Shown: positions 1-64,000, counted from the stretch's first letter. The stretch: DNA of 64,000 nucleotides from Anaerolineaceae bacterium (GCA_036744375.1 DAINSU010000003.1:7154-71153), one strand, 5' to 3'. The notes: generated from the letters alone by a model not told the origin. A program made the numbers and translations.

Positions 1-1872
1 CCCCAAAACCCCGTCCCGCCAGATATCGAAATTGCGCAGGCAGCCACGCTTAAACCCATTGCCCAAGTAGCCGAGGAAGCCGGCTTGCTGCCAGAAGAAA
101 TCGAACTGTATGGCGATTACAAAGCCAAAATCAAGCTGAGCGTCCTCGAACGCTTGGCAGATGTGCCAGATGGTAAGTACATTGATGTTACGGCGATCAC
201 CCCCACGCCGCTGGGCGAAGGTAAAACCACGACGACTGTCGGCCTTAGCCAAGCTTTAGGGGCACACTTAGGCCAGCGCGTTTTCACCTGCATCCGTCAG
301 CCTTCGCAAGGCCCAACTTTTGGCATTAAAGGCGGCGCAGCCGGCGGGGGATATTCGCAAGTCATCCCCATGGAAGACTTTAACCTGCACCTGACAGGCG
401 ATATTCACGCCATTACCGCAGCCAACAACTTGCTCGCTGCTGCCATTGATACACGCATGTTCCACGAAGCGCAGCAGAGCGACAGCGCTTTGTTCAATCG
501 GCTTTGCCCGCCAGATAAACACGGTCAACGGCATTTTGCCATCGGCATGCTTGGTCGCCTGCAGAAGCTAGGCATCACCGAAAGCGACCCTGAAAAGCTC
601 AGCCCGGAAGAACGCGCCCGCTTCGCCCGGTTGGATATTGACCCCGAAACCGTCACGTGGCGGCGCAGTGTGGACGTTAATGACCGCATGCTGCGGGGCA
701 TTACCGTTGGTCAAGGCCCTGAGGAGAAGGGCTTCACCCTCAAGACGAATTTCTATATCTCTGTAGCCAGTGAACTGATGGCTATTCTGGCTCTCTCCAC
801 AAGCCTGGCGGATATGCGCGCGCGCATCGGGCGCGTCGTGATCGGTCTCAACTGTCACGGCGAACCCATCACCACCGAAGACTTAGGCGTGGCTGGTGCG
901 CTCACTGTCTTGATGAAAGACACCATCAAGCCCAACCTGATGCAAACGCTGGAAGGCACACCAGTGCTCGTGCATGCCGGCCCATTCGCGAATATTGCTC
1001 ATGGCAACAGTTCTATCATCGCCGATATGATTGCTCTGAAGTTAGCCGATTACGTGGTGACGGAATCTGGCTTCGGCTCCGATATGGGCATGGAAAAATT
1101 CTTCGATATCAAATGCCGCTACTCCGGTAACATCCCCAACGCAGTGGTGCTCGTCGCAACGGTGCGTGCGCTCAAGATGCACGGCGGCGGGCCAAAGGTT
1201 ACTGCTGGCACCCCGCTCGCGCCTGAATACACCGAAGAAAACTTGGACCTGGTACGCGCAGGCGCTGAGAACCTCCTGGCACACTGCCGCATTGTGGGCA
1301 AATTCGGTATCCCTGTGGTAGTTGCGATTAACCGCTTCCCCACCGATACGCAAGCTGAATTGGAGTTAGTGCAAAAGATTGCCCGCGAAGAAGGTAAGGT
1401 TTCAGACGCCGTGATTTGTGATCATTATGCCAAAGGCGGAGCTGGTGCGCTCGAGCTGGGAAAAGCTGTAATGAAAGCTGCCCAAGAGCCTTCCAAGTTT
1501 GATTTCCTTTACCCACTGGAAGCTCCAATCAAAGAAAAAATTGAGATTATCGCCCGCGAGGTGTATGGCGCTGATGGGGTTGATTATAGTGAGTTAGCCG
1601 AAGAACGTATTCGTGAATACACCCGCTTGGGATACGATCAACTGCCGATCTGCATGGCTAAAACTCACCTCAGCCTCAGCCACGACCCAGCGCTCAAAGG
1701 TGTACCCAAAGGGTACCGCATCCCCATCCGCGATGTGAGCGCCTCAATCGGAGCAGGATTCCTTTACCCGCTGCTGGGTACGATGAGCACCATGCCGGGT
1801 TTACCCACACGGCCAGCTTATTACGATATTGATATCGACTTTGCGACCGGGCGCATTCTGGGCCTCAGCTAA
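1..1872 (+). CDS. fhs: formate--tetrahydrofolate ligase (5' end runs off the window)
   Basis: Frame 1 is open from nt 1. [29 protein letters not shown] precedes the listed Met85. The [16 protein letters not shown]-loop and full-length FTHFS-like sequence support the call. Confidence 0.93.
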
Positions 1873-1893
1873 CCTATACCCTGAAAATGTCCA

Positions 1894-1920
1894 AAGCCGC
1901 CAGATCAATACTGGCGGCTT
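1894..1920 (+). terminator. hairpin after fhs (possible terminator)
   Basis: A perfect 10-bp stem aagccgccag/ctggcggctt with a 7-nt loop lies 22 nt after the fhs stop. The T-tail is weak (ttatggttt). Confidence 0.45.
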
Positions 1921-1986
1921 ATGGTTTAGTAACGAGATTCCTCCGGTGATAATTCTATGAATTATCTTAAGGTTTTATGTATGTTC

Positions 1987-2014
1987 TTGACTATAGGGTG
2001 CAGCGGGCTACAAT
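1987..2014 (+). promoter_or_regulatory. candidate sigma-70 type promoter for the protease gene
   Basis: ttgact (1987-1992), a 16-nt spacer, then tacaat (2009-2014), about 40 nt upstream of ATG 2053. Confidence 0.35.
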
Positions 2015-2052
2015 TATTAACATATTAGTTTTTCAAAGTGGTAAAGGTGGCT

Positions 2053-3237
2053 TATATGAAAAATAAAACTGGAAAAATAATCGTTATCCTCCTGATTGCA
2101 GCGGTGGTTTTGGCATGCTCCCCATTTGGTTTACAGTATGTATTCAAAGGTCAGGGGACAGCAACCCCAACAGTAGAACCAACCGTTTCACAACCTCAAG
2201 TTACAGAAACCCCAACGACGAATGTGGTTGCACCAAATATAGTCGATTTAAATGACACTTTGGTAGCACTTTATGAAAAGGTGAGCCCTGGTGTGGTTTC
2301 TATCCAATTCAGTACCACCCAAGGCGAAGGTTTAGGGTCTGGCTTTGTGGTCGATAAGCAAGGCCACATCGTGACCAATTACCACGTCGTGCAGGATGTG
2401 GATTCGCTTGAAGTTCATTTCGCCTCTGGCGAAAAAGCCTATGCCAAAATCCTTGGGGTCGACCCAGATTCCGATCTGGCTGTAATTTCCGTGGATGTGC
2501 CTGAGGAAGAACTTGTGCCGTTGACTTTGGGTGACTCTGATGCCGCCAAAGTTGGGCAGTTAGTGGTCGCAATTGGCAATCCATTCGGCTTGAGCGGCAC
2601 AACAACCTTAGGGGTTATCTCTGGGCGCGGCAGAATTCTGGATTCCTTGCGCACAACGGCTAGTGGAACGGCATTTTCCGCCGGTGATGTTATCCAAACT
2701 GATGCCTTGATTAACCCAGGCAATTCTGGTGGACCCTTGCTCAACTTAAATGGCGAAGTCATTGGCGTAAACCGTGCGATTCAAACCAGCGGTATAACGC
2801 TCACCGGTGAGGCTGCGAATACTGGGATTGGGTTTGCAGTTTCTTCGAACATCCTACGCAGAGTGTTGCCATCGCTGATCGAAAATGGTTATTACGATTA
2901 TCCCTACTTAGGTCTTACTGCCCTCAACAGCCTGAGTTTGATGGTCATCGAAACCTTAGGTCTGCCGCAGGAAACCGGTGCCTACATCACCGACGTGGTT
3001 CCTGGCGGACCTGCCGACCAGGCTGGGCTGCGTGGCGGAACGCGCCGTACGAACATCACTGGGCTTTATGCTGGTGGTGACCTCATCGTTGCCGTAGATG
3101 GACGTCCAGTCAAGGAATTTAGTGATCTCCTCAGCTACATGATCTTAAACAAAGCCCCTGGAGATGTGATTACCTTTACAATCTTACGTGATGGCGAGCA
3201 AATGGAAGTACCAGTCACTTTAGGAAGCCGGCCATAA
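2053..3237 (+). CDS. HtrA/DegP-family trypsin-like serine protease with C-terminal PDZ domain and N-terminal membrane anchor
   Basis: Contains GNSGGPLLN (catalytic Ser), TNYHVV (His), DLAVI (Asp) and a PDZ-like GAYITDVVPGGPADQAGLRGGD segment. ATG 2053 follows aaggtgg, whereas the track start at 2038 is GTG. Confidence 0.9.
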   Translation, partial: YMKNKTGKIIVILLIAAVVLACSPFGLQYVFKGQGTATPTVEPTVSQPQVTETPTTNVVAPNIVDLNDTLVALYEKVSPGVVSIQFSTTQGEGLGSGFVVDKQGHIVTNYHVVQDVDSLEVHFASGEKAYAKILGVDPDSDLAVISVDVPEEELVPLTLGDSDAAKVGQLVVAIGNPFGLSGTTTLGVISGRGRILDSLRTTASGTAFSAGDVIQTDALINPGNSGGPLLNLNGEVIGVNRAIQTSGITLTGEAANTGIGFAVSSNILRRVLPSLIENGYYDYPYLGLTALNSLSLMVIETLGLPQETGAYITDVVPGGPADQAGLRGGTRRTNITGLYAGGDLIVAVDGRPVKEFSDLLSYMILNKAPGDVITFTILRDGEQMEVPVTLGSRP

Positions 3238-3258
3238 CTATAGATTTGTTAAATTAAT

Positions 3259-3298
3259 AAAGCGGCTGCTTTTATCAGGGCAGCCGCTTTATTTTTTC
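3259..3298. terminator. bidirectional rho-independent terminator between convergent genes
   Basis: An 11-bp stem aaagcggctgc/gcagccgcttt is followed by attttttcc on the + strand and by a T/A-rich run on the - strand. Confidence 0.7.
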
Positions 3299-3333
3299 CT
3301 AGTGATTACGTCTAACGCGGTCTAGTTGGGATC

Positions 3334-4566
3334 TTATTCGTAACGCAAGGCTTCCACGGGTTGGAGGTTCGCTGCTCGGCGGGCAGGGTACCAGCCAAAA
3401 AACACGCCAACAGCAGCTGAAAATAGGGTCGCGAGTAAGATTGAGCTGACACCGATGACTGGCGCAAGCGGTGCTCCCGAATTAGCCGCGATCAAACCAA
3501 CCAATGAAGAGAGCCCCCAGCCAAAAGCAATCCCAATCACCCCGCCAATTAGGCTCAGCATCGCTGATTCGGTCAAAAATTGCAGGAGGATATCAGACTT
3601 CCGTGCGCCTAATGCCTTCCGTAAGCCGATTTCGCGAGTGCGCTCCGTCACCGTAACAAGCATCATGTTCATAATTCCGATACCACCGACTAATAGTGAG
3701 ATCCCGCCGATCCCGCTTAGCATGATCGTTAAAATCTGAGTAATGCTATTGGCGATCGAAAGAAAATCTTCCTGATTAGTGATTGTAAAATCGTCAGGTT
3801 GCCGTGGCGTCAGGCGATGAGAAGAACGCATAATTTCGCGCGTCTCTTGGATCGCCAAAGTCATGCTCTGACTATCCTGCGCTTGCACGATGATATAGTC
3901 TACTTCTTCCGAGCCAGCACTAGACTTAACTCGCATCTGCATGGAAGAAATGGGCATATATATCATATAATCCGGCGAGCTAAACTGGTTGCCGCCCTTG
4001 GGCTTAGTCACCCCAACCACGCGGAAAGGATGTCCATTAATGCGCAGGACAGTTCCTACGACGCCAGTGGATTTGCCTGTCAGCCGTTCAGCTGCACGCG
4101 GGCCAATGACGATAACCGAAGCTCTAGCTGACTGCTGCGTTTCCGTAAAAAATGAACCTTCTTGGATTTCTAAGTTAAGGATTTGCTGAATATCCGGTGT
4201 GGAACCTGTCACATTGGTCGAAAGTGTATCATTTCCATAGGTAATCGTCGTCGAGCTGAAGAGCACAGGTGCAACACGAGCAATGTGCGGTGCCCTCGCA
4301 CGATTTGATAGGTTAGAGACATCGCTTAAGGTCAGTTTTTGCGGATTTGTAATATCTTCCATAATGTTGCCAGGCATCACGTAGAGAACATTCGTCCCAA
4401 TGGATTCAATTTGACCCGCAATGGAGGCTTGCGCTCCCTGCCCGATGGCAAGTAATGCAATCACCGCCCCCACGCCAATGATGATCCCCAAAATGGTTAA
4501 AAACGAGCGCATGCGGTTGGCAGCAATGCTAGTCCATGCTTCTTTGAGGACGTGCAAAAAGTTCAT
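3334..4566 (-). CDS. ABC transporter permease, MacB/FtsX type
   Basis: It has an N-terminal TM segment, a large periplasmic domain and the C-terminal FtsX-type motif [21 protein letters not shown]. Its start overlaps the stop of the upstream ATPase gene by 4 nt. Confidence 0.9.
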
Positions 4567-5270
4567 GCTTCCTCCAAACCATCAACAATGACGCCATCGC
4601 GCAAATGGACAATGCGTTGGGTTTGCTCAGCGATGTTAGAGTCATGCGTAACAATTACCACAGTTGTGCCAATACGCGTATTGAGCTCTATCAACAAATC
4701 CATAATTTCCTGCCCTGATTTGGAATCCAAGTTACCGGTAGGCTCATCAGCCAAAATGATTGCGGGCTCATTGACAATTGCGCGGGCAATAGCAACGCGT
4801 TGCTGCTGACCGCCCGAAAGCTCGTTGGGTTTATGAAGCATGCGATCAGCTAACCCAACGCGTTCAAGTGCCTGACGGCTGCGTTCGCGCATGAGAGATT
4901 GATCCCGGCTGTAACGCAAGGGTAGTTCCACATTCTCCAGCGCCGTCGCACGCGGGAGCAAATTGTACTTCTGAAATACAAAGCCAATCTTCTCATTGCG
5001 CACCAAAGCGAGTTCATCATCAATTAACTCCGAGACTAACTGACCGTCTAAGCGATACTCTCCTGCTGTTGGAGAGTCTAAGCAGCCTACCATGTTCATC
5101 AATGTAGACTTCCCTGAGCCGCTTGGTCCCATGATGGCGATGACCTCGCCTGGGTAAACCTCTAAGTCAACGCCACGCAAAGCCGGCACTTCAATTTCAC
5201 CAATGTAATAACTTTTATGCAGATCCCGGATATAAATTACCGGTTGTTGTGCATCTTGCTTTTCCATCAT
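4563..5270 (-). CDS. ABC transporter ATP-binding protein (MacB/LolD-like)
   Basis: Walker [10 protein letters not shown], signature [14 protein letters not shown] and Walker [12 protein letters not shown] are all present. Confidence 0.95.
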
Positions 5271-5276
5271 GACTGC

Positions 5277-6653
5277 TTATCTCCCGAATGGGTTTTGAAT
5301 CATGGAAAGCAAACCGCTGGGCGGATTGAGAATTATCAACTCGCCTTCTTCAATCTCTGCTTTGGTAATTTCAAACTTTTCGTTGGAATAGCTGCCTACA
5401 CTTACCTCAACCGGTACAGGCATATTATCCCGCAGCACATAGACCACATCTTTGCCTTGATAAGTCGTCAATGCCTGGCTCGGAACAGTGAAAACGTTTT
5501 GACGTTCTTCTGTGAGGATGGTTACACCAGCCGTCATGCCGGGCTTGATTTGATCTTGGCCATCGTCTAGAGCAATGGTAACGCGGTAGCTCACGACGCC
5601 AGTGCGTGCATCGCCTACATGATCAATCTCTACGACCTTACCCGTAAAAGTTTCTTCAAAAAATGCGTCAAAAACTAATTCCGCGGTTTGATCCAATTGA
5701 ATATGGGGGATATCTACTTCCGAGATTGGCACATCCACATAAAGCTGGCTTAGGTCTGCGAGTTGGGCTGCCTGAGTCCCAGCAGAAACCACATCTCCTG
5801 GTTTGGTATAGATGGCTGTTAAAGTACCCTCAAAAGGCGCTTTGAGTTCAACCGAAGCTAAACGTTTGTTGATCGCCTCCAATTGCAACTCTAAACGTTC
5901 CTTTTCATCTGGATCCGGACCGTTTTTGATTTTTTCGAGCTTTGCCTGAGCATCCTCAATGCTTTGGTTTTGCACAGCAATTTGGGCATTCAATTCTTCA
6001 ATTTGCTGGTCAATCACCTCTGGATCGCAAAAATCCAGCTCTGCCTTTGTAGAGCGCACTCTTGCTAGGTTTTGCTCGGTCGGGTTATTTTGATAAGTCT
6101 CTATCGCATTTTCATAATTAGTGCGCAAGTTGTTTAGCCTCCAGACGGTGCATACACGTTCTTCCAAGATTTCCAGTTCATGCTGGAGCGTGGAAAGCGT
6201 CGATTGTGCCTGGGTGATGTTGGCTTGCAGTTGCGTACGCTGCAACGCTGTGTTACCCTCTAAGTCCTCTAGGGCTTTTTGAATAGAGATTTTATCCGCA
6301 CGCGCCTGAATAATATCCAGGGGTAAGTCATTTTCACCCAATTTCAAAATGACCTGATCTTTGCGCACCGAATCACCAACGGTTAAATCAGACTGGTCTA
6401 CCGTGCCGCTAGTCTGCCAAATCAGCACCGCTTGATGTTTCGGGCGCACTGTTCCAGTCCCGTTCACGCTGCTAACAAAAGTCTCGCGGCTGTAGGGCAC
6501 CGTCTCCAATTGTGCTAATGTTTGCAGTCCTTGCTGGTATTGCCGGTACTGAATGAAAGCAAAAATCGCTATGGCAACGACCAAAATTAATATGATCGTC
6601 CAATTAGTTTTTCCGCTTCTTTTCCGTTTTTGTGTTTTTACTTCTTCAGCCAT
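5277..6653 (-). CDS. efflux periplasmic adaptor (HlyD/MacA-like membrane fusion protein)
   Basis: It has an N-terminal TM segment, a long coiled-coil hairpin and beta-barrel segments. It is the first gene of a three-gene operon with the ABC ATPase and permease. Confidence 0.85.
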   Translation of the reverse strand: MAEEVKTQKRKRSGKTNWTIILILVVAIAIFAFIQYRQYQQGLQTLAQLETVPYSRETFVSSVNGTGTVRPKHQAVLIWQTSGTVDQSDLTVGDSVRKDQVILKLGENDLPLDIIQARADKISIQKALEDLEGNTALQRTQLQANITQAQSTLSTLQHELEILEERVCTVWRLNNLRTNYENAIETYQNNPTEQNLARVRSTKAELDFCDPEVIDQQIEELNAQIAVQNQSIEDAQAKLEKIKNGPDPDEKERLELQLEAINKRLASVELKAPFEGTLTAIYTKPGDVVSAGTQAAQLADLSQLYVDVPISEVDIPHIQLDQTAELVFDAFFEETFTGKVVEIDHVGDARTGVVSYRVTIALDDGQDQIKPGMTAGVTILTEERQNVFTVPSQALTTYQGKDVVYVLRDNMPVPVEVSVGSYSNEKFEITKAEIEEGELIILNPPSGLLSMIQNPFGR

Positions 6654-6768
6654 ATCTTCTCCATAATAATTAAGGTGTCTTAATTTATCATTGAACTATC
6701 GGATTTTTATTAAAATGCGTTATACAACGCTTTTTTTACCCAGGTTAATACTTAAATGAGCTTCTATT

Positions 6769-7314
6769 TTACTTGATAAGGGCAGAAACAGCCTTAAACG
6801 TAGGATGTTGGGCATCACTCATCAAAGCGAAGAGTGTCATTTCCACCGTAGTCAGATGCACTCCAGAAGCCAAGAGCTCTGCCAATGCCGTACTTTTATC
6901 ACTCAGCCGACGCGAAGACACAGCGTCAGCGACTATGTAAACTTCGAATCCATCTGCAAGCAGATCCAGAGCGCTTTGATAGAGGCAAATGTGCGCCTCG
7001 AAGCCGCAAAGCAACACTTGCTTGCGACCAAGAGCTTGCACAGCCTGCCTGACTGCCTGGTCACGCCATATGCTAAAGCTCACACGCGGCAGATCTGCTT
7101 GCTCTGGCAGCAAACTTGCAATTTCCGGGATGGTATGCCCGATTTTTTCTGGGGCTTGCGCTGTGAGCAGGGTTGGAACCCCAAGCAGCTTTGCCCCCTG
7201 CACGAGGATGCGAATACGCTCAATTGCAGCTTCACTCTCAGCCACCACTCGGGCTAAGCGTCCTTGGGCATCGACGATAATCAAAAGGGAATCTTCTATA
7301 TCTATCATATTCAT
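6769..7314 (-). CDS. isochorismatase-family hydrolase
   Basis: LLIIVDAQ, VLLCGFEAHICLYQSALDL (catalytic Cys context) and VYIVADAVSSR are typical of the cysteine-hydrolase fold. Confidence 0.85.
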   Translation of the reverse strand: MNMIDIEDSLLIIVDAQGRLARVVAESEAAIERIRILVQGAKLLGVPTLLTAQAPEKIGHTIPEIASLLPEQADLPRVSFSIWRDQAVRQAVQALGRKQVLLCGFEAHICLYQSALDLLADGFEVYIVADAVSSRRLSDKSTALAELLASGVHLTTVEMTLFALMSDAQHPTFKAVSALIK

Positions 7315-7430
7315 TTCTTTCAGCGAGCATCAGTTCACCAATCCAATCTTCGCTATTATAACGGATAACGTTGTGTCCTCGGATTATCCCATCTACAACA
7401 AGGATATAATCAACCCCTGGAGGAAAAGCT

Positions 7431-8057
7431 GTGACAGATATCCGCAGAGGGCTGCAAATCATCGGCAAAGCATTCAGCTTATGGTGGCAGGATTGGAGCA
7501 ACCAAGAATTGGTCAGTTTGGCTTTCATCCTGCTCAGCCTGACGGTACTGGGTTTTGCGCCAGCGCTATTTGGGGTCTTTCATCAAGCTTTAGAGCTGAC
7601 ACACAGCATTCGCACTGGTATTGCCGGCTGGTGGGAGGGGGTCAAGATGTACCTCAAAGATAGCTTGCTGTGGGGCTTGCTCAATTTGACTGCATTGGCG
7701 ATATTCGCCTTTACCCTGTGGTTTTATGCCAATAGCAGCTTCGGTTTTGCGCCTTATCTGGTCATTCTGATTTCAGTTTTAGCCATTGGCTGGTTTGTGT
7801 GGCAATTTATTTCTATAGCATGTTACTTCCTCCAAGCCGAGCGCAGCCTAAAGCTGGCTTGGAAAAATGGCTTTGCGGTACTGCTCTCCAAACCGCTGCT
7901 TGTGCTCCTGCCTGGCTTGCTGGCTGGTAGCCTGGTGGTGCTTTCGGTGCGCTTTTTCATTCCATTGATGATCGGTTCACCCGCACTGATTAGCCTGATT
8001 GCGCTCCTCTGCGTACAGAGTTACACCAGGGTTGACACTCCGGTTGAACACTCCTAA
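7431..8057 (+). CDS. hypothetical multi-pass membrane protein
   Basis: There are 4-5 hydrophobic spans. The start is GTG, preceded by ggagg at about 8 nt. Confidence 0.6.
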   Translation: MTDIRRGLQIIGKAFSLWWQDWSNQELVSLAFILLSLTVLGFAPALFGVFHQALELTHSIRTGIAGWWEGVKMYLKDSLLWGLLNLTALAIFAFTLWFYANSSFGFAPYLVILISVLAIGWFVWQFISIACYFLQAERSLKLAWKNGFAVLLSKPLLVLLPGLLAGSLVVLSVRFFIPLMIGSPALISLIALLCVQSYTRVDTPVEHS

Positions 8058-8141
8058 ACTAAACCATTTTTTGCCCATAAGCCGTGTTAAAATTAACCAA
8101 GTTATTCCATTTTTATAGTCAACCTTTATCAGGAGAATATT

Positions 8142-9113
8142 ATGGCAAGGAAAGTGCTGGGGTACATCCAACTTATCTGGACGTGTAGTTATTGCGGCAC
8201 TCAAAACCCTGGGGCGATAAAATCCTGCACGCAATGCGGCGCACCGCAAGCTCCTGATGTCCAATTTGAAAAAGTGGATGCAGAAACCTTCGCGTTTATC
8301 AAAGATGAGGCGTTGATCCGCATGGCACAAAAGGGTGCAGATAAGCACTGCCCCTATTGTGGCACACGGAATAGTATCGACGCCGAAACATGCGTTGAAT
8401 GTGGAAGTGACATCACCAGCGGCGCTAAGGCGCGTGAGAGCGGAGAGAGAATAGAAACTCGGGCAGCTAATCAAAATCCACCCACACCTCCAAAGCGCCC
8501 TCAGCCTTTTCTGAGTGTCATCATCCTCGTGGTACTCGCTGGGTTAGTTTTCCTTATCATTAACCTCACCCGAACGGACCAGGTGACGGCGGTAGTAAGC
8601 GCAGTTTCTTGGCAGCGCAGTCAAGTCATTGAAGAATATCAACGTGTTGAACGCAAAAGCTGGGAAGACGCGATTCCCTCCAATGCAACATTAGTAAGTT
8701 GTGCGCTGCAATATCGATACGATTCCGACACACCCCGTCCAATCGCAACGGAAGTATGCGGCGAGCCTTACACTATCGATACGGGCACAGGTTTAGGTCA
8801 AGTTGTTCAGGATTGCGTTTATCGGGTATATGAAAACTATTGCACCTATACAACCATGGATTGGCTGCCAGTGGAGACTCTCGTCACATCCGGGGAAGAT
8901 TTGCGTCCGTATTGGCCAACTTTTGAGCTTGCTAACGAACAACGGCAAGGGAACAGCACAGAACGTTATGTAATCACCTTTTCCGCAGCGGGTGATTCCT
9001 TTACCTATTCCACCACTGATGAAAACTTGTATTTACAAGCGCAGCCAGGCAGTACTTGGTTACTTGATATTAACCAGTTCAATCATGTGGTTTCTGCTGC
9101 ACCTGCGCAATAA
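8142..9113 (+). CDS. double zinc-ribbon membrane protein (hypothetical)
   Basis: Two CxxC-N10-12-CxxC ribbons (CSYCGTQ..CTQCG and CPYCGTR..CVECG) are followed by one TM segment (FLSVIILVVLAGLVFLIINL) and an extracytoplasmic domain. The RBS is caggag. Confidence 0.7.
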   Translation: MARKVLGYIQLIWTCSYCGTQNPGAIKSCTQCGAPQAPDVQFEKVDAETFAFIKDEALIRMAQKGADKHCPYCGTRNSIDAETCVECGSDITSGAKARESGERIETRAANQNPPTPPKRPQPFLSVIILVVLAGLVFLIINLTRTDQVTAVVSAVSWQRSQVIEEYQRVERKSWEDAIPSNATLVSCALQYRYDSDTPRPIATEVCGEPYTIDTGTGLGQVVQDCVYRVYENYCTYTTMDWLPVETLVTSGEDLRPYWPTFELANEQRQGNSTERYVITFSAAGDSFTYSTTDENLYLQAQPGSTWLLDINQFNHVVSAAPAQ

Positions 9114-9125
9114 TCTTTAGGCTGC

Positions 9126-11591
9126 CTACTTATCTCCACGAATCATGAGCCAGTCGTCGCCGCTTTTAATGGCATAATGGGGCAGCCAAGCCAAACCAAA
9201 CAGCTCCAGGACGATGTCTTTTTTGAGGGGCGGTACACTTACCTCCCGAATGGTGCCAATCGATTGGGTGCTTTGGGTCTGGAGTGCGTCAATTTCAGCC
9301 TGCATCTGCTTATCTAAGTCAGCTAATTCCGCCTCGTATTTTTTAATCATTTGCTCTGATTCTTTTACGCCGGCTTTTGCCGTAGAAGTAAGGCGCCGTT
9401 TTGTCATCGATGTGCTCAAGTTGCTTTTTCTACCTTTAAACAATTTGGCAACATTCTCAATCCCTTTAACTGCCTCCTCAGAGCGGCGTTGCTTCAATAC
9501 ATCCTGATCCCGTTCCAATTCCAGCTCTTCGCGCATCTTTTTGTCTTCGATGGTCTTCTTTAGTTTGGCATACTTCTGCTTTATCTTCTCAACGGCTTCT
9601 GCGCTGCTTCCCTGGCTGGATTTTTTGCAGCGTTCTTCGAAAGCTTCACGGCTCTCGCCAGGCTCGGAGACGAGCTTGAGAGTATCGTTTTTGAAAAGTG
9701 TAAGCGTTTGCGTGCGGTAAACCCATTCGATAAAATCTTTTTTCAGCGTACTTATGTTCACTTCATCATCAAAAGGATAGCTCAGATCGCCAAAGGTCGC
9801 CTCGGGAAGCGGCTGGCTTTCCAGCTCAGCAGGGTCAATAGGCTCCACACGGTAATCCTCCCAGCGTACCAATCCGCGGGTCTCCAGCTTAGGGAGGCAC
9901 ACACCTACCTTCACCTGGGTATCCAGGTTATAGGTGCGGTTGGCAAAATACACATTAGCCTGCCCTAAAAGCGCTGGCTGATAATGCACAACCGCATGAG
10001 AAGCTGCCCCCGAGAGGTTAATACCTTGGTTTTTAAGTGCCTCCGATAGAGTTCGCTTAAGTGGCAGGTAATAAACCTCCACCTGGGAACTCAGTTTAGG
10101 TTCCACAGGCTTGCCAGGCAAATCAACGCCCTTGGTACCAAGGATTTCTTCTTTCTTGACTGCACTGGCGGCATGCCCTTCAGGTGTTGCGCCAACCAAG
10201 GCGTTTAACGCCTGTAATTTGTTGCGCGTAATTGGACCCGCCAAGTAGTTCATTGCCCAGCGTGTGGTAAATACTGCTGGCGCTTTTGCGTGCACGTTGT
10301 GCAGCAAAAAGACGCGCTTCCCTAAGGCTGAGATGGTTTTGTCAAAATAGCTCCGATCCAAAACGCCTTGCAAGCTCTCCAAGCCATCGAGCAGGCGTTG
10401 TTTATCCTGGTCGGTCTGCAGCTTCCCAATAATCCAAGTGCCCGTATTTGAAAGCGCCTTGTAATCCAGATCAATCGGGTTTTGAGTCGCCAATACCATG
10501 CCTAAGCCGAAAGCACGGGCTTGCTTGAGTAAACGCAGGATAATCGGCTTACTAGGTGGGGCTGCCACTGGCGGCAGGTAACCCACAATCTCATCAAAAT
10601 AAACCAGAGCGCGCAGGTTTGATGTGCCAGGTTGGCTGCGCATCCAAGTTTCAATGGCAGAATAAAGTAGGGTAACAAAAAACATGCGTTCTTCATCAGC
10701 CAAATGGGCTAAATAGAAGACGCTATGGCGAGGCTTACCTTCAGGTGTGTAAAGGAAGGCGCCAATATCCAAGGGCACGCCTTCCAGCCAGCTTTCAAAA
10801 GCCGGGGCTGCTAAAAAGTTATTTAGCAGCATTGCCAATTCGAAACGTTCTTTTTCTGGGTAAAACTTGGAGAGCGGAAAAACGCCCAACTTGTCAAACG
10901 GCGGGGTTTGCGTTTGTAAGATAAGGCTCTCCAGGTCCAGGTCTTGCCCCTTGCTCCAGGCAGCCTCAAAAATATTTGCCAGCAAAATGTGCTCGCGAGA
11001 GCGCACGAGGTCCAGGTTTTTAAACCCCACCAGCTCCAGCAGCGCCGTTACGGTGCTAGAAATGTTCTCACGCAGCATTTCCTTGTTTTCTTCCCATGGT
11101 ATTTGTGGACATTTGAGGGAGGAGAGAATGCTGACCGGAATAGCCGAGTTGGAGCCGGGCGAATAGATCGCATAGGAGACATTTTCAGCCAATTTCTGTA
11201 GGCGGGCTTTATCAATGCCCCAATCTGCTAAGCCTTTAGCCCAAGTAGCAGCAGTATCGGCAGCAGCTTGCTCCACTGATTTACCTTCACGTGCCGCTGC
11301 ATCCTGCTCGATCCAAGGCGCGAAATCCTCGGGTAATAGATCCGGGAAATGCAGCAAATGATTGGTGAGGTCACCTTTGGGGTCAATTAAAATCGCAGGG
11401 ATGCCTTGCAGGGCAGCTTCTTCCAGGAGGATAATGCCCATCCCCGTCTTGCCAGAGCCAGTCATGCCAGTGATAACCGCATGGGTCGTCAGATCGGCAG
11501 GGTCATAAAAGATGGGTTTTTCAGTTAAGGCTTGCTTGGCAGCCAGGTCATACTCGCAGCCAAAAAAGAATTTAGAGGGATTACTCGCCAT
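9126..11591 (-). CDS. HerA/FtsK-superfamily P-loop ATPase (DUF87/DUF853-like) with long C-terminal extension
   Basis: Contains Walker A ITGMTGSGKTGMG, ILIDPKGD, Walker B-like LVYFDEI and LATQNP. The C-terminal ~350 aa include a Lys/Glu coiled coil. Confidence 0.75.
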   Translation of the reverse strand: MASNPSKFFFGCEYDLAAKQALTEKPIFYDPADLTTHAVITGMTGSGKTGMGIILLEEAALQGIPAILIDPKGDLTNHLLHFPDLLPEDFAPWIEQDAAAREGKSVEQAAADTAATWAKGLADWGIDKARLQKLAENVSYAIYSPGSNSAIPVSILSSLKCPQIPWEENKEMLRENISSTVTALLELVGFKNLDLVRSREHILLANIFEAAWSKGQDLDLESLILQTQTPPFDKLGVFPLSKFYPEKERFELAMLLNNFLAAPAFESWLEGVPLDIGAFLYTPEGKPRHSVFYLAHLADEERMFFVTLLYSAIETWMRSQPGTSNLRALVYFDEIVGYLPPVAAPPSKPIILRLLKQARAFGLGMVLATQNPIDLDYKALSNTGTWIIGKLQTDQDKQRLLDGLESLQGVLDRSYFDKTISALGKRVFLLHNVHAKAPAVFTTRWAMNYLAGPITRNKLQALNALVGATPEGHAASAVKKEEILGTKGVDLPGKPVEPKLSSQVEVYYLPLKRTLSEALKNQGINLSGAASHAVVHYQPALLGQANVYFANRTYNLDTQVKVGVCLPKLETRGLVRWEDYRVEPIDPAELESQPLPEATFGDLSYPFDDEVNISTLKKDFIEWVYRTQTLTLFKNDTLKLVSEPGESREAFEERCKKSSQGSSAEAVEKIKQKYAKLKKTIEDKKMREELELERDQDVLKQRRSEEAVKGIENVAKLFKGRKSNLSTSMTKRRLTSTAKAGVKESEQMIKKYEAELADLDKQMQAEIDALQTQSTQSIGTIREVSVPPLKKDIVLELFGLAWLPHYAIKSGDDWLMIRGDK

Positions 11592-11668
11592 GGCAGCTCC
11601 TTGGGAAAGTTCGGACTTTAATATAAGTATACTTCAAGAAATACGCACCAACTTAAGCAAATTAGCGA

Positions 11669-12125
11669 TGTAAGAGCAACATGATAATGTCCTAAAGTGG
11701 CAAAATAAAAAAGTCTTAATTAAGAATAGGAGCAATATAATCGTTGTTCGATTACCCAGAGTATTTTCAAAGGAACATTAAAATCATGATGAACAGTGTA
11801 CGAGTAGCCTTTCCCCTCTTACTCCCCTTCCCAGCGAACTAATATTTATTAATTATCCTCATTAACTACCGCTGGGACGGGGAGTTGATGTTTGAAAGAG
11901 GGCTGCGCCCTCTTTCAAACTATTTTCCCTTCCCCAGCGGCTGAGCCGCGGAACAAAAAACCGCTTGCCGCTGGGGAAGGGTCAGGGTTAGGGTCACTGT
12001 AAAACATTATAGACAAGAAAAAATAAGATGGTTAGTTTTGAGAAAAAAACATACTAAAGGCTTTATCCACTTACTAGGACATTTTAAAATTGCCCGCATT
12101 AGAATATTTCTATTTAGCCTTGACA
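11669..12125. mobile_element. copy A of a ~0.4 kb TIR-bounded, hairpin-rich intergenic repeat (MITE-like)
   Basis: Both ends match copy B: tgtaagagcaa..ataatgtcctaaagtRgcaaaata on the left and ctttatccact..aggacattt..ttgccMgcatta..atttcta.ttagcc on the right. The ends are inverted relative to each other (aatgtcct / aggacatt). Confidence 0.65.
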
Positions 12126-12180
12126 CCCAGGCAACTTAGCGGCATTTTAGTTTTCATTTAACATTTCAATGTATTGGTAT

Positions 12181-12894
12181 TTAGGGGAGAAAAAAGTACT
12201 TTTCAAGCTGTAGGGCATTCAAAGAAGGTAAGACCTCTTCTGCTGCGGAGAAATCCTGATCAAGCGTCACAGGATTGGGAACTGCCACCGCACGAATGCC
12301 TGCCCTTTGGGCTGCCAAAATTCCGTTATAGGAGTCTTCCAGCACAAGCGCACGCCCAGCGAGAACAGTTAAGTTTTCTAATACTTTCAGGAAGATATCT
12401 GGTTCTGGCTTGCTCACTTGCACATCGTCAATGGTCACGATGGTATCAAACTGGCTCAAAAGGTTTAAGCGTTGCAGGTGACTATGCACCCAGTCCCGGG
12501 GAGAGCTGGAACCAACCCCTAAGGAAAGCCCTACCTTTTTCGCCTTAGCGATGAGCTCCACAACGCCAGGCAAAGCCGGCTCTTGGTTGATCACTTCAAT
12601 GCTCTTTGCTTGGACCAACTCCCATAACTCCTCGGGCGTGGTTCCATGATCGAGCAAGCGGGCAAGCTCCTCCGCTGGCTGGTAGATCTGCGAACCATAC
12701 GTCCCGATAATAGCTTGATAGCGTTTAATATCAAACTTGCCGCCTGCTTGGGCAAACAAGCGCTGCCAAATGCGCATCTCGGGCGTTTCGGTATCTAAGA
12801 TGAGCCCATCAAAATCAAAAATCAATGCGCCATTCACGAGTACTTCCCCTGAGAGTGTTTCAACAACGAAGATTTCGATTTCCCCAATAGCCAT
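12181..12894 (-). CDS. HAD-superfamily hydrolase (beta-phosphoglucomutase/phosphatase-like)
   Basis: HAD motifs I (FDFDGLILDTE), II (GVGSSS) and IV (LEDSYNGILAAQRAG) are present. The start is uncertain because the listed N-terminus overlaps the upstream gene by 35 nt. Confidence 0.85.
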   Translation of the reverse strand: MAIGEIEIFVVETLSGEVLVNGALIFDFDGLILDTETPEMRIWQRLFAQAGGKFDIKRYQAIIGTYGSQIYQPAEELARLLDHGTTPEELWELVQAKSIEVINQEPALPGVVELIAKAKKVGLSLGVGSSSPRDWVHSHLQRLNLLSQFDTIVTIDDVQVSKPEPDIFLKVLENLTVLAGRALVLEDSYNGILAAQRAGIRAVAVPNPVTLDQDFSAAEEVLPSLNALQLEKYFFLP

Positions 12895-13402
12895 GGCGCT
12901 GTAGAATGATATCTTCCACAGTTACGAAGGCGTTAGGATCCACATCTAAGACGACTTTTTGGGCTTCGTCTGCTTTTTTGCGCTGGACAGAGCAATTCAA
13001 TAGGATGACCGTACCATCTTTTCCTTGTGCGGGGATTTCCGTGACCGCAAAGTCATGCTCGCGCAGAGCTTGGGCAATCTCTTTTCCGTGAGTACGGCTG
13101 ATAATGCTAATCTGAGAATAGCCTAAGGCTAAGCGCTTTTCGATTTCCATGCCAACCACATTGCCAGTGGCAAAGCCAGCAGCATAGGCAACGATATAGA
13201 GGATATTATTAAGATTATCCAGCACTGCCCCCATGGCAATCACAAAGAGAATTGTCTCGAAGAATCCAAGAATCCAAGAAATCCACTTCATGTTACGCAT
13301 GGTCAACATAACGCGCAGCGTATCCATGGCAATATTGATCACGCGCAAAACAAAAATGATCAAAGCACCTAACCATGGGGAAATAGAAAGAAAATCAGGC
13401 AT
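12860..13402 (-). CDS. UPF0316/DUF2179 membrane protein
   Basis: Three N-terminal TM segments are followed by a C-terminal DUF2179-like domain (GKDGTVILLNCSVQRKK...FVTVEDI). Confidence 0.75.
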   Translation of the reverse strand: MPDFLSISPWLGALIIFVLRVINIAMDTLRVMLTMRNMKWISWILGFFETILFVIAMGAVLDNLNNILYIVAYAAGFATGNVVGMEIEKRLALGYSQISIISRTHGKEIAQALREHDFAVTEIPAQGKDGTVILLNCSVQRKKADEAQKVVLDVDPNAFVTVEDIILQRHGYWGNRNLRC

Positions 13403-13429
13403 AACCGGTACCTCGCACTTTAATTATTC

Positions 13430-15610
13430 TCAGGCTTGCTCTTGTTCTGGTTCCTCTTCAGTCATTTGAATTGCAGGTAAATAGAGCTCATTCATATATT
13501 GTTTGACCATACGGGTGGTGGAAAAGCGTGGGGTAAGCGTTTTGATGCTTTCCTTAATCCGCTCGATCCAATCTCCGGGTAAGCCGTCTGCAGAGCGCAT
13601 GGTGTAGTAGAGGGGTACAATCTCGTTTTCAAGGGTGTCATAAAGGCTCTCAGCGTCGGCTTTGTCTTGTTCGTCTTGATTATCCGAAACGGTAGAATCG
13701 CCAATCGCCCAGCCATTCGCGCCATTGTATCCTTCTGCCCACCAACCATCCAAAACTGAAAAGTTCAGAGTGCCATTGAGCGCAGCTTTTTGTCCGCTTG
13801 TGCCCGAAGCTTCACGCGGACGGCGGGGGGTATTGAGCCAAACGTCCACACCCTGCACCAAATAACGTGCCATATCCATATCGTAGTCGTCCAAAAAGAC
13901 TAACCTGCCGCCAAAGCGCGCATCCTTCACGTGCCGATAGACTTCTTGAATCAAGAGCTTAGCCGGCTCATCAGATGGATGGGCTTTACCCGCAAAGACT
14001 ATTTGGACTGGCTTGCTCGGGTTAGTTACAATGCGCAACAAGCGGTCCACATCCGTAAAGACTAAATTAGCCCGTTTATAGGTAGCAAAGCGGCGCGCAA
14101 AACCAATCGTCAGCGCATACGGATCTAACAAAACCCCGCTGGCAACAGTCTGTACGGGGTGAACGCTGCCAGCTTGCCAAGCATCCCGTGCACGGTTGAC
14201 CATGTACGCAACCAGTTTTCGCTTGAGGTGCCGGCGCACACGCCACAATTCCGCATCTGGGATTAAGTCCACCCGTTGCCACATTTCCTCGTCATCAATA
14301 TGTTCATACCAATCTGGGCTAAGGTACCGCCGGTATAGTAAGGCGAGCCGACGTGCCAGCCATGTACGCGTGTGTACGCCATTGGTGATGTAGGTGATCG
14401 GAACTTCATCCACGGGTTTATCTGGCCAGAGCTCGTGCCACATCTGCTTGGAAACTTGCCCGTGAATTTTAGAAACACCGTTGCGGAAGTTCGATAGTTT
14501 AAGCGCTAACTTCGGCATACTAAAGGCTTCCCCACCCCAGTCTTGCTTGATACGGGCAATATCCATAAATTGTTCGCGATCCAAACCCAACTGTGGCCAT
14601 AAATTGGCAAAGTATTTCTCCATCAGCCAGAGGGGGAACTCATCGTTCCCAGCCGGTACCGGAGTGTGCGTGGTAAAAACGCTGGAGTGCTTGACAAGAT
14701 CTATCGCCTCGTCAAAAGTCTTGCCTTGCTGTACAAGCTCCCGTGTGCGTTCTAGCGTCAAAAAGGCAGAATGCCCCTCGTTCATGTGATAAATGGTAGG
14801 GTTGTGCCCCAAAGCTTTCAGCGCGCGGAAGCCGCCAATGCCCAGTAAGATCTCCTGAGAGATGCGGAGCTCTGGGTCACTGATATAGAGCCGATCGGTC
14901 AGCTGGCGGTCATTCGGGTTATTCTCGGGGATGTTGGTTTGAAGAAGGACCAACTTTACGCGCCCGACATTGAGTTCATATAAACGGGCAAATACCGTCC
15001 TACCAGGTAGTTCCACAGAAATTTTGATGGGTTCATGGTTTTCATCATAAAGCGCAATGAGCGGTAAATCGTCATAGACAATTTGAACATTACGAGCTTC
15101 TTGCCAGCCATCTTCGGTGATTTTTTGTGAAAAGTAGCCGTAAGTATAGAGGAAACCGACACCTACAAGGGGAATGCCCAAGTCGCTCGACTCCTTAAGG
15201 TGATCACCTGAAAGCACGCCTAACCCACCGGCATATACCATCAAAGATTCGTGCAGCCCATATTCAAACGAAAAGTAAGCAATTTCCTCATCTAACAGAT
15301 TAGGGTAAGTATGGCTGAACCAGGTGTCCTTGGATTTCATATACGTATTAAATTCACGGAGAATGCGGTCGTATCGCCCTAAAAAGTAGCGATCTTTGAT
15401 CAAGCCATCATAGGTTGTTGGGTCCACAGTACGTAGAAAGACCACGGGGTTGTGGTGCGACCGCTCCCAGAGCAGCGGATCAATCTCTTTTAACATGCGG
15501 GCTGCTTCGGGGTTCCACGCCCACCATAAGTTGTGGGCAAGGTCAGCCAGTTTCTTGATGCGGTAAGGCAAGTCAAAACTGTTTGGTATCTCTCGGATAA
15601 TTTTTTCCAT
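13430..15610 (-). CDS. glgP: alpha-glucan phosphorylase (GT35, maltodextrin/glycogen phosphorylase)
   Basis: The sequence reads as the alpha-glucan phosphorylase family throughout: AYFSFEYG, GGLGVLSGDHLK, and EASGTSGQKAALNG, which is the PLP-Lys region. Confidence 0.92.
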   Translation of the reverse strand: MEKIIREIPNSFDLPYRIKKLADLAHNLWWAWNPEAARMLKEIDPLLWERSHHNPVVFLRTVDPTTYDGLIKDRYFLGRYDRILREFNTYMKSKDTWFSHTYPNLLDEEIAYFSFEYGLHESLMVYAGGLGVLSGDHLKESSDLGIPLVGVGFLYTYGYFSQKITEDGWQEARNVQIVYDDLPLIALYDENHEPIKISVELPGRTVFARLYELNVGRVKLVLLQTNIPENNPNDRQLTDRLYISDPELRISQEILLGIGGFRALKALGHNPTIYHMNEGHSAFLTLERTRELVQQGKTFDEAIDLVKHSSVFTTHTPVPAGNDEFPLWLMEKYFANLWPQLGLDREQFMDIARIKQDWGGEAFSMPKLALKLSNFRNGVSKIHGQVSKQMWHELWPDKPVDEVPITYITNGVHTRTWLARRLALLYRRYLSPDWYEHIDDEEMWQRVDLIPDAELWRVRRHLKRKLVAYMVNRARDAWQAGSVHPVQTVASGVLLDPYALTIGFARRFATYKRANLVFTDVDRLLRIVTNPSKPVQIVFAGKAHPSDEPAKLLIQEVYRHVKDARFGGRLVFLDDYDMDMARYLVQGVDVWLNTPRRPREASGTSGQKAALNGTLNFSVLDGWWAEGYNGANGWAIGDSTVSDNQDEQDKADAESLYDTLENEIVPLYYTMRSADGLPGDWIERIKESIKTLTPRFSTTRMVKQYMNELYLPAIQMTEEEPEQEQA

Positions 15611-15733
15611 AAATCAACTCTTTTTCTATAAATATGTATATCAGGCAACGTTAAATTAAAGCTTGCAGTTGCCTGCAAAACGACCTAAATCATATCATAC
15701 TTTCATCGCGGAGGTGTAAACCGCGTAAAAGTG

Positions 15734-17143
15734 TTAGTTCTTGCCGGTAAAGCTCGGCGCACTCATAAAAACCATGCGGCAAATGCGCGTATCGGACATA
15801 CGGCTGCGCAGCCGCTGATCGATTTCTCCGGGCATAATCGCCGTGGTGATGACCGTGGGTAACTCCGCATTATAGCGATAGTTAAACAATTGATACAGTT
15901 TTTCTCGTGCCCAGGGAGTAGCAGATTGGGTCCCTAAGTCATCCAAGATTAACAAACGCGAGCGGCGGATCTCCTCAAAGCGTTGGTCAATACTCACTGG
16001 GCTGTTTGGTGCGTATGCAGCCCGCAAGTGGTCTAGCAGGTCCGGCACCACCACCATAAGCGGTGGAAAACCCAATCCAGCTTGGTAATTGCCAATCGCC
16101 GCGGCTAAATGCGTCTTACCGCAGCCGTAAGGGCCTAAAAATACCAACCAGCCTTGTGGGTTCTGGGCAAAGGCTTGGGCAGCTTCGAAAGCTTCTTTTA
16201 AGGAGGCTAAGTCACTTGGATCAATATCTTCGTTTCGGCGCAAGCTAAAGGTGCCAAAAGTTTGCTTACTGTGCAAACTAAGCGTTGAAAGCTCCGGGTG
16301 GCCAATATCATCCGTCGGGTTGCGATAATCCGGCGCTAAAATCTCCACGCGGGTCACTAGCTCTGGGTCCATCAGCCGCGAGCGAATGCGGCCCTCAAAG
16401 CTCGAGAGCGGGTTATTGCTGGTAATCACCGTCGCTAATTGGTTGATATAACGATAGTTCAAGATCTGAAAAAGCTTCTCTTGCGCCCAGCTGGTGGCGT
16501 TTTGCGTGCCAAAATCATCCATGATTAGCAAAGGGATGTTACGGATTTCTTCGAAGCGCTGCTCAAAGCTATCTTCGCTGCCTTCAGAGTAGGAAAAGCG
16601 CAGCCAATCGAGCAAGTCCGGCACGGTTAAAAATAAAGTTGAGACGCCCATCGAGACTGCTTGATTAGCGATCGCTGCAGCCAGGTGCGTTTTACCACAG
16701 CCATATTTACCCAAGAGCAGCAGCCAGCCACGTAAGGTGCCGGCAAAGTTCATGGCGCTGTTATAAGCCTGTTCAAGTGAATCAGCCTGAAGCGCCCCTA
16801 AGCCAATCCTCCCCCGCGGCTTGAAATTATCAAACGTAAGATTTTTAAGCGCGCCTAAGTTGCTCAGCTGAAAGAGCTGATCACGCCGCATAGCTGTAAC
16901 TTCTTTTATGCGACAGGAGCAAATTTCTAACTTCCCAAAACGGGGATCATCAAAGGGGACGTCTGTGCTTACAAAGCCTAATCCATGGCAAATCGGGCAG
17001 TTCGGGTCACCCAAGCTGTAACGATGCCTTGAAGAAAAATCCCCTTCAGCTTGATTTCCCACTGCGCCGTTTTCGCTGCTCTTGATAGAGGCGGCGATAT
17101 TCTTCAACGATTGATCCTTCTTGTTGCTTGCTTGTGGTTTCAC
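15734..17143 (-). CDS. DnaC/DnaI-like helicase loader with N-terminal Cys cluster and two tandem AAA+ modules
   Basis: CPICHGLGF..CSC is followed by two paralogous modules, each with Walker A (GKYGCGKTH / GPYGCGKTH) and Walker B (LLIMDDFG / LLILDDLG). The start is uncertain: GTG 17143 overlaps the DnaD-like gene by 98 nt, and GTG 17062 is an alternative. Confidence 0.8.
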   Translation of the reverse strand: MKPQASNKKDQSLKNIAASIKSSENGAVGNQAEGDFSSRHRYSLGDPNCPICHGLGFVSTDVPFDDPRFGKLEICSCRIKEVTAMRRDQLFQLSNLGALKNLTFDNFKPRGRIGLGALQADSLEQAYNSAMNFAGTLRGWLLLLGKYGCGKTHLAAAIANQAVSMGVSTLFLTVPDLLDWLRFSYSEGSEDSFEQRFEEIRNIPLLIMDDFGTQNATSWAQEKLFQILNYRYINQLATVITSNNPLSSFEGRIRSRLMDPELVTRVEILAPDYRNPTDDIGHPELSTLSLHSKQTFGTFSLRRNEDIDPSDLASLKEAFEAAQAFAQNPQGWLVFLGPYGCGKTHLAAAIGNYQAGLGFPPLMVVVPDLLDHLRAAYAPNSPVSIDQRFEEIRRSRLLILDDLGTQSATPWAREKLYQLFNYRYNAELPTVITTAIMPGEIDQRLRSRMSDTRICRMVFMSAPSFTGKN

Positions 17144-17744
17144 GTCCTCGTTCCTTCCAGGCGTTTAGGATTGCGCGCACATAGCGCCAGCTGCGTTTAT
17201 TCCGCTCGACCGCTTCAGCCACGGCAGCTTCTATCCACTCATATGGATATTCAGCTTCATCTTCCTTGAGCATTTCTGCCATGATTGGCGTAAGCGGACC
17301 GATATGGGCTTCGTATAGTTTAAAAATATTTGGGCGTTCTTCCAAGGGCAGCTTGGAAATCACCAAGCCGCCGTTTAATTTTTCCTGCCCGGAGGTGAGC
17401 CTCTCGAGCCATTTCCGCCCTTGCGGCGTACCAGGTAGAAAGTAAATTTTCTGGTTCTGTTCATCTTTATAACTGAGGATAAAGCCTGCTTGCAAGGCTT
17501 GTTCGAGCGCGTGTTGGCAGGTTTCCTTTTGTCCATCAAAGAGCAATTCGGCTGCTTCCAGCATCACTGAGCTTTCCACAGCAAGGTTATCGGCTGATCC
17601 CAGCAGGTCAAACAGGTTTAGCACTATCAAAATAGCCTCACGGTCGAGGGGGCTTTGGGCTAAGCTGCGCAAGAAATCAGCTGGCAATGCCAATTTTTTG
17701 GTTTGATCACGCTCAAAACCCAGTGGTGTTTTGCTTACACTCAT
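17046..17744 (-). CDS. DnaD-domain replication protein
   Basis: The C-terminal DnaD-like repeat is IFKLYEAHIGPLTPIMAEMLKEDEAEYPYEWIEAAVAEAVERNKRSWRYVRAILNAWKERG. ATG 17744 lies 10 nt after the dnaB stop and is preceded by gaagg, so I prefer it over the listed 17807. Confidence 0.75.
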   Translation of the reverse strand: MSVSKTPLGFERDQTKKLALPADFLRSLAQSPLDREAILIVLNLFDLLGSADNLAVESSVMLEAAELLFDGQKETCQHALEQALQAGFILSYKDEQNQKIYFLPGTPQGRKWLERLTSGQEKLNGGLVISKLPLEERPNIFKLYEAHIGPLTPIMAEMLKEDEAEYPYEWIEAAVAEAVERNKRSWRYVRAILNAWKERGRETTSKQQEGSIVEEYRRLYQEQRKRRSGKSS

Positions 17745-17754
17745 GTGCCTTCTA

Positions 17755-19143
17755 TCATGCAGGGATATTACCCTTGTATAAGTCGTGGAACATTGCCAGT
17801 GGTTCAATGAATACTAATTCAATACCGCTGTGAACTGGCCCATTACGGTGTTTGGCAACCGATAATTTAGCTTTATTTCGATCAGGGCTGTCTTGTTCGG
17901 TTATATGAGGCCGGTTAATAAACATGACAATATCAGCATCCTGCTCCAAGCTGCCCGATTCACGCAAGTCGGAAAGCACCGGGTTCTTATCTTGGCGGCT
18001 TTCAATCGCGCGGGAAAGCTGTGCGGCTGCCAGGACGGGGACATCCAAGTCCCGCGCCAATCCTTTAAGGGCACGTGAGATATACGAAACCTCCTGCACG
18101 CGGTTTTCGGTGCGCACCCCGCCAGACATCAATTGTAAATAATCCACAATAACAAGATCCAGTCCTTGCTCTTTCAGGCGCATACACTTGGTATGCAATT
18201 GCATGGGGGTGATGGCAGGAGTGTCATCCACGTAGATGTGCGCTTCGCTGAGCAGCTCCAAGGCATGCATAGCCAAATCCATCTCACTGTTACTCATGCG
18301 TGCAGACCTCAGTTTTTGTGAGTCTATGCCTGTCAACTGGGCTAAAAGGCGTTCGAGCACTTGTTCTGCCGACATTTCAAGTGAAAATATCGCTACGTTA
18401 CGCTTAAGTTCCAAGCCAACATATCGGGCAATACCGGTTAAAAAACCCGTTTTTCCCATGCCTGGCCTTCCAGCAACGATAATAAAATCCGAGCGGTGCA
18501 GTCCATCAAGTACAGCATCTATTGACTTTAAGCCTGTACCCAAACCGCTTAACTCGCCTGTGTGCATGCTTTTTTCAGAAAGCCGTTCGATGAAGTCCCG
18601 GACCACATTACTAACCGGGACTAGACCGCTTTTATAGCGGCTCTCACTGATTCCGAACACCGATCGCTCTGCCATTTCAATGGTCGTATCGATGTCAAAA
18701 TCTTTACGGTAAGCCAACTTGGCAATGTCATTGGCAGAAGCGAGCAGGCGGCGGCGGACGGCTAAATCGTTTATGCTTTTGGCATAATACTCAGCGTGTA
18801 AAGAGGATGGCACGCGATTTGCTAAACCAGCGAGATAATCAATCCCACCTGTGTCATCAGCGTGATTTTGGGCAATGAGTTCATTGTGAACCGCAAGCGC
18901 ATCAATAATATGCTCAGTCGCATACAGATGTTGGAACGCTTCCCAAATATATTGATGGCTCTTATAGTAGAAATCACTTGCCTCAACGATTTGAGAAACA
19001 TCCAAATAAACATCTTGATTAATCAGGACTGCGCCTATCAGCGCTTCTTCCATCTCCCGATCAAATAGCTGCCCGGGAAGTAAATCGCCCTCACTGCTCA
19101 TATATTGATCTTGATCACTCATCCCTGCTCCTAACCCTGACAT
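17755..19143 (-). CDS. dnaB: replicative DNA helicase
   Basis: The N-terminal domain motif EEALIGAVL, Walker A GRPGMGKTGF, Walker B LVIVDYLQLM and LAAAQLSR are present. Confidence 0.95.
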   Translation of the reverse strand: MSGLGAGMSDQDQYMSSEGDLLPGQLFDREMEEALIGAVLINQDVYLDVSQIVEASDFYYKSHQYIWEAFQHLYATEHIIDALAVHNELIAQNHADDTGGIDYLAGLANRVPSSLHAEYYAKSINDLAVRRRLLASANDIAKLAYRKDFDIDTTIEMAERSVFGISESRYKSGLVPVSNVVRDFIERLSEKSMHTGELSGLGTGLKSIDAVLDGLHRSDFIIVAGRPGMGKTGFLTGIARYVGLELKRNVAIFSLEMSAEQVLERLLAQLTGIDSQKLRSARMSNSEMDLAMHALELLSEAHIYVDDTPAITPMQLHTKCMRLKEQGLDLVIVDYLQLMSGGVRTENRVQEVSYISRALKGLARDLDVPVLAAAQLSRAIESRQDKNPVLSDLRESGSLEQDADIVMFINRPHITEQDSPDRNKAKLSVAKHRNGPVHSGIELVFIEPLAMFHDLYKGNIPA

Positions 19144-19173
19144 AGCATGTGCTTAGAACACGGTAATAGGATA

Positions 19174-19764
19174 TTACTGGGGGCTAAGATCTTCACCATC
19201 CCCCTGATCCTCTGTTGGATTAATATCTTCGTCCTCATCCTCGGATTTTTCCGGTTTTTGCTTGTTCAATTGATCAAAAAAATCCTCAAATACTGAGAGG
19301 TCGCCAGGCAGCTCTGCGCTTTCGCTGCCTTCATCCAACTCTTCGGAGGTTTCAGGTTCAGGTCGGATGCCGGCACGTTCCAACACATCTTCATCCACAA
19401 ATATTGGCACACCTGTGCGGACCACAAGGGCGATCGCATCCGATGGGCGGCAATCAATCCGTTTTTGGGCGCCATTCTGATCGATGATCAAGTTGGCGTA
19501 ATAGGTATCCGACTCCAAAGTAGTGATTTCTACTGAAATCAAACGGGCATCCAATGAGCTAATCAAATTCTTCATCAGGTCATGCGTCAATGGACGCGCC
19601 GTTTCGATCTTCTGCAAGGCAATCGTGATGGATTCGAACTCAAAGAGACCTATCCATATCGGCAGGTACAGCTCATCTTCTTTATCCTTCAGCACCACAA
19701 TGCGGTCTTGATTGATCAGGCTGACTCTTACACTGTTGATGACACACTCTCTCATTTTGCCCAT
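19174..19764 (-). CDS. bifunctional nuclease (BFN/DUF151) family protein with acidic tail
   Basis: Contains the DUF151 core LPIWIG..E..I...L......RPLTHDL and RPSDAIALAV-like CRPSDAIALVVRTGVPIF. The C-terminus is Asp/Glu-rich. Confidence 0.8.
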   Translation of the reverse strand: MGKMRECVINSVRVSLINQDRIVVLKDKEDELYLPIWIGLFEFESITIALQKIETARPLTHDLMKNLISSLDARLISVEITTLESDTYYANLIIDQNGAQKRIDCRPSDAIALVVRTGVPIFVDEDVLERAGIRPEPETSEELDEGSESAELPGDLSVFEDFFDQLNKQKPEKSEDEDEDINPTEDQGDGEDLSPQ

Positions 19765-19884
19765 ATTTACTCGCTTAACTTTAATGACAACTGAAATTAG
19801 AATTTGATTCTAACACGGCATTGAATACTGTAATCCTATTTTACCACCCTGTATTTCAGCGCCCTTCGGGAATAATGAGAAGGT

Positions 19885-20276
19885 TGTAAGAGCAAAGTTA
19901 TAATGTCCTAAAGTAGCAAAATAGTAATGTCCTGATTATCAATCTTTAAATCGCTTAGTTTATAACGATCTCAAGACATAATCGCAATCCCCACCCCTTT
20001 GATTCCCCTCCCCAGCGGCTGGTTTCAGATTTAACCTGACTGACCGACGCTGGTGAGGGGAAAAATGCTTGCAGGTGAGGGCATCCTGAGATTATTCACC
20101 TTTCAGAGGCTGGAGGTGATCCATGGACAAGCGTTTTTCAGCCTATTCATGCAACATAATTGACAAGAAGAGGATGAAGGTTAAATTTCCAAAGAAAACC
20201 CATACTGACAACTTTATCCACTGAACAGGACATTTCTAAATTGCCAGCATTAGGACATTTCTAATTAGCCATAACA
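19885..20276. mobile_element. copy B of the TIR-bounded intergenic repeat (MITE-like)
   Basis: It has the same termini as copy A, and here both aatgtcct (left) and aggacattt (right) are duplicated. The internal hairpin is cccctccccagcg...cgctggtgagggg. Confidence 0.65.
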
Positions 20277-20615
20277 GGATTAATGAGAATATAATAGTCG
20301 ATAAAGTAAGGTGAACCAATGGTTTCCTTACACTAATTTCTTGTGTTACAAACATACAGCATTCCAAAATGATGGAAAGTTCGGCTCGATTGTTAATGAC
20401 CAAAGATTAATTGTGAGATGGTGGTTTTTTTTACCCTTTTTCGTCTTGGCTTCAGTTTTTTTAAGCTATAATATGAGCGCAAGCTTAAACAAAGTTTTTC
20501 GTTTTGCTAACAGGGTTTTAATAGCTTGTTTCGCTAACTCAAGGCGCACTATTGTGTTTACCTTAAAATTGGTTTAGTCATCGACTTTACCGCACCAGCT
20601 CGTAAATGAGGTATT

Positions 20616-21284
20616 TTGTTAGCAAATAATCAAGTAAAAGTTTTATGCATTGAAGGTAAAAGAAATCATAATTATGCCTTCGCCGATGAACTCGCCAAGC
20701 GGGGTTATTGGGTGAAATCTGCCAAAAATGGGACTGCGGGCTTAAATTTACTTCTAGATTTCACCCCATCGATCGTTATCATTAACGCTGCCTCGTTGCG
20801 CACAGATGGCTCCCGCATTATCAAGCGCTTTCGCAATTGCTTGCCAAAATGCCCAATTGTTTTGATTGTCCCCGATCATGCTGATTTCGCTGAGAACCCC
20901 GAAGTTAACATTGTCCTCCAGCTGCCTTTCACCGTTCAAAAGCTGATCAACCGCATGCGTCTCTTTCAGCACAATAGTGAGGAAAATATCTGCACAGTTG
21001 GGCCATTGCAACTCAATACTGCTTCAAATTTAGTTACCTATAATGGTAAAGAAACTTCCCTCACACCTCGGCTCACGCAGCTCTTACTTGAGTTGATGAA
21101 AAAACCTGGTGAGGTAGTACCCCGGGGCATCCTTTTTCAGCGAGTGTGGGAAACCAATTATATCGGCGATACGCGCACTTTAGATGTGCACATCAGCTGG
21201 CTGCGGCGCGCACTCGAGGACGATCCACATCATCCGGCGTTGATCCGAACGGTGCGCTCTGTCGGCTATAAACTTGACTTGTAA
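20616..21284 (+). CDS. OmpR/PhoB-family winged-helix regulator with degenerate (Asp-less) receiver domain
   Basis: The C-terminus LTPRLTQLLLELMKKPGEVVPRGILFQRVW...RTLDVHISWLRRAL...IRTVRSVGYKL is a classic trans_reg_C domain. The receiver-like N-terminus has N57 where the phospho-Asp is expected. The start codon is TTG. Confidence 0.8.
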   Translation: MLANNQVKVLCIEGKRNHNYAFADELAKRGYWVKSAKNGTAGLNLLLDFTPSIVIINAASLRTDGSRIIKRFRNCLPKCPIVLIVPDHADFAENPEVNIVLQLPFTVQKLINRMRLFQHNSEENICTVGPLQLNTASNLVTYNGKETSLTPRLTQLLLELMKKPGEVVPRGILFQRVWETNYIGDTRTLDVHISWLRRALEDDPHHPALIRTVRSVGYKLDL

Positions 21285-21408
21285 AAACTTTTCATTTCCC
21301 AAATAGATTTTTCAATCCCCTTCTATGGGCTTTTTTGTGCTCGCATCAATCGAAGAAAATAAAAAAGGCGGCCAGCTTTAACTGCAGCCTCTAAAAAGTC
21401 ACTTTTCT

Positions 21409-22527
21409 TTATGGAATCCCAGTGACGAGAGCTAACAAAATCCCACCGGCTATCACACTGCCTAACTGCCCAGCAGTATTAGAGCCCATCGCGTGCATGA
21501 GGATGAAGTTGGAAGGGTCTTCTTCCAATGCCATCTTGGCAGAGAGCCTCCCAGCCATCGGGAAAGCGCTAATCCCGCAAGCACCAATTAACGGATTCAC
21601 CTTGCCATGGGTAATCACTGCCATCAGCTTGCCAAAAAGCAAACCCGCTACAGTGTCAATTACAAAAGCAAGCAGCCCTAAACCTAAAATGGCTAATGTG
21701 TTCCAATTTAAGAAGCTTTCAGCAGTCATTGTGGAGCCGATAGCTAACCCTAAAAAGAGTGTGGCAATGTTGATGAGCTCATTTTGCACCATTTTACTCA
21801 GTCGCTCGACCACCAATGCCTCGCGCAGCAGGTTGCCGAGCATGAGTGCCGCCATCAACGGCGCCGCATCGGGTGCCACCAACGCCACTAACAGCGTGAC
21901 TAAGATCGGAAAAATAATCAACGTCAGACGGGAAACGGGTTTGGGGCTATATTCCATGCGGATGAGGCGTTCTTTACGCGTGGTCATCAATTTCATTATG
22001 GGCGGCTGAATGATGGGGATCAGGCTCATATAGGAATACGCTGCCACAGCGATAGGTGCCACAATTTCCGGAGCTAACTTTGTGCCTACGAAGATTGCCG
22101 TTGGTCCGTCAATGGCGCCAATCACCCCAATCGAAGCAGCCTGGTTGAGCGGAAAGCCTAAAGCTAAAGCCAAGAGCAAGGTGCCATAAATCCCAAACTG
22201 ACCAGCAGCCCCGAGCAGCACCATACTAGGCTGTGAGAGCAGCGGGCTAAAGTCTATCATTGCACCTACGCCGATAAAAATCAGCAGCGGAAAGAGCTCC
22301 GTGCTAATCCCGGCATCATAAATAACTTTCATAAAACCGACCTGGTTAGACATGCCCAAGTTCGCCATCAAGCAGCCAAACCCAATCGGCAGCAACAGCA
22401 CGGGTTCATATTCTTTGACAATGGCTAAAAAAATTAAAATCAGCCCAACGAGGATCATCACGGCATTGCCCCATGTGAATGATGCAAAACCTTTAGAGAG
22501 TTCGGTAATCAGGTTGGTCAAATCCAT
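21409..22527 (-). CDS. Na+-translocating decarboxylase beta subunit (OadB/MmdB/GcdB family)
   Basis: It is a polytopic membrane protein with family-typical segments (IGVIGAIDGPTAIF, GMSNQ). It sits in an operon with BCCP, OadG-like and carboxyltransferase genes. Confidence 0.9.
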   Translation of the reverse strand: MDLTNLITELSKGFASFTWGNAVMILVGLILIFLAIVKEYEPVLLLPIGFGCLMANLGMSNQVGFMKVIYDAGISTELFPLLIFIGVGAMIDFSPLLSQPSMVLLGAAGQFGIYGTLLLALALGFPLNQAASIGVIGAIDGPTAIFVGTKLAPEIVAPIAVAAYSYMSLIPIIQPPIMKLMTTRKERLIRMEYSPKPVSRLTLIIFPILVTLLVALVAPDAAPLMAALMLGNLLREALVVERLSKMVQNELINIATLFLGLAIGSTMTAESFLNWNTLAILGLGLLAFVIDTVAGLLFGKLMAVITHGKVNPLIGACGISAFPMAGRLSAKMALEEDPSNFILMHAMGSNTAGQLGSVIAGGILLALVTGIP

Positions 22528-22539
22528 GTTGGCAATCCT

Positions 22540-22962
22540 TTAGCTTTCGTAGGTGAACATCAACTGGTTGTGCTGAACTTGATCGCCGGTTTTTATGTGC
22601 ACTTCCGCAATCGTGCCATCCCTGCCGGCACGGATTACATTTTTCATCTTCATAGCTTCCAGCGTACAGAGTGGCTGCCCAGCCTTGACCGCATCTCCTG
22701 GCTTTACTTTAATCTCCACAATCACCCCTGGCAAAGGCGAGCGTACTTCTTGCATGGAAGCAGCGGTTTGGGTTGGAGCAGCAGCTGGCTTTGCCGCAGA
22801 AACCGCTGCAGGAACCGACTGTGCCTGTACGGGCTGTGGTGCAGTTTCCTCTGGCCAAACCTCAAAGATCTGACCATCAACCTCGGCTTTGACCGGTCTG
22901 GCATGTAAATCCTCAATTTTTACCGAATAAGTTTTCCCTGCGATGGTTACGTTGATATTCAT
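22540..22962 (-). CDS. biotin carboxyl carrier subunit (biotinyl domain, MmdC-like)
   Basis: The C-terminal biotinyl domain carries the EAMKM motif (LCTLEAMKMKNVI), preceded by an Ala/Pro-rich linker. Confidence 0.9.
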   Translation of the reverse strand: MNINVTIAGKTYSVKIEDLHARPVKAEVDGQIFEVWPEETAPQPVQAQSVPAAVSAAKPAAAPTQTAASMQEVRSPLPGVIVEIKVKPGDAVKAGQPLCTLEAMKMKNVIRAGRDGTIAEVHIKTGDQVQHNQLMFTYES

Positions 22963-23297
22963 CCTCTCCGTCCTCTAATCCCTTGGTTGATTTGCTGCAG
23001 GCGACCCGTGAGTAGCCATTGGCTGGTTGGAGCAGCGCCAGCCTTCTGCTCAATCTGCTGGCGGGCGCGCGCCTGCGTTAGGGCAAAAACCACAGCCACA
23101 GCGGCTGCTTCGGCTTTGTAATCAGTTTCAGTTGGAGGCTCCGCGGGCTGCTCAACGGCTTCTACTTCTGGTGATTTGGTGCGTGTGGTGAGCAAAACGA
23201 GGAGTGCCATAATCCCCCAGAGCGCTAAAATCATCAAAAACACCAAGCCCATGCCTATCCCAGCGATTGCTAAACCTTGTAACAAGATGTTTGTCAT
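22959..23297 (-). CDS. OadG-family small membrane subunit of the decarboxylase
   Basis: It has a single N-terminal TM segment (GLAIAGIGMGLVFLMILALWGIMALLVLL). Its stop overlaps the BCCP gene start by 4 nt. Confidence 0.75.
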   Translation of the reverse strand: MTNILLQGLAIAGIGMGLVFLMILALWGIMALLVLLTTRTKSPEVEAVEQPAEPPTETDYKAEAAAVAVVFALTQARARQQIEQKAGAAPTSQWLLTGRLQQINQGIRGRRG

Positions 23298-23308
23298 GAT
23301 GAGCTGCC

Positions 23309-24850
23309 TTAGACGGGCATATTGCCGTGTTTGCGTGCGGTGGTACTTTCCACCTTATTAGCCAGCACATCCAGCGCTTCAATGAGTTTTTGCCGCGTCT
23401 GCGCCGGCTCAATGACCTCATCGATATAGCCAGCATGCGCTGCAGCATAAGGGTTCAAGTATTTCTGGCGGTACTCTTCTTCCAAGCGCTTGCGCTCGGC
23501 TTGTGGGTCTGCTGCTGTGCTGATCTCTTTGCGGTAAAGGATATTGACCGCCCCCTCTGCCCCCATCACCGCGATTTCTGCGCTTGGCCAGGCGTAGGTA
23601 ATATCCGTGCCCAAATATTTACTGCTCATCACCACATACGCTCCACCATAGGCTTTGCGCGTCACAACGCTCACCTTAGGCACGGTGGCATTGGCGTAGG
23701 CATAGAGCACCTTGGCGCCATGGCGGATCACGCCGCGATGTTCCTGGTCGATGCCAGGCAAAAAGCCGGGTGAATCTACAAAGGTAACAATCGGCAGGTT
23801 AAAGGCGTCACAGAAGCGCACCATACGGGTGATTTTATCGGCGGAGTCGATGTCCATCACGCCAGCCATGGACTCGGGTTCCTGCGAGATGATGCCGATA
23901 GGCTTTCCATTTAGCCGTGCCAAACCCACAATCGCGTTGGTGGCAAAGCCAGCTTGCAGTTCGAGGAACGAACCAACATCAACAATTTGCGGAATGGCGG
24001 TGTGCATGCTGTAAGCTTCCTGTGGGTTTAGCGGCACCAAGCTGTTAAGCGCTTCAGCTCGCCGATATGGATCATCCTCAGGCAGAACTTGCGGGGCTTG
24101 ATCGATATTATTCGAGGGGAGATAACTGAGTACCTTCCGGCAAAGCGCGAGCGCATCCTTTTCGGTCGGGCTCACCAAATGCGCTGTGCCGCTGATGCCT
24201 AAATGCACATCGGCACCACCCAACGACTCAAAGTCCACATCTTCACCGGTTACGGTTTTGATAACCTGCGGACCGGTCAGGAACATATAGGATTGCTTTT
24301 GCACCATGATGATCAGGTCAGTGAGCGCTGGGGAATACGCTGCTCCGCCGGCACATGGTCCCATAATCAAGCTGATTTGCGGCACCACGCCAGAATACTG
24401 TGCATTGCGGCGGAAAATCTCGGCATATCCGCCTAAGCTCTTGACTCCTTCCTGAATGCGCGCACCACCTGAGTCGATCAGCCCGATGATCGGGCAGCCG
24501 TTCTTGGCAGCCAAGTCCATCACCCGGCAGATTTTTCGGCTGTGCATTTCACCCAAGGCTCCACCTTGCACCGTGAAATCCTGGGCATAGACGTAAACCG
24601 TGCGTCCATCGATCTTGCCATACCCGGTTACGACGCCATCGCCCAGGGGGCTTTCGGCTTGGGGGTCATTTTGCTGAACCACCAGGCTTTCAAGTTCTCT
24701 AAAAGTGCCAGCATCCAGCAGTAAGTCCAGGCGCTCGCGGGCAGTGAGATAGCCTTTGGCGTGCTGTCTATCGATACGCTCTTGCCTGCCGCCAAGTTTG
24801 GCTTGTGCCTGAATCTGTTTGAGTTTTTCTAATCGGGGGTCTTCAGACAT
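23309..24850 (-). CDS. methylmalonyl-CoA decarboxylase alpha subunit / acyl-CoA carboxyltransferase
   Basis: The carboxyl-transferase family signature runs throughout (GGARIQEG, GPCAGGAAYSPALTD, VRKAYGGAYVVM). Confidence 0.92.
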   Translation of the reverse strand: MSEDPRLEKLKQIQAQAKLGGRQERIDRQHAKGYLTARERLDLLLDAGTFRELESLVVQQNDPQAESPLGDGVVTGYGKIDGRTVYVYAQDFTVQGGALGEMHSRKICRVMDLAAKNGCPIIGLIDSGGARIQEGVKSLGGYAEIFRRNAQYSGVVPQISLIMGPCAGGAAYSPALTDLIIMVQKQSYMFLTGPQVIKTVTGEDVDFESLGGADVHLGISGTAHLVSPTEKDALALCRKVLSYLPSNNIDQAPQVLPEDDPYRRAEALNSLVPLNPQEAYSMHTAIPQIVDVGSFLELQAGFATNAIVGLARLNGKPIGIISQEPESMAGVMDIDSADKITRMVRFCDAFNLPIVTFVDSPGFLPGIDQEHRGVIRHGAKVLYAYANATVPKVSVVTRKAYGGAYVVMSSKYLGTDITYAWPSAEIAVMGAEGAVNILYRKEISTAADPQAERKRLEEEYRQKYLNPYAAAHAGYIDEVIEPAQTRQKLIEALDVLANKVESTTARKHGNMPV

Positions 24851-24993
24851 GCATCTCCTTAATTATGATTAAAAAATATGCCGCATTGCAGGTAAGTGTC
24901 AATGGGCAAGTCATACGACCATTGTAACATTTTTAACAAATAATGGTGGTCTTTTATGGCGTCCGTCATCTTTGCATCAGCCGCTTCGATCAG

Positions 24994-27321
24994 TTAAGGC
25001 AATGAGGCATAGTAAAGTTCGTTCCCAAAAGCTAAAAAGACTAAGCGGTTTGTGGAGACATTAAACGCTGTAACCACTTTTCTGGGCAGATTGCCACTTT
25101 CAACATCCGCGCGCAAAATGCGGTTGAGGTTAAGCCGAAGGCTAAATTGATACAGTTCAGCTTTGTCTGCTTCCAGATAGTAAAGCGAGGGGTCTGGCGG
25201 CGGTGAATAAGCCAGCTGGGAAAAGTGCAAGTTGCCAAAATTAAGCTGGGAAGCTGCACTTGTCCGCCCGTCAACATAAGGGTAGGGGTCGTCACAGTTC
25301 ACCAAGCCAGTAACATTAGAAGCTAAGCAGTGCATGGTGTGTCCATCCTCAAAAAGCAGAAACAGCTCGTCCCCGCTTCCTGCAGCCGCCACTGCGTTAG
25401 AAAGATCGACAGTCATATCCTCAAAGTAAGAATCTGGCGGTTCGGTGTAGTTCATGCTCATTCCACGGTAAATCCACAGCGCATTTTTAGCTGGGTCGAG
25501 CACAAACAGGCGACCAGAATCATAAAATGCACTTTGCAGCTTGCCCCAGCCAGAATCCGGCGGGAGCAGGCTGATAGCCACGGGGTCTTTCTTGGGCTGG
25601 CAAAACAAGCCGTTGCCTTCTGCATCCAGCCCAAATAAAGGTGCCTTAGCGGCATTATTGATTGGTACAGACATAACCTCCACCAGTTTGCCTACCTGAA
25701 TGCCGTCCACCATGCCGGGGGCACATTTAAAATCCAAGTCTAAGTTATAGATCGAGCCTGAAGGTGACATGTGCAGCACGGCGCCAGAAGCCTGATCGAG
25801 CAGGTATAGCTCGTTTCCAATGCTTACCAGGCGGCTGATTTGTAAACTGGGCAGCTGAGAAGCCGCATAAGCAGCTCTGTAATGCAAGCGCACAGCCCCA
25901 TCCAAGCGGTCCAGTGCGTTCTGTGCTTGCACGCGCAAGGCGCGCAGCTCATTGGTTTGGCGGTAATCCTCAGCTTGATCCAGCCAATTCATCACCTGGT
26001 TCCAACCTTCCCGCTGCTGGGTGCTGTCGCTCATCATGGCTGCGTTTTCCGCGGCAGCTTGGGCTTGCGCCATCAAGTATTGGTACTGATTCTCTTTCCC
26101 CTGGGTAACATAAATGATAGAGGCAATCGCGACTACCAGTAATGGTATGACAACTGCCAAAAGCAGCTTGGTGCCTGAAGAAAGGCTTTCAGGCTTCGGT
26201 TCAACACTTTCGGTTTGAGCCTTTTTCCCACTAAAAAGTTTATTCAAACCCTCGCCGGTTTGGTTCATTTTTGCAGCACCTTCGGCTAACTTGGTGTAAG
26301 CAGCTTGCTCGCGTGCTTTTCGTGCAGCTTTTGTTTCTTTGCGCTTACGCGGGGGGCTCTCTGGGATCTGCTCGCTATAAGTCAAGCCTTGCGGCATGGC
26401 TGGCTGCTCTTCTACCGATTGTTCCACTGGCACAGCCAGCGGATCCTTTGTTGTTGTTTCTGGCTCCTCCTCCGGTAGTATCGGTTCTTGAACTTCTGCA
26501 ACCTCCTCTGGCGGCTCGGATTCAGTCTCAGCTATATGCACTGTTAAGGGTTCTGGTTGGATCTCTTCTGGCTCACTTTCCATATATTCCGGAAGATCTT
26601 GAGGCGTTGCTTCTGCTGGTTGAGTCTCCACTTGGGTTTCGTCTAAATGGGAGGTCAATTCCAGCCGGCGCAGTACCCCCGCACCAGGCTTAGCTTCCAC
26701 CATGCCAAGCGGCGCTGGCAGATTTTCTTCAGCCAAAACGCGCTCCTGGATAGCCCTAACGTCCGTACTAAGACTAGCAAGTGCACCCTCCTGCCAAGCA
26801 GCGGGGAACTCCGCAGAAAAGAGGATTAATGCACGCTCTCCAAGAGATTCTTGAAAAAAACGCAGTTGTGGGATTTGCGTCAGCCCCATCCCGCGCGGGT
26901 CGAGATCTGGATCAAAACAAAGCCGCGAGCTGCCATCTTGCAGCAAAAGCACCTGGCTAAGCCCAGATTGAGCCACAAAAAGAGTATCGTGATGAATCAC
27001 TGCGAGCGATAGTACCGCGGAATAAGGCTCGGCTTCTTCGGGTAGGTTTAGATTGATTTCTACAAGATTGCTATTGAGCGCATTAACCACTGCGCGCATC
27101 GCTGCGGTAACCGAACCGGAAGTTTTATAAAAAATACTTGTGACCCGGCTGAACCAGGATTGAAGTGTTTCAGGGGTTATCGGTGTGCCGCTGGTCTGCG
27201 TGATAAGAAGCATCAGGCTATCATCTTCCCGCCCTCGGGCGCAGCGCTTTGCCGAGGCTGCCGCATAAAAGCCAGGGATGAGTTCTCCATGGAGAAAGTA
27301 AAGGTCTAAATCATGTTTCAT
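24994..27321 (-). CDS. hypothetical 775-aa single-pass membrane protein
   Basis: The cytoplasmic N-terminal domain has a degenerate PP2C-like pattern. It is followed by a Glu/Pro-rich linker (aa ~226-320), a basic patch, a TM segment (LLLAVVIPLLVVAIASIIYV) and a ~370-aa extracytoplasmic domain. Confidence 0.6.
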   Translation of the reverse strand: MKHDLDLYFLHGELIPGFYAAASAKRCARGREDDSLMLLITQTSGTPITPETLQSWFSRVTSIFYKTSGSVTAAMRAVVNALNSNLVEINLNLPEEAEPYSAVLSLAVIHHDTLFVAQSGLSQVLLLQDGSSRLCFDPDLDPRGMGLTQIPQLRFFQESLGERALILFSAEFPAAWQEGALASLSTDVRAIQERVLAEENLPAPLGMVEAKPGAGVLRRLELTSHLDETQVETQPAEATPQDLPEYMESEPEEIQPEPLTVHIAETESEPPEEVAEVQEPILPEEEPETTTKDPLAVPVEQSVEEQPAMPQGLTYSEQIPESPPRKRKETKAARKAREQAAYTKLAEGAAKMNQTGEGLNKLFSGKKAQTESVEPKPESLSSGTKLLLAVVIPLLVVAIASIIYVTQGKENQYQYLMAQAQAAAENAAMMSDSTQQREGWNQVMNWLDQAEDYRQTNELRALRVQAQNALDRLDGAVRLHYRAAYAASQLPSLQISRLVSIGNELYLLDQASGAVLHMSPSGSIYNLDLDFKCAPGMVDGIQVGKLVEVMSVPINNAAKAPLFGLDAEGNGLFCQPKKDPVAISLLPPDSGWGKLQSAFYDSGRLFVLDPAKNALWIYRGMSMNYTEPPDSYFEDMTVDLSNAVAAAGSGDELFLLFEDGHTMHCLASNVTGLVNCDDPYPYVDGRTSAASQLNFGNLHFSQLAYSPPPDPSLYYLEADKAELYQFSLRLNLNRILRADVESGNLPRKVVTAFNVSTNRLVFLAFGNELYYASLP

Positions 27322-27433
27322 AAATGCGCCTCGGGTAATAACAGCAGTGATCTTGCCGCAAATTTCTCATGGGATTTTTCCCTGTGGGTATTATACAATA
27401 CATAACGATACTAAAAAGGTATAATCTTGCCCG

Positions 27434-28462
27434 ATGGATTTTTCATTAATACAAGACACAACTGGCTGGGATGCCATTGCCTCGGAATGGAACCAACTCT
27501 ACGACAACAGCTACGCGCAGGTTCCCTTTCTGCGCTGGAATTATCTGCGCAGCTGGTGGCAGACGCTCGGCGGCGGCGAGTGGGAGCCTGACCAAACCCA
27601 GTTAGCCATTATCACGGCTCGCGAAGCGGATCAGTTAATTGGGATTGCTCCACTTTTCATTTCTGCCAAAGAGAAATTCGAGCCGGCGCTGCGCTTCTTG
27701 GGCTCAGTGGAGGTCTCCGATTACTTGGATTTCATTACCTTGCCCGACCGTCTAGAAGAATTTCTTGTGGGGCTGCTCACTTTCATCTCTACTTGCCAAG
27801 CCCTGCCAGCAAAAGCTCTGGACCTTTATAACCTAATGGAAAGCTCACCTACGCAAAGCGCACTTCAGAATGCGTGCACCAAAACTGGCTGGTCTTTTAG
27901 CACAGCGCGCCTGATGCCTGCCCCTTATATTCCCCTGGCAGAGAGCTTCGAAGCGTATTTAGCCACATTAGATAAAAAACAACGCCACGAAATCCGCCGC
28001 AAGCTGCGCAATGCCGAAACCCGCCATCAGACCGCATGGTACACTGTGAAAGAAAAAGACGCCTTAAAAGCAGAAATGGACGCTTTCATCGCTATGATGC
28101 ACAATGACCACCGAAAAGTGGAATTTCTGCAGAACCCCGCTATGCTGCAATACCTGCACGATTTCGCCAGGGCTGCCTTCGAAGACGAGTTACTCCGTCT
28201 CTCCTTTTTAACCATCGATGACCATAAGGCAGCCGCTTTCCTCAGCCTTGTGACGCCACAAAAATTGTGGGTCTACAACTCCGCTTGGGAGCCAGCTTTT
28301 GCTTCTTCCTCTCCTGGATGGGTGCTTTTAGCCAAGGAAATCGAATGGGCAATTGCTCAAGGTATCCGCGAAGTGGACATGATGCGTGGGGATGAGGATT
28401 ACAAATACAAGTTTGGCGCCATTGACCGCTATATCATGCACACACACTGTATTCCTCGGTGA
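27434..28462 (+). CDS. GNAT-fold acetyltransferase (CelD/BioF2-like, Acetyltransf_6-type)
   Basis: The ~340-aa length and the C-terminal segment WVYNSAWEP...SPGWVLLAKEIEWAIAQGIREVDMMRGDEDYKYKFGA are typical of this family. Confidence 0.7.
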   Translation: MDFSLIQDTTGWDAIASEWNQLYDNSYAQVPFLRWNYLRSWWQTLGGGEWEPDQTQLAIITAREADQLIGIAPLFISAKEKFEPALRFLGSVEVSDYLDFITLPDRLEEFLVGLLTFISTCQALPAKALDLYNLMESSPTQSALQNACTKTGWSFSTARLMPAPYIPLAESFEAYLATLDKKQRHEIRRKLRNAETRHQTAWYTVKEKDALKAEMDAFIAMMHNDHRKVEFLQNPAMLQYLHDFARAAFEDELLRLSFLTIDDHKAAAFLSLVTPQKLWVYNSAWEPAFASSSPGWVLLAKEIEWAIAQGIREVDMMRGDEDYKYKFGAIDRYIMHTHCIPR

Positions 28463-28549
28463 GACGGCTCTTCACCAAAAAGTTAATACTCTTCCTACAA
28501 TTTCTAATTGAATTTTAACCATTCGCATGGTATTATTATTTTGCACAAA

Positions 28550-28576
28550 TTAGCACTCTCAGACCGAGAGTGCTAA
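28550..28576 (+). promoter_or_regulatory. CIRCE operator (HrcA binding site)
   Basis: ttagcactc-tcagaccga-gagtgctaa is a perfect match to TTAGCACTC-N9-GAGTGCTAA. It lies immediately upstream of hrcA. Confidence 0.93.
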
Positions 28577-28590
28577 TTACAAACAGAACT

Positions 28591-29625
28591 ATGGAAGAAT
28601 TAACTGAACGCCAAAAAATATTACTTTCGTTGATCGTGCATGAGCACACGCTGACAGCCAGACCAGTTGGCTCAGCCACGCTGGTTAAACAGTACAGCTT
28701 GCCGATCAGCTCTGCCACGATTCGCAACGAGATGACCGCGATGGAAGAGATGGGATACATACGCCAGCCGCATACCTCCGCTGGACGTGTTCCAACGGAA
28801 AAAGGCTACCGCTTTTTTGTGAGTAACCTTTTGCAGCAGCCCACGCTACCAGCTGCCACGCGCAATACCATCACGCATCAGTTTTACCAGGCTCGGCAAC
28901 AATTAGATGAGTGGCTGCGTTTAGCTGCTTCGGTGCTGGCTAGCCAAGCCCAAGCCGCCTCGATTGTTACCGCTCCGCATAGCAAGAAGGTGGCTTTCAA
29001 ACACTTGGAACTCATCTCCACACGCGCCTCGCAGGTGCTGATGGTGTTGGTTTTAGTGGGTGGAGAAATTCGTCAGCAGATTTTCTCATTAGATGAGATC
29101 GTCTCTCAGCAAAAGCTTTCCAGCTTAGCCGCTGAGCTGAACGCCCATTGCCAAAATTGCACCCTGGTGCAGCTCGAAAAGCTGGATTTGGACTTGGATG
29201 ACATAGGGAACACTGTGCTTGGGGTGATTAAAGACCAGATGCGGCTTTCTGAACGCCTCGTTATCGGTGAAATTTATATGGACGGCTTGACCAACGTTTT
29301 AGCTGAGCCTGAATTTGCCGATACCGAGCAGGCACGCTCTGCGCTCTCGATATTTGAGGAGCGCAACAAACTCGATGATTTGCTTTCGCGCAGCTTCCTT
29401 GGCGATGAAATTGGCGGTGTGCAAGTGCTGATTGGCGGTGAGGGCACTTGGGAGGAATTACGCCAATGCTCACTCATCCTTAGTCACTATGGCATTCAAG
29501 ACCAGCTGACCGGTACGCTTGGCATCCTTGGACCAATGCGTATGCCCTATGGGCAGATAATCTCCACCGTGCGTTTTATGGCGAATTTGCTTTCAGAGTT
29601 GGTCGCAGAAAACTGGATTGAATAA
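28591..29625 (+). CDS. hrcA: heat-inducible transcription repressor HrcA
   Basis: Contains LTERQKILLSLIVHEH....RPVGS and the wHTH SSATIRNEMTAMEEMGYIRQPHTSAGRVPT. I prefer ATG 28591 because the listed GTG 28570 lies inside CIRCE. Confidence 0.93.
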   Translation: MEELTERQKILLSLIVHEHTLTARPVGSATLVKQYSLPISSATIRNEMTAMEEMGYIRQPHTSAGRVPTEKGYRFFVSNLLQQPTLPAATRNTITHQFYQARQQLDEWLRLAASVLASQAQAASIVTAPHSKKVAFKHLELISTRASQVLMVLVLVGGEIRQQIFSLDEIVSQQKLSSLAAELNAHCQNCTLVQLEKLDLDLDDIGNTVLGVIKDQMRLSERLVIGEIYMDGLTNVLAEPEFADTEQARSALSIFEERNKLDDLLSRSFLGDEIGGVQVLIGGEGTWEELRQCSLILSHYGIQDQLTGTLGILGPMRMPYGQIISTVRFMANLLSELVAENWIE

Positions 29626-29661
29626 GAATAATTCTGTAATCATGAGAAAGGTAATAGATAT

Positions 29662-30216
29662 ATGGAAGAACCAAAAAAACACGAAGAAGAAAAAATGACC
29701 CAATCTGATAATGCCTCTGAAGATGAAAACATGAGCAGCTCAGAGACCGAATTAGAAATGCTAAGGACTGAAAATGAGCAGCTCAGAGTGCAGTCAGCAG
29801 AATACTTAGACAGCTTACAACGCGAACGCGCCAGCTTTGCCAATTATCGGCGCCGGGTGGATCAGGAAAACCTGCAGGTCTACGACATTGCCTTGGGTGA
29901 TGTAGTCAAAATTTTCCTGCCGGTGGTCGATGACTTAGAGCGCGCCATCAAACAAAAACCAGAAGTACCCGAGGTTGACCCATGGTATCAAGGTATTGAG
30001 CTGACCTTACAGAAATTGCACAAAACGCTGGAAAGCAAAGGCGTGCAGAAGTTAGAGGTTAACCCGGGGGATCAGTTTGACCCATCCATTCACGAAGCCG
30101 TCTCCCACGAAGATCATCCAGACTTTAGCGATGGACAAGTCGTGGAAGTGCTGCAAAATGGTTATAAACTTAAAGATCGCATTATTCGGCCGGCTCTTGT
30201 CCGCGTCGCAAAATAG
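29662..30216 (+). CDS. grpE: nucleotide exchange factor GrpE
   Basis: It has an acidic N-terminus, the coiled-coil segment YLDSLQRERASFANYRRR and a C-terminal beta domain ending IRPALVRVAK. Confidence 0.93.
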   Translation: MEEPKKHEEEKMTQSDNASEDENMSSSETELEMLRTENEQLRVQSAEYLDSLQRERASFANYRRRVDQENLQVYDIALGDVVKIFLPVVDDLERAIKQKPEVPEVDPWYQGIELTLQKLHKTLESKGVQKLEVNPGDQFDPSIHEAVSHEDHPDFSDGQVVEVLQNGYKLKDRIIRPALVRVAK

Positions 30217-30225
30217 GAGCAATAC

Positions 30226-32115
30226 ATGTCTAAGATTATTGGGATCGATTTAGGAACGACCAACTCCGTTGCTGCTGTCATGATCGGCGGCGAACCTGTT
30301 GTTATCCCCTCAGCGGAGGGTGAACGCCTGGTGCCTTCGGTGGTCGCGGTCAATAAAAACGGGGAGCGCTTAGTTGGGCGCGTGGCACGCAACCAAGCCA
30401 TTGTGAACCCGGAAAATACCATATTTTCCATCAAGCGCTTTATGGGCCGCAAATATGATGACCCTGAAGTACAGCGTGCACGCTCAAAGGTTCCCTACCG
30501 TATTACCAAAGCCCCCAATGGGGACGTGCGTGTGGTCATGGGTGAGCAGGAATACACCCCGCCAGAAATTTCCGCTATGATCTTAGCCAAGATCAAGCGG
30601 GACGCTGAAGCTTACTTAGGCGAACCAGTGACCCAAGCCGTGATTACGGTGCCGGCTTATTTCAATGACGCTCAACGTAACGCCACAAAAGACGCTGGCA
30701 AGATTGCCGGCTTGGAAGTGCTGCGCATCATCAACGAACCTACGGCATCTTCCTTAGCCTATGGCTTAGATAAACGTAAAAATGAAATCATTGCCGTGTA
30801 TGACTTAGGCGGTGGTACTTTCGATATTTCCATCCTGGAAGTGGGCGACGGTCTTTTCCAAGTTAAATCCACGAGTGGCGATACTTTCTTGGGCGGTGAT
30901 GACTTCGATCAACGCATCATTGATTACTTAGCTGATGAATTCAAACGCGAGAATGGTATTGACTTGCGCCAAGACCGCCAAGCTTTGCAGCGCCTCAAGG
31001 AGGCTGCTGAGCGTGCCAAGATCGAGCTTTCTTCTACCATGCAAGCTGAGATCAATTTACCCTATATTACTGCAGACGCCTCTGGACCGAAGCACTTAGT
31101 GACCACGCTGACACGGGCTAAAGTCGAACAACTGACGGAAGACTTGGTGGAGAGAACCATGAAGCCTGTTGCCCAAGCTTTGGCTGATGCCAACCTAAAA
31201 AGCAGCGAAATTAACGAAGTGGTGATGGTTGGCGGGATGACCCGTATGCCCTTGGTTCAGGAAGTGGTGCGTAAACAATTTGGCAAAGAGCCGCATAAGG
31301 GCGTTAACCCTGATGAGGTCGTGGCAGTGGGGGCTGCTATCCAAGCGGGGGTGCTCGGTGGTGAGGTGAAGGACATCTTATTGCTGGATGTGACTCCGCT
31401 GACGCTCTCCATAGAGACTTTAGGCGGCATTGCCACCCCGTTGATTAAGCGCAATACGACTATCCCAACCCGAGAAAGCCAGGTGTTTTCGACCGCATCG
31501 GATAACCAAACCCAAGTGGAAATCCACGTGCTGCAGGGCGAGCGCCCAATGGCAGCTGATAACAAATCTCTGGGTAAGTTTACCTTGGACGGTATTCCAC
31601 CCGCTCCGCGCGGCATGCCCCAAATTGAAGTCACCTTTGATATTAATGCCAATGGCATCCTGGAAGTTACCGCTAAGGATAAAGCTACTGGTCGCTCCCA
31701 AAACATTACCATCACTGCCTCCTCTGGCCTTAGCGAGGAAGAGGTAGAGGAAATGCGGCGTCAAGCCGAAGCCCATGCAGAGGAAGATCAACGCCGACGT
31801 GACCTCATCGAAGCGCGCAACACCGCAGATAATGCCGTTTACACTGCTGAGAAAACCCTGCGAGATCTGGGTGATAAGGTGCCAGAGGATGTGAAAGCAA
31901 ACGTTGAAGCAGCCATCGAGCGGGTACAATCCGTGCACGATCATGAAGATCCAGCTGAGATCAACCGCGAAGTTGAAGCGCTCATGCAAGCACTTCAAAC
32001 CGTTGGTCAGGCAGCCTATTCACAGCCACAGGACCAGCAGCCTGAACAAAACCCCAGCGTTGATCAGACCCCACCCGATGGTGACGTTGTGGACGGCGAC
32101 TTTCAGCAGGATTAA
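30226..32115 (+). CDS. dnaK: molecular chaperone DnaK (Hsp70)
   Basis: Hsp70 signatures are present: [22 protein letters not shown] and [11 protein letters not shown]. Confidence 0.98.
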
Positions 32116-32186
32116 TCTCATGAGAAAGGTTCAATGCTGATGCTAAGCCAGACAGCATATATGAATCCGTTACTCGGTTAGGAACT

Positions 32187-33317
32187 ATGGCAACAAAACG
32201 AGATTATTATGAAGTCCTGGGGATCCCAAAATCGGCTAACCAGGATGAAATTAAAAATGCCTTCCGCACCCTAGCACGGAAATACCATCCGGACGTCAAT
32301 AAAGAACCGGATGCCGAAGAGAGGTTCAAGGAAATCAACGAAGCGTATGGCGTGCTCAGTGACCCCGAAAAACGGGCTGCTTACGACCGCTACGGTCCGG
32401 AGGGCGTCAACTTTCAGGGTATGCCAGACTTTACCAGTATGGACCTCTCCGATATTCTCGAGGGTTTATTTGGTTTTGGCGGCTTTGGAGGTATGGGCGG
32501 CTACAGCCGGCGGACGCGGAATGCGCCCCGACGCGGAGCTGATCTAAGCTCAAAAATTCGTATCAGCTTTGAAGAAGCCGCCTTTGGCACTGAAAAAGAA
32601 ATTGATATAACCCGGGATGAAAAATGCGACACCTGCGGCGGCAGTGGCGCTGAGCCTGGCACACGCCCGGTCACTTGTTCCACCTGCCGAGGAAGCGGCG
32701 AGGTGCGCCGCGTACAACAAACCTTTTTAGGTTCAATGGTGCAGGTTCAAACCTGCCCCACTTGCAACGGTCGCGGAGAAGTAATCGAGCACCCTTGCCA
32801 TACCTGCCGCGGAAGCGGGTTGGTTCGCCGCACAACCAAGCGTAAAGTCAGCATCCCAGCCGGCGTGGATAACGGTAACCAGATCCGCATTATGGGCGAA
32901 GGACAACCTGGCGTAAATGGCGGACCGAGTGGAAATTTTTACCTTGAGCTGGAAGTAGAACCACACCCCTACTTTCGGCGCAGCGGCAATGACATCTTAT
33001 TAGACGTCGATATCAACATTGCTCAGGCAGCCCTCGGTGACGAGATCACCATTCCAACTTTAGATGGCGAGGAAAAACTACGCATTCCCCCGGGCACTCA
33101 ACCCGGGAAAGTGTTCAAACTGCGCAACAAAGGTATCCCTGTGTTGAATCGTAACAGCCGCGGTGACCAACTCGTCACCGTTAATGTGCAAATCCCAACC
33201 CAGCTAACCGAAGAGCAAAAAACGTTGATGGAATCCTTAGGAAAGACCATGGGAACCGAAATTAAGATTCAAGAACGCAGCTTCTTGGATAAACTCAAGG
33301 ACATGCTCGGTGGTTAA
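32187..33317 (+). CDS. dnaJ: molecular chaperone DnaJ
   Basis: It has a J domain with HPD (KYHPDVN), a G/F region, four CxxCxGxG zinc motifs and the C-terminal domains. Confidence 0.97.
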
Positions 33318-34230
33318 GGCAATCCCAGCATGGCTCGAGGTCTCGCTCACCTGTAATGGTGAATTAGCCGAAGCAGCTGCGGAAGTTTTCTCCCGCTTTG
33401 CGCCTGATGGCGTAGTGATTGAGGCTGTTACCCGATATAACCCAGAGCAGCACGAGCAGGTGCCAACGGACGATGTACGCGTTGCAGCCTATCTGCCCCA
33501 AGATGAAGCTATAGAGCGCACGCGCTTGCAGCTGGAAGAGGCGTTTTGGCACCTACGGCAAATTGAGAGTTTTCCAGAACTTCAATTCAAGTCTGTTGAA
33601 GATCAGGATTGGATGGCGGCGTGGAAACAGCACTACCAGCCGCTCAAAATTGGCAATAAATGGCTGGTGTTACCCGCCTGGATACCTTCTGATCCAACCG
33701 AAACCCGTACTATTGTGCGCATTGATCCTGCTATGGCTTTCGGGACAGGCACACACCCAACCACCCAACTCTGTTTGCTAGCCATCGAGGATTATCTTGT
33801 GCCTAACCAAACTGTCATCGACCTGGGGTGTGGATCGGGTATTTTAGCCATTGCAGCACTCAAAGCTGGCGCTTCGTTCGCTTTAGCGCTGGACACAGAC
33901 CCCCTCGCGGCGCAAGCTACACAGCGGAATGCCCAGTTGAATGAAGTCCAAGCAAATCTCCATGTTGCCCAAGGCTCACTGGTTGATATCCTCGCTGGAC
34001 GCTTTAACCTAAAACAGGCGCCGCTTGTCTTAGCGAACATCTTAGCGCCTGTACTTGTCAGCCTTTTCCAGCAGGGATTAGCCCAGCTGCTTCAGCCAGG
34101 CGGTAGGATAATCCTCTCTGGGATCTTGAAAAATCAGGCAGACGACGTAATATCTGCAGGGCGAGTAGCTGGATTGGAACTCATTCAGCAATACCAAGCT
34201 GAAGACTGGCTCGCCCTCGTTATGGGATAA
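33310..34230 (+). CDS. prmA: ribosomal protein L11 methyltransferase
   Basis: Contains [13 protein letters not shown] and the SAM motif [11 protein letters not shown]. Its position after dnaJ matches the Bacillus-type operon. Confidence 0.9.
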
Positions 34231-34257
34231 GCTCAACAACATAACATAAGATATCTC

Positions 34258-34300
34258 AAGCCTATCAATCTACGGATGATCAGGCTTTTTATTTCGTTTT
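34258..34300 (+). terminator. probable rho-independent terminator of the chaperone operon
   Basis: An imperfect hairpin aagcctatca...tgatcaggctt is followed by tttttatttcgtttt. Confidence 0.55.
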
Positions 34301-34368
34301 GGAAGCAAATCGAGCCTCAATTTTACCATTCAGGTATAATAACAATATAGGATAGAAAGGAGGCAGAA

Positions 34369-35019
34369 ATGGCTATTATCACCATTTCTCGCGAGCTAGG
34401 CAGCGGCGGGGGCTTGATTACGCAAATGATTGTCAACACACTCAACTACCGCCAGGCAGATAAAGAGCTCATCGGAAAAATCATGCTCAAATATGGGGTG
34501 CTCACCTTCCACGAAGTTTATGACTCGGTGCATACACTTTGGTCGCGCTTAGATAGCCGTGACAAACTAGTCGTCAACTTACTCAACGAAACCATCAAAG
34601 CGTTTGCCAAACGGGATAACACGCTAATCATCGGTCGCGGTGGCTTTGTGGTACTCAAGGACTATCAAAATGTGCTCAATGTATTACTGCGCGCACCTTT
34701 CGAATATCGCGTGCGCAATGCCATGCAAACTGAGCAGATCAATGACATCCTTGAAGCCGAAAATGCTGTGCAGCAAAGCGATGAAGTGCGCCAGAGCTTT
34801 TTGCAAACTTTTTATAATGTTGATCCCAATGATGCACGAGGTTTCAACTTGGTGATCGATACCAGCCGTGTTCCGCTCAACCTTGCGGGTCGCTGGATCA
34901 TGGAAGGAGCTAAGGCGATCGATGCCCGCAGCATTAAACCGGAATTCAGCTCACTTCAAGCTGAGGTCGACCCCGTCTTGCTCAAGACGATTGAAGAAGT
35001 GCTGGCGGAACCTCAGTAA
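34369..35019 (+). CDS. cytidylate kinase-like family protein (P-loop)
   Basis: The N-terminus is ITISRELGSGGGLI, as in the Cytidylate_kin2-type family. The RBS is aaaggagg. Confidence 0.7.
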   Translation: MAIITISRELGSGGGLITQMIVNTLNYRQADKELIGKIMLKYGVLTFHEVYDSVHTLWSRLDSRDKLVVNLLNETIKAFAKRDNTLIIGRGGFVVLKDYQNVLNVLLRAPFEYRVRNAMQTEQINDILEAENAVQQSDEVRQSFLQTFYNVDPNDARGFNLVIDTSRVPLNLAGRWIMEGAKAIDARSIKPEFSSLQAEVDPVLLKTIEEVLAEPQ

Positions 35020-35053
35020 AAAAACCAATGCTGCTGGATAAGATTAGGGTTGT

Positions 35054-35878
35054 TTAGTAGTGGATGATCCAACGCATCAGAGCTCCAAAAGAAACCCCTA
35101 GAAGGATGCTGAGAAGCGTCCCCAAGATGAAGTATTCTGCGTTGGCGCGTTTTTCAAGCTGTTTGAAGCGCGCCAACGTTTTTAATGTTGCTAATAAAGC
35201 TAGCCCAGTATATATTCCCATTACCATTAATATTCCTATCAAAGCTCGCTCAACCCAGCCAATATAGAGACCAGTTTGTGGTTCTTTCTTTACCGGTGAT
35301 AGCGTTGTGGTATTTTCCGCAAGCGGTGATGCTTCCTTGGAAAGGTCGGCAATGTTTTCTTCAAAAGAACGCAATTGCAGCGTATTCATTATTACTTTAA
35401 TTAATTGCCCGCTGACCCAAATTAAATGCATCAAAACAATCCCTACCAGTATAATTTTGCTGCTCAGGCTGAGAGGTAGAGCTTTTTGACCAAATGCTAC
35501 TATATATGCTGGCAACGATTGGGCAGGCACAGCCAGCTGGAAAGCCCATAAGAAGACGTAGATAATTACAAAATGCAGCAGCTGATCCAGGATAAATTTT
35601 CCAATTTCATTCATCTTCCATAAGAACTTGAAACGGTCTATCAAGTAGTGGCAAACAAAAATACAGAGGGCAGCCAGCATTGTTTCAACTCGCAACTCGC
35701 CAAAAACAAGTAGTAGAAGGAATGTCGTGCCTAAATGAATCAAGCTGTGCCAAAAAATGCCTTTATTCCAGAAACGGCTCTTTTCGTGATTGATTTGCTT
35801 GAGTCTTATGAGATTATCCGGCTGGAAAAGAAAGTCCGCCAGGAGATGCGCCAAGACGAAAATCGCATAAATTCTCAT
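35054..35878 (-). CDS. DUF3307-like polytopic membrane protein
   Basis: The N-terminus contains HLLADFLFQ and a later HSLIHL..., the His-containing TM pattern typical of DUF3307. Its start overlaps the stop of the SatD-like gene by 4 nt. Confidence 0.6.
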   Translation of the reverse strand: MRIYAIFVLAHLLADFLFQPDNLIRLKQINHEKSRFWNKGIFWHSLIHLGTTFLLLLVFGELRVETMLAALCIFVCHYLIDRFKFLWKMNEIGKFILDQLLHFVIIYVFLWAFQLAVPAQSLPAYIVAFGQKALPLSLSSKIILVGIVLMHLIWVSGQLIKVIMNTLQLRSFEENIADLSKEASPLAENTTTLSPVKKEPQTGLYIGWVERALIGILMVMGIYTGLALLATLKTLARFKQLEKRANAEYFILGTLLSILLGVSFGALMRWIIHY

Positions 35879-36585
35879 GCTACATGTTCCTCGCTCAATA
35901 CTTCTATTAGGTAAATTAGGTTCTTTTCCGCTTCACGGATAAAATGGTAATCCGCACGCGCCAGTAGCTTGCTGAAATTTGCTGTGGCAAAAGCAGCAGG
36001 AACCTGGCTTTCATTCGTGGCGCTAACAGTCCAGTAGAGCTGGGCATTATTCCAATCTGGGTGTTCCTCGAGCAGTTGGATCGCTCGAGTTTGCTGTGGT
36101 GTTCGTGCTTCAATCCGCTGCATAATAAAATGTAAATAGGTCACTAGTGCCAAGTTAAGGTCGCGGTTGTTACTTGCATAGATGTTGTAATGAAAACGTG
36201 CTTTAGCAATAACTTTGAGTACTTCTGAATTGGGCTCCCGTTTGAGTTCCTCAAGGGCATCCGAGGCTCGCCAAATTGCCTCACCATTAATCCGTTCAGC
36301 TTCGGAGCGATTTTCACTCTCAATTCCCCCAATCCCTAAACCAACGTAAAATCGAAGCTGTGCAGCCTTGGCTTGAGAGTGCAAGCAACGGAAAGCCCGA
36401 TAGCCTGCCTGTATATTGCCATAGACAGCAAAAAGTTCATCTCCAGCTCGCAAAGTAAAGGGAATCAGCACGTCCTCCGAGGCTTTTTGGTTGAGCACCT
36501 CAACAGTGTCCGGTAGTTTTGAAGCTTCTCCCGTCTTTCGTGAGCCAACCAAGTCGGCCCGTATGCATACAAACGCTTGTGCCAC
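35875..36585 (-). CDS. SatD-like protein (hypothetical)
   Basis: The N-terminus has IRADLVGSRK and the protein is about 235 aa. I recall pairing with DUF3307 as the usual SatD context, but this was not verified by search. The start codon is GTG. Confidence 0.5.
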   Translation of the reverse strand: MAQAFVCIRADLVGSRKTGEASKLPDTVEVLNQKASEDVLIPFTLRAGDELFAVYGNIQAGYRAFRCLHSQAKAAQLRFYVGLGIGGIESENRSEAERINGEAIWRASDALEELKREPNSEVLKVIAKARFHYNIYASNNRDLNLALVTYLHFIMQRIEARTPQQTRAIQLLEEHPDWNNAQLYWTVSATNESQVPAAFATANFSKLLARADYHFIREAEKNLIYLIEVLSEEHVA

Positions 36586-36634
36586 TGCCTAGCTCTTTCC
36601 AATCAGGCTTTTCCTCTTGCTGCCTGATTTACTA

Positions 36635-36705
36635 TATAATACCTGATATTTCGGTATTTTGTCAATAGTACTGTATATTCAGGTATTATTGAGAGAATAC
36701 CGGGA
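36635..36705 (-). promoter_or_regulatory. promoter with operator-like AATACC/GGTATT repeats upstream of the SatD-like operon
   Basis: The minus strand reads cccggtattc..aatacctgaatat..ttgacaaaataccgaaatatcaggtattat. A ttgaca -35 and tattat -10 are interleaved with four AATACC/GGTATT half sites. Confidence 0.45.
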
Positions 36706-36752
36706 AATTAGGTAAGCTGCAATCAATACTGGATAAATCGTCCTAATTTTGT

Positions 36753-38093
36753 CTAATCCTTAGTCTCTTCTTCCTCTCCGCTGCCTAAGGCTTTCCCGTC
36801 CTGCTGCTCGGTGCTCAAATGCGGGAGCTGCCCGCCCCGTAGGTGCACTTGGTCAAACCACTCAGGTTTGATGGCAAGCTCATTCCCGCTCAACAAACCA
36901 AAGACGCCTTCTTGTGGATCGGGCACAGCCGGCTTATAAGGCGCTATCAGGCTCTCATCCGGCTCCTGGTAATCATCCGGCTCGGCATAAGCCGAAATGT
37001 AGCCCTCAAAGTTGCGCAGGACGACCTTATCACTCGAAGCGGAGAGCACATAATTGGGCATCACCGGAACCTTCCCGCCACCCCCAGGCGCATCGATCAC
37101 ATAGGTGGGCACGCATAATCCAGAAGTATGCCCGCGCAAGGCTTCCATAATTTCCAAACCCTTCGCTACCGTGGTGCGGAAGTGCCCCGCACCTTCCACC
37201 AAGTCGCATTGATAAATGTAATAAGGCCGCACGCGAATGCGCACCAGATCTTGCACCAAACGGCGCATGAGGTACGGGTCGTCGTTGACGCCAGCCAGCA
37301 ATACCGATTGATTGCCGAGCGGGATGCCCGCTCGGGTGAGTTTATCGCAAGCCTCAGCCAATTCAGCCGTAATCTCGTTGGGGTGGTTCACATGAATGTT
37401 GAGCCACAGCGGGTGAAAGCGCTGCAGCAAATCACAAAGGGCATCATCAACGCGCTGGGGCATAAACACCGGCACACGCGAGCCGATGCGGATGATTTCT
37501 ACATGCGGGATTTCCCGCAAGGCGGTCAGCACCCGCTCAAGTACCTTAGGCGCCATGGTCAGAGGGTCACCGCCGGAAATGAGCACATCACGGATCTGCG
37601 GTGTACGCCGGATGTATTCCAATTGGGCGTCAAAATAACGGCTGGAAATGGCTTGATGCGGGTCGCCGACCAAGCGTGAGCGCGTGCAATAGCGGCAGTA
37701 ACTGGCACACTGGTTTGTAACCAACATCAGTACCCTATCGGGGTAACGGTGCACCAGACCAGGCACCGGTGAGTGCATATCCTCGGCTAACGAGTCTTCC
37801 ATCATGCCGCTGAAGGGTAGGATTTCCTTCTCAGTAGGGATCACCTGGCGGCGGATGGGGTCCAGCGGATCCGCTGGGTCGATCAGCGAGGCGAAGTAGG
37901 GTGTGATGTCTACGCGGAAGAGCCCAGGCGTGCTCAGAGCTTTGCGCTCGCTCTCGGTGAGGGGGAAAAGCTGCTCGAAATCTGCGACAGTGTTGAGCCG
38001 GTGGCTGAGCTGCCAGTGCCAATCGTTCCATTGCTCATCAGGAATATCCTGGAAAACTGGCGCGCGCTTGGATGGGAATGGGGTGTTGGGCAT
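36753..38093 (-). CDS. kamA: lysine 2,3-aminomutase (KamA-family radical SAM enzyme)
   Basis: Contains the radical-SAM cluster motif CASYCRYCTRS, DVLISGGDPL and GNQSVLLAGVND. The RBS is aaggagagg. Confidence 0.9.
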   Translation of the reverse strand: MPNTPFPSKRAPVFQDIPDEQWNDWHWQLSHRLNTVADFEQLFPLTESERKALSTPGLFRVDITPYFASLIDPADPLDPIRRQVIPTEKEILPFSGMMEDSLAEDMHSPVPGLVHRYPDRVLMLVTNQCASYCRYCTRSRLVGDPHQAISSRYFDAQLEYIRRTPQIRDVLISGGDPLTMAPKVLERVLTALREIPHVEIIRIGSRVPVFMPQRVDDALCDLLQRFHPLWLNIHVNHPNEITAELAEACDKLTRAGIPLGNQSVLLAGVNDDPYLMRRLVQDLVRIRVRPYYIYQCDLVEGAGHFRTTVAKGLEIMEALRGHTSGLCVPTYVIDAPGGGGKVPVMPNYVLSASSDKVVLRNFEGYISAYAEPDDYQEPDESLIAPYKPAVPDPQEGVFGLLSGNELAIKPEWFDQVHLRGGQLPHLSTEQQDGKALGSGEEEETKD

Positions 38094-38124
38094 GTCCTCT
38101 CCTTAATTGTGTATTAGATATTAT

Positions 38125-39786
38125 TCACAATAACATATCTGTAATTTTTCTTGTGACTCTGTCGACGATGCTGCCTACCTCAAATAAAGCATCAAAGGTA
38201 TCAAGGTCCTCATTTTCTGCCCGTTCATATTGAACAGCAAGCGCATATTCTACAACCGCAATTTCATAAGTTAATCCCCTAAATTCTTTTGAATCCAATA
38301 TCCCATTTGCATTATTTTTCGCCGCTACTATTTGAGGATGGTTGAGATTTATGTAGATAGTTCTTTCATCTTTCTTATATTCTGAGCGTTTGTCCTCTGG
38401 AGAACCTTCAATGTATGATACTGAAAACACTCCTCTTTTCACTTTTCTTTGGGAGTCCGTTTGTCCCATCTCTTTCGGAGATCCATGATGATCGCCTGGG
38501 ATTAAATTTGGCCCTAATTCACGGGGTGTTTCTCCTTCGCCAGGCGGTAAAATGCCTTCACTTTTTCCATCTCCTCTTTCATAACCTGCTGGAGAGAAAA
38601 GAGATATCAGATCACCTTCGCCGGGCAAGATTTGTCCTTTGTCACTCGTTATTTCTTGAAGTTTTCGTACTTGCGTGGATGTAATCTTTCTCGCTAATTC
38701 ATACTGTTCTAAAATACCAACGAAATCTGCATTTAATATATTCTCAAGCTCTTTTGAGCTTTGTTGTAATTTTTTATATTGCTCTGATTTTTTTCTTTCC
38801 TCTTCCTGTTTAACAATTTCTTTCCTTACTTCCTCTACATGTTGACCAATCCAAGCCAAAAGTATAACAACAGTCGGATTTGCGCGATTTAGCTGGTTAT
38901 TACGCGTATTATCAAAAGGTGGTATGGAGGAATTATCGTCCTCAAGTTTTTCTATGTCTACTTCACCAAAAATCCTGTTTGAGTATTCCTTGTTTTCCGA
39001 TTCGGCTAAAGTTGTTTCATGCCATATGCCATAGGATAATATGTCTACCCCGACAAATTCCGCGTCCAGAGGCTTCGGAGAGACTTTTATAATCAGATCA
39101 ATTGACCCGAGTTTCTCTTTTAGTTCTAAGGTTTCCGGACTGAATTTATAGATATTGGTATAAGCTGGTTCTGTAAATTTACAAGTATGACCATTTATTA
39201 TTACTGTCGCTTTTTGTTTATATCTACTTAAATTTCTTTCAATAAACAGAATGGTTCTTTCAAAATTAATTTTGCCATCAATAAAATCTGAGATAAATAC
39301 TTTAGTCCCATCTTGGCTGTTATCATCACTGATTTTTTCATTATCTACTAAAATTTCAACTGGGAAGGAGCTGCCATCGATAGCACTTTCTATCATTTTT
39401 CTTGTCAATTTAACATTATTTCTAAATCCATTCTTAATAGTATCAATTTCTAATGCATTAGCAATTCCAAAAGCAGCAGATTTCCCGGTTCCAAAACGTC
39501 CTCTGACTCTTTTGCCTTTTTTCCTTTGAACATTTTCCCCATGCATTTGGAAAAAGCGGATTAAGTCATCCTTAGACATACCTACTCCATTATCTGCAAT
39601 AACAAGTTTTTTTGGAGCCGAAGGGAATAAATCTACATTTACTGTAATGGGAATATCTTCTTTGGCATTATCTAAAGAATTAGATACATATTCCCAAACA
39701 ACTTTAGGTAAGGTATTAAAATAGGCTGAGTTTTGAAGAAAATCACGAGCTACATGGCTTGAAACTAAAATATCACGATTCGACAT
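38125..39786 (-). CDS. MORC-like GHKL (Bergerat-fold, HATPase_c_3-type) ATPase with coiled coil and C-terminal domain
   Basis: N-box EYVSNSLDNA, G1 box DNGVGM and G2 box GRFGTGKSAAFG are present. ATG 39786 is preceded by aagaaggagaagg, and the track start at 39807 is TTG. The gene lies in the AT-rich island. Confidence 0.8.
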   Translation of the reverse strand: MSNRDILVSSHVARDFLQNSAYFNTLPKVVWEYVSNSLDNAKEDIPITVNVDLFPSAPKKLVIADNGVGMSKDDLIRFFQMHGENVQRKKGKRVRGRFGTGKSAAFGIANALEIDTIKNGFRNNVKLTRKMIESAIDGSSFPVEILVDNEKISDDNSQDGTKVFISDFIDGKINFERTILFIERNLSRYKQKATVIINGHTCKFTEPAYTNIYKFSPETLELKEKLGSIDLIIKVSPKPLDAEFVGVDILSYGIWHETTLAESENKEYSNRIFGEVDIEKLEDDNSSIPPFDNTRNNQLNRANPTVVILLAWIGQHVEEVRKEIVKQEEERKKSEQYKKLQQSSKELENILNADFVGILEQYELARKITSTQVRKLQEITSDKGQILPGEGDLISLFSPAGYERGDGKSEGILPPGEGETPRELGPNLIPGDHHGSPKEMGQTDSQRKVKRGVFSVSYIEGSPEDKRSEYKKDERTIYINLNHPQIVAAKNNANGILDSKEFRGLTYEIAVVEYALAVQYERAENEDLDTFDALFEVGSIVDRVTRKITDMLL

Positions 39787-40378
39787 CCTTCTCCTTCTTA
39801 ACAACAAATTTTTCTTGAAGAAATTGCCAACAAGATTCTAATTTTTCATCATCTCTAACTACATTACTAATTAGAGCGTATCGTCTCTGAAGAGCATGAG
39901 CTGGAAAGTATTCATTAACTCGGGCAAAATCTTGAAAATCTCCAAAGGTAATATTTTCACTTTCACCTGAAATATACTTTATGTAAGCTGTGCTGGAAGC
40001 TAATCTATTTTTTTCTAAAATTAATTTTTCCGCAATAGATCTATTTCTATAAGAAGAGCTTTTTATTGATTCCGATGTTGTTGCGAGAGATTTCACCAAG
40101 GAAAAACCATCTGCAGTTAGCATGAAACCGTGACTATAATTTCCTGAGACTAATGAAGGACCCCTTTTTGGTTTCATTGCATCTTTGATTGCATAGGTTA
40201 CAACTCGTAAGTCTATTTTATCTTTATACTTTCTCCAGCTGAACTTTTCTGGCGCGTATTCATATACTTTTATTGCAATATCTTCAATGTCAATCGAATT
40301 CGTTTCTCCACCCAGGTCAAAAATGGCTAAAAGGACAATCTGAACATTTGATAATTCATTAGTCTTTTGGTTAATCAT
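39773..40378 (-). CDS. hypothetical 201-aa protein (middle gene of the AT-rich island)
   Basis: It is coupled to both neighbours: an ATGATTAA overlap upstream and a 14-nt overlap downstream. I can name no motif, and the wHTH-like N-terminus is only a guess. Confidence 0.6.
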   Translation of the reverse strand: MINQKTNELSNVQIVLLAIFDLGGETNSIDIEDIAIKVYEYAPEKFSWRKYKDKIDLRVVTYAIKDAMKPKRGPSLVSGNYSHGFMLTADGFSLVKSLATTSESIKSSSYRNRSIAEKLILEKNRLASSTAYIKYISGESENITFGDFQDFARVNEYFPAHALQRRYALISNVVRDDEKLESCWQFLQEKFVVKKEKDVES

Positions 40379-42521
40379 TGATTTTTCTCACGATTATCTT
40401 GGGAGATTCCCTAGAATCAAATGTTAATTGAATTCTATCGCCAATTGTCACATTTAGAGCATTAAATGCCTTTCCCAATCCCCAAATTAAAGATTCATCT
40501 CGTTGAGCTATTCCTTTTTGTAATCCATCAACATATACAGGCCAACCGTTATCCAGACTTGGCAATTGTTGGCAGGAACGCGAAACACTAATTACTCCTC
40601 CTCTAGCCCATGAATTAACATTTAATTCATATTTGATGGTGCCATCAATACTATATGTAACTTTTGCATCTTTTGAATATAACTCTTGTCGTTGTTTTGC
40701 TGCTTCTAATTCTTGAATAGAAAAATTTTTTCCTCTTAAAATATAAAACCCTGTATCAACTCTTTCGACTATTGGAGACATGCCCATGATTCTGACTACG
40801 GCCGTAGAAGCTGAATATCCTTCCTTCAAATATCGGTCAATAATTTCTTGAAAGGAAATAACTGGTCCTTTTTCTTTAATTAATTCTAAAAATATTTTTT
40901 CACTTCCAGTTAGATTTCCTTTTAAATGACCATCATAATAAACAATATCATGTTGTATTGAAAATCCTAGTAATTGAAGAAAATACAACATTACCGAGTT
41001 TGGAGATATTACGTATTTATTTCTAGAAATATATCGCCTGATCCCGTCGCAAAAAGTCTCGAATTTTAACTCTCCACATGCATTAATCATCGATAATCCT
41101 GCGTTTAAGATCGGATTTCGAGAATTAATTAATATAACGCTTTTTAAGCTAAACCAATTGTCAATTATTTCTTTATAACCCAAGGAGTTTAATAGATCTG
41201 CAGTGGATTCAGGATCAATGCCAACTATTTCTGATGCTTGCGAAATGTGAATTCCTCCTGTAAAGTTTACAATCCGTTGAATTTTCTTTTTTTGTATGGT
41301 AGTCAGATCTGATAAAGCTTTTAGATTTTTTAGCTTTTCTTCAGAATTTATAATTTGTTTTACATTTCGTGGGATTGAAACATGAGCAGGTAATGAGGCA
41401 GAATCTTTTATCAACGCGCATAATATATCAAATGCATCATTTTCACCAAGCACAATATTTCCTGAAACAATTTTTTTATCTAGTAATGTGGAACGCCAAA
41501 CAGTTTTACTTAAATCTTCTCCCATTTCCTCTGCAAATAAAAAGGAGGACTGAAGAAATATCATAGGTAAATTATTCATATTGTTCGATAATTTGTTATT
41601 TGTAAGGTTTAATATTTGGCGCACTCGTTCTCGAGTAATTCCAAAGTATTCGCCTATCTGTTGGTAAGTGTAATTCTTAACATTTCGTAAAATGTATATC
41701 TCAATATATCTGTCTGAACAACATGAAAAAACTTGTTTCAATTCCTCATCAAGGTTTTTTTGTTCAGTAAATTTAATAAATTGTTCTATAAATCTATATA
41801 TATCTGCATCGTTCATAGATCGAGCTTCAAAAAGTTTCTTCAGGCTTGTTCCCGCGATCCCCGCTTTAGAATGTATAGACCCATTTTGAACACAAGATTG
41901 TAGATACTCAATACATGCATCAAATATCCGCAGATTAATATTTTCGTCCTCGGAAAAGAAATAGATAAGGTCTGAAAGAAATGAGAATAAATCATCTATT
42001 GATTTTATGCAGATTGATTCAAGCCTGTCTACTGTCCCCTTTGGCAATTGATTTTTAAAGATAAAGATTGGAATATTTTTTATAAAATCTGGCAAAGATT
42101 CTTGTAATTGTTTACTTTCTGCGAATTCTTCTAAAGTATTAATTCCAATTGTTTTATTATTCTGTTCTATTGAAGATTTAGTTTCTATAGATGGAGAATG
42201 TCCTTTAATATATAAATCCGTTTTTTCTATAATTATTCGAACTGAATCTCTACCAATATAACGAATATTTCCTAGCTGATCGTTATTAATAAGATTAACA
42301 ACTTCATAAACACTATTTACACCAACTCTTTTTAAACCATTAAAACATCTTTTTGGTAAATCTAGTAGTTCAATCGGGACATTTTTTAACACTTCAATAT
42401 AGTTAGGGGGTAATTTCTCCATTTCATTATTCGATTGATATAATTTTCCTTGGTAGTAATCACCTTTGAATTCGTGTTGAGTAGAATTTTTATCTTTATT
42501 CATAATTCCTAGATATAACAT
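40371..42521 (-). CDS. hypothetical 716-aa protein with RpoA alpha-CTD-like HhH and sigma-70 region-4-like HTH
   Basis: IELLDLPKRCFNGLKRVGVNSVYEVVNL fits the alpha-CTD HhH pattern, and SDRYIEIYILRNVKNYTYQQIGEYFGITRERVRQILNLTNNKL fits sigma region 4. ATG 42503, preceded by aggaa, is a likely alternative start. Confidence 0.7.
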   Translation of the reverse strand: MLYLGIMNKDKNSTQHEFKGDYYQGKLYQSNNEMEKLPPNYIEVLKNVPIELLDLPKRCFNGLKRVGVNSVYEVVNLINNDQLGNIRYIGRDSVRIIIEKTDLYIKGHSPSIETKSSIEQNNKTIGINTLEEFAESKQLQESLPDFIKNIPIFIFKNQLPKGTVDRLESICIKSIDDLFSFLSDLIYFFSEDENINLRIFDACIEYLQSCVQNGSIHSKAGIAGTSLKKLFEARSMNDADIYRFIEQFIKFTEQKNLDEELKQVFSCCSDRYIEIYILRNVKNYTYQQIGEYFGITRERVRQILNLTNNKLSNNMNNLPMIFLQSSFLFAEEMGEDLSKTVWRSTLLDKKIVSGNIVLGENDAFDILCALIKDSASLPAHVSIPRNVKQIINSEEKLKNLKALSDLTTIQKKKIQRIVNFTGGIHISQASEIVGIDPESTADLLNSLGYKEIIDNWFSLKSVILINSRNPILNAGLSMINACGELKFETFCDGIRRYISRNKYVISPNSVMLYFLQLLGFSIQHDIVYYDGHLKGNLTGSEKIFLELIKEKGPVISFQEIIDRYLKEGYSASTAVVRIMGMSPIVERVDTGFYILRGKNFSIQELEAAKQRQELYSKDAKVTYSIDGTIKYELNVNSWARGGVISVSRSCQQLPSLDNGWPVYVDGLQKGIAQRDESLIWGLGKAFNALNVTIGDRIQLTFDSRESPKIIVRKIND

Positions 42522-42651
42522 TCATCGAGTTACTATATATTTACCTATGTTACATAAATTTTTCCCCAGTTCAAATGTATATTTTATCCTTTGGAGTTTT
42601 GTTTATCAAGGTCTGATTGATAAAGAGATAAGTTTTCCTTCCGCTTCCTTA

Positions 42652-42660
42652 TGCTATAAT
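42652..42660 (+). promoter_or_regulatory. extended -10 element (TGcTATAAT) of the candidate secA promoter
   Basis: tgctataat lies at 42652-42660, about 65 nt upstream of the secA ATG. The -35 is weak. Confidence 0.45.
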
Positions 42661-42725
42661 ACCCACTAGCTGCCAAACCGGCTTGCGCCAGATTTGGCAG
42701 AATTTGTGAAGGAAATACCTTAAGC

Positions 42726-45700
42726 ATGTTCAAAAAAATTAGCAACATTTTCGCGGGAGACTCGCAAAAACGCAGGCTCGATAAGCTGGTCACCGTGGTC
42801 GATCAAATCAACGCACTCGAGCCAACCTTCGAGGCGCTCTCCAATGACGCCCTGCGCGCCAAGACGGACGAATTCCGCCAGCGCCTCAGCCAAGGCGAAA
42901 CACTCGATGACCTGCTGCCCGAGGCTTTCGCTGCCGTGCGCGAAGCCAGCAAGCGCACGCTCGGCTTGCGCCACTACGACGTGCAGCTCATCTGCGGCAT
43001 CAACCTGCACCAGGGCAACATCTCCGAGCTGCGCACGGGCGAAGGCAAGACCTTAGCCGCCACCCTGCCGCTCTACCTCAACGCGCTGGAGGGCAAGGGC
43101 GCGCACCTCGTGACGGTCAACGACTACCTCGCCCGCCGTGACGCGCGCTGGATGGGACCCATCTACGACCTGTTGGGGCTCAAGGTGGGCGTGCTGCAAA
43201 TGTCCACCAGCGCCGATGGCAATCAAGTGGCTTACATCTACGATCCCGAAGAGCACTCGCTGCGGGAGGAGACCAACCTGCTGCGCCCAGTGCGTCGCGC
43301 GGAGGCTTACCTCGCCGATATCACCTACGGCACCAACTCTGAATTTGGTTTCGACTACCTGCGCGATAACATCACTATGAGATGGGAGAGCCGTGTGCAG
43401 CGCGGTCATCACTATGCCATTGTGGATGAGGTGGATAACATTCTCATCGATGAAGCCCGCACCCCGCTGATTATCTCCGGCCCTTCGCATGAGGACGCAG
43501 AATATTACATCCGCATGGCACAAATTGCCAAAGCGCTCAACCCTGAGGATTACGAGGTCGATGAGAAAGACCGCACCGTCAGCCTGACGGAAATCGGGGT
43601 GGCACACGTGGAGGAAATGCTGGGCATGCCACTCTCGGATCCAGAGCGCCCGGAGGATATCACCCCGGAGCAAGCTCACCTCTTAGGCTTTTTGGAGCAG
43701 AGCTTGCGCGCGCAATTCCTCTTCCACCGCAATAAAGATTACATCGTACAAAACGGTCAGGTGATCATCGTAGACGAATTTACCGGCCGTATGATGCCCG
43801 GCAGGCGCTGGTCCGATGGCTTGCATCAAGCCATTGAAGCCAAAGAAGGCGTCAAGGTGCAAGCTGAGAACGTCACGCAAGCTACCATCACCATCCAAAA
43901 CTACTTCCGCATGTACAAGAAGTTAGCTGGTATGACCGGTACGGCTATGACCGAGCAGGAGGAGTTCTACCGCATCTACGGGTTGGATGTCCTCGCAATC
44001 CCGACTAACCTCGAATACCGCGCGATGCGCCCCAATTCGGACTTGTTGGAGTTGGAGGCAAAGGACGAGGATGGCTACAAATATAGCTATTACGCCTATA
44101 CCTCCGACCCGGAGAAGAAGCCAGTTTATTTCAAGCGTAAAGATTTCCCGGATGTGGTTTACCGCACAGCCGAGGGTAAGCTCCGCGCGATTGTGCAGGA
44201 AATCATCCACTATCATGTCATCGGCAGGCCACAATTGATCGGCAGCGCCTCGGTGGAAAGCTCTGAGCGTCTTTCGGAGCGCCTCTCCGCCGAGCAAGTG
44301 CGCCGCTTGTTGCAAACTCTGCTCATCCGTGAAGCTTGGAAAATCGAGAATGACCCCAAGGGCGAAAACTTTACCGCCCCGCCGGAATTGGAGATGCTCA
44401 ATCAGCCGCTCAACGCGCTGCGTATGCCTGAACTGCGCAAGCTGGCGAGCAATTACGGCATCACCACGCTTGACCTAAGCGACGAAAGCAACCGACCATT
44501 ATTGCTGCGCGCGCTCAAATTAGAAGAGAAAGATTGGCCGCGTTTGCAGGCGCTATTCGACGCCGGCATTCCCCATCAAGTTTTGAATGCGCGCAAGCAC
44601 ACCGAAGAGTCCATCATTATCGCTGGCGCTGGTGCTTACGGCGCTGTAACCATAGCGACCAACATGGCAGGCCGTGGTGTGGATATCAAACTTGGCGGCG
44701 AGATCCCCGAGAGCCTGCTCGCAGAAGTTAATCAGGTCTTAACCACCGTTGCCGAGGTGGACCCGTACAACATGACCATGGAACAGCGCTTAGCTGCTTT
44801 ACAAAACCTGAACTCTAAGCTGGATGAGGAACAGCAAGCTGCGGTTACTGAATTTATCGAGCATATGAACAACATGCAGAAAGTGCGTGAACTGGGCGGC
44901 TTGCACGTGATCGGCTCGGAGCGGCACGAAGCCCGCCGCATCGATAACCAGCTGCGCGGCCGGGCTGCCCGCCAAGGTGACCCAGGCTCCTCACGGTTCT
45001 ACCTCTCCTTAGAGGATGACCTGATGCGCTTGTTTGGCGGAGATCAAGTGCAGGGGCTGCTCAATCGCTTCAAGTTTGATGAAAATATGCCCATCGAAGC
45101 CAATTTGATCGGCAGGCTCGTGGAGCAATCGCAAACCCGCGTAGAAGGCGCCAACTTTGATGTGCGCAAGCACTTGCTGGAATACGATGACGTGCTCAAC
45201 GACCAACGCCAACGCATTTATGCCCAGCGCGATGCGATCTTCAAAAAAGCCGATTTGCGCGAAGACGTAACCGAAATGTTACGCACGGAAATCAGCCAGC
45301 GCGTCCAAAACGCCATGGAAGACCCGGAAGGACCCTGGAAACTGTTAGCCTACTTAGAGGAAATTCAGCCCGCAATTGATACGCCTTGGGCAAGTTACCC
45401 TTCTTTCCCCTTCCGCTTAGCACTCGATCAACTCGGCACCCCTGCGGATGAGGATGAACTGGCAGCAGCATTGCTCAAGTTAGCAGAGGATGCCCTCTCG
45501 GCTGAGGATGCGCACATGCTGGAAAGCGTGCATGCCTTACTGGATAGAACCGAACAAAGCCTCAAAGCCCAATTAGCTGAGCGTAATGATATCTTAGATA
45601 CCTACTTAGATAGCTTAGATCCGCAAGATCGGCATGATTTGCAAAATGAACTCTCCTCCATCTTGGGTATACCTATGCGGCTGTCTGCTTCTCAGCAGAG

Positions 45701-46751
45701 AGCGCTGCTGGAGGACCCACGCGGGCAAAAGCCTTGGCTGCAAGATTCCTTACGGACGAACCTTACCACGCTGCATTTACGCCGTTTATTGCTGACGCTC
45801 GAGCGCCGCTTCAACGAATCCTGGCCGCTCAAAGCAGCTGACCTCGCCTCCCAACCTTGGAAAGAAATCCATTCCCAGGTCTTAGAGCAGATCCAAGGCA
45901 CAATGGAGCGCCGTAAGCAGCGCCTGCTTGGCACTGATGGCGATATCGCACGTGATTTGGCAGCCAACGAAGAGCACCTGACTGCGGCGCTCACCGATGA
46001 AAACGAGCGTTTACGCCTCGTGCAGCTCACTACCCAAGGCGTTCGCATCACCTTTGACCCCAAGTCTCACCGTAGGCAGCTGACCACTGCGCCACGCCTG
46101 ACGTATGTTTTTTCCATGGCGCAGCAGCTCGAAGCGCTGCCTGCTCAGCAGATAACGGAGCAAATTTTAGCCCATCTTGAAGAAGCTCAGGCGGTATTCC
46201 AGACCATCTTTGGGCATGCAGAGTGGGAACACTTGCGCAACCAAGAGGTAACGCTTGACAAATTAGCTCCAAATTCTAAAGATATCTTGGCAGAAGCGGT
46301 CGGTAAGGAGCACTTTGAGCTGCTTGAAAGTTTGCCATTGGATGAAATTTCTTCTGAAGATCAGGAGCCCTTAGTTCAAGCACTAGGCGAGCTTGCCCAA
46401 AACCGCATCTACCGCCAGCTGCTTTTAGCGACCATTACCCAAAGTTGGGTCGAATACCTCACCCGCATGGAAGCCTTACGTGTCTCCATCAGCATGGAAT
46501 CCTATGCCCAGCGTGATCCATTAGTACAGTATAAGTCCCAAGCCAGCACAATGTTCACAGAGCTGCTCTCCGAAGTGCGCCAAACGGTCATCAGCAAAAT
46601 GTACCGTTTCCGCCCTTCACTGCCGGCAGAATACACCACCGGCTTGCGCAGCGCCGCCAGCCCTCAGTTAGAGCCGGCTTTAGTTGGTGCAAACGAAGCT
46701 CGTCTGAATGACCCGCCAGCCAAATCAAAGAAAAAGCGTAAACGCCATTAG
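42726..46751 (+). CDS. secA: preprotein translocase ATPase SecA (unusually long, 1341 aa)
   Basis: Contains [51 protein letters not shown] and [31 protein letters not shown]. Large insertions are present, and there is no C-terminal Cys zinc finger. Confidence 0.97.
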
Positions 46752-46764
46752 GAGCCAATAATCC

Positions 46765-47547
46765 ATGGAGATCTTAGTCACAAATGATGATGGTGTGCAG
46801 GCACCTAGCTTGCTTGCTTTGGTGCAAGCCCTGCGTAAATTAGACGCGAAAATCACCGTGCTGGCACCAGATCGTAATTGGTCCGCCTCGGGGCACGTCA
46901 AAACCATGCACCGTCCACTGCGCCTCTCCCAAACCGTGCTAGCGGATGGCAGCCCCGCCTGGCAATCCGACGGAGCACCTTCCGACTGCGTCGCCTTAGC
47001 TATGATGGGCGCATTAGAGCAAGATTTTGACCTATTGGTCTCAGGCATCAACCCCAACGCCAACATCGGTTTGGATGTAACCTATTCCGGCACGGTCACC
47101 GCTGCCATGGAAGCGTCCATTTGGGGAAAACCCGGGATTGCCGTCTCGCTGGATGCTCCAGAAAATCACAGCGGGCAGTTAGATTTCCGCTCGGCCGCAG
47201 CAATAGCTGCAAGGCTCACTTGGCTGCTGGCCGAACGCTCTAATGGCACTCATCCGGCACCGATTTACAACATCAATATTCCCTATCGCCCAGAAGGAAA
47301 TTATGCTGGCGTGATGATTACGCGCCAAGGCGTGCGCATCTACCGCGACGTGCTGGAGAAGCGCATTGACCCGCGCGGCAAGCCTTACTATTGGATCGCC
47401 GGCGACCCGCCTTCGGGTATCAAGGAAGATGGCACTGACTTTGGTGCCTTAGCCGAGGGCTACATCTCCATTACCCCCCTCACGATGGATATGACAGATT
47501 TCAATTTGCTCGCGAAGCTGAAAAAAGAACAGCCTCTGCAGCTTTAG
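46765..47547 (+). CDS. surE: 5'/3'-nucleotidase SurE
   Basis: Contains ILVTNDDG, SGINPNANIG.DVTYSGTV and the C-terminal ISITPL. Confidence 0.93.
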   Translation: MEILVTNDDGVQAPSLLALVQALRKLDAKITVLAPDRNWSASGHVKTMHRPLRLSQTVLADGSPAWQSDGAPSDCVALAMMGALEQDFDLLVSGINPNANIGLDVTYSGTVTAAMEASIWGKPGIAVSLDAPENHSGQLDFRSAAAIAARLTWLLAERSNGTHPAPIYNINIPYRPEGNYAGVMITRQGVRIYRDVLEKRIDPRGKPYYWIAGDPPSGIKEDGTDFGALAEGYISITPLTMDMTDFNLLAKLKKEQPLQL

Positions 47548-47560
47548 TTTTTGTTCCTAG

Positions 47561-47759
47561 TTCTCGCCGCTTTCCCTCATTTTATTCACGCCGGTCTTCC
47601 GACCGAGCGAGGATTTTGACCGCAGGTCTCCCTGATCCTGTTCTCGCCGGTCTTCCGACCGAGCGAGTGAATTTGACCGTAGGTCTCCTTAGTTTTTTGT
47701 TTTGTGATTGATATGTTATTTATGGGGCTTGTAAATAATATTGAGACCTAAAGGTCAAA
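47561..47759. repeat. tandem and inverted GACC/GGTC-palindrome repeats
   Basis: cgccggtcttccgaccgagcgagGAttttgaccgcaggtctcc (47588-47631) and its near copy (47646-47688) each follow ttctcgccg. An inverted partial copy gagacctaaaggtcaaa lies at 47743-47759. Confidence 0.75.
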
Positions 47760-47840
47760 GACTTTCCATGGTTAGAAGTATGCGAAGCCAACTGGGCAGG
47801 AACGATCAGCTTTCTCCACCATTAAAATCGGAGAAAATAA

Positions 47841-47869
47841 TTGACATTATTACATAAAGTCAGTAAACT
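47841..47869 (+). promoter_or_regulatory. candidate promoter of the FHA-domain gene
   Basis: ttgaca, a 17-nt spacer, then taaact, about 40 nt upstream of ATG 47911. Confidence 0.5.
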
Positions 47870-47910
47870 AATACTGTCAACAGGTTCTGATCTAAGCCAA
47901 AGGAGCAGAA

Positions 47911-48516
47911 ATGGCTGAACAAAAATTCCTTATCACAATGCGCTCCGGACCTATCCCGGGGTCCAGTTATTATATTGAGAAAGACGAAGTCTACCTCGGC
48001 CGCGACCTGAGCAACGACTTACCCGTCCCCGATCCCGAAATCTCCCGCCGGCATGCGCGCTTTTTACGTAAACCCGATGGGGTCTACATCGAAGACTTAG
48101 GCTCCACCAATGGGACTTTCGTCAATGGCGTGCGCCTTACCGGGCCGCAGCTGCTGCAACATGGCGACCTGATCACCTTAGCTGATAACACGGTGATGAG
48201 TTTCGAAATCAAAGAGGAAGCTACGCAACCCATGCGCGTCAGCACGCAAACCTTTGAACCTGGGCTCTATGAAGTGCCCAAGCCAGCACCAGCTGCTAAA
48301 AAAGAGTACGAACCGGTGGCAGCGCCTACGCCGCAGCAACCCGTCGCACAAGCTCCCCGTGCGGAGGCGCCTAAAAAGGGTATGGGCTGGTTTGCAACGC
48401 TCTTGCTTGTGCTGCTCATCGTGATCGTCATCGTTGCGCTGGTGTTGATCTTTATGCCGGCTTCATGGTGGTGTGCGCTGACCTTCAATCAGCTGCCTGG
48501 CTGCCCCATTTACTGA
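47911..48516 (+). CDS. FHA-domain protein with Pro/Ala linker and C-terminal TM anchor
   Basis: The FHA core is LGRD..ND..V.DPEISRRHARF......YIEDLGSTNGTFVNG. The TM segment is WFATLLLVLLIVIVIVALVLIF. Confidence 0.88.
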   Translation: MAEQKFLITMRSGPIPGSSYYIEKDEVYLGRDLSNDLPVPDPEISRRHARFLRKPDGVYIEDLGSTNGTFVNGVRLTGPQLLQHGDLITLADNTVMSFEIKEEATQPMRVSTQTFEPGLYEVPKPAPAAKKEYEPVAAPTPQQPVAQAPRAEAPKKGMGWFATLLLVLLIVIVIVALVLIFMPASWWCALTFNQLPGCPIY

Positions 48517-48537
48517 TAACCATAAAATCAATTTCAT

Positions 48538-48565
48538 AGGCTGATGTAACCATCAGCCTTTTTTG
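48538..48565 (+). terminator. rho-independent terminator
   Basis: A 9-bp stem aggctgatg/catcagcct with loop taac is followed by a tttttt run. Confidence 0.8.
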
Positions 48566-48757
48566 CGTTGGGATTCGAGCGGGTCATAAGGGTAATTTGA
48601 AAAATCGGCTCAAATTTTAGCCTTAAGGCAATATCACAAGATGTTTGTACATAGACCTGCTTTTGAATAATCACCCTGTTTTTACGTCTACGGGCAGAAA
48701 GAGCTTTTAAGGGGTATAATTTAAAAGTTAGCGATTAATCAAACAACGAGAAAAGAT

Positions 48758-51286
48758 ATGTCTGAAGAACCTGAAAATCCTGAAATTCCTGAAAACGATA
48801 ACTCTGGCAGCTTGCAGCAAGTCGATATCGACAGCCAAATGCGCACCGCTTATCTGGATTACGCCATGAGCGTAATCGTAGCGCGTGCCCTGCCCGACGT
48901 TCGCGATGGTCTCAAACCCGTTCATCGGCGTATTCTCTATGCTATGTGGGATATGGGCAATCGCTCCAATGCCCCTTACCGCAAGTCTGCCCGCATTGTC
49001 GGTGAGGTATTGGGTAAATATCACCCGCATGGAGATGCCGCAGTTTATGAGGCTATGGCGCGCATGGTGCAAGATTTTTCCATGCGTTACCCACTCGTTG
49101 ATGGACAAGGTAACTTTGGCTCTATCGATGGTGACTCGCCGGCTGCCATGCGCTACACAGAAGCCCGCTTAGCCCGCACCGCCGAGGAACTTCTGCAAGA
49201 CTTAGATAAAGAAACGGTGGATTTCGTTGATAATTTTGATGGCTCCCTGAAGGAGCCAGAAGTGCTGCCGGCACGTTTACCCAACCTGCTGATGAACGGC
49301 TCAAGCGGTATTGCCGTTGGAATGGCGACCAATATCCCCCCGCATAACTTGCGTGAGCTGGTCGCGGCGCTCAACTTGTTGATCGACCGTTATGAAGAGA
49401 TTGACGAGGTGAGCGTAGAAGACCTGATGCAGGTCTTGCCGGGTCCAGATTTCCCCACCGGTGGCATCATTGTTGGAGATGAAGGCATCCGCCAAGCCTA
49501 CAGCACTGGTCGCGGCAGGCTGATTATGCGCGGCGTGGCAACGATCGAGGAAACCAAATCGGGGCGGTATGCGATTGTTATTACCGAAATTCCTTATCAG
49601 CTCAACAAAACCAATTTAATCGAGCGGATTGCTGCACTGGTGCGAGAAGGCAGGTTAGATGCCATTGCCGATATGCGGGATGAATCTGACCGGCACGGGC
49701 TGCGCATTGTTATCGAGCTCAAGCGCGGTACACAGCCAAAAAAGGTGTTCAACCAGCTGTACAAGTACACCCCACTCCAATCTACATTCGGGGTGCAAAT
49801 GTTGGCGCTAGTGGATGGCGAACCGCGCATGTTGACACTCAAACGCGCTCTGACCCACTACCTCGAGCACCGTCAAGTCGTGATCACCCGCCGATCGCTC
49901 TTCGAACTGGATAAAGCCAAAAAGCGCGCCCACATCTTGGATGGCTTGCTGATTGCCCTGGCTAACCTGGACGAGGTCATTAAGACGATCCGCGAATCGC
50001 GTGATGCTGAAGTGGCAAAGACTAATTTGATGGAACGCTTTGGGCTGGATGAGGTGCAAGCGCAAGCTATCTTGGATATGCAGCTGCGCCGCTTAGCCGC
50101 GCTTGAACGCCTCAAGATCGAAGAGGAGCATAAGGAAGTCATGGCACAAATTGCAGGGCTGGAGGAATTGCTTGCCAGCCCGCGCAAGATTTTGGAGGTC
50201 ATTCGTGCTGACCTCAACGAAGTGGCAGAAAAATATGGTGATGACCGCCGCACGCATATTGCGCACGACTTGGAAAACGACCTTTCGGATGAAGCTCTAA
50301 TTCAAGATGAGGCTGTGTTTGTCTCGATTACGGAGCGCGGCTACGTCAAGCGTGTCTCAGAAAGTGCTTATCGCGCCCAAGGGCGCGGAGGGCATGGCGT
50401 CATCGGTCAGACCATGCGCGAAGAGGACGAAATCCTGTTCTTTTTACGATGCAATACCTTAGGCACACTGCTTTTCTTCACCGATAAGGGCAAGGTTTAT
50501 TCCGAGCGGGTGTTCGAGCTGCCAGAGGAAAGCCGCCAGGGACGGGGCATTCCGCTCGTGAACATCATCAACTTAGAACCTGAGGAAAGCGTGACGGCAG
50601 TGGTTGCCGTGCCGAATTTTTCAGTAGCGGAATACTGCACCATGGCAACACGGAACGGCCGCGTCAAACGGATTGCCTTATCAGAATTCGAGAGCGTGCG
50701 TCCTTCAGGTTTAATTGCCATTCGGCTGGAACCAGAGGACCAATTGGGGTGGGTGTGCCTCACCACCGGCAACGATGATGTCATCTTAGTCACACGGCAA
50801 GGAAAAGCCCTCCGCTTCCACGAGGATCAAATCCGCCCGACCGGCAGGAACACCATGGGTGTAACCGGTATACGCCTGAGTAAGAATGACACTTTGGCTT
50901 CAATGGAAGTGGTAGAGCCAGACGGCTTTTTACTCGTCTTGACCGAGAAAGGCAACGGGAAGCGTACACCTTTGAGCGAATATGTTCCAAAAGGGCGCGG
51001 CACTTTAGGCGTGGCGACAATCAACCCGAGAGCTCTTGCACAAATTGGCGAAGTTGCTCAAGCGCGCGTGGTTCAGGAAGGCGACGAGGTTACCCTAATT
51101 TCCGCTGCAGGGATTGTACTGCGTACCAAGGTGGCATCGATTCCAGTTCAAGGCCGCGCCACCCAAGGTGTAAATGTCATGGTCTTAGGCGAAGGCGATT
51201 CAGTTGCGGCAGTAGCACGCATTCCTGCTGAAAAGCCGGTCCCCCCTCAGCTCCCAAAGGAGCCGTCGGAGAGCTCCCCCGCATAA
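48758..51286 (+). CDS. gyrA: DNA gyrase subunit A
   Basis: Contains [32 protein letters not shown] and [10 protein letters not shown] (active-site Tyr). The C-terminal beta-pinwheel repeats are present. Confidence 0.97.
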
Positions 51287-52008
51287 ACTTTAGAGCGGCT
51301 GCCATCTTGCGCCTCCACCCATAGACCACCATCATGGTCAATTTCCAACAGGCGTACCCTTCGGGGTGCGCCTGTGTTCTCCTTTAAGGTTACCCACTCT
51401 CCCCGAAAGGCAAGTTGGGCGTTTTTTGCACGGATAAAATCATCAGTAACCAAGCTTTTACGGGTTTGGTCTAGCGTTATCAACAGTTTCTCTAAAAATT
51501 CCAGCGGCTGCGGAGCAAAGCCAACTTCAGTCTCTATGCTCGTAGCTGGGTAACGCAGATCCACATCCGGCGGATACGCATCGCGCGCTAAATTGACCCC
51601 CATACCTAAGATGACAGCTTGCAGTGTACCTCCTTGCCAAAGCGCTTCCATCAGGACGCCACAGATTTTATTGCCATGCACAATCACGTCGTTAGGCCAC
51701 TTAATCAGTCCCTGTAGCTGATAATCTTGGGCTAAGACGTCCACCAGCGCGCTGCACCCTAACAGGCTAAAGCGCGAAACCATACCAAGCTCCTCCGTGC
51801 TCAGCCGCAACAGGAGGCTGAATGTAAGTGAGGATCCTGGACGGGAAAACCACTCTCTGCCCTGCCTCCCCCGTCCTGCTGTCTGCTGGTGAGTAAAAAC
51901 GACGGTGCCGTCCGGCGCACCAAGATCAGCTAAGTCCAAACAGATATCATTGGTTGAGCCGACCTCTTCGAGAATATGGAGAGTAAAGCCGGGGGGTACT
52001 TGCATCGC
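51247..52008 (-). CDS. birA: biotin--[acetyl-CoA-carboxylase] ligase (group I, no HTH)
   Basis: Contains [18 protein letters not shown] and a C-terminal SH3-like tail. I prefer ATG 52008 (MQVPPGF). The 3' end overlaps the gyrA 3' end by 40 nt (convergent genes). Confidence 0.88.
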
Positions 52009-52010
52009 TG

Positions 52011-53564
52011 TTATGAAGCAGAATCTTTTGGCAGCGAGAAGCAAATGCGGCTGCCTTCCTGATAGGTCTCATCGACCCAGATTTTACCCCCATGGGCTTT
52101 GATGATTTCACGGCAAAGGTAAAGCCCTAAACCTGTACCTTTAGTCTTTTTTGCCACTTCATCGGAGCGGTAAAAACGGTCAAAGATGTGGGGGATATCA
52201 CGCGGGTCGATGCCTGGACCATGGTCGCTGACGCACACTACCACATCATTTAGGCGCACCTTGCCGCTGATACGAATTTCACCTGGAGGCGAATACTTGA
52301 TGGCATTATTGATCAAGTTAGAAATCACCTGGCGGATGCGGTCTTCATCTGCCACCACTGACGGATAATCTTCAGGAAAATCCACCACAATGTGATACTC
52401 AGGCGCTTGCGTCTGAAAGCGCGGCACCAAGGATTTCGCAATCTCCGGGATAAAGATTTCTGACTTGCGAATGCTTAAGCCGCCTGACTGCAAACGAGTA
52501 GCATCTAACAGGTCATCCACCATGGCAGTGAGGTGATCAGCTTCTTCTTCGATTACCGCTAAGCTCTCTTGCACCACTTCACGATCCCACTGTACGTCAT
52601 CCCGTCGGAGAGTGCTTACATATCCCTTGATCAGCGCGATAGGCGTTTTGAGCTCATGACTAACCACGGAAATAAAACTGTTTTGCATCTCCTCAGCCGT
52701 GCGGAAGCGGGTGATATCGCGCACAGAAGCGATAATATTGAGCAGCTCCCCTTCCTCTGAAAATAGCGGGCCGTAGGTGATGCCCACCGGCAGTGTGTCG
52801 TGCGTCACCTTGCGGACGAGGTCACCTTCCAAGTATTGGTGTTCTTGGGCTGTAGTTGGCCAAATTTCCCTGATAGCTTCTTCGATGCGTGTGCCTTGCG
52901 GCGGTTTTGCCCATTCAAAAACTTCTTGAACAGGTTTGCCGATGCAAGCCTCTTGCTTAATTTGTAGCATGTGCTCTAATGAATGGTTGATACGCTCAAT
53001 CGTCAAATCCGGCTTGAGGATCAGGATGCCATCCGCAACGGAGTCAAGCAGCGCTTCCAAGCGTAAGGACTGCTCGCGGGTTTGGTTGAAGAGCCGGGCA
53101 TTGCGCACCGCAATTGCAGCTTGGTTGGCAAAGCTGGTGAGCACAGCCCGATCATTTGCTGAAAATGCACCGCGGTAATTGCGAAAAACATAAATCTGAC
53201 CGATGAATTCCTTCTGGAAGATCATGTTAATGCCCACGCCGCTGATCATGCCCATGCTAACTTCGTTTAGCATGCGGTTGATCTCCGGGACGTAGACTTC
53301 ATCGTTCTCTTCGTTTACCAGAGGTAAGGATTCCAACCAGCGTTGGATGTAATTGAGCAAGGCTTCTGGCATGCCCTCATGCACAGCAATGTGCCAGCCT
53401 TTTTTCTCATCCTTGAGGGCAATGAAGCCAGCATGCCCGATGAGCATCTCGATGGCAATGCGCAGGATGCGCTGAAGCAGTGCCTGCAGATCGAGCTCCT
53501 CGGTCATGAGGCGCGAAATCTCGAGCAGGTAATCCCTTTGCCGAACGCGGTAATCAGGCAGCAT
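52011..53564 (-). CDS. sensor histidine kinase (GAF + PAS + HisKA + HATPase_c), soluble
   Basis: The H-box is SHELKTPIALIKGY, the N-box NLINNAIKY, and the G-boxes DHGPGI and GTGLGL. No TM segment is visible. Confidence 0.9.
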   Translation of the reverse strand: MLPDYRVRQRDYLLEISRLMTEELDLQALLQRILRIAIEMLIGHAGFIALKDEKKGWHIAVHEGMPEALLNYIQRWLESLPLVNEENDEVYVPEINRMLNEVSMGMISGVGINMIFQKEFIGQIYVFRNYRGAFSANDRAVLTSFANQAAIAVRNARLFNQTREQSLRLEALLDSVADGILILKPDLTIERINHSLEHMLQIKQEACIGKPVQEVFEWAKPPQGTRIEEAIREIWPTTAQEHQYLEGDLVRKVTHDTLPVGITYGPLFSEEGELLNIIASVRDITRFRTAEEMQNSFISVVSHELKTPIALIKGYVSTLRRDDVQWDREVVQESLAVIEEEADHLTAMVDDLLDATRLQSGGLSIRKSEIFIPEIAKSLVPRFQTQAPEYHIVVDFPEDYPSVVADEDRIRQVISNLINNAIKYSPPGEIRISGKVRLNDVVVCVSDHGPGIDPRDIPHIFDRFYRSDEVAKKTKGTGLGLYLCREIIKAHGGKIWVDETYQEGSRICFSLPKDSAS

Positions 53565-53634
53565 GGCTCTATTTTATCGCATGTTACCAGTATGTTACAT
53601 CAAAGATGAGAGAAAGCTTATTCGCCGAGAACCC

Positions 53635-54966
53635 TCAGGCTAAGGCGTGCTCTCTTTCCGCTAAGCTGATCGCCTCATCCAAGATCAGCATAGCCTCATC
53701 CACCTCGCTTTTGGTGGTCGAAAGCGGCGGCGTCACGCGGATGACGCTTTTACCGCAGCCAAGCAGCAGCAACCCACGTTCAAAAGCTTTATAGACCACA
53801 TCATCGCGCAGGCTCTCAGCAGGGTGTTTACTCTCGCTGTCCTCCACAAATTCGACGCCCAACATAAAGCCTTTGCCACGCACATCGCCAATACTGGGAT
53901 GCTTAGCTTGCAGCTCTTCCAAGGCTTCTTTGCAATACGCCCCGACCACGCGTGTGTTTTCCATATATTGCTCTTCGATTAGCTGAATGGTCGCGAGTGC
54001 AGCTGAGCACGAAACCGGGTTGCCGCCAAAAGTATTCCCATGTGAACCTTTGGGCCAATCCATCAGCTCTTTGCGCGTGATCATGGCGCCCAGCGGCATC
54101 CCTGAAGCAATCCCTTTAGCAGTGAGCACGATATCCGGTTCCACGCCATAGTGTTCAATAGCCCACCACTTGCCCGTTCGCCCCATGCCAGATTGGACTT
54201 CGTCCACAATCAACAATATATCGTATTTATCACAAAGTTTTCGCAATGCTGGGAAGAAGTCATCCGGAGGGTAAATATAGCCACCCTCACCTTGGATGGG
54301 TTCAACTAAAACGCCAGCGACGTCTTCACCTGGCATCAGGCGGCCTAAGATTTCATCTTCAATGAAAGCAACGACGGTTTCGCCTTGTCCCATACCCGGC
54401 CGGCGCTCGAGCACAGGGCGGTACGGATTGGGGAAAGGCACATGCACCACACCGCTCATCAAAGGAAAGAACCCGTTTTTATAATGCGATTTGCTGGCTG
54501 TAAAGGAAACTGCCCCCATTGTGCGCCCATGAAAGGCGCCCAAAAAACCTATAAATTCGGTGCTGCCGGTATGATAACGCGCTAGCTTGATCGCCGATTC
54601 AACGCTTTCGGTGCCTGAGTTGGTCATAAAGCAAGATGAAGGTCCGTTCCACGGAGCAATTTCAGCTAGCTTTTCGGCTAAGGTGATCCACTTTTCGTGG
54701 TAAAAATCGGAGGAGATATGAATAAACTTCTCGGTTTGATCCTGAATGGCTTTAACCACCTGGGGGTGACTGTGACCGGTGGAAGCCACAGCAATGCCAG
54801 CTTCAAAATCTAAAAAACGGTTGCCATCCACGTCCCAGACCTCGGTACCCCGACCGTGGTCCATCACGAAGGGATAACCACGCGGGTAAGAGGGTGAAAT
54901 GACAGCGTTATCGCGAGCGATTAATGCTCGCGCCTTTGGACCAGGTAAGTTGAGGGGTTGCATCAA
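53635..54966 (-). CDS. class-III PLP-dependent aminotransferase (GabT/ArgD-like)
   Basis: Contains NSGTESVESAIKLAR, DEVQSGMGRTGKWWA and LTAKGIASG, which provides the PLP Lys. Confidence 0.9.
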   Translation of the reverse strand: MMQPLNLPGPKARALIARDNAVISPSYPRGYPFVMDHGRGTEVWDVDGNRFLDFEAGIAVASTGHSHPQVVKAIQDQTEKFIHISSDFYHEKWITLAEKLAEIAPWNGPSSCFMTNSGTESVESAIKLARYHTGSTEFIGFLGAFHGRTMGAVSFTASKSHYKNGFFPLMSGVVHVPFPNPYRPVLERRPGMGQGETVVAFIEDEILGRLMPGEDVAGVLVEPIQGEGGYIYPPDDFFPALRKLCDKYDILLIVDEVQSGMGRTGKWWAIEHYGVEPDIVLTAKGIASGMPLGAMITRKELMDWPKGSHGNTFGGNPVSCSAALATIQLIEEQYMENTRVVGAYCKEALEELQAKHPSIGDVRGKGFMLGVEFVEDSESKHPAESLRDDVVYKAFERGLLLLGCGKSVIRVTPPLSTTKSEVDEAMLILDEAISLAEREHALA

Positions 54967-55352
54967 TAGGGCTCCTTTCAGAAAGAGATTAAATTAAAAG
55001 AACCAACCGGGGTGAGCGTTGGTTGGTTCTTAGGGTTTCATAAACACATTATAACACACACATTGAATAAAAAGATTTCCACACTCATAGAAGTTCCATG
55101 TTTAAGATAGCGGCTTTTCTGGGCGATATCTGCGCAGTGCTGCCGGTAGTTCCACCCCCAAAAGCCCAAGCAAGCGCACACGTGCCAGGTACGCTGCTCC
55201 GGTCAAAAGCTGCAGCGCCACATCTGCCACATGCCGGTTTTCCGGCTGTTCCAGGTAAGTGCCGCGGGACCAGCCACAGAAAGCCTCGATCGACGGTACT
55301 CACAAAAGGAAACTCAATCAAATAAGCTCTTAAGTTCAATAAAGCACCGCTT

Positions 55353-56096
55353 CTATGATTCTTTTTGAATGAAAACAAGGTAGTGGGAATTAAAGAGTTT
55401 GATTGATTCGAGCATCATTGCCAACGGCCAGGAAAATGGCACGACTCTACGGGCAAGCGGAGGGGCTAAGGTAATCTTATGGAATTCCATAACGCACTGG
55501 GGGAATAAGGCTGCAATTTCTTTAGGCGGGATGCCCTTGGTCTGTGGATTCGTGGGGTTCAGCCAGAAATCATACCAGAGCAAGATCCCTTGCGGTTGCA
55601 GCACACGCAAGATCTCCTCTGCCATGGCTTGCTTCACCTCGGGGCTAAGGATTGAGGAAAAAGCCGTAAATTGCAGCATGAGGTCAAAGGAATGAGATGG
55701 GAATGGCAGCATCTGCCCATCTGCACAAGCAAAGCATGAAAGTGGTAATCGACTCTCTGCCTCGGTCAAGCGCGGATAGAGTAAATCTATCCCAAAAATC
55801 TTTTGAGGATCCGCACCAAAGGTAAGAAATTCTTGCAAAACACCGCCCCTACCGCAGCCAATCTCGCAGATGGATAAGTTGCCAAGGTCTGTAATGTTGT
55901 GTTTTCGTAAAAGTTGGAGCAGCGCTCTTTCTCGGCTTTGCAGCAGAAAAAGTTGAACTGGATTGAAGCGGCTGTACTTTATTGCAGAGATGCCATCTTC
56001 TTCCCGCCGGGCGTATTCTGCCCGTAAGCGCTGAATATCATCCTGATTTTCTAAGGTCATAACGTTTCCATTTTTATTAGCAGCTGTTCCCGCCAC
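55353..56096 (-). CDS. class I SAM-dependent methyltransferase
   Basis: Motif I is ICEIGCGRGGVLQEF and the post-I motif is GIDL. The start is uncertain between GTG 56096 and ATG 56060. Confidence 0.8.
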   Translation of the reverse strand: MAGTAANKNGNVMTLENQDDIQRLRAEYARREEDGISAIKYSRFNPVQLFLLQSRERALLQLLRKHNITDLGNLSICEIGCGRGGVLQEFLTFGADPQKIFGIDLLYPRLTEAESRLPLSCFACADGQMLPFPSHSFDLMLQFTAFSSILSPEVKQAMAEEILRVLQPQGILLWYDFWLNPTNPQTKGIPPKEIAALFPQCVMEFHKITLAPPLARRVVPFSWPLAMMLESIKLFNSHYLVFIQKES

Positions 56097-56104
56097 TTTT
56101 TACA

Positions 56105-56467
56105 TCACGGCCGAATGTACGCCCAGCCCTCAGCCTGCCGGCGCACCAGTTCACTCACGCCTGCCGGGACGATCTGCCTCTCTTCTACCAATTCGTCCTC
56201 GGGGATTTCGTAGAGATGAATGGCATTGCGGCAGAGCATCACATTGACGCCCCGGGCAGCAAGCTGGCGGACACGGTCCGCAACTGTCTGATTATCTTTG
56301 CGAAAGGCTTGGATAGCCGGCCCATTCACGAGGAGCTCGATTTCCAGCTCTTCAAGGCGCATATCGTCCATGAGGTTAACAATGTTATTGAAAGCCATAG
56401 TGATGCGCTTTTCATCAAAATTATCGACATGAAAAATCACTTGGTATTTCTTTTTTGCTTCAGCCAC
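56105..56467 (-). CDS. DsrE/DsrF-like family protein
   Basis: At about 120 aa, it contains YQVIFHVDN....R...AFNNI.N and LLVNGPAI..F, as in COG1416-type DsrE-like proteins. Confidence 0.7.
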   Translation of the reverse strand: MAEAKKKYQVIFHVDNFDEKRITMAFNNIVNLMDDMRLEELEIELLVNGPAIQAFRKDNQTVADRVRQLAARGVNVMLCRNAIHLYEIPEDELVEERQIVPAGVSELVRRQAEGWAYIRP

Positions 56468-56521
56468 GCCTTGCTCCTTTCAGGTGAGCATCTTTAGAAT
56501 AATCATAAACCCTTCAAAGTT

Positions 56522-59059
56522 TTACTGACTACGCAGCACTGCCCCAAATTCACGCGCGAGTGCCCGCACAATGCGATTGCGAATGGTTTCAGCATCTTTG
56601 TCGGTAAGCGTGCGGTCGAAGGCTTGGTAAGTCAGCTGATAAGCCATACTCTTCTTCCCTAGCCCAAGCTTTTCGCCGCGAAAGATGTCGAACAAGCGCA
56701 CATTTACCAGTAATTTTCCGCCAGCCTGGCGAATAGCTGCTTCCAGTGCAGCAGCTGAAACCTCCTCGGGTACGATCACGGCAATATCTTCAACCATTGC
56801 CGGGTAGTTAGAAAGCGGCTGGTGCTCGAACTCTACCCGGCTGAGGGCTACGAGCAGGTCAGCATCTAATTCCGCAGCTAAAACCGGGAGTGCCTCAAAT
56901 TCATAATGCTCTTGCACCATAGGGTGCAGCTCTCCGAAAACGCCTAAGACTCGCTCACCAGAGAGGACCTCGGCGCATTTACCCGGGTGAAAAGTAGGGC
57001 GTTCAGTGGGGCGGAAATTTACCTCCGGGATATGCAAACCCTTGAGCAGCGCTTCCAGCACACCTTTAAGGTCGAAGAAGTCCCGCTGTTCCGGTGTTTT
57101 GGTCTGCCAAGTGGGGATTTCCCGCAAGCCAGCCAGGCCAACCGTCAAGCGCAGCGCCTCGTTTGGCAGCAACTGGCTTTCCACAGGCAGGAATACCGGC
57201 CCAATCTCAAATAGCGCTAAACTTGGGCGAAACTTGCTGTTATATTCCAGCAGCTCCAGCATCGTGGCAAGCCCGCTCGTGCGCATGACTGTGCGGTCAG
57301 GGGTGATAGGGTTCTTGATACGCACATATTCATGTTTTGGATCGATCGATTGGTTAGGCAGAATGCGCGCCTCGCGCTGGGGAGAGGTCTGGCGGTAAGC
57401 TACCGTATCCTGGAGCCCTAAGCTCACTAGAATTTCGCGGATGCGCTCTTCCGCCTCGAGCTTCGTATCAAATACCGGCGCTGGCAATTCAACTGCTAAG
57501 CGCTTCGAGGGGATGCGCTCATAGCCGTAGATGCGGGCAATTTCTTCCACCAGGCTAGCTTTGCCAATTAAACCTTCGCCAATATCCAGGCGGATGGGCG
57601 GGGTTTTAGCGCTAAGTTTGTCCTCTTGCAACGTGCATTCAAAACCCAACCTTTCCAAAATGCCCGCTGCTTCTTCCAAGGAGACAGGTGCTCCTAAGCG
57701 GCTGATGATTTCCTCTTCTGTCAGGGTGACGACCGGGTCTTGCGGCGGGAGTGGATAGGCATCCAGAACCCCTTCAACAAGTCTTCCGCCACCCCAGGCG
57801 AGCAAGCGCTGCAGGCAGAGGCGTAAGGCTTGCTCTGCCAATGCGGGATGCACCCCGCGGCTGAAGCGCCAGCCGGCTTCGCTGGGAATCTTCAGTTTAC
57901 TTAGAGTCTGGCGGATGTTGATAAAATTCCACGAGGCTGCTTCCAGCAACACATGCTGAGTTTGCGAGGTAATACCCGAGTCCATCCCGCCCATAATACC
58001 CGCTAAGGAAAGCGGTCCTGCGCTATCTGCAACGACCTCCATTCTCTCATCTAACGGTTGAACCGTGCCATCCAAGAGGGTCAGCGTTTCGCCTGGCTGT
58101 GCCGTACGCGTGATGATGCTCGGCGGATTGCCACCGGCGCGCTTGCGCAGCAGGTCGTAATCGAAAGCGTGCAGCGGCTCGCCTGTTTCCAACATGGTGT
58201 AGTTTGTAGCGTCCACCAGCGCGTCAATGGGGCGCATGCCCGCCAAGTTCAGCCGGCGCTGCACCCAATAAGGGCTGGGTTGCGCCTGCACATTCTCCAC
58301 CATTCCGAGCATAAAGCGGGGGTTGAGCTCCGGATTGAGCACTTCTAAGCTGACACGTTTGCTCAGCGCATCCCCTTGGGGCAAGGGAATACCTTGGGGT
58401 AAGCGCAGCTCTCGGTGAGTGACCGCAGCTAACTCGCGGGCAATTCCAAGCATAGAAGCGTCACGCACCATATTAGGCAGGATGGAAATATCAAAAACCG
58501 CATCGCCCATGTAATCCACGAGCGGCGTTCCTACGGGCGCATCCGCATCCAGGATGATCACCCCTTCGTGCTCATCCGAGATGCCAAGTTCCTTTTCAGA
58601 GCAAATCATAGAAAAGGACTCCACTCCGCGGATAACAGCTCGTTTGAGTTTGGTGAGCACTTGCCCAGGCTGATGCCCGTCATAAAGCATGGCGCCTTCA
58701 CGGGCGTAGGCAACCTTAAGCGTCTGCGCTAACTCGCCTTTGCCTTTATAGGGGTAAAGGTTGGGTGCACCGGTGAGGATGATGAGCTCCTGCGTGCCAT
58801 CATTGAGGCGGCAAAGCACCAGCCGGTCCGCATTCGGATGGGGGAGTACTTCCAGCACCTCAGCCACCACAAACTTTTCCCGATCCCACGTTAAGCCCTC
58901 ATATTTGAACTCGTGCCGCTCAGCTTCCGGTTTGGGCAGACCTACCAGCCGAATGCCTTCCACTTCCAATCCAACCATAGTAAGGCAGTGGGCAATTTGC
59001 TCTATGTTCAAGCCATCTACGTCTATATAATCTTTGATCCAGCTTAAAGGTGCTTTCAT
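56522..59059 (-). CDS. pheT: phenylalanine--tRNA ligase beta subunit
   Basis: It has the N-terminal tRNA-binding domain (MKAPLSWIKDY), B3/4 and B5 domains and a C-terminal anticodon-binding domain. It lies downstream of pheS. Confidence 0.95.
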   Translation of the reverse strand: MKAPLSWIKDYIDVDGLNIEQIAHCLTMVGLEVEGIRLVGLPKPEAERHEFKYEGLTWDREKFVVAEVLEVLPHPNADRLVLCRLNDGTQELIILTGAPNLYPYKGKGELAQTLKVAYAREGAMLYDGHQPGQVLTKLKRAVIRGVESFSMICSEKELGISDEHEGVIILDADAPVGTPLVDYMGDAVFDISILPNMVRDASMLGIARELAAVTHRELRLPQGIPLPQGDALSKRVSLEVLNPELNPRFMLGMVENVQAQPSPYWVQRRLNLAGMRPIDALVDATNYTMLETGEPLHAFDYDLLRKRAGGNPPSIITRTAQPGETLTLLDGTVQPLDERMEVVADSAGPLSLAGIMGGMDSGITSQTQHVLLEAASWNFINIRQTLSKLKIPSEAGWRFSRGVHPALAEQALRLCLQRLLAWGGGRLVEGVLDAYPLPPQDPVVTLTEEEIISRLGAPVSLEEAAGILERLGFECTLQEDKLSAKTPPIRLDIGEGLIGKASLVEEIARIYGYERIPSKRLAVELPAPVFDTKLEAEERIREILVSLGLQDTVAYRQTSPQREARILPNQSIDPKHEYVRIKNPITPDRTVMRTSGLATMLELLEYNSKFRPSLALFEIGPVFLPVESQLLPNEALRLTVGLAGLREIPTWQTKTPEQRDFFDLKGVLEALLKGLHIPEVNFRPTERPTFHPGKCAEVLSGERVLGVFGELHPMVQEHYEFEALPVLAAELDADLLVALSRVEFEHQPLSNYPAMVEDIAVIVPEEVSAAALEAAIRQAGGKLLVNVRLFDIFRGEKLGLGKKSMAYQLTYQAFDRTLTDKDAETIRNRIVRALAREFGAVLRSQ

Positions 59060-59076
59060 CCGGTCCTCTCCAGCCT

Positions 59077-60111
59077 TTAAAATTGTTCCAAGAAGCGTAT
59101 GTCATTATTGCGAAAGTGGCGGATATCATCCACGCGGTAGCGCATGAGCGTCGAACGGTCGATGCCCATACCAGCGGCAAACCCCGAAAATTCCTGCGGA
59201 TCATAACCGCCATATTCAAGCACCGTAGGGTGCACCATACCACAGCCGAGGATCTCCAACCATCCGGTACCTTTGCACACATTGCACCCCTCTCCTCCGC
59301 ACACAAAGCACTCCACGTCCATCTCCGCACTGGGCTCAGTAAAAGGGAAATATGAGGGGCGCAAACGCGTGCGGGCATCTTTGCCAAAAGCGCGGGCTGC
59401 AAAGTCAATCAGCGTGCCTTTCATATCTGCAAAAGTAATGCCCTTGCCGACTACCAGCACTTCCACTTGAATGAACTCGATCTCCGAGCGGGCAGTCAGC
59501 TGCTCATAGCGCATGGTCGTACCAGGCAAGATAGCGCGAATATGTTCGGGCGCGCGCTCGCGCATAATGTGAATCTGCCCAGGAGAAGTGTGCGTGCGCA
59601 AGAGCACGCCATCTTTATCGGTGTAAAAAGTGTCCCACATGTCACGGGCAGGGTGGTAAGGCGGTATATTGAGGTAAGTGAAGTTAAAGTCATCCGTTTC
59701 CACTTCTGGGGAGCGGTAGATCTGAAAGCCCATATCGCGGAAAATCTGGCAGACCTCGCGCAAGGTTTGGTTGAGCGGATGCAGGCGACCGCGCTGCACG
59801 GCTCTGCCAGGCAGGGTTACATCAATACGTTCACTAGCTAAAACGCGCTCCAGTTCTGCCTGCCTTAGCTGCTCGCTTTTGACTGCATAAGCGCTCTCCA
59901 GCGCTTGCTTGACGGCATTCGCAGCCCGCCCAACCAGCGGACGTTCTTCCGCAGGCAGCTTACCCAAATCGGAGAAGGCTTGCATCACTGGTGAGGATTT
60001 ACCTAAATGCGCAACGCGCCAGGCTTCTAACGCTTCAGTGCTCACAACCTCTTCCAATGCGGTAAGTGCTGCTATTTTTTCTTGTTCCAGCTGTGCTTCT
60101 CTATCTGTCAT
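59077..60111 (-). CDS. pheS: phenylalanine--tRNA ligase alpha subunit
   Basis: Class II motifs are present: HPARDMWDTFY, FRPSYFPFTEPS and GFAAGMGIDR. Confidence 0.96.
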   Translation of the reverse strand: MTDREAQLEQEKIAALTALEEVVSTEALEAWRVAHLGKSSPVMQAFSDLGKLPAEERPLVGRAANAVKQALESAYAVKSEQLRQAELERVLASERIDVTLPGRAVQRGRLHPLNQTLREVCQIFRDMGFQIYRSPEVETDDFNFTYLNIPPYHPARDMWDTFYTDKDGVLLRTHTSPGQIHIMRERAPEHIRAILPGTTMRYEQLTARSEIEFIQVEVLVVGKGITFADMKGTLIDFAARAFGKDARTRLRPSYFPFTEPSAEMDVECFVCGGEGCNVCKGTGWLEILGCGMVHPTVLEYGGYDPQEFSGFAAGMGIDRSTLMRYRVDDIRHFRNNDIRFLEQF

Positions 60112-60145
60112 TTTTACCTCATCGCAACCTTATAATAACAGGCAA

Positions 60146-60382
60146 TAAAAAAACCCGTCCGTTCAAGGGACGGGCAAGTCTGCCGTGGTACCACCCTTGT
60201 TGGCTGCTTGTGCAACCCACTCAAGGTATTCTATAACGGGAAACCCCGGTGCGGACTACTAGCGCTTCACCCGCACAACTCCCGAGGGAACTTCCTCCAG
60301 CGTTTACCTGGCACTGCTTTCAGTCTGGGGCAGCGCCTCCCTGATGGGTCCCGCTGAGTTACTTTCCTCGTTCACCGTTGAT
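60146..60382 (-). promoter_or_regulatory. T-box riboswitch leader of pheST (with intrinsic terminator)
   Basis: The minus strand contains caaGGGTGGTACCACGg, the T-box sequence (60181-60203). It is followed by the terminator cccgtcc-cttgaac-ggacggg plus ttttttt (60146-60176). A UUC codon sits in the candidate specifier region (60288-60290). Confidence 0.75.
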
Positions 60383-60388
60383 AGCGTA

Positions 60389-60416
60389 ATTATAGGAATT
60401 TGAAGGTGCTTGTCAA
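60389..60416 (-). promoter_or_regulatory. consensus-like promoter for the pheST leader
   Basis: On the minus strand: ttgaca, a 16-nt spacer, then tataat. Confidence 0.65.
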
Positions 60417-60435
60417 GGCAGCCCTTACCTCGAGT

Positions 60436-61011
60436 CTAGTGTAATTTAGGGAGCAATGCGCCAGTGTTCTGAGCATATTCCTGGTATTCAACGCCGAACT
60501 TGGCGAGCAAAGCTTTTTCCTCCGCATTAATGCGAACTACGAATGCGATTACGGCAAGTATAAAGAGAGCTAAACCTCCCAGGCTGCTGGTAACCAAGGC
60601 AAGACCAAGCGAAAGCAAAATCCCTGAGGTGTAAATAGGATGCCGGATGTGAGCATAAATCCCGCTTTTGATCAGGCTTTGCTCCACGCTCGTGCCGGCG
60701 AGTGGTGACCAATTCCGTGCCAATTCCTGCCGCGCCAAGAGGTTAATGATGATGCTCACAAGAATCACCCCAAAACCTGCAATCGTAAGGGGTAGCTGAA
60801 AGCGCTCTGTGATAATTGCCAATGCAGCACCAATCACTAAAGCCAAGTAAGAGCCATAAACCAGGTAAAAGGTAGGGTCGTGGCCTTTAAGAATTGTCGA
60901 CCAAAACGGAATCTTGGCGTCATACTTTCTGGAAACATATAACCCGCTATAGTTATATAGCACAAGGCTTAAAATAAAAGCAATGAGGATGATTTGGCTA
61001 GTTTCCATCAT
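60436..61011 (-). CDS. isoprenylcysteine carboxyl methyltransferase (ICMT/PEMT)-family membrane methyltransferase
   Basis: It is a polytopic membrane protein with the family motif SGIYAHIRHPIYTSGILLSLG....EE..L...FG..Y..Y. Confidence 0.8.
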   Translation of the reverse strand: MMETSQIILIAFILSLVLYNYSGLYVSRKYDAKIPFWSTILKGHDPTFYLVYGSYLALVIGAALAIITERFQLPLTIAGFGVILVSIIINLLARQELARNWSPLAGTSVEQSLIKSGIYAHIRHPIYTSGILLSLGLALVTSSLGGLALFILAVIAFVVRINAEEKALLAKFGVEYQEYAQNTGALLPKLH

Positions 61012-61155
61012 TTTCCCTTCATCTTTCCTATTCTAATATAAATAAAATTCATGCGATGCCAAAACTCGCTCATTTTAATGCGAATGGGAAACATTTAGGG
61101 AAAACACAACACAATGTAAGTGTTTAGACGCTATGTATGCAATGAAAAGCAGTTA

Positions 61156-61521
61156 TTAGCTTCCAAGCGTGTCTTTAGGCGCACTTTCATGGTGTTCCTC
61201 CGCAGGTTGTACTAGCGGGGGGTCCGTAATAGCTGCATCGTTAGCCTTCGGTTGGAGGTCTGAGTTGAGCAGAGTCTGATTCAGGGCGTTGATTTCCTTT
61301 ATCGTTTCCTCAAGCTCTGCCTCTTTCAGAATTTTCTGGGGTAATTCCTGGATCTCTTTGGTGGTACCCACAATTTCCTGCCAAAGCTCGGACTTGCGCA
61401 GGTTGTAAATCCAGCGGCCGGCTTTGTGTGCAAAGTTAACCAAGTCATCCGGTCCAAACATCAATACTGCTAGGACGAGGATAACCAGCAGTTCTAATGG
61501 ACCAATATTGAGAATTTCCAT
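61156..61521 (-). CDS. twin-arginine translocase TatA/B-family protein (TatB-like)
   Basis: The N-terminus ELLVILVLAVLMFGPDDL is followed by an amphipathic helix. It is the third gene of the tatC-tatA cluster. Confidence 0.75.
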   Translation of the reverse strand: MEILNIGPLELLVILVLAVLMFGPDDLVNFAHKAGRWIYNLRKSELWQEIVGTTKEIQELPQKILKEAELEETIKEINALNQTLLNSDLQPKANDAAITDPPLVQPAEEHHESAPKDTLGS

Positions 61522-61551
61522 CGAGCATCATTACAGCAAGGCACAGGCATA

Positions 61552-61764
61552 TCAAACTTGTGTATCTTGACTGTTCTCTTTGTTTTCTTCGTTTTCTTTG
61601 TTCTCCTTGTTTTCTTCCTCTTCACCGCTCAAGCCCTTGCGGAAAGAGCGCACACTTTTTCCCAACTCTTCGGAGACCTTGGAAATGCGCCCCACACCAA
61701 ACACCAAGAGCACAATCACCAGGACGACAATGATCTCAGGGAGACCAAATCTACCACCAAACAT
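61552..61764 (-). CDS. tatA: twin-arginine translocase subunit TatA
   Basis: The protein begins MFGGRFGLPEIIVVLVIVLLVFGVGRI and contains LGKSVRSFRKG. I prefer ATG 61764 over 61791. The C-terminus is an ENKEN-type repeat. Confidence 0.85.
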   Translation of the reverse strand: MFGGRFGLPEIIVVLVIVLLVFGVGRISKVSEELGKSVRSFRKGLSGEEEENKENKENEENKENSQDTQV

Positions 61765-61780
61765 AAGAACCTCCAATTTT

Positions 61781-62524
61781 CTACTGCGCAAAGACGGACA
61801 TCAATACGCTTAATAAGTATAACCCAAGCATCGGCGCCATTAGCAATCCCATATTGACAGGGTCGACCGTCGGGGTAATCATCGCCGCCAAGACTGCCGA
61901 GGCAATCACCGCCACTCGCCACCCCTTAAGCAGCAGCTTGGGGGTAACAATATGTAGCTTGGTGAGCAAGAACATCACCAGTGGGGTTTCAAAAATCAAA
62001 CCAATCCAAAACATCAGGTTGGTCACAAATCCAATATAGTTGGATAGGCGCGGTGTTGTTGTGACACCAAGAAATTGCGTCAGGAAAGGCAACGCTGCCG
62101 GCAACATTATCTCATAAGAAAATACTACCCCAGCCACAAACATGAAGAAAAACGCTGGGATTGAAATAAACAACCATTTCCGTTCCGTCGGCTTTAAACC
62201 AGGAACGATGTACGCGATAATTTCGTAGAGTGTGAGGGGCAGCGATAGGATAAAACCCGAAAGCAGCGAAACCTTCATAAATACGCCCATGTTCTCGGTC
62301 ACTTCAATGGATTGTAAGCTCTCCAAGCCGCCGATAGGCTCCGCCAAAAATTGGATAGCGCGCTCGGCAAAGGCAAAGCTGACGAGCACCCCCACGACTA
62401 AGCCAATCACGATGATCAATAAGCGTTTGCGCAGCTCATTGAAATGTTCCGGGAGGGATAGCTCTTGCATCGTCCCGGGTCGTAAGGTATTTTGTGGAGC
62501 TTCTGAGGACGCGGTTTTTTCCAT
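61781..62524 (-). CDS. tatC: twin-arginine translocase subunit TatC
   Basis: Contains LPEHFNELRKRLL and six TM segments. PGLKPTER matches the TatC signature region. Confidence 0.93.
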   Translation of the reverse strand: MEKTASSEAPQNTLRPGTMQELSLPEHFNELRKRLLIIVIGLVVGVLVSFAFAERAIQFLAEPIGGLESLQSIEVTENMGVFMKVSLLSGFILSLPLTLYEIIAYIVPGLKPTERKWLFISIPAFFFMFVAGVVFSYEIMLPAALPFLTQFLGVTTTPRLSNYIGFVTNLMFWIGLIFETPLVMFLLTKLHIVTPKLLLKGWRVAVIASAVLAAMITPTVDPVNMGLLMAPMLGLYLLSVLMSVFAQ

Positions 62525-62673
62525 ATCATGACTTCCGTAGAATAAAATCGTATCACAAATATATTTGCTCGTTTTAATGAAATGTTACAAGTATAGCTAG
62601 CGTCTACAACTATCCCCCGCGTATTCAAATTTAGATATAAACTGCTTTGCGGCATCTCCTCTGAAACTTAAAT

Positions 62674-62707
62674 AAAAAAAGCCTGCCGGAAGTTTTCACC
62701 GGCAGGC
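62674..62707 (-). terminator. rho-independent terminator of tpiA
   Basis: On the minus strand, a 9-bp stem gcctgccgg/ccggcaggc is followed by ttttttt, 12 nt after the tpiA stop. Confidence 0.85.
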
Positions 62708-62718
62708 ATGTACGCTAC

Positions 62719-63480
62719 TCACAGCGCAGCTTTGACAATCGCGCTAAAGGAGTCAGATTTGAGACTGGCGCCGCCAATCAAGCCCCCATCGATATCGGAC
62801 TGAGCAAAGAGCTCAGCTGCATTGGCTGGGGTTACCGAGCCGCCATACAGAATGCGCATGGCATTCCCCTTTTCCTCTCCGAATAGCTCGCGGAGCACTG
62901 GGCGGATGACATCGCGCTGTACAGCATTTGCTCCTTCTGGTGTAGCAGCCAAACCTGTACCAATCGCCCACACAGGTTCGTAGGCTATCACCAAGTTCTC
63001 CGCCTCGGTTGGGTCTACACCTTTCAAGCCCTCACGCACCATACCTTCCACTACAGCTGCAGTTTTGCCAGCTTGGTTTTCTTCGAGAGTCTCCCCCACA
63101 CACATAATCGGTTTGAGGCCAGCTTGGAGTGCAGCATGAATCTTTTTATTCACCGTTTCGTTGGTCTCCCCAAACATGGCGCGTCGCTCAGAGTGACCAA
63201 TGATGACATATTGACACAAGTCAACAAGCATTCCTGCGGAAATTTCGCCAGTAAAAGCACCCTTGGCTTCCCAATGCATATTCTGCGCGCCTACCTTGAT
63301 ATTGCTGCCTTCAGTCTCTTGCTTGGCAGCCTCTAAGCAAACGTAAGGTGGGCAAATGATGATTTCGACAGCATCAATCTGTTGAACCTCACGCAAGATG
63401 CCCTGGATCAGCTCGCGGGCTTCTTTGATGGTTTTGTTCATTTTCCAGTTACCAGCGACAATGGGTTTTCGTGTGGACAT
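62719..63480 (-). CDS. tpiA: triosephosphate isomerase
   Basis: Contains AGNWKMN, IIGHSERR, AYEPVWAIGTG and GGASL. Confidence 0.97.
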   Translation of the reverse strand: MSTRKPIVAGNWKMNKTIKEARELIQGILREVQQIDAVEIIICPPYVCLEAAKQETEGSNIKVGAQNMHWEAKGAFTGEISAGMLVDLCQYVIIGHSERRAMFGETNETVNKKIHAALQAGLKPIMCVGETLEENQAGKTAAVVEGMVREGLKGVDPTEAENLVIAYEPVWAIGTGLAATPEGANAVQRDVIRPVLRELFGEEKGNAMRILYGGSVTPANAAELFAQSDIDGGLIGGASLKSDSFSAIVKAAL

Positions 63481-63615
63481 ATTTTGAATCCTTTCTTTAT
63501 GCTTGACTTGATTTGTTTCATTTTACCACCCTGCAGGCTGAGATTTGCTCATATCTCAATTAAAAAGCAGACTGCCAGAAGAGGTAGCCTGCTTGGTGAT
63601 CGATCTGCAGTTAGA

Positions 63616-64000
63616 CTAGGGACGGTAAATGATTGGGTTGAGCCATAGACCGCTATTTTGCGAACTATCAGCGCCATTATTTACCGTAAGGATAAATTGA
63701 ACATTCTTTCCATCCAAAGCTGAGAGGTCTATATCAACACGCGTCCACATGCCTTCATTAACTTCGTGCCACTGACCGAGGGTTTGCACGGAATCGCTCC
63801 CCACGCGGTATTGGACAGTAAAGTAGATATCGCATTTGGTCATGCCGCCTTCACACATGACGGTAGCTTTAAACCGATCCCCGTTTTTGATGGCAATGAA
63901 GGGGTAGTAACCCGTAATGAAACCTGCCGCCGTGTTGTCGGGTCGGGTAATCAACCCTGGTTCATTTTCCTTAGCACCATCCTCACGAATTGGCTCACCT
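63616..64000 (-). CDS. hypothetical protein, C-terminal part (5' end beyond the window)
   Basis: The frame stays open upstream of the listed TTG at 63954 to the window edge (..GEPIREDGAKENEPG-LITRPD..). The beta-rich C-terminal domain has no motif I can name. Confidence 0.6.
   Translation of the reverse strand, partial: GEPIREDGAKENEPGLITRPDNTAAGFITGYYPFIAIKNGDRFKATVMCEGGMTKCDIYFTVQYRVGSDSVQTLGQWHEVNEGMWTRVDIDLSALDGKNVQFILTVNNGADSSQNSGLWLNPIIYRP

Follow-up and report, generated by a model that had tools for sequence, protein, structure and literature searches.

The interval between kamA and the secA leader of an Anaerolineaceae bacterium holds a strain-specific, AT-rich island, a horizontally transferred three-gene operon that we read, with a probability of about 0.45, as a self-contained mobile conflict system directed against foreign DNA, organised around a MORC-like ATPase and without a recognisable nuclease. 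Its genes encode a putative DNA-binding protein (A), a small protein (B) and an intact GHKL ATPase (C). The GHKL/MORC ATPases known from prokaryotic conflict systems stand beside nucleases, helicases or methylases; here such an ATPase seems to be paired only with DNA-binding proteins, one of which, A, appears to be an unprecedented mosaic of the modules with which RNA polymerase (RNAP) reads promoters.

A horizontally transferred operon between kamA and secA

The window, by which we mean the whole 64,000-nt stretch of DNA that was analysed, carries the island at 38105-42641 (4537 nt). These borders are homology breaks: DNA homology to two sister contigs (L097 and L099) is lost at ~42633-42642 and regained at ~38104-38112. 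An earlier note on this DNA, made by reading the sequence, had described an island of foreign composition between kamA and secA, with about 30-35% G+C against about 50-68% in the flanks. Both flanking genes were confirmed, kamA having Radical_SAM and LAM_C domains, and computed G+C is 0.330 in the island against 0.503 in the rest of the window (33.0% vs 50.3%, z = -8.2), the lowest value for any 4.5-kb stretch outside the island being 0.454. The sliding-window and tetranucleotide analyses that the note had called for bear out a large compositional gap, with G+C of 0.27-0.39 over 38250-42750 and 0.52-0.63 in the flanks, and a tetranucleotide L1 distance from the window average of 0.62 for the island, compared with 0.154 +/- 0.021 (maximum 0.222) for other stretches, a deviation about three times that of any other stretch in the window. 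The borders show no convincing terminal direct or inverted repeats or target duplication, and no integrase flanks them.

Exactly three long ORFs fill the island, all on the same strand; beyond them there are only short ORFs on the opposite strand (89 and 92 aa):

40371..42521, minus strand: gene A, ORF of 716 aa (Pfam; AlphaFold2 model)
39773..40378, minus strand: gene B, ORF of 201 aa, coupled to both neighbours
38125..39786, minus strand: gene C, ORF of 553 aa, GHKL ATPase
42581..42609, minus strand: candidate sigma-70-type promoter, TTGATA-17-TAAAAT (consensus scan, 10/12 matches)

The coupled junctions of the earlier description were seen again, both in the ORF scan and on direct reading: the stop of A and the start of B overlap at 40371-40378 (aatcaATGATTAAcc), and C starts 14 nt within B (aagaaggagaaggATG). 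C would be 560 aa long if it began at TTG 39807 instead, and the near-invariance of M7 across the A family suggests that A may really start at ATG 42503. The promoter, ~60 nt upstream of the A ATG, is only a candidate because such sites are no more numerous in the region than expected from shuffled sequence.

The trio is absent from the same secA-kamA slot in sister strains whose SecA is 94-98% identical. In one of these strains, a single case, the slot is occupied by a low-G+C type II restriction-modification (R-M) system (N6_N4 methylase plus TdeIII endonuclease), the insert beginning at the trio's own secA-side breakpoint; at the strain level, the trio is swapped for a restriction-modification system. 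A clean, empty secA-kamA junction was not found among the sister strains, which hold other cargo there.

Whether the three genes travel together in unrelated genomes, a question raised by the earlier note, was answered in the affirmative: in 66 of 84 non-redundant loci the trio is complete, and the loci without the full trio are mostly cut by contig ends. The carriers are all metagenome-assembled genomes of uncultured bacteria from more than 10 phyla, including Chloroflexota, Poribacteria, Acidobacteriota, Verrucomicrobiota, Planctomycetota, Actinomycetota, Bacillota and Myxococcota, lineages not reached by experimental defence screens. Gene order is A-B-C in 42 loci and B-C-A in 24, with B always directly upstream of C, and the genes are separated by gaps within 30 nt at nearly every junction (B to C, 74/77 loci; A to B, 38/39; C to A, 20/24). 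The distribution is patchy: a scan of 185,579 species, each represented by one genome, gave 102 confirmed matches. The trio is poorer in G+C than its flanks (70 of 77 loci; mean -6.8 points). The trio is one functional, mobile unit. It has no fourth shared gene, as judged from 556 neighbour ORFs that were clustered and from the 147 nearest neighbours, which were scanned with Pfam; the neighbour clusters show only lineage-specific synteny (fumarase, solute-binding, metallophosphatase), and the flanking genes differ in nearly every lineage.

The earlier note had also proposed looking for defence genes nearby, and here the outcome is mixed. The 147 nearest neighbours (79 loci) include PIN (7), DDE transposase (4), MazE (3) and ParB-methylase (3) families, and HigB/HTH_3 and SocA_Panacea likewise occur, so that toxin-antitoxin, transposase and ParB-methylase neighbours do exist. 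However, they are a minority: most immediate neighbours are housekeeping genes, and there is therefore no clear defence-island enrichment. Searches of GenBank phages and IMG/VR contigs gave no match to the trio, and the plasmid search a single weak one, on a Rhizobium plasmid at 26% identity.

Modules and folds of the three proteins

The recognisable domains, all encoded on the minus strand, are as follows:

42198..42428, minus strand: RNA polymerase alpha-CTD-like helix-hairpin-helix (HhH), A aa 32-108 (Pfam, PDB profile, Foldseek)
41574..41843, minus strand: sigma-70 region-4-like HTH, recognition helix ITRERVRQI, A aa 227-316 (Pfam, PDB profile)
40737..41300, minus strand: three tandem winged-helix domains, A aa 408-595 (model secondary structure, Foldseek)
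40380..40664, minus strand: C-terminal B3-like beta-barrel (DNA-binding pseudobarrel), A aa 620-714 (Foldseek)
39382..39708, minus strand: Bergerat-fold ATP-binding core, C aa 27-135 (PF13589 and invariant motifs)
38674..38877, minus strand: single 68-residue helix, coiled-coil-like arm, C aa 304-371 (DSSP on the AlphaFold2 model)
38131..38655, minus strand: C-terminal beta plus helical domain, C aa 378-552 (model and invariant columns)

Protein A belongs to a family of 194 clusters (50% identity, E <= 1e-30) found among 1.84 billion representatives, and its AlphaFold2 model has a pLDDT of 90.5 and a pTM of 0.74. The alpha-CTD-like HhH and the sigma-70 region-4-like HTH that the earlier note had read in it are both recovered by Pfam. 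The first matches RNA_pol_A_CTD (PF03118) at aa 46-100 (E 1.8e-8), the alpha-CTD of B. subtilis in a PDB profile search (E 6.6e-11) and alpha-CTD chains by Foldseek (TM 0.76-0.81). A retains the equivalents of E. coli alpha-CTD R265, N268, G296 and S299, and the position that corresponds to K298 is K in the family consensus and D in this copy. The second matches Sigma70_r4 (PF04545) at aa 277-311 (E 6e-8) and SigA region 4 (PDB profile, E 1.8e-9), and its helix TRERVRQI aligns with TRERIRQI of Taq SigA (within VTRERIRQI). This region-4.2 helix matches primary sigma factors and is the best-conserved part of the A family: R297, E298, R299, R301 and Q302 are at least 90% conserved across 95 family members with a mean column identity of 19%. 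Sigma70_r2 gave no Pfam match in A at E <= 1, and TIGR02937 covers model positions 87-164 of 165 only, at 40.2 bits, under its cut-off of 42.9; in the model, HhH-type helical domains are predicted to fill the space ahead of region 4. With region 4 present and region 2 absent, A cannot act as a sigma factor, and that identity was rejected.

Towards the C-terminus, Foldseek relates the winged helices of A to the SelB C-terminal fragment (1lva, 2pjp), UFL1/DDRGK1 (8b9x) and ESCRT-II arrays, and the barrel to the plant B3 domains of VRN1 (4i1k), FUS3 (6j9b) and VAL1 (6j9a, 5yzy), with probability 0.99-1.00 and TM 0.45-0.54 on target. Relatives of A carry 1-7 alpha-CTD repeats and have gained PC4, B3-like NgoFVII_C and DUF4268 domains; in one of them (L064) the B3-like Pfam match, RE_NgoFVII_C, lies elsewhere in the protein. 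GmrSD type IV restriction enzymes have DUF4268 as an accessory domain. No viral structural relatives of A were found at E <= 0.001. All recognisable modules of A are nucleic-acid-binding folds, which suggests that A binds DNA.

In B, where the earlier note could name no motif, Pfam, NCBIfam, PHROGs and PDB sequences likewise gave no match; the one PADLOC match, AbiEi (E 0.039), and the only PDB profile match, 8b3s (E 0.008), are both non-significant. B has 24 homologues, 23 of which align with 22 invariant positions; neither a consistent weak Pfam signal across 23 family members nor a STAS or other Pfam match to B with its 22 aligned relatives emerged. The idea that B is a relative of part of A was rejected (hhalign probability 0.1%).

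Protein C is an intact GHKL ATPase with a MORC-like fold; its full-length homologues number more than 120, with identities of 46-97%. The complete Bergerat motifs, the coiled coil and the MORC-like character had all been put forward in the earlier note, and each has a counterpart here: HATPase_c_3 (PF13589) matches at aa 27-135 (E 1.5e-18), the motif I-IV residues (E32/N36/D39, D65/G69, G96/G99/T100/G101 and G160/T161) do not vary among 36 homologues, and the AlphaFold2 model (pLDDT 76.6) contains the 68-residue helix. The closest PDB folds by Foldseek are MORC2 (9cdj, 9cdh), MORC3 (6o1e), MORC4 (7k7t) and Hsp90. The MORC2/3/4 matches (E 6e-12 to 1e-10, TM 0.49-0.58 on target, rmsd ~6 A) take in ~395 alignment columns across GHKL, the presumed transducer and the coiled-coil insertion, at 12-16% sequence identity, and run for ~370-400 columns past the GHKL core. 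Hsp90 matches, middle domains included, are as significant, and the best 50 structural matches are all MORC or Hsp90-family (Hsp90/TRAP1/HtpG) chains; the MORC label holds at the level of the modelled fold, as a resemblance common to Hsp90. The transducer part gave no sequence-level S5 match in Pfam. The C-terminal domain, without a Pfam or PDB sequence match, has invariant residues of its own in the 36 homologues (N480, H483, P484, Q485, E508 and E521).

What the operon may do

In the conflict reading, A would be a multivalent DNA-binding subunit, whose alpha-CTD-like HhH, region-4 helix of the kind that reads the -35 element in primary sigma factors, winged helices and B3-like barrel would select DNA, plausibly promoter-like or AT-rich foreign DNA. 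B, translationally coupled to C, would bridge or regulate within a complex of the three, and C, a presumed dimeric GHKL-transducer-coiled-coil ATPase, would close round or compact the bound DNA upon ATP binding, blocking its transcription or replication much as eukaryotic MORCs act on chromatin. Counting against this reading, no nuclease, NADase, pore or protease effector was found in A, B or C, although B or the C-terminal domain of C could hide one. Further points on that side are the housekeeping neighbours, the lack of phage carriage with only one weak plasmid match, the want of a flanking integrase or terminal repeats, a distribution confined to uncultured carriers, the single R-M case and the Asp at the alpha-CTD K298 equivalent.

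If the operon does serve in defence, it would represent a new type of system in which both A and B found new protein families, and maybe a non-degradative mechanism. Could this be an immune or silencing system that never cuts, in which a targeting protein made of RNAP modules, winged helices and a B3-like barrel either locates promoter-like or AT-rich foreign DNA or is triggered by phage hijackers of RNAP, and then loads a MORC-like clamp to compact and silence the DNA? Such a counterpart, possibly even a forerunner, of the silencing of transposons and viruses by eukaryotic MORCs is a speculation that we consider somewhat unlikely, but one that bears on the origin of a eukaryotic silencing mechanism in which DNA is left uncut.

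A different possibility is that A is bait. Sigma region 4 and alpha-CTD are the parts of RNAP that phage proteins seize most often, T4 AsiA and T4 Alt/ModA being examples, and A might display both domains as a guarded decoy of RNAP, so that binding of a phage takeover protein would activate C via B, and activated C would arrest the infected cell or the phage DNA, with no recognition of DNA as the trigger. The T-R-E-R-V-R-Q helix, so like that of primary sigma factors and so well kept in a divergent family, would fit, as would the varying copy number of the alpha-CTD-like domain, as expected of bait domains, and the want of region 2, which leaves A unusable as a sigma factor. However, the PC4, B3-like and DUF4268 domains gained in relatives bind DNA and are not RNAP-like, the three winged helices and the barrel would have no role in a pure decoy, and, to our knowledge, A has no phage partner; we deem this reading unlikely. 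Were it right, A would show clearly that bacteria, too, can post a guard over their transcription machinery.

We would give an equally small chance to a host regulatory or nucleoid module, in which A would compete with or supplement RNAP at promoters and C would remodel DNA topology or compaction, regulating host genes including the downstream kamA with no part in conflict. Indeed, promoters are recognised through sigma region-4 and alpha-CTD folds, the genes next to the trio in other genomes are mostly housekeeping ones, and the gene C stop lies only 31 nt ahead of the kamA ATG on the same strand, the gap holding no terminator-like site on the genes' strand. On the other hand, the very patchy occurrence across phyla, G+C consistently below the host's, strain-level presence with unrelated cargo in the same slot, and flanks that differ in almost every lineage are not the behaviour of a housekeeping regulator.

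It is quite improbable that the trio is a selfish addiction or maintenance cassette, harmful to lose in the manner of a toxin-antitoxin pair or helpful to an unrecognised mobile element, and of no protective value to its host. The low G+C, the sharp borders, the PIN/MazE, HigB and transposase neighbours and the exchange of the slot with an R-M system, itself addictive, speak for it. Against these stand a cassette that itself lacks an integrase, a transposase and repeat borders, its virtual absence from phages and plasmids, and 1470 aa in three well-conserved proteins, far beyond the needs of known addiction modules.

Comparison with described systems

The earlier note had recognised the trio as no named system, and no integrase, transposase, methyltransferase or obvious nuclease in it. 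Scans of all three proteins with PHROGs, Pfam, NCBIfam and PADLOC (PADLOC-DB v2.0.0, 2023) indeed gave nothing beyond generic domains, and Pfam, PADLOC and NCBIfam returned none of those four domain types; PADLOC has no match for A and finds in C the generic GHKL part of REase_II (E 1.2e-7). PDB profile searches with the family alignments of A, B and C returned only GHKL, alpha-CTD and sigma region 4, and in the literature we found no paper pairing RNA_pol_A_CTD with HATPase_c_3.

That the trio is a diverged copy of MzaABC, a GHKL-fused restriction enzyme or a SpoIIAA/AB/sigma-F-like module is highly improbable and already largely ruled out, for although a set of sigma-like, small and GHKL proteins resembles Mza and the spoIIA operon on paper, the NCBIfam matches behind it are weak: A to MzaA (NF041931; 19.7 bits, cut-off 800; E 3e-4; region-4 HTH only, aa 253-303), C to MzaB (NF041932; 14.0 bits, cut-off 850; E 0.012) and C to BbrUII/HgiDII (NF050001; 65.6 bits, cut-off 550). 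The mzaABCDE anti-phage system (Gao et al. 2020; an E. coli homologue was tested in bioRxiv 10.1101/2022.06.16.496414) is, like the trio, mobile and accessory, and its operon combines a sigma-70 region-4 HTH protein (MzaA), a MutL/MORC-type GHKL protein (MzaB) and MzaC. However, it requires MzaD (Z1, with nuclease activity shown in bioRxiv 10.1101/2022.06.16.496414) and MzaE (AIPR), both missing from the island; the 25 Pfam families met most often in the 147 nearest neighbours (79 loci) do not include Z1 or AIPR. Region 4 lies mid-protein in A and C-terminally in the MzaA model (positions 639-693 of 726), A, unlike MzaA, has an alpha-CTD, three winged helices and a B3-like barrel, and PADLOC, without a model matching A, scores C against MzaB at only 12.4 bits (E 0.009). 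With scores far below the cut-offs and a different architecture, identity with Mza was rejected.

C shares its type of N-terminal GHKL module with BbrUII/HgiDII (E 3e-18, aa 25-211), but the match covers model positions 20-212 of 659 only, and on this and the score an HgiDII-type restriction enzyme was rejected. In BbrUII/HgiDII and in GHKL-Shedu, whose VcSduA has a GHKL ATPase controlling anti-phage activity (PMC12137116), GHKL is fused to a nuclease, whereas C has no nuclease domain. Partner switching of the SpoIIAB/RsbW type was rejected as well: an anti-sigma kinase has some 150 aa, whereas C has 553 and a fold of the MORC/Hsp90 kind, in which a predicted transducer, a long helix and a C-terminal domain follow the GHKL core, and no STAS match was obtained for B.

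Restriction-modification operons are a known setting of prokaryotic MORC and paraMORC genes (Iyer, Abhiman & Aravind 2008, PMC2292703). MORC and paraMORC1-5 resemble C in their N-terminal GHKL with intact motifs and a family-specific C-terminal extension, their S5-type transducer after GHKL may have a counterpart in C, and they resemble the trio in their patchy, laterally mobile distribution (PMC2292703). Their families are defined, however, by linkage to SF-II helicases, restriction-fold/HNH/TIR domains and DNA methylases, which the trio lacks; among the 147 nearest neighbours there are only 3 N6_N4 methylases, all fused to ParB, and neither helicases nor nucleases form a recurring family. 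Sigma factors and RNA polymerase are nowhere mentioned in that paper, and the two-component paraMORC system of PMC8011034 has other domains (PF19191 and PF19192) that are not among the Pfam matches of the trio. PMC12216690 describes eukaryotic MORC2 as an ATP-dependent machine that clamps and compacts DNA, by which transposons and viral DNA are silenced and not cut. Compared with MORC2/3/4, C has no CW or chromatin-reader domains, and its targeting would be supplied by the separate proteins A and B.

As for silencing without cutting, the likeness between the trio and the xenogeneic silencers would be a functional analogy only, with no relationship in sequence or fold. H-NS, Lsr2, MvaT and Rok are nuclease-free and recognise AT-rich foreign DNA through the minor groove, silencing it; they are small, abundant, ATP-independent proteins of the core genome, and not mobile three-gene ATPase systems. 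The operon itself is compact, at 4.4 kb, and within reach of direct synthesis.

A foreign island in the secA-kamA slot

The AT-rich segment between kamA and secA (window 38105-42641), whose limits are set by where DNA homology with sister contigs breaks, is indeed foreign-looking, and the compositional difference stands under the sliding-window and tetranucleotide check that the earlier note had named. The window is part of contig DAOROO010000003.1 in GCA_035520075.1, a metagenome-assembled genome. Along it, G+C falls from 0.52-0.63 to 0.27-0.39 at ~38.2-42.7 kb; the island has a G+C of 0.330 against 0.503 for the remaining window (z = -8.2), where the lowest value of any other 4.5-kb stretch is 0.454, and its tetranucleotide distance is 0.62, against 0.154 +/- 0.021 (maximum 0.222) elsewhere in the window. 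Milder low-G+C patches (0.40-0.43 vs 0.50) lie at 19501-21000, 11501-12500 and 35001-36000, the 19.5-21 kb patch containing 850 nt without an ORF of at least 150 aa. As first read by eye, the long ORFs of the island number exactly three, each of them minus-strand:

42521..40371, minus strand: gene A, ORF of 716 aa
40378..39773, minus strand: gene B, ORF of 201 aa
39786..38125, minus strand: gene C, ORF of 553 aa

Both coupled junctions are present in the sequence: that of A and B, at 40371-40378, reads ATGATTAA, and the start of C sits 14 nt within B, preceded by aagaaggagaagg. The flanking genes are those already named, kamA (a lysine-2,3-aminomutase-type radical-SAM gene) and secA. A candidate promoter, TTGATA-17-TAAAAT, precedes A by ~60 nt; sites of this kind are no commoner than chance in the AT-rich DNA here. 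A domain search and a border repeat search found neither an integrase nor terminal repeats as part of the cassette.

In sister contigs of the window's species, with kamA 95% and SecA 94-98% identical, the trio is missing from the same slot. In one of them, L097 (SecA 98%, kamA 95% identical), its place, from the same secA-side breakpoint on, is taken at 1993-4372 by the two genes of a type II restriction-modification system of low G+C (0.32), one for a TdeIII-type endonuclease (E 2e-87) and the other for an N6_N4 methylase (PADLOC MTase_II, E 1e-227), and the slot also holds a PD40 protein; contig L099 carries an FGE-sulfatase-domain protein, and the more distant L101 (kamA 80% identical) an M23 peptidase. 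Given this differing cargo, the slot is a variable integration hotspot, for which the trio and the restriction-modification system are alternative cargo. Upstream of the kamA ATG, interstrain homology extends for only 11-19 nt (window 38094-38124; L097, L099, L101); the ATG itself lies 31 nt past the C stop codon on the same strand. kamA thus lacks a conserved promoter of its own and probably depends on read-through transcription from the cargo before it, whichever that is.

On the other side, the secA 5' leader contains a hairpin at 42671-42700, 26-55 nt ahead of the secA ATG (CTGCCAAA-TCTGGCGCAAGCCGG-TTTGGCAG). In its L097 counterpart (1822-1851), the middle 15 nt stand in exactly inverted orientation (CCGGCTTGCGCCAGA), a flip of the hairpin loop between 8-nt inverted arms; the L099 hairpin has the L097 orientation, with substitutions. 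SecA itself (42726-46751, plus strand) is unusually long at 1341 aa, a length that it also has in the sister strains L099 and L100; bacterial SecA is typically about 900 aa, so large insertions or an extension must be present. Further along, a T-box leader at 60163-60384 (minus strand; Rfam RF00230, 103.4 bits, E 1e-21), the sole Rfam match in the window, lies upstream of a 344-aa ORF (59077..60111); the whole 64 kb yielded no tRNA gene.

Linkage and mobility of the trio

In each of five independent contexts in which a homologue of C or A occurs, the order is A-B-C. Scanning 185,579 species, each represented by one genome, with the C profile gave 102 confirmed places, of which 80 were kept, all MAGs, with carriers among Chloroflexota, Poribacteria, Acidobacteriota, Verrucomicrobiota, Planctomycetota, Actinomycetota, Bacillota, Myxococcota, Burkholderiales and others. 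When gene order was read by family HMMs on 84 non-redundant loci, 42 had A-B-C and 24 had B-C-A, the latter a clade with C at 35-39% identity; most of the remainder are cut off by contig ends. B is directly upstream of C wherever it is seen, and the genes lie within 30 nt of each other at nearly every junction (B to C in 74/77 loci, A to B in 38/39, C to A in 20/24), with no fourth gene common to the loci by neighbour clustering or a Pfam scan of nearest neighbours. The three genes are thus neighbours in unrelated genomes, as the earlier note had proposed to check, and a linkage kept across phyla despite changed gene order is strong evidence that their products work together. The trio is almost certainly a mobile functional unit.

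Trio G+C is under that of the flanks in 70 of 77 loci (mean -6.8 points). The trio was not found in GenBank phages or IMG/VR contigs, and plasmids gave a single weak match. Its nearest neighbours in other genomes are mostly housekeeping genes, with a minority among the 147 of PIN (7), MazE (3), DDE transposase (4) and ParB-methylase (3), and with HigB/HTH_3 and SocA_Panacea in individual loci. This population behaviour is that of an accessory, laterally moving element.

Architecture of the three proteins

The earlier description of A, with an alpha-CTD-like helix-hairpin-helix (HhH) and a sigma-70 region-4-like HTH, was sound: both the RNA-polymerase alpha-CTD domain (PF03118, E 1.8e-8) and the region-4 HTH (PF04545, E 6e-8) are recognised, and the A-family profile matches alpha-CTD chains (E 6.6e-11) and SigA region 4 (E 1.8e-9) among PDB sequences. 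A Pfam search found no sigma region 2, which rules A out as a sigma factor. An AlphaFold2 model with 95 family sequences as input is confident (pLDDT 90.5, pTM 0.74) and predicts:

aa 32-108: alpha-CTD-like HhH
aa 129-212: second helical, HhH-like domain
aa 227-316: region 4
aa 408-595: three tandem winged helices
aa 620-714: C-terminal beta-barrel

Foldseek against the PDB matches this model at domain level only, to tandem winged-helix arrays (SelB, UFL1/DDRGK1), plant B3 DNA-binding domains (probability ~1, TM ~0.5), sigma-A region 4, and alpha-CTD at TM ~0.8, with no enzyme among the matches. The best-conserved part of the family, whose mean column identity is 19%, is the helix ITRERVRQI, which aligns with the -35-reading helix of Thermus SigA. 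Among the DNA contacts of alpha-CTD (R265, N268, K298, G296 and S299, E. coli numbering), the equivalents of R265, N268, G296 and S299 are retained, and that of K298 is K in the family consensus and D in the window's copy.

With 194 clusters at 50% identity (E <= 1e-30) among 1.84 billion representatives, the A family is small and fast-evolving. Its N-terminal part is variable: the alpha-CTD repeats number from 1 to 7, and PC4 domains or a B3-like NgoFVII_C domain may be present. Unusual architectures include P0195 (1895 aa), P0183/L066 (1313-1340 aa), P0265 (1059 aa), P0210 (1089 aa) and P0162 (834 aa): one joins an A-like N-terminal 610 aa to ~1300 aa without a Pfam match, and others carry tandem arrays of six or seven alpha-CTD repeats, a pair of PC4 ssDNA-binding domains or, in one member, a C-terminal DUF4268, which serves GmrSD type IV restriction enzymes as an accessory domain (PMC4619093). 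At another locus (L009, 4997-7272), A looks split or decayed and may be a degenerating copy: a 516-aa called gene and a separate fragment matching the C-terminal part are parted by a small opposite-strand ORF, and PIN and integrase-core (rve) fragments adjoin.

B, in which no motif could be named at first reading, drew no match from Pfam, NCBIfam, PHROGs or PDB either; its sequence pattern suggests to us a possible N-terminal winged helix. A called protein in ENA (P0013, 343 aa) joins 74% of B (94% identical) to a GHKL N-terminus, which most likely reflects a frameshift or an error of gene calling where B and C overlap, not a natural fusion. C carries a HATPase_c_3 domain whose Bergerat motifs, already judged complete, are all invariant in 36 homologues. 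In its model (pLDDT 76.6), GHKL is accompanied by a transducer-like domain, a helix of 68 residues and, at the C-terminus, a beta + helical domain, and the MORC-like label holds at fold level: the closest structural matches are MORC2 bound to DNA, MORC3, MORC4 and Hsp90 (E ~1e-11).

Proposed mechanism and known systems

The trio thus pairs an intact GHKL ATPase of MORC-like fold with a partner, A, built entirely of nucleic-acid-binding folds, and with the small coupled protein B, and sequence searches of A, B and C recognised no nuclease, methylase or helicase. GHKL ATPases dimerise via their N-terminal domains on ATP binding and, being joined at the C-terminus, form a clamp. One paper describes MORC2 as a DNA compaction machine (PMC12216690). 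By analogy with both, C could be an ATP-driven DNA clamp, which A (with B) would bring to particular DNA, perhaps the promoter-like or AT-rich DNA suggested by A's RNAP-like modules; in hosts of 50-70% G+C, such DNA would be mostly foreign. Our best explanation is a mobile conflict operon in which A (with B) directs a MORC-like clamp onto DNA, to which we give a probability of about 0.45. As to its parts, we lean slightly towards the trio being a conflict system, and hold a nuclease-free clamp or silencing mechanism to be rather doubtful. The missing effector may be either the most interesting feature of the trio or a gap in detection, in B or the C-terminal domain of C.

The polymerase-like modules of A could also be read as an RNAP-decoy sensor, a reading that has to accommodate winged helices and a B3-like barrel as well, and that we think unlikely. 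Equally improbable is a host regulatory or nucleoid role, to be set beside both the mostly housekeeping neighbours and the trio's absence from sister contigs. A selfish addiction cassette, for which the occasional MazE and HigB neighbours come into consideration, is less probable still, and a diverged known system hardly credible.

Indeed, the trio maps onto no named system, as had been supposed. The nearest, mzaABCDE, likewise combines a protein bearing sigma region 4 with a GHKL ATPase and a small protein, but its effectors (Z1 nuclease, AIPR) are absent here, and its NCBIfam family models are missed widely (19.7 vs 800 bits and 14.0 vs 850 bits). Prokaryotic MORC/paraMORC families have a GHKL-S5 architecture, which the GHKL and transducer-like domains of C resemble; however, what defines these families is linkage to helicases, nucleases and methylases, a linkage that the trio lacks, and the paper describing them (Iyer et al., PMC2292703) makes no mention of sigma or RNA polymerase. 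HgiDII-type restriction enzymes have only the N-terminal module in common with C (NCBIfam), and a SpoIIAB-type partner switch is ruled out by the structural matches of C (MORC/Hsp90) and a Pfam scan of B relatives. Neither A nor B is covered by a model in PADLOC-DB v2, and full-text searches found no description of the A-B-C combination. The trio is an undescribed three-gene cassette around a MORC-like ATPase, of wide but sparse distribution, which we class, as a putative member, with the GHKL/MORC-based conflict systems; it brings two new protein families. A phage protein family of unknown function, phrog_6203, matches C over aa 5-348 (GHKL + transducer; E 5e-20), so some phages encode related paraMORC-like ATPases.
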